A DNA stretch of 61,463 nucleotides, filler included, from Dugesia japonica (Eukaryota): the NCBI GenBank assembly GCA_001938525.1. It is 5 parts of 5 records of this genome, joined end to end, with 100 filler letters (N's around TTAATTAATTAA, not from the genome) between each part and the next. Parts side by side here need not be neighbours in the genome. Positions count along the whole stretch, not along the records: positions 32,764 to 41,861 come from MQRL01538394.1; 4 more parts are not named here. One strand, 5' to 3'. A program made the position numbers and the translations under genes. This document shows positions 1 to 61,463 of this stretch, piece after piece. The notes under the pieces were generated by a model that was given only the letters and a program-made list of their open reading frames with translations, did no database searches and had not been told where the DNA came from. The first letter of the stretch is position 1; every line of letters begins with the position of its first letter.

Positions 1-829
1 TAGTGTCTAGCTTATACCTATTTAACTTGTCACAGAAACTTACACGTTGAAGTAAAATATAAATAAGCAGTTGATTGTGTCTATTTAAATTGATGCGAGG
101 ATATAAATAATTAATACAAATTTACATTTATAACCAATCTTACGATAACTTGTTTCGTCAACTTAAATTAATTTTTTATCCTCAAATGTTGAGAAAAGTT
201 ACGCGCACGGATACAGAGAAATTGCTAAACGAGGAAAAATAGTCCTTCACTGCCAACCAATTCTGTTTGATGCGGAATCTCGAGGGTTATTTGGGGCTTG
301 AAGGGACGAATTCCAAGCATTGGTGGATCATTCAGAATCAACTGATGCAAAAGAATCAGCAAACTACCTCACTCCAGGAGTTGCTCAGTACGCAAAAGAA
401 CGCTCATGATAAAGGAGTCGCGGAAACAGAAACGAGCAAAAAGGAGTACTGGTGACTCTCGTCATTCTAAAGAAGGAGCTTCTTTAACAATAGGCTAAGA
501 TAACCGAACGCTTTAAATCCATCCAACCAGAAACCACAGAATTTCCAAAGCAGACAGGAAAATTATTAGCAAGTATTGAGACAGCCTTGCAACAGATTCT
601 CTTGTCATTGGATGTAAACTCCGTAAAACCTGTGACAAATATCTGAATTTGATGATAAAGTTTGATCGTCTAATATATATTTTGTTGACTTAAAGAAGAG
701 ATGTAAAATAAAAGTATTAATGATGATTAACATGAGGAATGATTACTAATGCAAATAAATTAGAGTTTATTTTAATATTTTATTTTTTAGTATTTAGTTT
801 AAAAGTAAACACTTCAAAGTCGCCAATGA

Positions 830-1600
830 CCTAAATAAAAGAAATGGAGTGTACAACACAAAAAGCTACAAGCTGAACTTTCAGAACCCAAGCAGAAACA
901 CATGCTGTTTCGAAAGAAGAATCCCCAACTAAAAGAAAGTGATCAGGCTTTATCATAAGCAAGCCACATGATGACAGATATAATCAAGGCTTGCCCCAGT
1001 TCTTGCTCACATAAAACCAGACCATCACAGAAGAAGGAAAAGAGATATTCAGTATAGACGATAGCTGCAAATTTTGATATAGACAGTATTTAGTGCAAAT
1101 AAATCTTAAATTATATAACTGTTTTGATAAATTGCTAAGCTTGGAGAAAATAGAAATTTAAACAACTAGTAGCAAGCAAAATTAACTGCCACCAGCGAAA
1201 TTGATTTTTAAAGATAGGATACTACATAGTCCCGTAAGGACTCAAGGTAGATGTCACAATGCACGAGGCATTGCCAAATTTCTGCCAGCTTTTGGGTATC
1301 TGCCACTAGAAGATGTTAAGATAGCGAGTGCATAAAGAGAGACAGATTAAAGTAAAGCAAAGAGAAAGTGTCCAAGAAAAATTATTAACAACAAAAACCT
1401 CGAAGCCCAACAAATACATTGAAATTGTAGATAAATTATTACAATATAATCGTATAGATCAATAATACATAGAAAAATTTTGATTGCAGGACGCCTTTTA
1501 TATTATGAACAATAAATGTTCATAAATAAACACTTCAATATTTCTTGGACAATACCAATGGAAGTGTGTAAAGTGTTTATCAAAATATTTACATTGATGG
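830..1600 (+). mobile_element. Decayed Mutator-like (MULE) transposase remnant
   Basis: Translation near 1270-1330 gives IAKFLPAFGYLPLEDVKIA, resembling the MULE 'LxALAFLPxxDV' motif. A degraded RTNN/MEG-like segment lies near 1545-1565. Many stops and frameshifts. Confidence 0.5.
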
Positions 1601-2040
1601 AAAAACTAAATGAATCATGAACCATTTTATATATTTTATTCAACTGATTCAAATTTAATAATAATTTAATTAAATCTATCTGTTAAGACTTAATATTAAA
1701 CATGAAAATATTATATAACCAGTATAATACTCCACTTTTCAAAAAAATATTATTAATACGTGTTTGTTAAATTATTTTACTAAATAATACGAAATATATC
1801 GGCTAATTTGTTTTACTACTTCATTTAAGTTAATTCTAATTTTTATTTCGATATTTAAAATTTGAATATTTTATTGAATTTAAATCTACTCATTAATATA
1901 TAAATTTCATTACAACAGTTTAAGCTTTTCATACAAAATTAAGTATTTTGAATTTTATTTTTAAAAACTATACTAAAGGTATATTTAATATTTCTATCTA
2001 ATAAATATTCTAGTAAAATTTTTCTATTACTTTCAGAAAT

Positions 2041-5000
2041 ATGTCTAAATTTTTCTCAATAACTGAAATAGAATCTGAGCATGAACTTGATTCTGATTTG
2101 GATCTAAGTTGCGATAATTTTCAATCAAACGATTCCTTAGATTTTAATGAAATATCTAAGAAAAGTTTTCAAAAATCGAAAGTAGTTAATAATTTCGATT
2201 TAGATTTTTCAACATTTAAAATTCTTGATTTTAATGATGCAATTTTAACAAGAAAAAATTCCGACGATTGTACTAACAGTGATTTAAAGTTAAGAAAAAT
2301 TATAAATACAAATTTCGTTAATTCAAAAACACCGCCACCAATGATTGAAAATGAATTGCAATTCAATTCGCCTATACGTGATGCTGATTTTTTGCGTAAA
2401 TTACATGTTGGTAGAACTCCATTTACTGAAAAGTTCCAAAATTCACCTTTATGTAAACCGACGAAAAATTTCCGAACTAGTGGTTTATTTAATACTAAAT
2501 CACTACTCGATGATATTCAAGATCAATCGGAAAATAATAGTAGAAAATCTTCCATTTTAAAAGGAAAAGACAATATATTGAAATATATCGAAGTTAATAA
2601 ACAAAAAAATCAAGAACATGAACCATTCAGTGAAATCGATATGAAATTACGGATTAAGCTGTTGTTTTCGCATTTTTTCTTTTTGAATGAACGAAGTATT
2701 ATTTTGAAAATTTTGGATAAACACGATTTTAGTAAACCAAATATTGAAGGAAATTTAAACGATCAATATATTTCAGCATATAATTGTTTTCAGTAAATAA
2801 ATGAAATTATTGATTTATTTGAAATATTACTAAATTGATATTCAGTGTTTCTCCTGCTTTCTGTGAAATGATTAAAATAGATAGTTATATGGATATCAAA
2901 TATTATCGGGCTAAACACAGATTGGATTCACAGTGGTATTGTATTAAGACTAGCACGTATAACGATGTAGATATCCGAGTGTTTAATAAGTAAATTATGT
3001 TTTCTTTTTATAAATAATCATAATTATAATAATTAATATAATTAAAAATTAAATATATAGAAAATAATAAAAATTGATAAAAACACAAATTTTCAAAAAT
3101 TTTAATAAAATTATAATAATAATTTTAAATAAATAATTTTAAAAAATAATATAACATTTAATAATAATAAAAATTGAATTGAATAAAATTAAATCATTTA
3201 TGATAGATTTCTACACTTCACAGAAAAAAANNNNNNNNNNNNNNNNATATAAAGAGGATTAACTTCAGATCAATATATAATTACAATAATGAAAAAATTT
3301 GAAGAAAAAAAGTTTATATCAATATCAATAAATAATATGTTTAAAATAAATATATATTTATATAAAAAACGAATTAATATTAATAAAAAAAAATTTTTTA
3401 ATACGAATTTGAAAGAAACTTTTAAATGTTTTTTTAAAAAAATAATTTTAATATAAAAATAATTCTATTTTAATNGATTTTAAAATTTTTGAAATATTAT
3501 TTTTTGAATATAACATATATATAGTAAATAATTAAAAAAAAATTCCAATAAAAATAACAATTTTCATTATAATATAATTAACTTGTAAAATAACTTGAAA
3601 ATTTCTAATATATAAAAATTATAATCGAATAAAAGTTTAAAATCACTAATATATATAAAAATTTATAATTGGATAAAAAACTTTAAAAAATCTCTTATGT
3701 ATGAAAATTATATCAAAACCCAACTAATAATTAAATATCTTTATTTATTAAATTAATAAATAAATAATTAAAGACTTTTTGATTTAATTACAAAATTTTG
3801 AGTAATAATTTAAAAATAAAATTCATAATTCAAATAAACCAATATAATTTCGATAAAATCTAAAGAATTGTGTATCAAATATCTATTGTGTTGAATCAAT
3901 CAAGAAGACTATTGTCAAAAATTTTAATTGCTATACAAATAAATTTTATTTTTTTTACTTGATTTTAATTTAATTTTTGATACTTATAAATTTAAAAAAA
4001 TTTATTAAAAAAAATTTTAATTTAAAAACTAATAAAATACAACTAATAATTAAACATTTAAAAATTTTCTACCGGATTTCCATGAAAATTAATTGAAAAT
4101 TATTAATTTTAGTAAATTTAAACAAAAATAATTAATTTCACATTATTTAAACAAAAAAATAAATTCCCGATCGATTACATAATACATGACGTAATTATTT
4201 TTATATGGCCCCTTATGAAAAATTCCTGATTCGTCGCTGCACGGGCCATAAAATTCATCAAATAACATAAATCTTTCTACAATACTAAACGACTTTTCTT
4301 CAAATATTACGTAACGAATCACAAGTGAAAATTGTTCATTATGAGATGAATCTGGAAAACTGTCAACAATTATTGAAAAATATTTTGAAGCAAATATTTC
4401 AGAAATTATTTTTTGTTGCACCGTATCACCACATATTGCAATAAATTCATTTTGAATATTTCTTGAAAGGTGCCGTTTATCATTCTGTTGTAATGTTCTA
4501 ATTTCGTAATTAATTTCTTCCTTGTCATCAACAACAACAGTCGGAAGAACCTCAAAATGCATAATACGCTTGGAATCCCGCCAGACAGAGTATGAATTTT
4601 ATTGGAGTCAATTGAGGCTTTGGTACTGTCGGTTGAGCGTTATCTTTTTTGACCCTATCTTTTTCTAACATTGTTGTCGTATTCGATTCACTTTTCATGA
4701 CCTGTGATTTACCCTTTCAGAAAAGACTCAATTTCATTACGTTTCATTAGATATTGGCTGATGGAAATTCGATCGAATGAATTCTTTTTCGAATTTATTT
4801 AAATTATGTGGCACACAAACATTGAGCTTCTTTTGGTAGCCATCTTTCTTCAAATGATTTACAACTGTTTGGCGATGGTCATGTAGTTCCTTGCTAATGG
4901 AATCCTATGGATTCTTGCGTACCGGTCTTGTTCAATCTTTGCCATAATTTCATTAAGTTTTTCGGTGACTAGTCGACCAGTGCGAGTTACTTCTACGATA

Positions 5001-7709
5001 TCAAAATTTCCAGAACGAAAGCGTTTGAACCATCTTTTCGCTGTTGAATTTGATAAGATATCATCATCATGAACTGCGCAAAATTTGGCGTGCCTGAGCG
5101 GCATTTTTAGCTTTGTCAAAATAAAATTGCCCAAATTTTTCTCGATATTTCACTTATAAATTAGATCTGAATAATTTTTATACGAAGACAAGGTCGAAAT
5201 ATCGAATTGTTATCAAATTTCAATAAAAAAACAAAAATTTTGATCGAAGCTTTTANNNNNNNNNNNNNNNNNNNNNNNNNNNNNNNNNNNNNNNNNNNNN
5301 NNNNNATAATTAGTTGATTTTTATTTGATGCCAAATATAACCTGATATGAATTATAATACGTGCAATAAAAGCGTTAAAAGGACTCAATACGTTTTTTGT
5401 ATTGTATATATATAATACATAAAAAAAATCTGACCACTTCCAAAATAAGACAAAAATCTTGAAACAATTTATTAAAAATAAATTTTAATGTTTGATTGGC
5501 ATTCCTCCGTCATTGTTAATAACAGCTTGGAATCTGTGTGGCATGCTCTCAACAAGATTAGTGATAAAAGTTGTTGGAAAGGTTTCCAACACAACTTCTA
5601 AAATTTTAAATAATAATTTTAATTTTGCGGATTTCTGCCTGCCATTGGTTTATCCAGAAAAATCCATACGTTTTCAATAGGATTTTAATCTGAACTTTAA
5701 ATCCAAAGTTTTATTATTTTTCCTCTCCAAATATTTTTGATTAACTTTCGCTTTGTTTTTCGGAAAATGTAATTACCATCTGGGAACAATTTTTTTGCTG
5801 AAGGTACTATGTTTCTAACTAATATTTGACGATATTGTTCTTTGTCCATTGTTCCCTTTAACCTATAAAGGCTTCCATCACCCTGTAAGGCAAAGTATCC
5901 CCTGACCAATATTCTTTTATCTTGTTTGACTTGTCCTGTGATGCATTATATGGAAAAATGCTCATTTTGAAGTCTCCAAACGCGTTTTGAATTCATCTGA
6001 CCATATTAACTTTTACCATTCTTCTATACTCCAACTTAAATGCTCTTTTGCCCATGTCAATCGTCTTTTTTGATAAATAATGAATACAAACGGTTTTTTC
6101 ACTTGAAAATGCGAATAATGTTCAGCTTCGCGTAATCTGTGGCAGATAGTTTGTAGAGAAATATTCATATTTAGATTCATTTTCATCTGTTTCGCTAAAA
6201 TGGTACAAGCATTTATTGCCGCAGACACAATATTTTGATCATCAGTATTGATTGTTTTTCTTTTTCTTCCACTACCAACCTTACGTTCATAGTTCGAAGT
6301 CGACTTGTAATCTTGAAGAAATTTAGCGACTGTCGATTGAGCTCTCCCTCAATATTCTTTGTGATTTGTCTCCCAGATAATCCGCAATCTGCATATGCTA
6401 CAATCTGCCATTTGTGAAAATTATTTAACTTTGTTATTGATATAATTTCATCTAACTGCGCCATTTACATTACAAAATTAGAAAAATGATTACTTATTTA
6501 AATTATTTCATTTACTCGATATAAGANTTGAATCAGATAAACAAACAGATAATAAATGTATGTAATTCTATATGAAATTTTCGGTGATCGGATGTTTTGC
6601 GTATTATATATAAATGATAATTGCAAGTGTTCAGCACAATAGATAAACCGCGACCTAACTAAAAAAACTTTCCATAAATAAGTAATAATATTTTAAAAAT
6701 TTGTATAAAAACGGGAAAATGCAATTTATTTGAACGAGTTGAAACTAGGCCATAGAGCTATATAGGTAACTCATAATGTCAACGTTGCAATTATCTATTT
6801 GTAAAATTCTTTTAAAACTTAAAAATCATTTTTTTCATAAAACAATTGATTATAAAGCGATAACGAAATGAAAACTGAATTTCAAGTAAAATCGATATCT
6901 CTGTTAGGTCAAGTCGATTATTACACAATGAAATTTTGATGCTATCACGCCTGAANCACGAAAATATAGTGTGTTATTATTCTTCATGGATTGAATACCA
7001 ATCACTTTATGAGCAAATTGAATATACTGAATATGGATCATTAGAACAGATTCTTTCGCATATTCTAGATGATGTAAAACAATGTTTGCATTCATTTATT
7101 AATTGAAATTCGACTTCAGACAATTAAAACACGATTTTTGACAATACGAGCTGCCAAAGAATTAGTTTTACAAATTTCTGCTGCACTAGATTACATTCAC
7201 ACCCAATGGAAATTTGTTCATAACAATGTGGCTGTTTATAATATTTTATTATTCCAGTCGCAATTTAGAACCAATAATACTAATAATAATACTAATAATA
7301 ATACCAGTAATATTTGGCTTGTTGATTCGTTGTTTGAAAAGAAATTGAAATTTGAAGTTTTGTTTAAGTTGTGTGGTTTTGAAAATTGTTGTTCACAAGA
7401 GAATGAACACGATTGTAATAAAGATGTTCAAGATTTAGCTACGCTTGCAGCAGAATCAGTAGATCAAATTTTCAAATAGTTGTTTTAAATAATTTGGTTT
7501 ACAGATTGGAGAAGACCCAATCAATTGGAAATATACGTCTCCGTCTAAGTCGATTATTATGAAGGAATACTCTGATAATACATTCGCTTTAATTTTGATG
7601 GTAGAAATTCGGTTGATAATATGCTTTATTTATTATTCGATTCTAGGATACAGTTTTAGGTCATGTTGAAACAGCCCAAGATTTGATCAAACTTGTGATT
7701 AGCTATTAA
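2041..7709 (+). CDS. Wee1-family-like protein kinase, predicted catalytically dead (pseudokinase), ~519 aa, 6 exons
   Basis: Exons 2041-2792, 2846-2989, 6908-7073, 7120-7458, 7505-7600 and 7647-7709, all with GT-AG boundaries and consistent phases. Spliced translation includes FCEMIKIDSYMDIKYYRAKHRLDSQWYCIK, EILMLSRLxHENIVCYYSSWIEYQSLYEQIEYTEYGSL, ELVLQISAALDYIHTQWKFVHNNVAVYNILL, VLFKLCGF and QENEHDCNKDVQDLA. These follow the Wee1 subdomain pattern (RLDGCIYAIK, VRYFSAWAE, LLQVGRGLRYIH, VMFKIGDLG, QENYTHLPKADIFALA). The long N-terminus has several SP/TP sites. Confidence 0.75.
4143..4855 (-). mobile_element. hAT (ZMYM1/DUF4371-type) transposase fragment in intron 2 of the kinase gene
   Basis: ORF 4143-4562 has SRNIQNEFIAICG and KYFSIIVDSFPDSSHNEQFSLVIRYV, typical hAT motifs around the first catalytic Asp. 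Confidence 0.85.
4859..5140 (-). mobile_element. mariner transposase N-terminal (HTH) fragment
   Basis: STAKRWFKRFRSGNFDIVEVTRTGR matches the mariner WFxRFxSGxFDxxDxxRSGRP motif. Confidence 0.85.
5182..5255 (+). repeat. 5'-truncated copy of the hammerhead-containing short repeat
   Basis: ACGAAGACAAGGTCGAAATATCGAATTG followed by TTTTGATCGAAGCTTTTA; matches the 51967 copy but lacks the CTG of the core. Confidence 0.8.
5413..6606 (-). mobile_element. Near full-length decayed Tc1-like transposon
   Basis: Frameshifted ORFs give HTH segments, KKPF...RRLTWAKEHLSWSIEEW and GSLYRLKGTMDKEQYRQIL. Imperfect terminal inverted repeats at ~5413-5438 and ~6583-6606 are flanked by TA. Confidence 0.85.
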
Positions 7710-7853
7710 TTTATATTGCCAAGTTTCAACAGAATTTATATTTTCATATTTTTTTATAAAATTTTGGTTATTACTTTGTTTGTCATGACTTTTTCTATTG
7801 TTAAATATTATTGATTTAAACAAATAAATTGTTGACTTTGTTATTAATATATA

Positions 7854-9100
7854 TGTTGAGATACTTTGGGGGATTAATTACCAAAGTAAATCAGCAATAC
7901 GTGAGCTTATATTTTTTAATGAAATTTGTTAAAAATAATCCCAGTATACTAAAAGATAGATTGCTTATGCACCTTAATATGATTAATATAAATGTAATGA
8001 TATTTATAAATAAACTATATAATGTTCCTTATATAGATCAAATAAAAATTAACCTTTAAATACATATTATTATGAACACGTAAACTTAAATTAACAATAA
8101 GCGTCACTGGATAAAAGTTTTGCTCAGTTGTGAATTGAAAGACAATTCAAACTGTTGAATAGTTTGCTAGATAATGGCGATTACAATGAAAATTAATCCA
8201 CTATTTATACTAGTGGCTTATGAAACCATGCATATAAAATTTTCGTAAAAATTTCCGTTATTTACATAAATTTCTCAAAATCACAATATATTTATAAAAT
8301 TTTGTATTAAATTATTTATAAAGTTACAAAATTTTCGTATAGTAAATGAAATTTCTATATTTATAAAATTACAGAGTTTATAAAATTATCGTAAATGAAT
8401 TTTCTATTTTCACATAATAATGGATTTTCTATTTTCGCTGCCTGTAAACAAACCATAATTACGAATTTTCACTGTTTATAAATAACTTTTATGATAAATC
8501 ATTAATCATAAAAATTAATAAAAATAAAAATTTACAAGACAATAAAAATTTACAATACAATTTGTTCATGCAAGAAGAGTCAATAAAGTCGAGTCAATTA
8601 AATGATAGGATCAAATAAAGTTCTGATTGATGGCTATTATTCTCGAACTGATTGTTTGGTTAATGTTGATCTTGGATTGAATTTAATGATCTTGAATTTG
8701 TTGCTATGTTTGTTATGTTTTATATGTGTGCCTGTGAGTTGTTTGTTGNNNNNNNNNNNNNNNNNNNNNNNNNNNNNNNNNNNNNNNNNNNNNNNNNNTT
8801 ATAAATAACTTTTATGATAAATCATTAATCATAAAAATTAATAAAAATAAAAATTTACAAGACAATAAAAATTTACAATACAATTTGTTCATGCAAGAAG
8901 AGTCAATAAAGTCGAGTCAATTAAATGATAGGATCAAATAAAGTTCTGATTGATGGCTATTATTCTCGAACTGATTGNTTGGTTAATGTTGATCTTGGAT
9001 TGAATTTAATGATCTTGAATTTGTTGCTATGTTTGTTATGTTTTATATGTGTGCCTGTGAGTTGTTTGTTGCGTGTGCTTGTGAATGGTTTACCCCAACA
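7854..9100 (-). mobile_element. Solo LTR (TGTTG...CAACA) with 4-bp TATA target-site duplication
   Basis: TGTTGAG starts at 7854 and CCCCAACA ends at 9100. TATA flanks both sides (7850-7853, 9101-9104). An internal ~320-bp duplication across an N gap is probably an assembly artefact. Strand is tentative. Confidence 0.6.
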
Positions 9101-9699
9101 TATAAATAATTTTTATTTCGTAATCTAAGTTACGATTTTCACAAAATTACTTCGAAAATTTATCATACCTTTTAACAACAGAATTATTGGATCAAAACTT
9201 ACCAAACGAAAAACAAATTGTAAAGAATTATAAGATTCTTGGATGATTGTGGCTGGAAAATATTTTAATTAAAAAAAATTTAAAAGTGGAAAATTTTATT
9301 CTGAAAATGATGATAATTTTTCTTTGACAGATTTATTGTCACAACGATAAAATTTTTGATATCATTATTTGACAGAATTGTCTAAACTAGTCGATCAAAA
9401 TTAACAAATGAAACTGAAAATATTCTCAATACGAACGATAGATTGGTGTAATTATAAATATAAACATACCCAAATTTATTAAATTTTAGTGATTATTACA
9501 AAATTGTATTAAAAAATAGATACATGCATTTATTGATATTCAAACATTTACATTTTTGTACTTGTTGAACGAATACGTTCAACCCAGAGTGAACCAACTG
9601 TGACTCAAGATGAATGCTCTAACTTGGTTGAGTTTAACACTGTCGAATCATCAAATCTTTTCATTAATTTTGTGTTTTAGAAAAAATAGTTTTCTATGA

Positions 9700-10100
9700 A
9701 ATAAAAATTTGATGGCTGTGAAAGACTTTAAAGTTAATCAAAGACTTAAATCGAGTGTCCGATTGATCAAATTTCTAACAAGTGTTGGTTACTTTTCGCG
9801 ATGAAGTAAATTAAATGATTGGCAGTCAATTAATTAAATGCCTATCGTAATGGCTTTATGACGGATGTTCTGAATCGATCCATATGCTTCATAGGTATTT
9901 TCAAAAGTCAAATTGCATATATATTTCTGTGGAAATTCAATTCGATCATAAAGTTTTGAACAGTCACTTTGATATGTTTCAACCAAGAAACAATCTTTCG
10001 TAATTGGGTAAACTATACCAATTTTTTTAAAAAGAATCATAGCTGTTTAGCGGTGAAATGTCGAAACTTGATTAACTGTTCTTAATCTTTGTTGTCTACG
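9700..10100 (-). mobile_element. Penelope-like element reverse transcriptase (thumb) remnant
   Basis: Translation gives NLTFENTYE...RHKAITIG and then LVRNLINRTL, resembling PLE 'FTxExE...YRKPTxTG...LIxxLxxRA'. Confidence 0.5.
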
Positions 10101-10329
10101 ACCCTAAAATAAAAAAATTCAAGACCACAAACTTTAAAAAATAGTAAATTTAAATGTATTCTTTTTTAGTTATATTTACAAATTTAAAATATATAATATA
10201 ACATAATATTATGTGTACCAATATAACCACCGATTTTTAAGATTAAAAAAATCAATGACAATAAAAAATGTCAAGAAAAGTTTTATTAAAAATAATTTCC
10301 ATCTTTAATAACAACATTTTCCAAAATTT

Positions 10330-10960
10330 TGGACAATGTACAAATTCCATTATAGAAGAATTGATCTTATTCCAATCACCTAGCCATTTTTTGACATATT
10401 CATAATTTGTGAAGATCTGCTACAACAGATCGGGTACTATCGATTGGATCAAGAGGCAATCTAATGAATCAATGTCTAGTGAGTACGGTGGGTTGGATAA
10501 GACTACATATTTTAGTTCTTTTAACTTGGCTTTGAAAGGTTTTGCAACATGAGTCTGGGCGTTGTCATTCCGTTAGATCACTTTTCTATGCCTGCATCCC
10601 GCTCTGAGCGTGTTGCTATGAGTTCATGATTTAGTTTCATTATTTGGTATTCAAAACGATTGCTAATAACTGTTTCTTCTAGTTTCAGTAGCTCATAATA
10701 CAGAATACTGTTTTGATCTCACCACACATACATAATAACACTTTTTCCATGAAAATTGCGTTTTGCGGTTGAATTTGTCAACTGGTCTGGATAAACATAC
10801 AACCTTACACGCTTAAGATTACCAAAATAAATCTACTTTTCATGTCTAGTGATTTTACAATGCAGGAAAGACTTTATTGTGTTCCTTTACATCAAAATTT
10901 TGCAAGCGAGTTTTTTCGACTGTTTGCTTTTTTCTTTTAAAGCACCCATTTCTTTTCTTT
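10330..10960 (-). mobile_element. Decayed mariner (DD34D) transposase catalytic region
   Basis: Minus-strand translation CVW*DQNSILYYELLK...NDNAQTHVAKPFKAKLKELKYVVLSNPPYSLDI matches the mariner HDNARPH and HPPYSPDL motifs. Confidence 0.85.
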
Positions 10961-11519
10961 TTAAAAAAACATTTTAAAATTGATATTTTAATTTTTTATG
11001 ATTGATTACACAAAAAAGTTTCTTGATCTAGAATTTTCCAGTAATTATAACAAGCTAATTTTGAGATTTGGTGATCGATTAAACTAAATGATTTAATGAA
11101 TTACAACACATTTCTTTTTAAATAAAATAAAATAATTTCTTCTATTATTTCGTAGTTCACTGTCTTATTAAATTTAAATCAAATTCTTTTTGAGTACTTC
11201 TGATTGCTTATTCTTTTTGTTAATTAACTTATTTCCTTAAATTTACTAATTCATTCAATTAAATAATTTAACTAGTATATATAAATTATTATCTTCAATT
11301 TTGATTTCTTCTTTTTCCAACTTTGATCGTATAATTTATTTTCACACGTCTACTTTTTACGTATTCTCAAAACTCTGCCAACTTTGTCGTTCATTTTTAA
11401 TCTTATTTCATATTACTTTACCTGTATTACCTTATTACCAATCATAGAAAAATAAAAATATTGCAAAAAAATTAATTCAGAGTCTAAACAATATGAAAGA
11501 TTGAAAACCAATTTAAATA

Positions 11520-11800
11520 GTATTCGAATAGTATTTCTGGTCATATCGAATATTCATCAGCAAATTTCTATTTGTTGGGTATTTCTACACAAAAAAGTGA
11601 TTTTATGGTTTGTTGATTTAAAATATTGAATGATACTATGTGAGTTAGTTTACGAATGTTGATTTTTTCCTTGATGTGTCGATACAATATTATATCGTAG
11701 ATATTTTAATAAAAAACGTATAAATATGGTAATATCGTGTAGTCGTTTTCCTATATAAATAAACAAATAGTAACCTTTAATATATATTTTTGGTATATGC
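11520..11800 (-). mobile_element. Possible Penelope-like GIY-YIG remnant followed by a degenerate hammerhead
   Basis: YIGK and HSIIQYFKSTNHKIT fragments, then CTGATGA...ATATGACCA-GAAA at ~11570-11534 on the minus strand. Confidence 0.3.
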
Positions 11801-12559
11801 AGATATAGTTCTTACAGGTATAATTCTTATAAGCAGTAATTTAATTTATAAGAGGACTGCAGCCGTTAGAGGTTAGAGTCTGTGTAAATAAATGACTGAA
11901 AAAGTAACAATTATAATCAGTATTTATACTGAATTGAACACAACATATTTAGTCTCAAGCACCTTTTAAAATTTCCAAAATACTTTAAAAACATATTTAG
12001 AATTTAAAAAAAAAATTATTTTTACAGAGAAATAAATTTTATTTACAAAATTAAAATGAACAATTTACAAGATAATTGATTTTTCCAATTGAGAATTTTT
12101 TATTTACGGCAATTTCAGCTGTTTATTGAAATAGAAATAATATATTTTATGAAAAAATAGAAATAATAAAAACCACCTGTTAATTAAAATCAAAATACTT
12201 AATTAAAATATTAAATAAAATAATATAATACATAAATTGAACTGTGGATCACCAAATGTAATAACAAAATGTAATGATAAAAATCATGAACTGTTTAATT
12301 AAAGATCAACAAATGTAATAACAAAATGTTTTAGATCAGATTAAAATGCCGTTGCATTGACCAAAATGTTCGTCGACCGCTCTGGATCTGTATTGCTTAT
12401 TCTGAGGCTGGATTTGATTGTTGATTATTCTGAGGTTTTGTTGATGTGATGATGCTGCGTGTTATGTTTAGAATGTTATTGTATTTATATGTGATTCTCA
12501 ACATATTCGCCGAGAATATTTTTGATGTTCGCTAGAAATGTTCTGCTCTTCATAAACTG

Positions 12560-12870
12560 CTACTCCAACGACGTTCTGTTTTCAAAAAAAAACACTTTAA
12601 TAAATACTCAGCGGAATTGATATGTTCCAAAATAGTTTATGCTCATCTAATATGTTACGAACACCAGAAACCTTGCGCCAACCAATGGTTGATTTGACCA
12701 AATGTGTTTCAATAAATGTTATAACCCATACCATTGTCATCTAGTTTAATTTGGCTCATAGTGAGCACTTGCTCTCGGTATAGAGTTACTGACGCTGCCG
12801 AGAAGACTGGTCTTTGGACGGCCAGATAAATTATGATCGGATAAAGCAATGTTCACATAGGCATCCTTAA
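12560..12870 (-). mobile_element. Possible Merlin/IS1016-type transposase remnant
   Basis: Fragments TLLYPII, LLGSV, MGYNI and LDEHKLFWN occur in the order expected for Merlin (TLLPII...LPGS...GYxH...LDEFMWR). Heavily frameshifted. Confidence 0.4.
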
Positions 12871-13679
12871 TTAAAATAAATAATATCTTTTTAAATCACC
12901 CCTTTAACTCAACCAATATATAGATTTTTTTTCATTCTCTATCAGTTGATATCAAAACAAATCGAGATATTCAAAATGTTTATAAAATTTCAATTTTTAA
13001 TAGTTCTCTGCTAAAACATCCAATTGAATTTTTGATTCAACAGATATGTTCATCATCTATTACGCGTCCAACGATACCAAATTCGTTTAGAAAAATGCAA
13101 CTAAAATTATAAATTGATCAATTTAGAGTAATTCAGTGTCCCACTATCTACTAACTAAATATTGAAAGATTTGACTTAACTGAATTACAAATTAGTAGAA
13201 AGAAATTGCTAAAATGTCTAACATAATAATCCAAATTATTTTTTCTTGATAATTGCATTTTAGAAATTGTTGTAACAGAATTATGAATTTATTTCAAGTA
13301 TGCTATATAAAACTAATTTGTATTTGTTAATGAATTGCCCAGATATTGTTATGCATGAACTCTAAAACTTATTATATAAATACTTGGCATAGATTTAGAC
13401 GAATTCCTGAGAGTGTAAATTACACTTAAAATAATTTAACAGATTTTTTTTTACTGATTTACTGAATCTTATGAGAAATTTGTTGAATTAACACAATGTT
13501 TATGAAATAATTTTATTGTAGATTTATTTGATTTATTTAATAGAATTTCAATCAGGGTTGACATCCATCTGGAAATATTTTAACCAAAGTAACTTGTTCA
13601 CAAAATTTCGTAAGAAAATTAGGATATGCGTAAAAATAAAGTTAAAATGATAAAGCAAACATTAAAACTTAACTGTGTT

Positions 13680-13703
13680 AATAATTATCATATTAATAAT
13701 AAT

Positions 13704-13762
<59 letters not shown>

Positions 13763-13945
13763 NNNNNNNNNNNNNNNNNNNNNNNNNNNNNNNNNNNNNN
13801 NNNNNNNNNNNNNNNNNNNNNNNNNNNNNNNNNNNNNNNNNNNNNNNNNNNNNNNNNNNNNNNNNNNNNNNNNNNNNNNNNNNNNNNNNNNNNNNNNNNN
13901 NNNNNNNNNNNNNNNNNNNNNNNNNNNNNNNNNNNNNNNNNNNNN
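13680..13945. repeat. (AAT)n microsatellite, partly gapped
   Basis: Direct inspection. Confidence 0.95.
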
Positions 13946-26640: not shown

Positions 26641-27118
26641 GAATTAAATAAAATTATAAAAAAATATTACCGTTAATTTATATTAATAATAAATTTCCAA
26701 TTTTCTTCATATTTTCGGTAACATCTGCTCCATATTCCTCTTCAGAAAAGTTTATAACCTAAAAAATATATTTTTAAATTAATATCTTAAAATTTAAAAA
26801 ATAAACCTATTTCTTCACATAATCGTTTTCTCGATATATATTTCAATATATATATTTTTCTTTTCATAAGTCAAATTATCTAAAAGGAAAATAATAATAA
26901 AAATAATTAAATAAATAAATATAAACTTGCGAAAATTTTTTATTAATTCGTTTTTGATTTGAAGATTAATTTTAAAATTTTGACAAAATCATTTCAATAA
27001 ATTACATTTTTTGCTAATTTTTAATAACCATCCAATCAGATTGCTAGAAAGTCTTAAAAATATCACAAGTATATAGACACTGCCATATTGTATCAACCCC
27101 CCCCAACCAAGGTTAAAT

Positions 27119-27725
27119 TTTTCAAGGTCACTGATACAGTTTAAGCAATTCTGATTGGTGAGAAATTTGAAGGTCGAATTTTCAAGGTCAAACAGATACA
27201 GTATCCTTGATTCTGATTGGTCGAAATATTTTCAAGGTCAAATTGATATAGTATCCTGTGTTCTGATTAGTTGATGTGTTTCAAGGTCAAAGTGATACAA
27301 TATATTTTGATCTGATTGGTTGGAGCATGTCAAGATCTATGTGATATAGTATTCTTTGATCTGATTTGATAGAGCATTACAAGGTCAAAGTAATACAGTA
27401 TCCTTTAATCTGATTGGTCAAAGCTTCTCAAGGTTAAAGGGATAAAATGTCCTATGATTTGATTTGATTAAGGGTTTCAAGGTCAAAGTGATACAGTACT
27501 CTTTGATCTGATTTTTAATAGAGCATTACAAGGTCAAAGTGCTATAATATCCTTTGATCTGATTGATCAAAGCTACTGAAGGCAAAGTCGTATAGTATCC
27601 TATGATTTTATTGGATGAAGTGTTTCAAAGTCAAATTTATACAGTATCCTTTGATCCGATTGGTAGAAGCATTTCAAGGTCAAAGTGATATAGTATCCTG
27701 CGTTCTGATTAGTCGAAGTGTTTTA
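27119..27725. repeat. ~49-bp tandem repeat, about 12 copies (TTTCAAGGTCAAAGTGATACAGTATCCTTTGATCTGATTGGT...)
   Basis: The CAAGGTCA core or variants recur at ~27123, 27183, 27233, 27282, 27331, 27380, 27429, 27478, 27529, 27578, 27626 and 27675. Confidence 0.9.
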
Positions 27726-28299
27726 AGTGTTAGTTCCTCAGGCAGACTTAATATTTGAATTTCCTCCGCAGACTTAATATTAATAAAAAATTTTGTTTTA
27801 ATGTTTTAATTTTATTTTTTGTTTTAATTTTTCATTTTTTTGTCTTTGTTTCAACAAGCAGATAGGAAATTAAAAAGTAAGATAGGATTGACTCATGAAC
27901 CTGTATCTTAAAAAATCTCCTTCCCTATAGAAATCGCGATTAAAGATAAAGTATGTAGATAGTAGCTCTCTAGATCACCCCTCTCCCTACCCCTAGACAA
28001 AGAACCTTTAGAATAAAGAGCGATGAGTCATAGGTATGACTCATCGATTACTACAACAAAGACAATGATTTATCGATGACTAGAACGAAGACAATAAGTC
28101 ATCGTTTTTATATATTATGAGTCATCGTTTTTCTTAAACTTTTTTCAAAAGCAGTGATTAAGTATCCTCGATTCTGATTGGTCAGTGATCCAGTATCATT
28201 GATTCTGATTGGTTGAAAATTTCCAAAGTTTTTGTGATGCCTCATTGTTTTATAGATCACAACTGCAACTATAACAAAGAGCATGAGTCTTACTTTTGT

Positions 28300-29270
28300 A
28301 AGTTAACAAAGACATTATAGGTTTGCAAATATGAAGATAAGTATACAAAGGTCATTTAATAAGTAAATATAAGAGTTTTTATATTATCTAATAGGGTTTT
28401 AAATAGTCTTATTTGGTTTACAAGGTAACTATAGAGTTTTATATGGTAATTATATGGTAATTATATGAATTTAATACAGGTTTATATGGTTTATATATTT
28501 TAATATGGTTTTTGTATGATTTAATAGTTTTATAAGGTAATTATGTAAGGTAGTTTTATAAGATATTCATATGTTTCTATATGATTATTATATATTTTTC
28601 TAAGGTAACTATAGAGTCATTATAAGTTTTTAAAGGTTATTATAAGTTTTTATAAGGTAATTATAGGGTTTCAATAGAAATTTAAATAATTCATGTATTT
28701 TTTATGTTTCTATAGAGTATTTATGTGGTTGTCTTTGTTATTATATTGTTTTTTATAGGAATTGTAATATTTTTAGAGTAAATATAAGGTTTTATATATT
28801 CTCATTATGCTTTTATAAGGTTTAATATGGTAATAAAATATATGTTTTATTAGGTAATCATATGTTTTATAGAATAAATATTTGCTTTTATATGAGCTTA
28901 TTAATGAATTGCTTTAAAATTACATATATTTTAATAAAAGGTTACCAAATGTCATGTAACAATTTCAAAATCTCATATAAAACCTAGGGAAAATAACTCC
29001 AAAATTTAGTAGATGTCTCAAAAAAAATTCAAAAAGTAACCAGAGATCCGGTTTCTATGAGGTTTTTTTAGATAATTATTGGGTTTTATAACGTGATTAC
29101 ATAGTAATTGTTTTATTATAAAGTTTTATAGGTTGATAGGGTAATTATATAGTAATTATAAAGTTATTATAACGGTTTATATGGTATTATAATGTTTTAC
29201 TAGGTTTTTATCAGAATTATAGGGTTTTATATGTTATTATTGTGTTTTGTAGAGTTTATATGTGCGTACT
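28300..29270. repeat. Strand-skewed low-complexity repeat (ATAAGGTxxTTATA-like)
   Basis: C-poor, T/G-rich stretch with recurring AAGGTAATTATA and GGTTTTATA motifs. Confidence 0.6.
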
Positions 29271-29324
29271 GATCAAATATTTTGAAATTGAATAAATTTC
29301 CATATAATGTTTTGAAATAATTGC

Positions 29325-29612
29325 ATGTACGTCTATGTAATATTTTCAAACATAACATATATGTCTATGCAATATTTTCCAACATAACATAGATGTCTAT
29401 GTAATAATTTCAAACATAACATATATGTCGCCAAACGTGTACAAAATCTTATGGAAAACATATTAAAAATAACACAAATATTGCATGAAAGTCAATAAAA
29501 TTTTACATAAATTGCATATACATCTATATTATATTTTCAAACATAACATAGATGTCTATGTTATATTCTCAGACATGGTTTAGATGTCTATGTAATATTT
29601 TTAAACATAACT
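29325..29612. repeat. ~32-bp minisatellite (GTCTATGTAATATTTTCAAACATAACATAxAT)
   Basis: Units at ~29331, 29363, 29395, 29522, 29554 and 29586. Confidence 0.85.
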
Positions 29613-29859
29613 ATCAAAAAACCTAATAGAGCTTCATACACAGTAAACTAATTGAGTATTATACACAGTAACCCAATGGATATTATATACACAATAAACC
29701 ATATAAAGTCATTAAATTCATACAATAAATCAAAAAGGTTCTTATAATACACACATTAAGATCTATAAAATCATATATTACACACAATTAACCCAATATA
29801 GTGATGTAATACACACATAATATACTCTATATATTCATATAATAATCTGTGACTGTATT

Positions 29860-32300
29860 TTATATTTTGCTGACCTCTTGTTTCCGACAGTGGTCCACAA
29901 ACATCTGTAAATAACAGTTCAAAAATTTCGGCTGGCTGCGTCTTTTTCGTTTCTTTCTTCGTTTTTGTTGTCCACACTTTAGCTTTCTAGCATGTTATAC
30001 AGCTTTAGACAATCTCTTGTACTTTGCTCTACAAATCTTTCGCGTTATATTTATGTTTTATATACGCTGCAACCGTTTCTGCTCCAGCATGACACAAAAG
30101 ATGGCGTATCCTCATTATAACTTTTTCTACTTTATCATCAGAAATACTTGTTCTTTCATCATTTTCTCCGAAAACACCTTGTTTTTCTTGAATATCTACT
30201 GTATTTAACATCCTTGTTTTTAATTTTCCACTTTTGGGATTTTCATGTGACATTAGAAATTGTTCACATCTATTGCCTTTACTCCTTGACAACATATCTG
30301 CATTTGTATAAAGCGATACTTTTCTTTATTCCAATTTTATATCTAAACTGCTCAAATAATAATTCCAGGTTTGAAACTTTGGNGTAATCGGCTTCTTGGT
30401 ATGTAGCATAAAAATGATGGCTTTAAGGTCTGTTCTGAAGATAAATCTCTTTCTATACAAGTAATGTTTGAAATGAATACAAAAGTAGTAAATTTCGAGC
30501 AATCTTTCCGTGTAGTAGAATATCCTTTATCATGACTCGTCATTGCATGTGACTCATATGCAATTACTCTTTCTTGTCCATTGTTGTCCATTTGAGATAG
30601 TACTGCTCCAATCGTATCGAAACTCGCATCTTTGTCCAAAATAAATCTTCTATTTATATCTAGAAAACATAATATTGGAGACACCATTAGTGCTTCTTTC
30701 ATTCCATTAAAAACGTCTTCTAATTCGTTCGCCCATTCAATTTTCTTGTTACTTGGCCCACTACACAGTTGTTCCAGCAATCAAGGTTATTTCGAATAAT
30801 CTTTAAAAAACATCGATAATAATTGCAAATTCATAAAGGCTTCTTATGTTCTTAACGCATTTTGGTTTACCAAAGTTCTTAATTGCTTCTATTTTAGTTG
30901 GATCAGTTTTGACATCTTCTTTACTGATAACGCGTCCCAGAAATTCGATCTCCTTTTTCATGAATTGACATTTCTCCGGATTAACTCGAATACCCACCTT
31001 CTTAATTTCTGTTAATATTTTACTGATTATTTCAAAGTGTTGCCACTTTGTTTCGGTAAATATGAGAATATCGTCTAAATAAACCATTGCTCCTTTTTTT
31101 CGACTACTTTATTCATAATTTCCTGGAACGTACATGGCGCTGCTGCAATTCTAAAAAGTATTCTATTGAAACAAAATTGCCATTTCTTGGTCGAAAAAGC
31201 CGTCTTTTCTTGAAAATCTTCACTGAGTTCCACTTGGTGTTATGCATTGTTCAAGTCTATTGAGCTAAAATACTGGGTACCTTCCAAAGCATCTAGCATT
31301 TTATCTGCATTTTGCATAGAAAAAGCTTATCTTTCTGTTACTCCATTGAGCTATCTAAAGTCTAAGCATAATCTTATATCCTTTTTTTCCTTTTTTCAAA
31401 CACAGATTAATGGCGTATTCCATTGCGAATTACACTTCTGGATGATAGCAGTATCATATAGATTCTTGATGACCTCTTTAATCTTTTTCTCTAGATTCAT
31501 TGGCTGGCGATATGGTTTAATGTTGATTGGACGTTCTTTAGTGATTATTCGATGCTCTGTTAAGTCTGTACATTCAATGTCCCATTTATCCGCCATAAAT
31601 ACATCCTCATTATTCTGAATAATCGCAGTCAATGTATGATCTTTGTTAATTTTTAGAATCTCTATTCCATGTCTCAATCGTTCACCCGTCTGTATTTGCC
31701 TTCCAAATTTTGCCTCGATATTACAAACAAATTTTTCTCGATAATTATTGATGTCTACTCTGCATGATTTTTGAAGATGATATCCAATGGTATTCTGAAA
31801 TTCCACTCCAACAATTAGATCTGGTATTAATTTCTCTACTATTACAAATGTTACTTGCTTGCACATCTCTTAAAATATAACTTTTACACGTATCTTTCAA
31901 AGTGTTTCCAATGAGGTATGTTTCGCGCAATGCAATCGTTCCTCGCTTTTCTCTAACTTTGTTTCTCCAAGTCTATTAAATCCTTTCATGCTCATCACGT
32001 TTACTCTTGCTCCAGTATCCAAAGAACAATCAAACTGATCACCGCTGATCATCACTAAAATGCTAGGTGTTCCTTGCATTTTATCATACAAAATTTCTAC
32101 ATTCTATTTCTCTTCAATTATTCCTATCACTTCTGCTTTGTTAACTTTAGCATCATTAAAACTTTATCTTTTTAGGAATCTGTAAATCTTTTTCTCCCAC
32201 TTTACTCGTTTCATCCCATTTCTCGTCCTTTTGAGGATATTCAAAACAGTAAACATTGATATGGCGTTTCCTTTTTTGGATAAGAGTGTACATTGTTCAA
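29860..32300 (-). mobile_element. Decayed Ty3/gypsy pol (protease, RT, RNase H, integrase N-terminus)
   Basis: LDTGARVNVM (protease); HRIITKERPINIKPYRQP and VYLDDILIF (RT); FILDKDASFDTIGAVLSQ (RNase H); HLLCHAG and ELLFTDVCGPL (integrase). Confidence 0.95.
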
Positions 32301-32664
32301 GAGTGTAAATCTGCCCGCTAAATTCAATTGGTTGAGTTAATCTTTTGATTGACTTGAAAAATTAGATTAAGATAAATAAAAGCAATGAACACAATATGTA
32401 ATTCAAACAAGTAAATGAATTGAATGTATAGGTTAAATGAATGTATCGGGTTCATTGAATGTACTAGGTTTATTGACAGTATAGTGTTAATGAATGTGTT
32501 GAGTTTAATGATTTATATTGGTATGATATATAAATATGTTGACAAATTTTCCATTATGATATTAAACAATTGATAAAAGATTTGACTTATACAAACGAAT
32601 AACAAATTTTCAAAATTTAAAAAGATTATATTTATTGCAAACAAGACATATTTAAGATTTTAAN

Positions 32665-32763
32665 NNNNNNNNNNNNNNNNNNNNNNNNNNNNNNNNNNNN
32701 NNNNNNNTTAATTAATTAANNNNNNNNNNNNNNNNNNNNNNNNNNNNNNNNNNNNNNNNNNNN
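32665..32763. other. Artificial contig spacer N-TTAATTAATTAA-N
   Basis: Same 12-mer in Ns. Confidence 0.95.
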
Positions 32764-32952
32764 TACCGCATTAGGTGATATCAATTGTTTTTGCAGCCAC
32801 ACTTACGTTCTCTACATGGTTAATAATATTGCTCCGACTAGGTCATAATAGTCTAAAGTTGGTACTGTGGTTATTACTATTGCGAGTAGTCTTAGCACTA
32901 CTAATAATTTTAAGATGGTTGTTAACATATTTTTTGTTATTATTCTCATTTC

Positions 32953-32953
<1 letters not shown>

Positions 32954-33018
<65 letters not shown>

Positions 33019-33170
33019 NNNNNNNNNNNNNNNNNNNNNNNNNNNNNNNNNNNNNNNNNNNNNNNNNNNNNNNNNNNNNNNNNNNNNNNNNNNNNNNNNN
33101 NNNNNNNNNNNNNNNNNNNNNNNNNNNNNNNNNNNNNNNNNNNNNNNNNNNNNNNNNNNNNNNNNNNNNN
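32954..33170. repeat. (ATT)n microsatellite, partly gapped
   Basis: Direct inspection. Confidence 0.95.
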
Positions 33171-33515
33171 TGATTATGATCATATTCGCACTTAATCCCG
33201 TTGTCAATAATTAGAATCATTGACATGAATACTATTTCCGGGTGGATGACATCATTTAATAATTTGGTCAACGGAGTATGGAAGTTTAGGACGACGTGCT
33301 GGAAATTACTTTACTTATTTTCGATAATAGATTTAATGATTACCCGTTTAAGCATTAGTTTTTGAACATTTATGATCAAAAGCCTCACTACTATGAACTG
33401 CCAGTATCGACATTTTGTCAAAAAGGTCTTCTTTGTAGATGTATTTTTATTCATACCCATAATAATCTTTTTACGCTAAACGTACTTTCCAAAATTAATC
33501 CTATTATTTAGTAAT

Positions 33516-33702
33516 ATGCCAGGAGAAAAGCGTAATCATTTACGTCTAATTCTCAAAGCCCGAAGATCAGTGCGGCTGAATCAATTTATTGGATATCTCC
33601 TTTTTCCTGAATTATTGGAGAACTCTGATGAGACATATTTTAAGCTGTTTCCAGGAAGTGTTTTCTATAGAATTCGATGTTGATGTAGATCGTGACTCTT
33701 AA
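33516..33702 (+). pseudogene. ORF-A of copy L (~61 aa, one frameshift)
   Basis: MPGEKRNHLRLILKARRSVRLNQFIGYLLFPELLENSDETY/SCFQEVFSIEFDVDVDRDS aligns with the ORF at 39784-39966. Confidence 0.7.
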
Positions 33703-33868
33703 GTCGGAATAATTTCATATTATTGATATTTACTAAATAAAATCCTTGTCCTTTATTTGCTGTTAAGATTTACTTCTTATAATTGCTGTTTTTACAAATT
33801 TTACTTTAGAATTTATTAAACGCTCTGTTTAGATTTTACGTTAATTCTTATTTAGTGACTCAATATCG

Positions 33869-34247
33869 TTGAAGTTTAGTACTAGACCAGCTTACCAGCC
33901 GTATGGTGTTTAAGAGGTTCACTAACCCCTGCAATAGGGATGCAGGAGTATTGATGGATCGTTTCAATCTGCCGAATTGGGATGCGAACGTCGAAAGACG
34001 AGCCGATGCAGCAAACTGACAACTTTAATACAACTTGACAGGCCCCGATCAGAATGTCTCACTCATTCCTCCTTTTCCTTCATCACCTACACGAAAAGAT
34101 TTAGAAGATTATTTCGGTTTACAGATTTTCAGCATCATGTTTGCACCTCGTGAATAATTTTCTCCAGTACTCGAACTTTGTTTCTTCCGTGTTTATCGTC
34201 GATTAAACGACCCTGATCGTTTCGTTGCTACTCTTATTGTTATATGA
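33869..34247 (+). pseudogene. ORF-B of copy L (in-frame stops)
   Basis: LDQLTSRMVFKRFTNPCNRDAGVLMDRFNLP...YNLTGPDQ aligns with LDTHSGQTAFKRYQNPYNRDASVLADRSNVP...YSWCGPER of 39125-39541. Confidence 0.75.
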
Positions 34248-34249
34248 CA

Positions 34250-35700
34250 TAAAATAAATGTGGCATTATCTAAATATAGTAAAAATTGTCCAATTGCGAT
34301 TGCATGGTTTGATATAAAGGATGCTTTTGGTAGTGTTCCACACTTTTACTTATTTGCATTGCTACAATATATTGGGGTTGAAATGATTTTATTAACATCC
34401 TAGAACTCCTATTCTCTGATACATTCTCATTTTATACTTCAAACAGGGCTGCTCATTATTTATAATCCTATTTAATTTGGCAATCAATCCAGTTCTCCAA
34501 TCAATTTCTGCATCCAACACAAAACCTTTTATGATAGGTTCATCAAAAATTCAGACTCTTGTATATGCGGATTATTTGGCACTCGTTGCAACTAATACTG
34601 AAGATCTTTATAAAATAATAAATATAGCAATAGAAACTCCAAGAATCATTGGATTTGAATTTCGTCCAGATAAACGCGCTTATCCTCAACTACCTCAAAC
34701 CAACTTCACCAGCGAATTCTCTATAAATGATAAGAAAATTAAAAAATTAGCTACAAAATAATTTTATCAATATCTTGGCGTTCCGGTCAGAGATAGAAAT
34801 GACCAAAGTCCTCATGAGACGAAACAACAAGTCATTGATGATTTAACAAAAATTGCGGATTCAGACTTACTAGGATGGCAGAAGCTAAAGGCATACAAAG
34901 TATTCCTACATTTTAGACTAACATTTGCATTCCAAACGCGCGAAATCAAAATAAGCGCTCTTAGCAATCCTCAGAATAATCCAAATGTCAGTAACAACAA
35001 TACCAGTAAAGTTCATTTCTAACTTAGACATATATTAAATCTTCCGAAACGATCTGAAATTCTATACTTCTACAATTCAACCGAAAATGGAGGAGCTGCT
35101 TGAGTCGATCTGTTGGATGAATATCAAATTCAATGTGTTGTGAAATATTTTAAATTACTTACCTCAAGATGCATGTACACAAACAAAAACAATATAGACT
35201 CCTTGTGTCTCGCAGCAAGTTCATGAATAAACAAACTAAACCCATCTCTAAATGAATGTCTCGAATAGGATAAATGGGGAAAAAGCATTGAAAAACTCAA
35301 ATGCAAAGAAAATGCACTTTCAGCAAATAAGAACTGCAATAAATTTCTTCAAAAGGTTTCATGATACAGATATATCGTTTAAAGTACTTAATAAAGAAAT
35401 AGTCCTTTATATGACAAACAAGACAAGAGGAACCTATGTTATTACTCATACCTCTCGTAAAGAAATTTCAAATATTATTCACAACGTACTCTTTGATTCA
35501 TACTCTGAAAAATGGAAAAAAAGCAAAGTAAGCAACTTGATATTCTCAGCTATTCAAATGAGCCATATTGTTAATAAAATGATTTTCAAAAGTGACCTCA
35601 ATGAATTTCCGTGGAATTTCATTCACAGTGCACGAACAAACTCCCTATCGATACGTGGTAGATCCTTTTATAACTTCCAATATTGAAGAATAGTATTTGA
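34250..35700 (+). mobile_element. Decayed early-branching non-LTR retrotransposon RT (R2/NeSL/R4-like)
   Basis: IAWFDIKDAFGSVPH, LVYADYLAL (YADD box), FYQYLGVPV, LTGWQKLKAYKVFL, ENGGAA and HSARTNSL. The LxPWQK-type motif is typical of restriction-like-endonuclease clades. Confidence 0.85.
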
Positions 35701-36678
35701 AGAATTGAAGAAACATGTGTGGGTTCCATGTAGATCCAAAAACAAGACTGTTAGTTTATTCAAATTTGTTATATTTAATAAATTTTATTATTAGAATTTT
35801 AATTCTTTGGTTACTACTCTAATTGTTGTATGGCATATATCAGTTTTTCTCCTAAATAAAATAATACCAAATTTGAAATCATACGAGTTATGTACACAGA
35901 GAAAATTGAGTACAAAAAGTCAAAATTTGAGATTTTTCACCATAAAACCCTATTTATTTCATCGAGTATTGACTTTGGCGATTTTAGGTTAACATATTTC
36001 GAATCAGCGTAAATTTCTCTATCTAATAGATACTTTCTTAACTTATTTGAAAAGGAAAAAATTTTCAAAAAATTTTTATTTCTGATAAATGATCGCCGTA
36101 AAATTCTCAACAGTTTGGTATACAAATCTTTGGAATCTGAGATATAGAACATATTTTTTCAAAATTTTAGACTGTTCACCAGATTCACATAAAAATTTCA
36201 TTTAAAAAATTTTAAATTTTCATATTATTTAAACAACATGAACGGTTTGCCCGGATTCCTTTAAAACAATCCGATAAAAATTCTTTAAAAACTTTTAAAC
36301 AAATTAGACTGTTATCATGAATTTCCTTAAAAATGTTATTTCCTTTTTAAAAATGTTATCCCCTTTTTAAATTTCTTTTAAAAATTTATCCCCGTTTTAA
36401 AAGGGGGGAGGGGGGCCTTTTTAGGGATAAAATCAAGAGGCGATATGCGCCACTGTCTATCTTCCTTGTTGCTACCTGGATTTAGTAACTATGTTGGGGA
36501 ATTTCATTATTCCTTATGTGGAACAATTTTTTGTTTCATTTAAAAGCCTTCGGTTTAGATTTTAGCAATGCCGTTAAAATACTTATACTCTTTCCTTAGT
36601 GAGTTTGACCCGGAAACAGTCTGTGGCTCCCAATAAAAAGTGACTTAAAAAAACAAGTTACTTAAAAAGGACTTAAAA

Positions 36679-36966
36679 ATGTCTTGGGAGCCTTACAAAT
36701 TTTCTAAGCGAAAATGGAAGGCCGAGATCAATACTGAAAAAGCCAAGTCAAGTTTATATCGAAGAAAATGTAGTGAGTATAAAGCGGAATCAGAGGCATC
36801 CCGTGAGCAGGAGCGTATTTGGAAACGCCAGCTCGAATCATTCGCTGACGTAATCCGGTCCCTCCATGACCGTGAGATTAAACTGGTAACTGACCTACTA
36901 GAATTTAGGAAGAATATTCCGATAGAACCATTAATGATTAACAAGGCAACTCAAACACGAAATTAA
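36679..36966 (+). CDS. ORF-C of copy L: 95-aa coiled-coil protein ending in KATQT
   Basis: Intact ORF; homologous to the frameshifted ORF at 38621-38913. Confidence 0.7.
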   Translation: MSWEPYKFSKRKWKAEINTEKAKSSLYRRKCSEYKAESEASREQERIWKRQLESFADVIRSLHDREIKLVTDLLEFRKNIPIEPLMINKATQTRN

Positions 36967-37073
36967 TGTATTCTTTGGCTTAAATAAATTGTTTTGTTAA
37001 CTCTCTTGTTAATTCGATTAGTTCGCTTTATATATTTCGTACCTGATTTTCTGATTGAAATTCTTGTATTTAG

Positions 37074-37424
37074 GGCCAAGAGTTGGACTACCAAATTCTC
37101 TGCGCATGTGTCACAAGTTGTTGACCAAATTCATCATCGAACGCCACTAAAATATGCAAACGTTTGCTGTTACGGTTCCTTTCCCAAAAGAATCGCCTTA
37201 TAAAAAAACTTGAATTAGTAAACAAGAAGCAATTAGCGATTGTCAACCGGACAAACTTGCAGCTAACTAATAAGATCGCCTTTCTTAAACAATATATTAC
37301 CGATCTGGCTTCACACCTCGAGTTGGAGACCTGGTCACAATAGAATAATGGCGACGACGAGGCCGCGTTCAATTTCAAAGACAACGCGCCAATCGAATGG
37401 CTCGATCCAGGAGCTTTCTATTAA
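37074..37424 (+). pseudogene. ORF-D of copy L (coiled coil, disrupted)
   Basis: LPNSLRMCHKLLTKFIIERH...RLIKKLE...KIAFLKQYITDLASHL...NNGDDEAAFNFKDNAPIEWLDPG. Confidence 0.7.
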
Positions 37425-37625
37425 ATGTAGAAAAATAAATCTTACTTAATGTACGAGTTGTCTTCCTTTTAAATCTATTATTAATTAAGAGGAAATTTTA
37501 ACCCGCATTCAAGGTGTACAGTGAAAGCTAAAATGAGGGACATTAGGTTAAATTCTTCGTGGGGTCCACTGAGGGCTGTCTTTTCCCCCAGCCATATTTT
37601 TCTATTCCCAACTCAGATGGGACCC

Positions 37626-37627
<2 letters not shown>

Positions 37628-37695
<68 letters not shown>

Positions 37696-37745
37696 NNNNN
37701 NNNNNNNNNNNNNNNNNNNNNNNNNNNNNNNNNNNNNNNNNNNNN

Positions 37746-37795
<50 letters not shown>
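37628..37795. repeat. (AAT)n microsatellite between the two element ends, with a 50-N gap
   Basis: Direct inspection. Confidence 0.95.
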
Positions 37796-37797
<2 letters not shown>

Positions 37798-38039
37798 TTG
37801 GGGTTCTAACTGAGTTGGGGGAAAGAAAGCGTGGCTGGGGAAATACAGCCCTCAGGGAACCTTTTCAAGAATTTAAATCCAATGCCCCTTAGTTGGATAT
37901 TCAATGCAGAGCGGTTGACCTTCAATCTTTATGGGAGGTTCACACTCGTACACCTTTAATTTTGGTTCATTAATTTCCCTTATAGACATAGATAAAAAAT
38001 TAGACAAAAGTTTTCAAAAACATCTATTAACATTACAAC

Positions 38040-38416
38040 TTATAGGTCTTCCATTACACCGGGATCTAACCACTGATTCGGGCCAGTCTCCCAAAAGTCA
38101 AACGTGGCTATGTCGTCACTATTATTCAATTGTACCTAAGCAGGGTTTCCCATTTGGCTTGACAGGTCAGCTATATACTGTTTTAAGAAATCTATCTTTC
38201 GTTGTAATATTTGTTTGTTTTGTGCTTCGAGAGCCATGGTTTGGGCAGCCAAATCATTCTGTTTTTTAATCACTTAATCTAATTTCTTTTTTAGTCGGTC
38301 TCGTTGGGTGAAATGTCTTAGAAGGGTCCGTTCGGTCTTATTCTTTAAATGGCGTTCTAACAACAAGCGACGCATAATCCGGTGACACCTCCGTAAACTT
38401 GTTGGAAATACAATTC
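38040..38416 (-). pseudogene. ORF-D of copy R (two in-frame stops)
   Basis: FPTSLRRCHRIMRRLLLERH...RLKKKLD*...KIDFLKQYIADLSSQM...NNSDDIATFDFWETGPNQWLDPG. Confidence 0.7.
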
Positions 38417-38620
38417 NNNNNNNNNNNNNNNNNNNNNNNNNNNNNNNNNNNNNNNNNNNNNNNNNNGGAAATACAATTCGTGGCACTAAATAATTAAGCA
38501 TTAACAATAGGGAAGAAATAATGAATATTATCGATATTGAGCTTATCTAATCAAAATTTAGGTGTTACATGCTAAGACAAAGACTACTACATACAAATTT
38601 TTATTCGCAGAACAGAAAGT

Positions 38621-38913
38621 TTAGTCACGTGGGGTGGATTTTGTCTGTGTGCTCTTATCAACCATGAGAGGTTCGAGGTACGATTTTTCTCTAAGGTGCA
38701 AGATATCCTTGACCAGTTTATTTTCACGGTCATGGCTGGACCAGCTGATCTCGTCGAACGACTCTACCTGCGATTTCTTTCTTGGTCGTGCGCAGCTTCC
38801 ATTTCTTTGCGTACGGTAACACATTTATTCCTATAACGCTTCACTTTTGCGTTGGCAGTGGATATCTCAGCTTCGAATCGCCGTTTCGCCAGTCGATATA
38901 ACTCCCAGGACAT
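38621..38913 (-). pseudogene. ORF-C of copy R (one frameshift), ending in DKSTQT
   Basis: MSWELYRLAKRRFEAEISTANAK...HDQER / QVESFDEISWSSHDRENKLVKDILHLREKSYLEPLMVDKSTQT. Confidence 0.75.
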
Positions 38914-39124
38914 TTCGGTGTCCTCGCTGGAGTCTCTCATCTGCTTATTAGGGGCCGATGAACGGTTTAATGATGAATGCACTATAACATAAATATAATA
39001 AAATAATGGAATCTAAATAAGACTGTCTATGGTTAAAAAAACAAAAGCAGTATGGGGTCTTAACCAATCAAACAATAAAAGGAAAAAAAATAATTCCTAA
39101 CTAAACATTTATTTTTTGGCCAAG

Positions 39125-39541
39125 TTACACTAACACATCTGGGATTTCCTCCTCGGCGTTTTCGTTGTTATTACTAGACATACCATTGCGGGCACTCCAT
39201 AAATAGTTCTGAACGAACGATGTTAGTTGAGTTGCTGAGGGCAGGCTACTAGTAGTGATGCCTACTAAAAAAGGTCCGTCATGCCACATGCGTTCAACCT
39301 GTGGTGTTCCTAGATCTCTCTCAAAAGAAAGCGGTGCCGGGGGAAAAGCAACTCGGTCTCTTTCAGGGCCACACCAGCTATAATAGGCACCTCTTTCAGT
39401 CGCATCCCATTGCCGATCTTCTATAATTTGTTCAGAAGGGACATTGGAGCGATCTGCTAGCACACTGGCGTCACGATTGTAGGGATTTTGATACCGTTTG
39501 AACGCGGTTTGGCCTGAGTGGGTGTCAAGGCTTACTTCCAT
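39125..39541 (-). CDS. ORF-B of copy R: 138-aa unknown protein
   Basis: Intact GC-rich ORF with a decayed homolog at 33869-34247. Confidence 0.7.
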   Translation of the reverse strand: MEVSLDTHSGQTAFKRYQNPYNRDASVLADRSNVPSEQIIEDRQWDATERGAYYSWCGPERDRVAFPPAPLSFERDLGTPQVERMWHDGPFLVGITTSSLPSATQLTSFVQNYLWSARNGMSSNNNENAEEEIPDVLV

Positions 39542-39783
39542 GTGAAGTTGGTCCTAGAATAGTAATTAGGAAGGGTTTAATTTAAACATTAAAAAACAAA
39601 AAAAATAATATGCGGTCTTGATTTGATATGAACTATTCACAAGTAAGAACAATATTTGGATTTTATTTCATGAAATTATTATTAAATTAACACAACATGT
39701 AAATATTTAATTATGAATTGGTTGAATCATAAACATGTAACGTCACCATCTACTTCAGTCGATTAAAGTCCTAGTGCGCTTTA

Positions 39784-39966
39784 TCACTCCTTATCCAAAT
39801 CTACTTGATTCTGTAGTGGGAACATTTCGCCGAAACACCGGAGATCTGTTTCGTCGGGATGTTCGATTACGCCGTGTGATAGAATGTGTGATAACAGCTG
39901 TCTTCTCCGAGATTTGCGTCTTTCAATTCGAATTAGTTTTAATACTTTCGATAAAGGGTCGGTCAT
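39784..39966 (-). CDS. ORF-A of copy R: 60-aa protein with basic N-terminus and acidic C-terminus
   Basis: Intact ORF with a homolog at 33516-33702. Confidence 0.65.
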   Translation of the reverse strand: MTDPLSKVLKLIRIERRKSRRRQLLSHILSHGVIEHPDETDLRCFGEMFPLQNQVDLDKE

Positions 39967-40168
39967 ACTACTTGATTATCTAACACAAAAAAATATCCTT
40001 TATTTAACCATTGAAAATTATAGAAAAATGTAATAATCTGTAGAGTTTAATTCTTATCGAATTTAGATAGCTCCAGTGTCCTTCCCCAAAAAACAAAAAT
40101 TGGCGAAATGAGTTTGAATTGAGAAACGAAAGTAAAACTGAAAACTACAAGTGACATGGCGATCTTCG

Positions 40169-40680
40169 TCACCCCACTATTTCTCTTAAATTTGAGATAT
40201 TAACGTTTCTGCAAACTAGTTTATAATATAAAATGAAGCATTTTCTCTGTAAATATAACAAATCTCTTACGGCAATCATTCGGCCTTCGTGAGAATAATA
40301 TTTAATAAAACTGCTGTAACTGTTTTTGTTAAAATCAACGGGGTATTCTGCCATATCTTTGATAACATCATCAATATCAAAATATATATCAAAATAGATA
40401 TAACTTTCAATAAATTATTATACCCCGTTGGATTTATACCAGATTTTATCTTAATAAATTTATGCGCATGGCTAGTTATACTGTTCATAGTTTTCCTTAT
40501 CAACTTTATAGAACGATTGAGACAGAAATTTTAAAAGATCTGATACCTTTTGGCGTGCATCAGAGATTTCCTGTAATTATTTATTCACCACCTTTCAAAT
40601 CGGAATATTTTGTTTCGCAATCTCATAACAAAAATTTAATCCCGTTTTATAACAAGTTGGCCTGGTTTAAATAATGCCAT
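40169..40680 (-). pseudogene. ORF-Z of copy R (frameshifted)
   Basis: IKIKSGINPTGYNN / YIFDIDDVIKD / YYKL resembles IMIIFALNPVVNN / YYFRVDDII / YYEL at 33171-33410. Similarity is weaker than for ORFs A-D. Confidence 0.4.
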
Positions 40681-41861
40681 CTTAAAACCATAACCACAAA
40701 AAAAATTTTTAAACAATATTATTTGAAATAGGGTAATTTATGCTTCCCGTGACAACGCTTTCAAGGTTGCCAAACTGGTTAGGTATCAATTTGACTCGTA
40801 TTGTTGCGATCTGGTGATTGCCGTGTTTCGTGTGTGATGGTGTCGCGGCATGCATGTATCGAAACTGAGTCAGTATGAGGTGTGTGTAAGACTAGTGCTG
40901 ATGAAGTTATGTTTACTGTCAATTGATTCCAGGTGTTCCAGAAACTACTGATGATCAGATAGTTCAGTCATTACGTGAATTTAGATGCGGGTCAAAGCAA
41001 GGGCTATCAATTGTGATTTTTGTTTATAAAAAAGATGGATATGCATATCATGATTCATGTTATAAATCCACAAGAGAATTGACAGTATATCTAGCAGCAC
41101 TTAGTGTACTTTCTCTTATTTAATGTTTTCTAAAATCAATTTCAAACTTTCGATAAGCCGAATCAAATTTTATTAAATTACAACTAAATTTTTTTTTCTT
41201 TTAAAATCAATTTAAAATTGTTGATAAACCGAATCAAATTTTATTGATTAAATGATTACGAAACTTTTCTTTTTAAACCCAAAAAATCCTTTATAAACTG
41301 AGTCAAACTTTATTTATTAAATTACTATTAAACCTTTATTTTTAAATCAATTTAAAACTTTTTATAAACTGAATCCAACTTTATTTATTAAATTACTATT
41401 ATTATTTTCATGAAATAACAAACATGATGGACAACAAAATCCTTACTCGATTATTAATTAGGCTGGTTCTGCAACGGATTAACTTTTTCGACACGGGAGT
41501 AGATTTCAGGCAACTGGCTAATATTTTCTGATGAAAATTTGTCTTCAGAGTAGTCGAGCTAATTTCTTCTCTAATTCTAATAATGACTCCGATTAACTAA
41601 CTTATCAGTTATCTCGATCTTACCAATTCAAACCTTTAGATTGAATATTCGATCCTACTTGCAACGTTTTCTAATACGATTTCCTTTATCAAGTTATTCC
41701 ACGTAAGTCACTTTATGGCAATGTTGTACATATGGAAAAAATTTTTGTAGTTAGTTTTCTCACTAAATTCAGGGGTCCTTTTATAGTATTTTCTGCACAC
41801 CCCAACTTCTTCCAGATTCGTTAGTTATTTTTAGATCGACATTTTAGACTTCCTATTGGAT

Positions 41862-41961
41862 NNNNNNNNNNNNNNNNNNNNNNNNNNNNNNNNNNNNNNN
41901 NNNNNTTAATTAATTAANNNNNNNNNNNNNNNNNNNNNNNNNNNNNNNNNNNNNNNNNNNN
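41862..41961. other. Artificial contig spacer N-TTAATTAATTAA-N
   Basis: Same 12-mer in Ns. Confidence 0.95.
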
Positions 41962-42549
41962 GAGAAAAAGAAAAAGTAAAGAGTAATTATATTAACTTGC
42001 ATTTAATTTTAGTATATTTATTATTTTTTTCTATAGAACACATTTTATTTTTGAAAAAAATAATCTCCATTAAATGAGATTAATTAGTCGATAAATTAAA
42101 ATATTTAAAATTTAATAAGATTAGATGCATCAAATAATAAACATTAATTATTCATAACATCGTACTATATTAATTATATTGACAGATTAAATAGTAATAT
42201 TATGTCAATTGATAACTCACAAACACAATGTGGGCTGCTTCGCCCACAATTCTATTATGATTAATTTATATCAATCATTCAATGTTTATTGGAATGCTTC
42301 TGAACCTTTTTATTGTGAAAATAATTTATTCACTCAGAAAATGAAAAAAATCCATTTTCAAACTATGGTAGAAAAACTAAGGGGTACCAATTGATTTTTN
42401 NNNNNNNNNNNNNNNNNNNNNNNNNNNNNNNNNNNNNNNNNNNNNNNNNNNNNNNNNNNNNATATATTTATTGATTTTTTTAAATATTTAATAATTTTTA
42501 AATTAATATATTTATTTGTTAAATTAAAATTTTATTTATTTTTGGTATT

Positions 42550-42770
42550 CATTTAAAATAAAAGCTTCGATAAAAATTTTTTTTTATTGTTTTTTTGAGA
42601 TTGATTCGATATTGCGACCTTGTCTTAGTCGAAGACAAAGTCAAAATATCGAATCAATCTCAAAAAACAATTTTTATCNNNNNNNNNNNNNNNNNNNNNN
42701 NNTAAAAAACGATCAATGGTTACATCCAACAATTATTCTCGCAATAATTGCAATTGTAAAATTATTTATG
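42550..42770. mobile_element. Fold-back copy of the hammerhead repeat, with the inversion point inside the ribozyme core
   Basis: Arms ~42586-42626 and ~42632-42671 are near-perfect inverted repeats. The family tail is at 42711-42760. Confidence 0.75.
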
Positions 42771-43054
42771 GTAGACCCTAATTCTTTACCATAGGCCATT
42801 TTTCTATTATTACAATGTTCTCAAGAACTTATAATCGGTTTCAAATTACACATAAATTAATAAATTATGAAAGGTACAATTAGTATTTTTATTTCATCTT
42901 AACTAGAAACTAATTTTTAGTTATAATTTTAGTTAAGAAAAATTATTTTTGAATTGTTGCATTAAGACTTAAATAATCGTCAATAAAATTATATTTAAAG
43001 TATTATTCTCAATACAATAAAATAATGAAATATAGATCCGAAAATTCCAAATAC

Positions 43055-44630
43055 CTATAAATTGAATCGCTTCATCGTAATAAGCACGCATATCTTGCTT
43101 ATTACAATCTGTTGCTGAAAGACGCTTGTAAATAAATAGATCCTCGCGATAGGAAGGCACATTAGTTGTCACATTCAAAATGTGAGTGATTTTTTTCTCT
43201 TGTAAAACTTCTACATCATTCGAATCCATTTCATTTCCTATATAAAAAATATATAAATCAAATTACCGCCAACTAAAAATAAAAATGACGTAGTTACTAA
43301 AAATAGAAACTAATGAAAAATTAACAGATCAAATTACATTTTCAATTAAATGTCGGTATTAACTCAATAGATTAAGGTGAAACATATTTTTACAGTAAAA
43401 AAAATCAATATTTCGACTAAAACAAAATTATAACGTCACAAAAATGAATGATTTCACGAAAAATATAAACTTGAATTATATAATAATCCACATAATTTCT
43501 CAATCTATATTTAAAATTAGATGGTTTAATTGATTATTACAATTGATCTATTAGAATTAATTTATTATTACAAAAAAAACTTGAATTATGAAGTTTCCTT
43601 AATTAAGAATAAAGTCAAATAATTAAAACTTATGTCACGTACAAAAAAACTAATTTCATTTATTTAGAATTCATATTTAAATTTTAAAATTACCCAAAAA
43701 TAAATATGGCAAAATTTCCGATATTGTAGCATTTAGAACATCTGTGGACCGATTAGATTCATTTGTTGGGCTATAATGATATTGATCAATTTTTTCTTCA
43801 GGAATGGTAGATTCAATTAAACCTTTAGGAAAATAATTGATATATTCTTCATAACCACCTAGAATAAATTTGATTAATATCTATCACTTAATTTTATAGT
43901 CATTTAAAGAAAGTTAGAGTAAATACAATTTGTAAATACTTAGCTGATTTGCAGAAATTCGAAATTTGAACTGACAGAATTTACGTTCAATGTCAGTTGA
44001 AATTACAAATCAGTTTTACAACTTTTAATTTTAATATTAGAAGATAAAACAATATTAAATGTGTTACTTAAATAAATTATTACCTGTTACAAAATATACA
44101 CTTTCAAAATCTTTCCGTAAATATTCTATAAAATCCATTAAATGGGAGGTTTTTTCACCTCTTTGATTATACAACACGATTGTTTCAAAATCATATCTTG
44201 ATTGACTGAATTTATCCCAACTTTTCTTAGCTTTCATCATCATTATTCTTGTTGTGCAATTAAAATGCTCAGCACCAATAATATGGCCGTTTTTAAAGGT
44301 TCTAACATCTCGTGTATCAATCAAACAAATTGTGTTTTTGGATTTCAACTTACTATCAAGCTCTGTTACTGATATTTCATCAAAATTCTTTCTAATTTGA
44401 ATTTTATCAAAATTATATGAAGTTGCGTCCATTACATTATTTACATATAACTTTTTTTGAGGGGCATAATCAATGTCTTTGATTTTAATAGCACAATCCG
44501 ATTCAATAGTATCCATGGATTGCAAAGAATTAATTTTTGTAGTTGACTGGAATGTTGGTTTCTTGAATTTATCATTCTTTATAATTACTGGCTTTGATAT
44601 AGGCCTTTTAGACACAATAACACCATTCAT
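43055..44630 (-). CDS. Dual-specificity MAPK phosphatase (DUSP10/MKP5/puckered-like), first three coding exons; 3' part not in this contig
   Basis: Exon 44630-44084 encodes a rhodanese domain (LIDTRDVRTFKNGHIIGAEHFNC). Exon 43858-43694 gives GGYEEY...ISEILPYLFLG. Exon 43237-43055 gives GNEMDSND...ILNVTTNVP...YKRLSATDCNKQDMRAYYDEAIQFI. All introns are phase-1 GT-AG. Confidence 0.9.
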
Positions 44631-45254
44631 TGTAACAAAACTATAACTAATTAAATGCTGTAATTGACTATATATGAAATTTAGAAAATAAAATTAGAAA
44701 TACGTAATGGCTAAATATAAACTTATCCTGATTGGTTTATTAAAAAGTTCAGACGAGACCTAGATACTAAGATGTGAGAAAAACAAATCAATAAATAATT
44801 TTTTAAATAACTAAATTAAATTCGATAATTTTTTAAAGCAAGGTAAATGTAAATTATAATTTTAAATATTAAATTATTTTTGAATGTTTATAGTCTGTAC
44901 TGATAATTAAATTTGTATGCCATGTGCAATACAATACTAAATTTCAGAATTTGTTTACTGGCTTAAGATTTCATCGCTGAAAAAACAATAAAAATTAATA
45001 TTTAAATGATATTTTTGAACATCCTCTTTTCTTATTCAGCATATTTATATTTAAATAACTACATTATTTCCTATAATTTTTTTTCATTAACTATAGAATT
45101 TATATATATATATATATATATAAATTCCATAACTAGAAATTTTAATTGTTTCAAAAAATATTCTTTAACAAATTATCTGTAAATTATAAAAATTGGAGTT
45201 ACTTATTTAATTCATTAAAATAAAAACTTCCATCAAAATTTTTTTTAGTTTTTC

Positions 45255-45405
45255 TAACAATTCTATATTTTGACTTTGTCTTCGTTAGGAAGTCAATTCA
45301 TTAAACTTTGATCAAAGCTTTTATTTTAATGAATTCTGAAAAAAGATCAATGGTTACGCCCAACAATTATTCTCGCTATAATTGCAATTGTAAAATTACT
45401 TATGT
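45255..45405. repeat. Degenerate copy of the hammerhead repeat
   Basis: Minus strand CTAACGAAGACAAAGTCAAAATATAGAATTG within 45258-45292, followed by the plus-strand family tail. Confidence 0.7.
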
Positions 45406-45929
45406 AATTTGAGAATCAGCAGAATCAAAAACACACGTTCAACACAACATCAAGTAACACGAACAGCCTATCATCAAACAATAATAAGATTACTATAAAT
45501 AACAACACAACATTAACATTGTGAGGAAAATAAAAGTTAAAGAAAATTTTAGTTGTGTAAATATTTAAATTTTTGTAAAGGCAGATTTCTTTAATAGCAA
45601 TAAAAAATAAAATTTTGATTGGTGTTTGATTAAAGTAAATTTGTACGCGAAATTTTGTACAGTAAAAAGATTAGAACNAATATTTTAATACTTGTAAGCT
45701 TATTTTGTATTTATATATTAAAAATTTAGTATTTGCCATTTTATAATTTTTAATTTTGTATCCAATTCTTAATTGGTAACATAATTTGCTATTTTAATTG
45801 CCATTGTAAAATTTTAGGTAACGTAGATAGTTAAAGAATTTAGGATAATAATTGTTCATTTAATATATTTTATAAACCAATTTTAATGATTAATAAAAAT
45901 GAAATTTATTCCGAGAAACTCATATTAAT

Positions 45930-48660
45930 GTGATTATGAGGTTGAGTTGTTTTAATAAGTTACGAGAACTATATTTAGAAATAAGCAATGAAAGATTACG
46001 ATGTGCAAACGTTAGTACATTTGAAATTGTTCGGAAAGTTAGAACTAGAGGGACAATTGATGAAGTTTGCAAAAAGGTTACTTTCTTAGTTTCAGGAATA
46101 GTGACACCAGATTTGACTGGAGGAATAGATATGTAGAAGACTTTTGAATATCAGCTTGTGTGAAAAGTAGACAGTAAAACTGATGTAAAAGTTGAAAATT
46201 AAATTTGTTATATTGAAGTAAAATTTGGGAGACAAACTAAAGAGAGAGCGATTGACAAGAACCCAAAACAGTCTAAAGCTTAAAAACGATAAAAAGTTTT
46301 TGGAAACAATAAAGACGTTTTCATTGCAAATAAATCGGATAAAAAGACGTACATATCTGACAAAACACAAAATAATCACAAGTGGTGAACCAATTAACGC
46401 AAAATCGTACAGGCAACCTATGAACTTAAATGGTAAAATTGTAGAAACTATCCAAAACCTTTTCGAGAATAATAATATCCGGAAATACAACTCTACATGG
46501 AATATCCCATTGATCTCTGTTTAGAAACAAGAAAAGAAGGATATAAGAACATGTTTCGATTTCAGACTTTTGAATGATGTAATAAAGGCCTTCTTGATGT
46601 CTAATGTCGATGAAACGTTGGATAAGTTGGATTGAGCAAAATATTTCAATTCAATAGATTTATCAAATGCGTACTATTAGATAGAGCTCGAAGAAGAATC
46701 TGAAGAAAAAACGGCGTTTTCAACGAAACACGGGCAATATGGTTTTAATAGAATGCCAATTTACATCGCTTCAGCACCGAGTACATTTCAGGAGATGATG
46801 ACAAAAGTGGGAGGCAGAATTAATGGAGCCAGTGTAAATCTTGATAACATTCGATATTTATGAACAATAAAGATCAATACTATGAAGTAATTGACAGAAT
46901 ATTGACGGAAATAATAAAGACCGGTTTAAGAATTAATTCGGAAAAGTGTCAGTTTCTTCAAGGCAAAATAAAATTTCCTGGACACATAATCAGCAGGGAT
47001 GGTGCTAAAACTTATCTGTCTAGAATATAAGCAATACGAATATTTGTAAAACCTAACTGCGTGAAGAAGTTACGAAGTTTCTTAGAAATATGTAATTACT
47101 ACCGGAAGTTTTTAGAAAACTATGCAAAAAATCGAAGATCTTAGAACAGTTGTGTAGTGGACCAAGTATTAAGAAACTATAATAGACAAATAAATTAAAG
47201 GATACTTGCCTAAGTCTGAAAAAAGCTTTAATGGCTGCGTCAATATTGTGTTTTCCAAATATGATCAGAGAATTTTTATTGGATACGGACATTAGTTTCA
47301 ATACTATTGGAGAAGCATTATCAAAGAACGATAAAGAAGAAAGAGAAAGGGTTGTTGCATATGAATCACAATAATGTAAATAGTTAAGGAAATGCAGTTG
47401 TATTAATATAATTTTTATAAAATTAAATCACTAAACGTGAATGGAATTGGTATCATGACAAAGTTGAGAATAAAAACAAACAAGTGTCAAAGTAAAATAA
47501 AGATGTCAAAATTTTAAAGAGACTTAAATCGGATAAATTATAACAAAACCACAAATCTTTCTTAAATGACGAGAAGTCATTCTCATGGATGATTTTGTGA
47601 ATATGTATTATAAACCGAATTGGAGAGACCAAACCTTAAAGAAATAATGAAACAATGTATCCAGTTAGTTCAGTAGAGATTATAGACAAATGTTATTAAC
47701 AATTTGAGTTATTATACCAGTACTTGACTGTGGGATTGAAAATTAAGAAGTTAGTGTGCGAGCAATGAGAGATAAGTGTGACCAACTCATTCCTATTGAA
47801 TCTTTGAATTTGTAATTTTTATTCTTGATAACATCTTATTTGATAAAATTTTTTTATTGGTTACTATGTGAAGAGTAAATTGTGCATGCGTGTGCAATAC
47901 TATTTAAATAATTGTAAATAATCATAAAATTTGGTTAAACGTACTGAAACCCAATTGTAGAGCAATAAAGTCATTATTGAGTTAATCAATTCTGCTTGAT
48001 ATGAGTCATAATTTTTTAGATTTTAGAAAAGATTATATGCCTTAGACGAACCTTTACCTGAGCGTGGAGCAGATTTAATTTAAAGTTAAAATAAATTTTG
48101 TTATTAAACAAGTTTAAGTGTTGGAAACCTCAACACTGTTTACTATTTCTGCATGCATTTCAGACATTACTTGTATGGTAGAAAATTTACTCTTAACAAA
48201 GAAGAACCCTATCACATCACAATTCCAAACATGGATTAATTACCTTAGTAGTTTAGACATTATATTAGAATGTAGAAAAGGAATTCAACATGGTAATGCA
48301 GATATGTTTTCTAGAACAAGATGTGAGGTATCTGTACTTGAAAATGTCAAGAAAAGAAAGATTAAAATAAGAGTGCTAAACACAATCAAAAGGGAAAAGG
48401 AAAAGCAATTAAATACTTCAGAAGAGAAAGATTTATTCAAGAAAAAAAATTTCGAATGACAAAATATGTGAAACAATAGAAGAAATTTACAATCATGCAT
48501 GAGTTGAAAAGGTGTAGGAATATATGAGAGACAAATACATTTCGAAGAATTTGTAAAGCCAAATACAGAAGATAGTTCGTAGCTGTGAAATATGCCAAAA
48601 AATCAAAGTAGTGATGACAACAACTAAAGTGAAGACAAAGAGATTAGAGGCTACCATAAT
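45930..48660 (+). mobile_element. Second decayed Ty3/gypsy pol, same family as 29860-32300
   Basis: HKIITSGEPINAKSYRQPMNL, KTAFST, LEQLCSGPS, VVAYESH, HFRHYLYGRKF and KNPITSQFQTWINYLSSLD are shared with the first copy. Confidence 0.9.
47375..48135 (+). mobile_element. Insertion in the gypsy RNase H region, probably a solo LTR (TG...CAACA)
   Basis: Gypsy coding similarity stops near 47370 and resumes near 48140. The insert begins TGTAA and ends CTCAACA. No clear target-site duplication. Confidence 0.5.
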
Positions 48661-49529
48661 AACATCTACACAATTATGCTCAATTTTATTACGTGAAATT
48701 GCATATTGTACCTGTTGTGTATAATATTAACTTGTGTTCTAATTTTTTTAAAAATATATATGTATATATTAATTATCATTTTCATACATAAGACACATTT
48801 TTAATGACTTAAGCATGCTAAAAATTATTGTTTAATTTTTTTAAAAAAGGTGACGAACAGACAAAGTGACAAAGTTACTTAAAGTGACAAAGTTTTTTAA
48901 TTGTTTGTGTCAACAGTTACATAGTGATAATGCAAATAAAGAACATAAAACATTTTAACATGGTANNNNNNNNNNNNNNNNNNNNNNNNNNNNNNNNNNN
49001 NNNNNNNNNNNNNNNTATATGAGAGACAAATACATTTCGAAGAATTTGTAAAGCCAAATACAGAAGATAGTTCGTAGCTGTGAAATATGACAAAAAATCA
49101 AAGTAGTGACGACAACAACTAAAGTGAAGACAAAGAGATTAGAGGCTACCATAATAACATCTTCACAATTATACTCATTTTTATTAAGTGAAATTGCATA
49201 TTGTACCTGTTGTGTATAATATTGACTTGTGTTCTAATTTTTTTAAAAATATGTATGTATATATTAATTATCATTTTCATACATAAGACACATTTTTAAT
49301 GACTTAAACATGCTAAAAATTATTGTTTAATTTTTTTAAAAAAGGTGACGAACAGACAAAGTGACAATGTTACAAACTAAGTAAAGCAAACTTAGAATTT
49401 ATTTTTCACATGAATTTGTTTTTGGCGGTTTTTTAATTGTTTGTGTCAACAGTTACATAGTGATAATGCAAATAAAGAACATAAAACATTTTAACATGGT
49501 ACTAAATTTTACCCTATATTTAAAATCAA

Positions 49530-50148
49530 TTTCACTGTCCGGCGTATTTTTGAGCGGATATTGAATATTCCGAACCATCCAACTCTAATTTTCTTCCGTC
49601 ATCTAATTCTAAATTATAATTAGTGAGAAACTTGTTTACCCTCCATGGTTCTGTATATCTTCCGGAATCTATCTTCTCTTTTCTGTAATTCGCTTCCTTT
49701 GTTTTTAAGTTTATTCTGAAAATCCATCTTGTCAATTTCTATACTTGCAGTCAAAATATCCGGTTTCAAATTCATCTTTTCCCAAATAAAATTTTGAAAG
49801 GTAAAATCACTAGTTTCTTGCTATTTTATGATCTCATATTTAGTTCAAAACAAGGAATTTCTTTATCCCACGATTGGTTATGTGATTCACAAAAATGTAT
49901 ATAATTTGTCTTTGGCCATCCTAAATACCGGTGATATTAGGTCATTACTCTTATAATAATAAGAAGCTGAATATGATTGCTTTATTTCATTATTTCCGAT
50001 TTAAATTGTGTTCCGTTATCAGAAAGAATTATTCTCAGAATCCAAAAGTAAGCTTTTCATCTTAAAAATATTATCTTGGCAAATGTTTTTGCAGAAATAC
50101 CTTTCAATGATATTAACGCTATACATCTAGAAAAAATATCAATCATTC
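49530..50148 (-). mobile_element. Ty3/gypsy integrase core and C-terminal fragment
   Basis: IILSDNGTQFKSEIM near 49990-50035, and GRYTEPWRV, resembling the GPY/F module. Confidence 0.75.
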
Positions 50149-50153
50149 CTATG

Positions 50154-50190
<37 letters not shown>

Positions 50191-50394
50191 TAGATGGAAA
50201 ATACTCCTTTTGCTGACAGGGGTCGAGAGATGTTGTCCTGATGTAAAATGTAAAGTGAAAAATGCAAAGTGTAAAATATTTTGCGGACAGGGTTCGAGAG
50301 ATGTTGTCCTGTGAAATGTTCGACTACAAATGTTGAGTGAAAAATACCAAGTGTAAAATATCAAGTGAAAAATATCAAGTGAAAAATGTCCGAC

Positions 50395-50495
50395 ANNNNN
50401 NNNNNNNNNNNNNNNNNNNNNNNNNNNNNNNNNNNNNNNTTAATTAATTAANNNNNNNNNNNNNNNNNNNNNNNNNNNNNNNNNNNNNNNNNNNN
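50395..50495. other. Artificial contig spacer N-TTAATTAATTAA-N
   Basis: Same 12-mer in Ns. Confidence 0.95.
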
Positions 50496-51966
50496 GAAGT
50501 TATTGATTTTGACATGGTAATTTTTTTAAACTTTCTGTAAAATTAAAAATATGCTGCTTAAATTATGCTTGTACTACGTGTTAATAATTATTTAATTAAT
50601 AAATTAATAAATTATCCACAATTTAATACCCTCCATTTTGTTTCAATTAACCTAATATTTTGTTTTAACAAATAAGTTGTTATATTATTCAGAAATTTGG
50701 ATAACGTGAAGTGTGGTGTGATTAGAATTCTTGCAGAAATNNNNNNNNNNNNNNNNNNNNNNNNNNNNNNNNNNNNNNNNNNNNNNNNNNNNNNNNNNNN
50801 NNNNNNNNNNNNNNNNNNNNNNNNNNNNNNNNNNNNNNCTTTTATAATTGTAATTTTTGGATATTTAGAAATAAATTTTATTGTAATTATTCATTGAAAT
50901 TTATTTTAACAAAAAAATATGTATATGAATAAACATGCTAATAAAATAGTATGTTTTTTTATATCGATTTAAATTAGGAAATTATTTTTGCATATTTGTT
51001 TCAATAAAACAAATTCATAAATGAGTTTTAAGAATTCATTTAAATTAATTATGATTGATATATTGAATATTAATAGTTACTACTCTCAAATTGAGAACAG
51101 TTCACGTAAATCAAGATAAAATTTTATAAAAAGCTAAAAAGAAAGTTTTAAAATCCAAAATAGTTTTTAAAAAAACTTTATATGTTTAGATAATCATTTC
51201 ATATAATTCATAATTAAATTGAACATGATATGCAATAAAAATNNNNNNNNNNNNNNNNNNNNNNNNNNNNNNNNNNNNNNNNNNNNNNNNNNNNNNNNNN
51301 NNNNNNNNNNNNNNNNNNNNNNNNNNNNNNNNNNNNNNNNNNNNNNNNNNNNNNNNNNNNNNNNNNNNNNNNNNNNNNNNNNNNNNNNNNNNNNNNNNNN
51401 NNNNNNNNNNNNNNNNNNNNNGCATAAATGAAATTTTAAAAATAAATAAAATAAAATTAAAACTTTTTTTTATAAAACTTTTTTTAAATTTTCATTTAAA
51501 ATTTATTTTTAAATGCAAATATCAAAATGATGTTCTTCTATTTTCATAGATTGTTCAATATTTCGGCTATGCCTTCTTCATGAACTAAACTCATTCTAGT
51601 TATAAATGTTTAAATAGAAACACAATTTATATTAATCTGATTAAAATTAATTTTCATTGGTCACTAATTATAACATAATATTTTGGGTTAGATTATTTTA
51701 AAAACATTTAAAAAAGTGAGGATTTTTAAAATTTTTAAGTAATAATTTGTGAAGTAATTTGAAATTAATAATTGGTGAAATAATAATTACTTTACAATTG
51801 CAATTATTGCGAGAATAATTGTTGGACATAACCATTGATCGTTTTATAGAATTCATTTNNNNNNNNNNNNNNNNNNNNNNNNNNNNNNNNNNNNNNNNNN
51901 NNNNNNNNNNNNNNNNNNNNNNNNNNNNNNNNNNNNNNNNNNNNNNNATTTGACTTTTGAAAAAAT

Positions 51967-52003
51967 CAATTCCTGACGAAGACAAGGTCGAAATATCGAA
52001 TTG
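51967..52003 (+). ncRNA. Minimal type-I hammerhead ribozyme motif (intact core)
   Basis: CAATTC (stem I), CTGACGA, extra A, GAC-AAG-GTC (stem II), GAAA, TATC, GAATTG (stem I'). Predicted cleavage after the ATC ending at 51997. Stem III is reduced to the palindrome ATAT. Confidence 0.8.
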
Positions 52004-52875
52004 TTATCTAATATCAATAAAGAAAACCAAAGTTTTGATCAAAGCTTTTATATTAAATGAAATAATAATTATATTTATATGTCATATTTATTTAAAAGAA
52101 AAAAAATTTATTTTCAATTAAAGTTTTGAAGAAGGATAATTTTTTCAATCACTTATCAAAAGAAAAATTGTCAAAATGGATAGATCAAAATATTTTTCTT
52201 TCTGTTTCAATACATTGTTAAATTTTTGAAATTTATTGAAATTAAATATATAATTTTATTAAACTAAAAATAATTAATTATTAATCAAAGTGTTGTTTGA
52301 AACTTTTATTTTACTTTTTTCAAAAAAAACTTCCGCGGTAAACCTTTTAAAATATTATATAAATTTATTTTTTTCCAAAATAAACATTCAAAGTTTATTA
52401 TTTAAAACAAAAAACATTTGTAAAAAATAACTTGTAGGAAATAAGTTAGCGTTTCTAGCAAATGTTTGGAAATTTCTTCACAACACATTAGAAATTTAGG
52501 ACAACACTGATTTATTGTCTTAATAAAAATAAGCTTTACTGTATACCTAAATCTATAATATGTACATTTGTTACAAATATCTTTATTAAAAAATTCTCTA
52601 AAATTTATTCAGAAAATTAAAATAAAAAAAATATATTATTTTCAATTACAATTATTAACATGGAAAACACTAGGTGCAGGCTGCATTTTCACACTTCATA
52701 GGAAAAAACATGAAGAACTACAAATTAAAGAAGATAACCCTAAAATAAATTTTATAATAATTAAATAATTAAAATTAAAAAAATTAAAAATTAANNNNNN
52801 NNNNNNNNNNNAATTAAATTAATTCAAAAATGTGTTTGTTATTATAAACATAAATCTTGAATAAATCAAAAAAGT

Positions 52876-52952
52876 CAATTTCTGACGAAGACAAAGTCGA
52901 AAAATTAGAATTAATATCAAAAACAAAAAAAATACATTTTTATCAAAGCTTT
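52876..52952 (+). repeat. Degenerate hammerhead repeat copy
   Basis: CAATTT-CTGACGA-AGACAAAGTC-GAAA-AATTA-GAATT followed by ATCAAAGCTTTT. Confidence 0.7.
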
Positions 52953-54059
52953 TTTATTTTCAAAAATAAATTTTAATGCTAATTTAAACAAAATTTTAAA
53001 TAAGAATTAATTTTCAAATGAAGTAAAATGTTGAGTAAAATATTTATTAATAAAATAAATATAAAATTTTCTAAATAAAATTTGTAAACAATAATTACGG
53101 TAAATAATTTTAAAATAAATTATGTATTTTGTGAAAATTAAATATTTGTAAATATATCATTTGTATTATTCATTATATTTTAAATAAAATTTGACAGGTA
53201 TAAAATTTCAAAACACATTATAGAAAAATCTCGTTTTTGGATATGATATATGTTCAAAATTCTATAAATATAAATTAACTGTTTTATATTTTAAAATTAA
53301 ATAAACTAAATAAACGATTTGTCCTTCGTTATAATTTCAATAATTATTACAAAACGAGTAAAAAAATATTAATTATTTAATTATAGAAAATCTAAAGTTT
53401 TATATAAAATAATAAGTTCGTTGTAAATATCTTTATAATTAAATATTATTTTAACTATTAGGATTAAACTAGACATATTTACAAATAAGAATTTTGCTCA
53501 ATTTTTGTTTTAAATGATCATTTTTTTTGATTGACGGTTTTAAATCATAGTTTTTAAAAATCTTAATTTCATATATATTTTCAATTAATACGTATAATAA
53601 AAATATTAAGGAAATAATATAAAAAATCTACATTTGAAAATTGTCAAATCTATTTACTTAAAAAGAAAACTTTTGTGTATAACAAACAAACTATTTAGCT
53701 ACAAAAAATTGTGATTTAAATCATTGGAATAACGACGCATTTGTCACAAGAAATGATATCCAACATATGATAGAGTAATAATTTAGAAGATTTTGTAAAT
53801 GAATCTAAAGCTCTAAAGATAACAGGTTCAGCAGTCGATCATTTAAACTGGACAACTAATTAATGGTTAGGCCAAAGAAAACATATTAAACAGTTTAGAA
53901 ATGTAGAATTATAACAAAAAAATTATTATGAATGTGTTGTTGTCTTCTTAAAGGTTAATAGACTTAAACTCTTTATGATTACTACGGAGTATTGTTATTA
54001 GAAAACTAAATTTCATACTTTATTAATAATCATTTTTTTGTTTTAATACATATTTTTTT

Positions 54060-54900
54060 AAAATATGGTTTGTTGTTTATCTTTTGTTTTCATAAGAAAT
54101 TTGTAAATTTTTGATATAAGATTTATCAGTATTGTTTTCAAAGTTCTGAATAATTTCAATCAATAAATTAGAAATAAACATTCTTGTGTGCCTATGATGT
54201 TTTGCCTTGAATTCTCGGAATTTGATGCTTTTTAAAACCAAATTACTGTAATTGATCAAGGATAATTGATCAAGAGTTTAAGCTTCTGCTTTGGTTTCTG
54301 GCTTTTCATTGTCGATAATTGTCTTAATGTTTATGATAAGTTGAGAAAAAATCTTCTTTATNNNNNNNNNNNNNNNNNNNAAAGTTTTTGTTATTCTGAA
54401 AAAAGTTAACTAGTAAATGTTTTTTAGATTTTTCTTTTTCAGCGATTTTATTGTGATTGTTTATTTCTCATATCGTATAAAATCAAATTGCTCATAATAT
54501 TCCTTGAAATTTGTTGTAGATAATAACAATCAATCAGTATGCTAGACTAAACTAAATAAAAAAAATGTTTTGACTACAATAAAAGTTGAATAAAGAAATG
54601 ACACTAAAATAGAAAATCATTTTATTTCTGGACAAGTATGAAATCTCTTTTATGTATTCCACATCCTAGCAAATAGAACATTATTTCTATTCATCATCTC
54701 TATATCAAAGAGAAACCAACTCAACACATACGGTATACTTCTAAAAATATTAATTTTACTTAATGATAATTAGTCGATGCAATAATTATTTCAACCATAT
54801 TTTCAGAAATAAATAATCACAGAGTAATGGAAAGATTTTTAAAATGTCAGGCTTGACCTTTAAAACATTCTTGAAACGAATCGTACCTATTAATTCATTA
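54060..54900 (-). mobile_element. Decayed piggyBac-like transposase
   Basis: FISENMVEIIIASTN, FSTYHK and NEKPETKAEA*TLDQL..NYS resemble piggyBac FFxxxIxxIVxxTN, LSTxH and KPE...TKGGVDTLDQ...YS. Confidence 0.55.
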
Positions 54901-56257
54901 AAACAAATTAATTATGTCAATATCTTCACAACTTTCTCTAAACTTTCTAGCTTTCAAATTTGAATTTTCTATTTATTAATAATTAATTAAACAAGTCATT
55001 ATTTTATTTAAAATAATTAAAACCAAAAAAAAAAAACATTAAAAGAAATTTATTTATTTAAAAATTAAAAAATATCCAAATAATTTGAAATTTAAAACCC
55101 AGAAAAATTTAAACAATAATTTAGATTTTCAAAAAAATTTTCAAGATTTAAGAATTTTCGATGCTTTATTTATAATCTGAAAATTCAAAAAAATAATAAA
55201 ATCAAATTAAAACATTGAAAGGCTAAAAAGATTTCAATAGTTTAAAAAAAATATGATAATAATTTAGATTTAATTAATATAAAAATACTTTTAAACTACA
55301 AATTACAAAGAAAATATAATATAAAATAAGTGAAAATAAAACTAATTTATTATTTCATGCAACTAGGTCAGACAAAATCTATTTAAATCCAGTCTGAAAA
55401 TTATAATTCAAAATAAAAATTCAAATTTTCATTTAATTTTCTTGATCTTTAAAATCTGATGAAAAATTTAGTTTTTTTTTNNNNNNNNNNNNNNNNNNNN
55501 NNNNNNNNNNNNNNNNNNNNNNNNNNNNNNNNNNNNNNNNNNAAGGAAAAGTTATTTGTATTGTGCAAAAAATATGAATAATTTAACTCAAGTTCATTCA
55601 TCAATAACCAAGAGAACAGTCTGACTAAATAATAATTAGAATAATTAGAATTCGGATAACGAGGATAAATTTAACCAAATCAAATGAATTTGCAAATTTC
55701 TTTTTTTTCGGAAATTTTGATCCATTTTTTGCATATTAAAGACTTTATTTTCTTTTATTTTAGTCAATTAACTCAAAAAGAAAATCACCATATTATATTG
55801 GTAAAATATTCTAAAATTATATTTGATAAACGTTTTAAAAGCTAAATTTTTACGACTATAATAAATAAATTTTTGTCGAAATTTGGATTATTTTTTCAAC
55901 AAACTCAACAAATTTGAAAATATATAGAGTTTATATTTATATTCTTTACAATAAAGAAAGAAATATTTATGATAACTTTTGAAACTGGACAAATTTTAAT
56001 TGAATTATAAATGTAATAATAGTTTTGAAAAAAACAAAAATTGTAGAGATTAAATAATGTACAAAAGCAAATATGAATTCTAGAATTTTTAAATATCTGA
56101 AAATTCTAATTTTTTTATACATCCTGAATATGTTAGATGAGTTTAAAACACTTATAAGTGAATTCAAAAGACTTGCTGATTCCATTTAAAAATTATTATA
56201 AAACAATAATCAAAAAGCGATAGATTTAATTTGTTATTTTAAACAATAGTATTATAA

Positions 56258-56301
<44 letters not shown>

Positions 56302-56372
56302 CAAAAATTGATTATTATTATTTATTATTGGAATTTATAATAAAGTTATAATTTTAAGTTGTCTATATTAAG

Positions 56373-57470
56373 TTGTTAATATGTAGAGAACAGATATTTT
56401 TACCGAAAAACGTCAAAGAAAGGATCAATGAAAATGCTATAAATGTGATAAAATCGGACATAATGTCAGATTATGTAGAAAAAAATAAAGTTTTAGATGC
56501 TGCCGTAATCATTTATATCAACTATTGTAAGAAAAAGAAACAGGTGGCCTATCTAAAGTGGCCTATTGAGTAAAATCGACTATACTGATATTAAAAGCGA
56601 GAAAATTGAGAATAATATTATTTCTGTAAAATAATGGTTCCAAGTAGAATCCCCAAGACTTTTAAACTAATATATACTGAAAATTGAGGATAAATATTGA
56701 AATTACATTAATAGAAATGTAGTATGGAAATAAAAATAAGATGCTATTATTGAAGCATGAACACACCCAAATATCAACATCTCAACCTGAAAAAGAAGAT
56801 ATAAGCTAATTGTAGAATGTAATCTCGCTAGTATACCTGTTAAAGTTATGTTTGATACTGGTGTTGATTTGAATGTCATTAGTCAAGAATTAGTAGATAA
56901 GATTTACCAAAACAAAACCCAGCAGTTAAGGTCTTTAATTCAGCTACTAGAGTGACCTGTGCTAATGCGATGAGTGTGTTGATTAAGTACAGTAAAATTG
57001 ACATTTTAGTTTGGATTTATATAAAACTCAACAATAAATCCAAACTAAATTAATTGGACTATAAAACAACAAGAACATTCAATTTAATAATAAATTTCTT
57101 TCAATAAAAAATCCACTCAAAATTTAGTTTTCCTCACTAATTAAAATTAAAATTCTAACCATCTGAAAAAAAGGAAATCCATGTCAAAGTGGCCAATCAA
57201 CATCATTACTTTCAAAAAGAAAGTTTTAGAAAGAAGGATGTTTTAACAATCGGTAAATAAGAATGGTAGACAAACAAAGAAACCTAAATGAAAATATCAG
57301 TACAATTATTATTTCTTTTACAGCTAATCATGTTGAAAACTATCTAATGTCATTATTAAAAACGCAGTGAAGAATTCATCTGGTTACTCGTTTATCGATT
57401 GCCAAGAGAAAATATGGTAAAGAGGTATTTTCTTGACTTTTAAAAAAAGATCTCTGATATCATAAGACAA
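56373..57470 (+). mobile_element. Highly decayed LTR-retrotransposon gag/protease remnant
   Basis: IVECNLASIPVKVMFDTGVDLNVISQELV at ~56809-56895 is an aspartic protease motif. Confidence 0.65.
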
Positions 57471-58014
57471 ACAAAATAACATGTAAAATTAATTTTATTT
57501 AATTCTAATTCACAGTATTCCTGGTTGTATAAGTCTCAGAAAAATGATGGATGCTTTTGAAAAAACGGGATTTTTGAGAGAATGAATAATGTCTTTAATG
57601 AAATATTTTATATTTTAAATAAAATAACAAATGTTCTTAATTGAAATATTGAACCCTTCACNAAATGTTTTATTAAAGTTTGTAAAGGACTCACAAAAGA
57701 AATAAGTAAGGTATTCAATGAGACTTAGCATTAAATCAGACACTTTAAAACTACCACTGTAAATGAAATGACAATTTAAATGCTACTGATAAACAATTCT
57801 CAGTAGTGATCTAGAAATCTCCAACAGAATATTCTACTTCTATTTGAGTACATGAATATATCTTAAACCAGAAATGTAATCTTTGTCAGTTGTGTCAAAT
57901 TCTGATACCCTCAATAAATATTTGTGTTCATTTTTAATAATTACAAAAATATAACTTGTAATAAATTAGAAAAATGATTTAAAAAAGTTTTGAAACCATT
58001 TCGAAAATATTTGA

Positions 58015-58440
58015 AGGGCTATCCATAAATGATGTCATGTAGTTTTGATAGATTCTTAGCCCATCTCCTTTCTCGTCACAATTCATCACATAATACTTGA
58101 TCCCTCCTCAAAATATTATGTCACAAAGATTCTTCACAAAAATCTTTGATACATTTTATCTTTGACTCATCAACAGAGATACAATAGTCTAAAGCACAAC
58201 AAAATTAACATTAAAATTGGCAGTTGTAATAAAATTTCAATCTTCCAAGAAATACTATTTAATATGTATTTGGATTCTCTAACATTGTGATATTCAAGTA
58301 AAATTTGATAATACTGCTGTTAAGTTAAAAATAAAATTTAGATGTGACGTCACTTTTATTGAGCCCTTTCTCTCAATTATCATTCAACATCACAAATATA
58401 TTTTCTTCCACATTTCTTCAGTTATTTATGGACGGCCCCT
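58015..58440. mobile_element. MITE with imperfect terminal inverted repeats GGGCxxTCCATAAAT
   Basis: Left end AGGGCTATCCATAAATGATGTCA; the right end's reverse complement is AGGGGCCGTCCATAAATAAC. No coding capacity. Confidence 0.7.
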
Positions 58441-58519
58441 TATTTGAAGCATTATTAAAAACATTATTAAAAAAAATAAATTTAATTAAATTACAAAAAA
58501 AATTTTCAATAAAATAATT

Positions 58520-58573
58520 TTAAGAGCGATGTTGAATCCGTCAACTAGTTGAGGGATTCAACATCGCTCTTAA
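58520..58573. repeat. 54-bp near-perfect palindrome bounded by TTAA
   Basis: TTAAGAGCGATGTTGAATCCGTCAACT|AGTTGAGGGATTCAACATCGCTCTTAA, one mismatched pair. Confidence 0.95.
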
Positions 58574-59267
58574 TTAAATTACTTATATTTTTCAATAATT
58601 AAATAAAAAAGCTCAAGTTAGAAGTAGGTTGGATAAAACTGATAAATTATCAATTGTTTTCATTAAATAATACTTGTTAAAATGTTCGAATTTAATAACA
58701 ATCATTTCTGTAAATTTCTTTTGTCTATTAACGAAAATATTCATTGAAAATTTTTACAAATTTCTAAACATTATCCAAAAAAAAAAATTATTATTCCTAC
58801 ATCCGTTGAGTAAGATTGAATTTCATTGTTCTGAAATTTTATACCATATTCATATAAAAAAATTTTCAAAAAAATAAAAATATTTAATTTTCTCTTTTCN
58901 TATTTCCAATACAAAGAAATTTTGTCCTATTAATAGATTTAGTGAAAAATAATAAATCTCTTTTTTTTCTTAAGATAACTTAAATTTAAATGAAATCACA
59001 TAAAATTTAATGAATTAAGACAAAATATTAAACAAAACAAATAATAAAATCAGTTGTTATCAATAAGGTTTTCATCAATTTTATATTTTTAATGTCATTT
59101 ACATTGGAAAACAAATAATATTCTCATTGAAAGAGATATTAAATATTACTTTTGTTGTTTTCTTTTTCTATTACACAAATAAAATCAGTTCACATTAAGT
59201 TCAAGTCATTTAAAATCTTTTAAACAATAACTTTTAATAACAATTTCTTATCGAAAACTAAAAAAAA

Positions 59268-59372
59268 AATTTTGATTGAAGCTTTATTTTAAAAGAATTC
59301 TGAAAAAAAAACGATCAATGCTTATGTCCAACAATTATTCTCGCAATAATTGCAATTGCAAAACAATTACTA
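59268..59372 (+). repeat. Tail fragment of the hammerhead repeat family (no ribozyme core)
   Basis: GATCAATGCTTATGTCCAACAATTATTCTCGCAATAATTGCAATTG. Confidence 0.8.
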
Positions 59373-60049
59373 GGTTGATTAATTTTTGTAATATAGTGTT
59401 TCCCGATCTGTTTAGACATTTCAGCAATCAATTTAAACAAATTCCTTAAATTCATTTTAAAAATATTGTTTTGTTCAAATATTATTTAGCACTAAAATTA
59501 TTTCATATAATGGATAATAAAGAAATTATTTCATCAAATTCATCAATTGAGGTAAATTGACACAACTCTACGTAAGTTGGAAACACAGAAACACTACCAA
59601 CAAGTACGAGTTTGGATTTTAAAGAAGCATCCAATTTAAATAACCATTTGAAATCTGTTGCGGCTGCATTTTCCACGAGAACCTTCAGAAAATATGATAG
59701 AGAAAGAGATATTTAATATTACTTTTGTTAATTGTTTTTAAAATTTATCAAATAAACAAAAATCAGTTTTAATTAATTTCAAGTAATTTAAAAGTTGTCA
59801 AACAATTACTAGGTTAAATATTGTTTGTAATATTAAATGGAAATAATATATATTATATATAATTGATAATTTTATTAATACATTGTTAATTGTTTTATTA
59901 ATTCTACACACCAGAACAGTTGCCAAATTTGTTTTAATGACTTCTATTCAATTTTATAAAATAAATTGTGACGTCAATACAATTTCTATAAATTTTGTGG
60001 TACTTCTATGTAAACAAAAAATTTTGCAACTGTTCTGGTGTCTACCTAT

Positions 60050-60500
60050 CCCCCTACTGACTCAGTTATCTGACTTTATTTAATATGTAACCAATCTGAA
60101 GATTGGTAAATGTTACAAAATATAATAGACATAGTCTAAAGAAAAAGTCAAAAAAAACAATTATGGTTTGTACAAATCTTTAGTGGATTGTGTATGTGGT
60201 AGTGTTTAATTGAAGCACCTTGGCAGTTGTTTTTTTTATTTGCTCTATACCTTAAACATAAATTGAAATTTAACAATCAAGAATGTTAAACAAAATCGTG
60301 AAGAATAACTCTAAAAACTAAATAAGAAAACGGTTTTCAAGGGTCAAGGATGCTGTGGACTCATAATATGTCATGCCGCTACATGAAGATTTAAAACTTC
60401 GGTTAAAAGTATGTTTCAATTATAGCCCCAGCAATTCTTGATCCTAAGTTTAGAGTGCTTGAATGGACAATCTGCATAATATTTGGGTTCTTACTTCAAA
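60050..60500 (+). mobile_element. hAT transposase remnant
   Basis: IAPAILDPKFRVLEW at ~60422-60466 matches the hAT AxxLDPRFK motif. Boundaries are approximate. Confidence 0.5.
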
Positions 60501-61463
60501 TTCAATCACCAAAAAATAGAATCTAATGAATAAATAAAACTATAAAATTGTAAAAGTTCATTTCACAGATTCAAAATTAACATCTAGAATTGTCTAGTGT
60601 TAATTCAGATGTCATATGCTGTTCTTTTTGTATGGTTATGATGGATTTCTCAAATATTCCAACAATTAATTCTTATAAAACAAATAAATAAAAAAAACAA
60701 TATCAAAATGCTTATGAAAATAAAAAACAAATGTTTTCATAATTTAAGAATTTATAAACCATATAAATATAAAATCATGAAAAAATAAACAATCAAATTA
60801 ACAAAATAAAAGCAGTGCTTTTTACTCTTTCTTTTTATTTTTTGGAAATTTTATATTTATTAGTAATCATTTATTTTACTTTATTAAAAATAATTTCAAC
60901 TTTTTTAATAGTTACTCCTATTAAATAAACTGAGCAGTATCTGTGTAAGAATTTAAACAAGTCTTTATCAATGTAACTGTTTATCTTTTAGTTTATTATT
61001 TATCCTATTTATTGTTGCTTTTTATTATGTATCATTTAATAATGAATATTCCGAAAGAAGAGGTGTGTATTTTTCTCATGCAGCATTATTAATGAACTAT
61101 CACATAACAATTTATTTATTACAAGTCTATAATTACAAATTTCTTTCTTAATCGATTATTAATAATAAAAACTTTGATTTATTTCCATATTTTTCAGACA
61201 ATAAATTGATTTTTCATTCTAAATGTGTGTTTGATTTATGATTTTCGGTTTAATTTAGTTATCGATTACTATTTTTTGAATGCAAGATATTTTATGAGTG
61301 TTTACATTTTTTAATTAACTAATTTCATGATTAGGAATTTAAAGAGAAGATTAATGGCATCGGCAATTTTTTTGAGGATTCAGTTTGATTGTTTTTAGAA
61401 AAATTAAAAATAAGATTTAATTTTGATTTATTTAAAAATTTTAAAATAAATGAGACAAAAGTT

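What the first reader, a model, noticed from the sequence alone, without database searches (positions are those of the whole stretch)
33171..40700. Unrecognised five-gene mobile cassette in two diverged, tail-to-tail copies ending in one (AAT)n tract
Seen: the + strand of 33171-37627 and the - strand of 37796-40700 carry homologous small ORFs in the same order Z-A-B-C-D, all pointing toward the shared microsatellite. Examples: B FKRFTNPCNRDAGVL vs FKRYQNPYNRDASVL; C MSWEPYKFSKRKWKAEI vs MSWELYRLAKRRFEAEI; D KIAFLKQYITDL...WLDPG vs KIDFLKQYIADL...WLDPG. Similarity is clear in protein but spacers are not visibly alignable, so this is not a recent local inversion. Copy L is followed by (AAT)n and copy R by (ATT)n on its own strand, so the repeat looks like a target site rather than a tail. 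Copy R ends ...CCCCAACA, like an LTR or Ginger-type end. I recognise no transposase, RT or capsid in the ORFs. Inference: a microsatellite-targeting element or endogenous virus with a conserved accessory-gene module, possibly the gene-bearing LTR of a giant gypsy element such as the planarian Burro elements.
Basis: partly seen in the sequence, partly recalled or inferred. Interest (0 to 1): 0.88.

Follow-up and report, generated by a model that had tools for sequence, protein, structure and literature searches.

The report
Gene-carrying repeat with spliced-in start codons
Two old copies of a many-copy repeat in an AT-rich animal genome (likely a planarian) carry the same row of four small unknown genes conserved at the protein level, which likely get their start codons by splicing onto one shared leader and probably sit in the long end-repeat of a large retrotransposon.

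Summary
Observation mostly confirmed. Copies L (33171-37626, +) and R (37796-41120 or further, -) share ORFs A-B-C-D in order plus a conserved ~95-nt end; Z homology is not significant. The ORFs were under strong purifying selection (third codon positions 30% identical, first and second 56% and 64%). The family is high-copy: 5,196 contigs of one run lie on R, piling up on ORFs and the end, not on spacers. New here: each ORF opens at a splice acceptor at the same place in both copies. C and D are coding in phase 1 upstream of any ATG of their own, mostly as AG|TG, so a leader ending in A would make the start codon; several ORFs end in AATAAA. Splicing itself is not shown. No parent polymerase, integrase or protein family was found. 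Best reading: gene-bearing long LTR of a gypsy-type element; the published planarian GLT2 probe shows the same build by eye. The DNA family may already be catalogued; the architecture was not found in print.

The parts
33171..33500 (+). Decayed ORF-like stretch 'Z' of copy L; starts at a 152-N gap, so L's 5' end is unknown
   Evidence: position only; homology to Z of R not significant
33512..33702 (+). ORF A, copy L (acceptor, ATG 4 nt later, one frameshift; AATAAA at 33736)
33856..34230 (+). ORF B, copy L (acceptor AG|TG, phase 1; internal stops; 3' end displaced by the insertion)
34235..35800 (+). Nested, decayed, 5'-truncated R2-like non-LTR RT fragment (limits approximate); absent from R
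   Evidence: Pfam RVT_1 E 1e-4, under the cut-off; PDB R2 protein 9nl2 E 6e-4; motif AWFDIKDAFGSVPH at 34302-34343
35801..36480 (.). Unidentified AT-rich insertion in L's B-C spacer (limits approximate)
   Evidence: no counterpart in R; no clear TIR pair
36600..36966 (+). ORF C, copy L (acceptor AG|TG; intact 95-aa part from 36679; one long predicted helix; AATAAA +17)
37074..37424 (+). ORF D, copy L (acceptor AG|GG, phase 1; frameshift and stop; WLDPG; AATAAA +10)
37425..37626 (+). Conserved non-coding end of L: TATA-like block plus ~95-nt terminal segment with nested stem
37627..37796 (.). (AAT)n tract with a 50-N scaffold gap at 37696-37745
37796..38039 (-). Conserved non-coding end of R, ending CCCCAACA (TGTTG on +); TATAA at 37984
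38040..38485 (-). ORF D, copy R (acceptor AG|TG, phase 1; two stops; the 50-N gap at 38417-38466 is an assembly placeholder)
   Evidence: (contigs skip 63 bases there)
38621..38981 (-). ORF C, copy R (acceptor AG|TG, phase 1, open into MSWEL; one frameshift near 38776; AATAAA +16)
39125..39553 (-). ORF B, copy R (intact 138 aa from 39541; acceptor in phase 0 in this copy; AATAAA +12)
39784..39970 (-). ORF A, copy R (intact 60 aa; ATG 4 nt after the acceptor)
40169..40680 (-). Decayed ORF Z, copy R (169 codons, 8 stops); RNA reads of a diverged relative map here
40681..41861 (-). Upstream part of R: family DNA to at least 41120, then ~70-bp tandem repeats (41124-41409) and a further decayed ORF-like stretch up to the contig break

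Best explanation
These are two decayed, distantly related copies of a many-copy repeat family that carries four small genes under purifying selection, likely the gene-bearing long terminal repeat of a large gypsy-type retrotransposon, whose genes are predicted to be made as separate mRNAs by splicing one shared leader onto a different acceptor for each gene. Shown: homology, order, selection, many diverged family members, conserved end, acceptor and AATAAA motifs. Inferred: (1) a leader exon outside the window ends in A and, joined to AG|TG, makes the ATG of B, C and D, while A uses its own ATG; (2) each mRNA ends at its own polyA site, or at the end of the repeat; (3) an integrase of the parent element joined the ...CA end into (AAT)n tracts in either orientation, and recombination or decay left LTR pieces; (4) C and D, helical coiled-coil-like proteins, likely act as non-enzymatic accessory factors (particle assembly or host interaction). 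L later received an R2-like insertion.
For: Selection: identity by codon position 164/188/89 of 293; pN 0.395, pS 0.867, synonymous sites saturated. Copy number: 5,196 contigs laid, 374/986/1917/1919 at 99+/95-99/90-95/<90%; summed depth 9,561 on A, 70,288 and 9,851 on C, 17,013 at the end, against 228-269 in the Z-A and A-B spacers (summed depth is no copy number). Acceptors: 7 of 8 are T-rich TAG with no nearer AG; TG follows in 4 of 6 for B-D against 4.8% of background sites. Phase-1 coding upstream of any own ATG: C keeps S.APNK with 4 synonymous changes at the same distance from the acceptor, D keeps PR...P.SLR.CH. Other family members differ on the intron side of the C and D acceptors but keep a T-rich tract and AG|TG (loose ends: 25 contigs at 38416, 2 at 38983). 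AATAAA within 20 nt of the stop in 4 of 8 testable ends, background 0.072 each. R's end fits the TGTNR terminus of Gypsy and Ginger (PMC2836005); a second, unrelated CCCAACA end abuts (AAT)n at 16785. Extra ORFs of invertebrate LTR elements are typically expressed from spliced messages (PMC5408684). The GLT2 transposon probe of S. mediterranea (PMC8532177 supplement), read by eye on its sense strand, shows AT-rich spacer, T-rich TAG|TG and about 79 open codons in phase 1.
Against: No gag, pol, integrase, second LTR, PBS or PPT is linked to either copy. L's end (TATTC on the other strand) does not fit TGTNR. None of the 15 listed joints (5 more not shown) is GT-AG, and no donor exon was found; but no raw RNA read was 95% alike or better, so the test was weak. 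B of R is in phase 0, D of L reads AG|GG, A of R is AAG. Acceptors were picked by eye, and acceptor-like sites are common (15 in L, 10 in R). D of R has no AATAAA; those of A and Z in R lie 117 and 165 nt away. Internal polyA signals would shorten a retroelement's genomic RNA. The GLT2 likeness is architectural and unscored, and GLT2's class was not stated in the passages read. The host is inferred, not shown.
Confidence: 0.5

Rival explanations
1. End of a DNA-based element (Ginger-like transposon, Polinton or virus-like, or a new kind) with an adenovirus-late-like unit: one leader, many acceptors, many polyA sites.
For: Introns and internal polyA signals cost a DNA element nothing. The TGTNR end is shared by Ginger. 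Same sequence evidence for selection and acceptors.
Against: No transposase, PolB or capsid linked; the weak PolB-like piece at 21184-22006 (E 0.02) is 11 kb and several gaps away. No relative in viral contigs or PHROGs. Ginger targets are CCGG or RTATAY, not AAT.
Confidence: 0.2
2. 3' end of a giant Penelope/Athena (Terminon-like) retroelement with co-oriented coiled-coil ORFs, retained introns and a microsatellite target.
For: Terminons carry many ORFs including coiled-coil ones; PLEs keep introns and favour microsatellites. Depth is highest near the 3' end. Both ends can fold alike, with 1 compensatory pair of 15.
Against: No hammerhead motif or Rfam family at either end; folding no better than shuffles (z -0.17 and 0.26); no telomeric repeat; ends face the tract in opposite orientations, unlike target-primed insertion (inference); no PLE RT in the cassette.
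Confidence: 0.15
3. Whatever the carrier, the cassette is an operon resolved by the host's spliced leader rather than by a cis leader.
For: Flatworm operons have ~100-bp gaps (PMC8629364); spacers here are 107-230 nt. Flatworm leaders end in AUG (PMC12582326); that AUG would meet a stop at once in 4 of 8 sites and be in frame with B of R.
Against: A leader ending in AUG reads phase 0, but the conserved N-termini of C and D are phase 1 and lie upstream of their own ATGs. No leader-like loose end among the 21 listed (833 not shown).
Confidence: 0.12
4. A duplicated host gene cluster or local inversion.
For: Strong purifying selection; some RNA reads from a relative.
Against: Thousands of diverged contigs, sharp conserved end at a microsatellite, stops and frameshifts in both copies.
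Confidence: 0.03

Closest known systems
GLT2 transposon of Schmidtea mediterranea (Repbase-derived; probe in PMC8532177 supplement)
   Same: By eye: AT-rich spacer, T-rich TAG|TG acceptor, then a GC-richer, heptad-like ORF open in phase 1 with its first own ATG about 30 codons in; qPCR primers lie on that strand.
   Different: No sequence score was computed; its forward primer does not match the window. Only 400 of 485 probe letters were visible. The paper's passages do not describe its genes or class.
Burro/GYPSM1 giant gypsy elements (PMC6431247)
   Same: Thousands of copies, over 30 kb with LTRs, accessory ORFs, tandem repeats; R spans at least 3.3 kb with tandem repeats upstream.
   Different: Described accessory content is MATH, BIR, BCL2, ankyrin, env in or beside a giant polyprotein; none is seen here. 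Genes in the LTR or AAT targeting are not mentioned in the passages read.
LTR elements and complex retroviruses with spliced accessory ORFs (bdelloid ORF3, PMC5408684; errantivirus env, PMC13097621; genes in U3 such as MMTV sag and HIV nef, recalled)
   Same: Accessory ORFs expressed from spliced RNAs sharing a 5' leader; a start codon made by the splice is recalled for Drosophila gypsy env (paper not held).
   Different: Here at least four acceptors in a row, several with their own AATAAA, and no protein similarity.
Terminons (Athena PLEs of bdelloids)
   Same: Many co-oriented ORFs, coiled-coil proteins, conserved 3' end joined to a simple repeat.
   Different: No hammerhead, no telomeric repeat, both orientations, no RT found.
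Adenovirus major late unit (recalled)
   Same: Shared leader, alternative acceptors, alternative polyA sites.
   Different: No viral hallmark gene; likeness in layout only.

Membership tests
Gypsy-type LTR retrotransposon | TG...CA (TGTNR) termini | tested here: inconclusive
   R fits (TGTTG), L does not (pattern)
Gypsy-type LTR retrotransposon | Two direct LTRs around gag-pol, with PBS and PPT | not testable with these tools
   Both copies end at assembly gaps on the 5' side; no genome held. Gypsy pol pieces at 30029-32079 and 45936-48641 are separate
Gypsy-type LTR retrotransposon | Short target-site duplication | not testable with these tools
   Only one end of each copy is seen, inside a microsatellite
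Burro/GYPSM1 | Identity to Burro LTR or polyprotein | tested here: inconclusive
   One 20-nt BURRO1 oligo does not match the window; no Burro sequence available; Grohme 2018 not held
GLT2-type planarian repeat | Sequence homology to GLT2 | not tested
   Same build by eye; one primer does not match; no alignment run
Penelope-like / Terminon | Hammerhead and telomeric repeat at the 3' end | tested here: not met
Penelope-like / Terminon | PLE reverse transcriptase | tested here: inconclusive
   None in the cassette; 5' parts missing
Penelope-like / Terminon | Many co-oriented ORFs including coiled coils | tested here: met
Polinton / adintovirus | PolB, integrase, capsid, ATPase inside TIRs | tested here: inconclusive
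   No such gene linked; no hits; other end not in view
Ginger DNA transposon | Gypsy-like transposase, TIRs, CCGG or RTATAY target | tested here: not met
   Target is (AAT)n; no transposase seen
Helitron | CTRR 3' end after a short hairpin (recalled) | tested here: not met
   Ends are CCCG and CCCCAAC(A)
R2-like non-LTR element (the insertion in L only) | R2-type RT motifs | tested here: met

The most novel reading that the evidence does not exclude
A so far unclassified family of large, microsatellite-targeting integrating elements (or an endogenous virus lineage of flatworms) that runs an adenovirus-late-like expression unit: one leader supplies the A of ATG to a row of orphan genes, each with its own polyA site, with GLT2 as a misfiled relative.
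Probability: 0.22. Interest if true: 0.9.

Novelty: new variant of a known kind. Interest (0 to 1): 0.68.

Why it matters
Long LTRs and unclassified repeats are usually treated as non-coding. Here they would hold a conserved set of orphan genes kept by selection across subfamilies whose silent sites are saturated, with a start codon that exists only after splicing, which hides the genes from ORF finders. If the host is a planarian, these proteins are testable candidates for how its giant elements assemble or counter piRNA silencing, and the widely used GLT2 probe may be detecting one such gene.

Tried and rejected
Protein searches: C no candidate; B profile only P0001 (1 of 132 candidates); D profile 0 of 72; phmmer of B over 1.84 billion proteins gave 2 hits, P0001 (real: 52%, E 1.7e-14, 512-bp ENA contig) and P0002 (fibronectin-repeat protein, spurious). 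A and Z were not searched in the large libraries; longer or fused forms were covered only for B. Pfam, PHROGs and PDB: nothing beyond weak coiled-coil hits. Atlas: only low-recognition hypothetical or bZIP-like leads. Viral and JGI metagenome scans blank; L001 is a bacterial glycosidase-like gene, a chance match. Fold of B unusable (pLDDT 46); C is a single helix, so no fold search was run. No RNA holder on record was listed. dN/dS could not be given as a number because dS is saturated. ORF at 14190-14579 as a C homologue: not significant. No tRNA, no Rfam match at the ends. Four look-ups of earlier findings were empty. One supplement of PMC11410931 was an unreadable scan.
Full report
Observation. 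The window is AT-rich animal-type DNA with many gaps and repeats; a planarian host is my inference from composition and context, not a tool result. tblastx of L against the window hits R in the order A, B, C, D and the end (joint E 4.6e-42). Each of A-D beats all 2000 shuffles; Z does not (224 of 2000). DNA identity is about 60% in C and D and 72% over the last 95 nt, while the A-B and C-D spacers are no better than shuffled. On the ORF strand L runs into (AAT)n and R into (ATT)n. Two corrections: a 50-N scaffold gap splits the tract, so the tail-to-tail join is unproven, though each end is solid on its own contig; and L holds a decayed R2-like RT between B and C (RVT_1 E 1e-4; PDB R2 protein E 6e-4) that R lacks, so it is a later insertion.

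Real genes. Over 293 aligned codons, identity by position is 164, 188 and 89 (chi-square p 1.5e-16); pN 0.395, pS 0.867 (4 codons skipped), so silent sites are saturated. The segments came from tblastx, which biases slightly towards this result but cannot explain its size. ORFs A-D are GC 0.37-0.48, spacers 0.22-0.30. One outside relative exists for B: P0001, 52% identical, from a 512-bp contig. No family, structure or viral relative was found for any ORF searched. C folds as one 69-residue helix; D gives only weak coiled-coil hits.

Many copies. Only R (37800-41120) was laid. In run X1, 5,196 contigs lie on it, most at under 95% identity, with depth peaks on A, C and the last 220 nt and troughs in spacers. 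Summed depth is no copy number, but the spread shows many diverged members, with coding parts and the end conserved. All 30 bins are covered, so the family runs past 40700. The 50-N gap in D is a placeholder (contigs skip 63 bases). Raw RNA gave 96 and 19 reads, none 95% alike or better, mostly over Z and, in X15, all with the first mate on +, which would be sense in a usual stranded library: a relative is weakly transcribed. X7 (RNA is a guess) gave 730 contigs.

New layout. Each of A-D starts just after an AT-rich spacer at an acceptor-like site. 7 of 8 are TAG with no nearer AG; TG follows in 4 of 6 for B-D against 4.8% of like sites in the window. I chose the sites by eye and such sites are common (15 in L, 10 in R), so the weight lies in their agreement between copies: both A sites read AG|TARTATG; both C sites are followed in phase 1 by S.APNK at the same distance with 4 synonymous changes, upstream of any ATG; both D sites are followed in phase 1 by PR...P.SLR.CH, again upstream of any ATG. 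Other members differ on the intron side yet keep a T-rich tract and AG|TG at C and D (loose ends). An upstream exon ending in A would give ATG. Exceptions: D of L reads AG|GG, B of R is phase 0. The ORFs end in stops at matching places, and AATAAA follows within 20 nt in 4 of 8 testable ends (background 0.072); A of L at +34 from the homologous stop (positions), A and Z of R at +117 and +165, D of R none; B of L and Z of L were left out as untestable. No splice joint was seen (15 joints listed, 5 not shown, none GT-AG), but RNA coverage was too thin to test it. The flatworm spliced leader ends in AUG and would read phase 0, which does not fit C and D.

The end. The last ~95 nt stay 72% identical although silent sites are saturated, so the end is likely a functional cis element. 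Both copies can form the same nested stem (15 pairs, 1 compensatory), but not better than shuffles. No hammerhead or Rfam match lies there. R's end fits the Gypsy/Ginger TGTNR pattern, L's does not. An unrelated CCCAACA end abuts another AAT tract at 16785. Opposite orientation to the tract suits an integrase better than target-primed insertion (inference from two copies).

Comparison. Burro elements are giant, occur in thousands of copies and have accessory ORFs (PMC6431247; passages, outline, section 6 part 2), but the passages mention neither genes in the LTR nor AAT targets. The closest lead is the GLT2 probe (PMC8532177; passages and supplement rows): read by eye it shows the same spacer, TAG|TG, phase-1 ORF build. 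That is unscored, and one primer each of GLT2 and BURRO1 does not match the window. Other papers seen as passages only: PMC8557442, PMC11410931 (supplements 99, no hit, one file unreadable), PMC5408684, PMC8629364, PMC13097621, PMC12582326, PMC6884822, PMC2836005; PMC6824462 had no hit (107). Ten literature searches listed no description of this layout; Repbase and Grohme 2018 could not be read, so the DNA family may well be catalogued. Gypsy env start by splicing, genes in U3, the adenovirus late unit and the Helitron end are recalled.

Verdict. A real, selected, high-copy orphan-gene module with an unusual predicted expression scheme. Parent most likely a large gypsy-type LTR element (0.5); DNA element or virus-like 0.2; Penelope-like 0.15; spliced-leader operon 0.12; host cluster 0.03. 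New variant of a known kind; interest 0.68.

Noticed in passing
window 15849-16785: LTR-like segment ending CCCAACA at another (AAT)n tract; on the minus strand it starts TGTTGGG with a TATA-like box near 16456. Shares only the terminal 7 nt with copy R.
   Followed up: partly
window 13946-14600 (-): Intact 130-aa coiled-coil-like ORF behind an acceptor-like site, then ~240 nt, a gap and an (ATT)n tract: similar build to the cassette; likeness to C not significant.
   Followed up: partly
window 24051-24071, 51973-51993, 52882-52902 (family also near 5182, 42629, 45285): Short dispersed repeat with a minimal hammerhead core (CTGACGA...GAAA), retrozyme- or Penelope-like.
   Followed up: no
window 21184-22006: Decayed PolB-like fragments (Pfam DNA_pol_B_2 E 0.02), possibly a Polinton remnant.
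   Followed up: partly
window 29941-32079 and 45933-49136: Two decayed gypsy pol copies in opposite orientation, 64% alike.
   Followed up: no
window 42969-44630 (-): ORFs resembling a dual-specificity (MAP kinase) phosphatase with a rhodanese-like part, likely a host gene (recalled motifs, not tested).
   Followed up: no
window 27180-27727: 49-bp tandem array, 11 copies.
   Followed up: no
window 8476-9071 and 19403-19908: Near-identical duplications across N gaps, likely assembly artefacts.
   Followed up: no

Follow-up and report, generated by a model that had tools for sequence, protein, structure and literature searches.

The window analysed here, a 61,463-nucleotide stretch of Dugesia japonica DNA (GCA_001938525.1), is AT-rich and contains intron-split genes. 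It is interrupted by four identical N44-TTAATTAATTAA-N44 spacers (19303-19402, 32664-32763, 41862-41961 and 50396-50495) that are read as joins of concatenated scaffolds, and features lying across them are not neighbours. The scaffold of interest spans the 9.1 kb between two such joins (32764-41861) and carries two tail-to-tail copies of one unit, L on the plus strand and R on the minus strand, each composed of four small ORFs, A-B-C-D, which are matched pairwise by tblastn. ORF-A comprises 55 aa in copy L (33516-33683, plus strand), where it contains ENSDETY, and 60 aa in copy R (39784-39966, minus strand), where EHPDETDLRC..MFPL represents the string EHxDETDxxC..MxPL. ORF-B is open over 142 aa in copy R (39125-39553, minus strand) and survives in copy L as a remnant with internal stops (33873-34094, plus strand; tblastn E of 1e-10 against R). 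ORF-D is broken in both copies, at 37055-37421 (plus strand) in L and at 38052-38490 (minus strand) in R, the latter containing an N gap. The ORF-D remnant of copy R starts with TG at 38490 on the minus strand, immediately after an acceptor-like TTTAG, and an upstream, in-frame candidate ATG of copy R ORF-C at 38940 (minus strand) is preceded by an acceptor-like CAG; together these are consistent with spliced expression of the cassette, and ORF-C may be the product of a spliced or sub-genomic RNA. None of the ORFs A to D has a Pfam match above the cut-off, and Rfam gave no matches over 32764-41861.

Copy L differs from copy R in harbouring a decayed RT fragment (34190-35690, plus strand) that is open over 144 aa at 35252-35686 and has a PF00078 match of E 5e-6 and 26.8 bits, below the cut-off of 29.6. 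Its motifs, WFDIKDAFGSVPH, YADY and YQYLGV, suggest that it is non-LTR-like. Because only L has this fragment, in the interval from ORF-B to ORF-C, it is read as a secondary, later insertion. The possibility that the cassette is the 3' end of a non-LTR retrotransposon was rejected: in L the RT piece comes after ORF-A and ORF-B, copy R has the A-B-C-D order without it, and the AAT tract is opposite in sense relative to L and R, contrary to a strand-specific repeat tail. This (AAT)n microsatellite (37628-37795, including a 50-N gap at 37696-37745) forms the tail-to-tail junction of the two copies and is bordered by their terminal blocks at 37531-37627 (L, plus strand) and 37796-37894 (R, minus strand), which are 72% identical. 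The block of copy R ends in CCCCAACA on the gene strand (TGTTGGGG on the plus strand) at 37796, which is LTR-like, and the L end is degenerate; one element end was found and the opposite ends were not. The carrier probably represents an LTR, with genes inside it, of a Ty3/gypsy retrotransposon of the Burro type. It shares with the planarian Burro/GYPSM1 giant Ty3/gypsy elements a very high number of copies, the presence of accessory ORFs, an AT-rich animal genome as host and an LTR-like CA end (PMC6431247). Burro elements carry BIR and BCL2-like domains; their description in section 7 of that paper mentions neither small genes within LTRs nor an LC8 motif (PMC6431247). No gag, pol or env linked to the cassette is present on the 9.1-kb scaffold, whose flanks are microsatellite and gap.

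Several further repeats and genes were noted in the window. Upstream of ORF-C in L, a short tandem repeat at 36345-36402, apparently another abundant repeat, reaches a contig depth of up to 31,836 and is covered by oligo-dT reads. The upstream part of copy R (40709-41410) combines a tandem repeat of 70 nt with a number of short ORFs for which L yielded no counterpart. Two decayed Ty3/gypsy pol regions lie on scaffolds other than that of the cassette, at 29770-32100 (minus strand) and 45900-48730 (plus strand), where protease, RT, RNase H and an integrase zinc finger can be recognised by eye. A host gene at 42969-44693 (minus strand) encodes a rhodanese domain (PF00581, E 8e-8), has exons like those of a phosphatase and resembles a MAP kinase phosphatase. 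A 130-aa coiled-coil ORF at 14187-14579 (minus strand) adjoins another AAT tract, matches no family above the cut-off and may belong, as a small gene, to some other element, and a unit of roughly 49 nt is repeated eleven times in tandem at 27168-27728.

ORF-C of copy L (36679-36966, plus strand) is intact and encodes a protein of 95 aa with a predicted helix at residues 10-78 and a loose tail at 79-95. Residues 10-30 form a basic stretch with nine K/R and two E, so that nucleic-acid binding is suggested. The C-terminus reads EPLMINKATQTRN before the stop, i.e. INKATQTRN, and contains the LC8-type octamer I-N-K-A-T-Q-T-R (positions -5 to +2; 36937-36960, plus strand). Copy R of ORF-C (38621-38913, minus strand) is frameshifted near 38770-38776, upstream of its motif, through either decay or an error of assembly, which leaves the motif out of frame with the ATG at 38913; its octamer, V-D-K-S-T-Q-T-K (positions -5 to +2), lies at 38639-38662 on the minus strand. 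A preliminary description had placed KATQT at 36943-36957 (plus strand) in copy L and DKSTQT at 38642-38659 in copy R. Re-reading located the former at the same place and the latter at 38659-38642 on the minus strand. The end that had been given for copy R ORF-C was corrected, as the frame extends past TKS to ...DKSTQTKSTPRD and reads EPLMVDKSTQTKSTPRD, terminating in ...TKSTPRD with the stop at 38623-38621.

The quality of the motif can be judged against the preferences of known LC8 clients. LC8 binders share a TQT anchor, a large positive residue at -3, a polar residue at -4, a non-bulky residue at -2 and the absence of proline before the anchor, and P, D or E is preferred, not required, at +2 (PMC6607443). 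A further account favours apolar V/M/I/L at -5, K/R at -3 and a small residue at -2, and reports a Kd of 0.07 uM for binding of the peptide Ac-VDKSTQTD to LC8 and of <0.01 uM for dimeric peptide forms (PMC3078936, Table 1). Both ORF-C copies possess the TQT anchor with K at -3, neither octamer has a proline before the anchor, and the differences between L and R at -5 (I/V), -4 (N/D) and -2 (A/S) all fall within LC8-favoured classes. The sole misfit is at +2, which is basic in both (arginine in L, lysine in R) where P/D/E is preferred. VDKSTQTK of copy R equals the 70-nM peptide Ac-VDKSTQTD at seven of eight positions. It had also been stated beforehand that DKSTQT occurs in rabies virus phosphoprotein and in Bim, and the literature bears this out: the former contains SSEDKSTQTTG (PMC11750543) and the latter DKSTQTP (PMC3419265). 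The hexamer of copy R is thus identical to both, with the differences that the motif here is C-terminal and that it is borne by a repeat of the genome instead of by an RNA virus or a host gene. The motif closely matches an LC8 docking site, and its sequence makes recruitment of host LC8, as practised by several viruses, likely.

How often such a string would arise by accident depends on the definition used. The pattern [^P].[KR][^P]TQT has two matches in the six frames of the window, both of them the ORF-C tails, among 10 TQT triplets in total. Shuffled windows contain a mean of 0.73 matches and at least two matches in 50 of 250 shuffles, and two bare KxTQT matches per window are therefore not rare. 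The fuller pattern [VI][DSN][KR]xTQT has a mean of 0.012 in shuffled windows (one match in 3/250, two in 0/250), although this somewhat overstates its rarity as the pattern was defined post hoc from published residue classes. When the residues of ORF-C itself were shuffled in 400,000 trials, the basic motif appeared anywhere in 0.09% and within the tail in 0.008%. Copies L and R are homologous, so the motif counts as one origin and one retention.

The two copies share 47 identical residues over 93 aligned codons, with a pS of 0.91, which is saturated, and a pN of 0.33. Since synonymous sites are saturated at this lower pN, ORF-C is concluded to have been under past purifying selection, and hence a genuine protein-coding gene during a long divergence of the copies. 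The full-length comparison consists of two sequences, of which copy R is frameshifted. The tail at residues 83-93 is identical at 8/11 positions (pS 0.85, pN 0.20) and is similarly conserved to the helix core (13/22 identical, pN 0.22), and the linker at 71-82 is identical at only 3/12. The question raised beforehand, whether TQT is more conserved than its flanks, is answered positively for the linker alone: the tail exceeds the linker (Fisher p=0.04, for blocks picked post hoc), but it does not differ significantly from the remaining ORF-C (39/82 identical; p=0.20), and EPLM, which lies outside the LC8 octamer, is retained equally well as TQT between L and R. Moreover, 98% of column shuffles contain some 11-residue window with eight identities. 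Of the three codons for TQT, those of T(-1) and Q(0) show synonymous differences between the copies, which argues that the constraint acts on the protein; RNA-level constraint was rejected on these grounds as the cause of TQT retention.

These figures bear on the improbable alternative that the motif is a chance string of one sub-lineage, carried along by the general 51% conservation of the ORF while most of the family lacks it. Such an origin would be in keeping with the roughly 0.7 bare KxTQT motifs expected per window, with the probability of 0.065 that four given residues are retained at 51% identity, and with the alignment of the family majority at the core and not over the tail. It sits poorly with the expectation of 0.012 per window for the full pattern and with the placement of the match, in frame and in a loose tail in both copies. 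The motif is also old, given the saturation of synonymous change between the two copies. The equal retention of EPLM leads to another unlikely explanation, in which EPLM[IV][ND]K[AS]TQT is kept for a different partner or a modification, such as an ATM/ATR-type TQ phosphosite, and resembles an LC8 site by coincidence. Kinases of the PIKK group have S/T-Q as their consensus, and the basic residue at +2 of both copies would also suit such an explanation; the fit of positions -5, -4, -3, -2 and +1 to LC8 preferences would in turn be left unexplained. LC8 docking is the reading that is followed below.

The position of the motif in the predicted structure is consistent with LC8 docking. Single-sequence AlphaFold2 prediction of copy L yields one helix at residues 10-78 with a mean pLDDT of 89, followed by a non-helical segment at 79-95 whose pLDDT in this single-sequence prediction is 68 at residues 81-90 and 50 at 91-95. 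Over residues 46-80, nine of the ten a/d positions are hydrophobic in the best of seven registers, and together with the predicted helix this upholds the coiled coil that had been proposed to precede the motif. A two-copy prediction of L gives a parallel, in-register dimer with a score of 0.36, compared with 0.00 for the best control and a mark of 0.32 that is passed by 21/30 solved homodimers and 0/23 monomers from microbes and by 17/29 solved homodimers and 0/30 monomers from eukaryotes. Contact agreement between runs is at least 89%, pLDDT is at least 75, and the residues named as interface lie within 6-77, with none from the tail. The model supports pairing of ORF-C, with a score barely over the mark that perhaps reflects likeness to solved coiled coils.

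ORF-C resembles bZIP proteins (PF00170/PF07716) in placing a basic stretch ahead of a hydrophobic heptad zipper, and the nearest named Atlas clusters are bZIP (0.89-0.90), a weak likeness based on 125-131 shared features at a recognition of 1866. Membership of the bZIP family was rejected, as no Pfam bZIP match was obtained at E up to 0.1, and unlike in bZIP the basic part of ORF-C lies within the predicted dimer interface. The closer parallels are found among LC8 clients such as EML3 and myosin 5a, which have a TQT beside a coiled coil, K at -3, a polar -4 and an apolar -5 (PMC3078936, PMC6607443). As in LC8 clients, the ORF-C motif is situated in a predicted loose segment, eight residues past the predicted dimerising helix, and the overall size of ORF-C is about that of the EML3 8-94 fragment. 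It differs from EML3 and myosin 5a in being a stand-alone 95-aa orphan of a mobile element with a basic +2 residue, and in that its binding is only predicted. Another likeness is to the Gag protein of prototype foamy virus, a retroelement protein that engages LC8, as ORF-C putatively does; Gag is a structural protein using its coiled coil CC3 (PMC3705263), whereas ORF-C would be an accessory microprotein in its own right, equipped with a linear motif of canonical form.

ORF-C belongs to a large family, and the tail is seen in a small part of it. The most conserved core of ORF-C, around HDRExKL (36840-36884, plus strand), has a summed contig depth of 22,675 and 27,602 in two runs, about 3,900-4,600 times the single-copy depth. 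Core depths of this order against a depth of about 6 point to thousands of relatives, the summed depth being a rough measure and no copy number. The bulk of the family aligns over the core and not over the tail: summed depth exceeds 20,000 at the core and falls to about 44 at the motif, compared with about 6 at single-copy places, and the motif could be compared in about five close relatives. Contigs were counted over the tail (36892-36975) only if at least 80% alike, which makes this check of retention partly circular. Six contigs of run X1 cover that interval, one being the locus itself. Four of the five non-self contigs span the whole anchor, ending at 36957, 36966, 36966 and 36969, and three of these four terminate at the stop or shortly past it. 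The fifth ends at 36945; its depth equals that of a contig with a one-base deletion at 36953, a deletion within the anchor that is present in one of the five close contigs. Run X4 supplies seven contigs over the tail, of which two are self, two run through the stop and three have their contig ends at 36943-45. Among the 40 letter changes listed of 263, the only two in the octamer affect the -2 codon (36946 in four contigs, 36948 in five). A contig of run X9 (depth 2.6) matches an X1 contig in both span and number of mismatches and stems from the same study, and no second species was counted.

RNA evidence is confined to diverged copies. Reads over the motif are absent among 98 aligned reads of the oligo-dT run X18 and among 13 aligned reads of run X21, and neither run contains reads 99% alike to ORF-C. 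Partial reads of X18 over the ORF-C core reach a depth of 24 with the first mate on the minus strand and of 6.5 with it on the plus strand. A diverged ORF-C relative is present in RNA, probably in sense orientation.

Searches for homologues elsewhere returned little. A word-indexed protein search with copy L ORF-C gave no candidate, and a search with the L/R alignment, the second row of which was misaligned at its end, gave 0/5 among candidates of near length and 0/493 at longer lengths. A full HMMER search with ORF-C found one match, P0001 (E 8.6e-4), confined to query residues 39-70 and without TQT. This 244-aa protein holds two repeats of SEERE..W..NVE.N.NVL...DR..KF at residues about 77-150 that resemble ORF-C 39-70, and the likeness may be due to chance or to distant kinship. 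Viral contig L001 was discarded as a 22-residue chance match to ORF-C. The sole metagenome contig match was rejected because it is out of frame within a 58% GC gene. The ORF-C DNA pattern has no matches in the viral contigs. PF01221 gave 0/1 record and 0/14 controls, and two ORF-C strings had no matches in the seven supplementary files of PMC13524379, whose cells were compared to 400 characters.

On balance, it is considered fairly probable, from the sequence, the models and the analogy with known clients, that ORF-C, a gene of what is probably a Burro-like LTR, encodes a protein that would form a parallel coiled-coil dimer, engage an LC8 dimer through its pair of TQT tails and be clamped by it. 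It is proposed that ORF-C would pair via its coiled coil, placing the two TQT tails side by side, and that these would occupy both grooves of the host LC8 dimer with avidity, a bivalency deduced from known LC8 clients. LC8 would in turn clamp and stabilise the ORF-C pair. In the most speculative step, the basic N-terminal surface of the stabilised dimer might serve the element in a regulatory accessory role, with nucleic acid as one conceivable target. Occupation of both grooves also bears on the suggestion that ORF-C is a dynein cargo adaptor which moves particles or RNA of the element along microtubules. Foamy virus Gag binds LC8 via a coiled coil needed in centrosome trafficking and offers a precedent (PMC3705263), but a dimeric client takes both LC8 grooves (PMC3078936), and presumably none would then remain for the dynein intermediate chain. 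There is also no known link between ORF-C and Gag, and a role in transport is regarded as very improbable.

Rather than being stabilised by LC8, ORF-C could act as a decoy whose tail titrates LC8 from host clients such as a Bim-like regulator or a silencing complex. The motif of copy R is the DKSTQT of Bim, BIR and BCL2-like domains are found in Burro elements (PMC6431247), the PICTS/SFiNX transposon-silencing complex of Drosophila is reportedly dimerised by LC8/Cut-up, and the great abundance of the ORF-C family would suit a titrating role. Each chain has a single motif, however, no X18 or X21 read covers the motif, and the literature searched contains no paper on LC8-dependent silencing in planarians. 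LC8 is moreover abundant in cells, and Panoramix is not known outside insects. Titration is accordingly held to be quite unlikely, and clamping of the ORF-C dimer by LC8 remains the favoured reading.

The preliminary description had regarded recruitment of host LC8 by a protein of the element as a virus-like trait. Its first half gains from a good motif that has been retained in a predicted loose tail after a predicted dimer. The second half is an analogy: no viral gene was seen on the scaffold, the carrier resembles the end of a retrotransposon, and host proteins have LC8 motifs at least as typically as viruses do. LC8 clients and viral mimics of them are already well known, as is viral mimicry of host short linear motifs in general. 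The literature searched, which included few subscription papers, lists no accessory protein of a retrotransposon that carries such a motif; foamy virus Gag comes nearest. An LC8-type motif in an orphan microprotein is credible on the strength of two full copies, one of them broken.

A broader picture is plausible but held more tentatively, namely that the LTR of one of a planarian's most abundant repeat families encodes a coiled-coil microprotein of 95 residues with a near-optimal LC8 motif. This would be an accessory protein of a transposon that recruits the LC8 hub by imitating a host linear motif, to lock its own dimer or to draw LC8 away from apoptosis or silencing complexes, and solo LTRs would have spread its gene in thousands of copies. 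The small orphan genes at the ends of giant elements have no assigned function, and the LC8 motif offers a concrete and cheap test for one of them. If true, cassette microproteins would act on host hubs in the manner of the accessory proteins of complex retroviruses.
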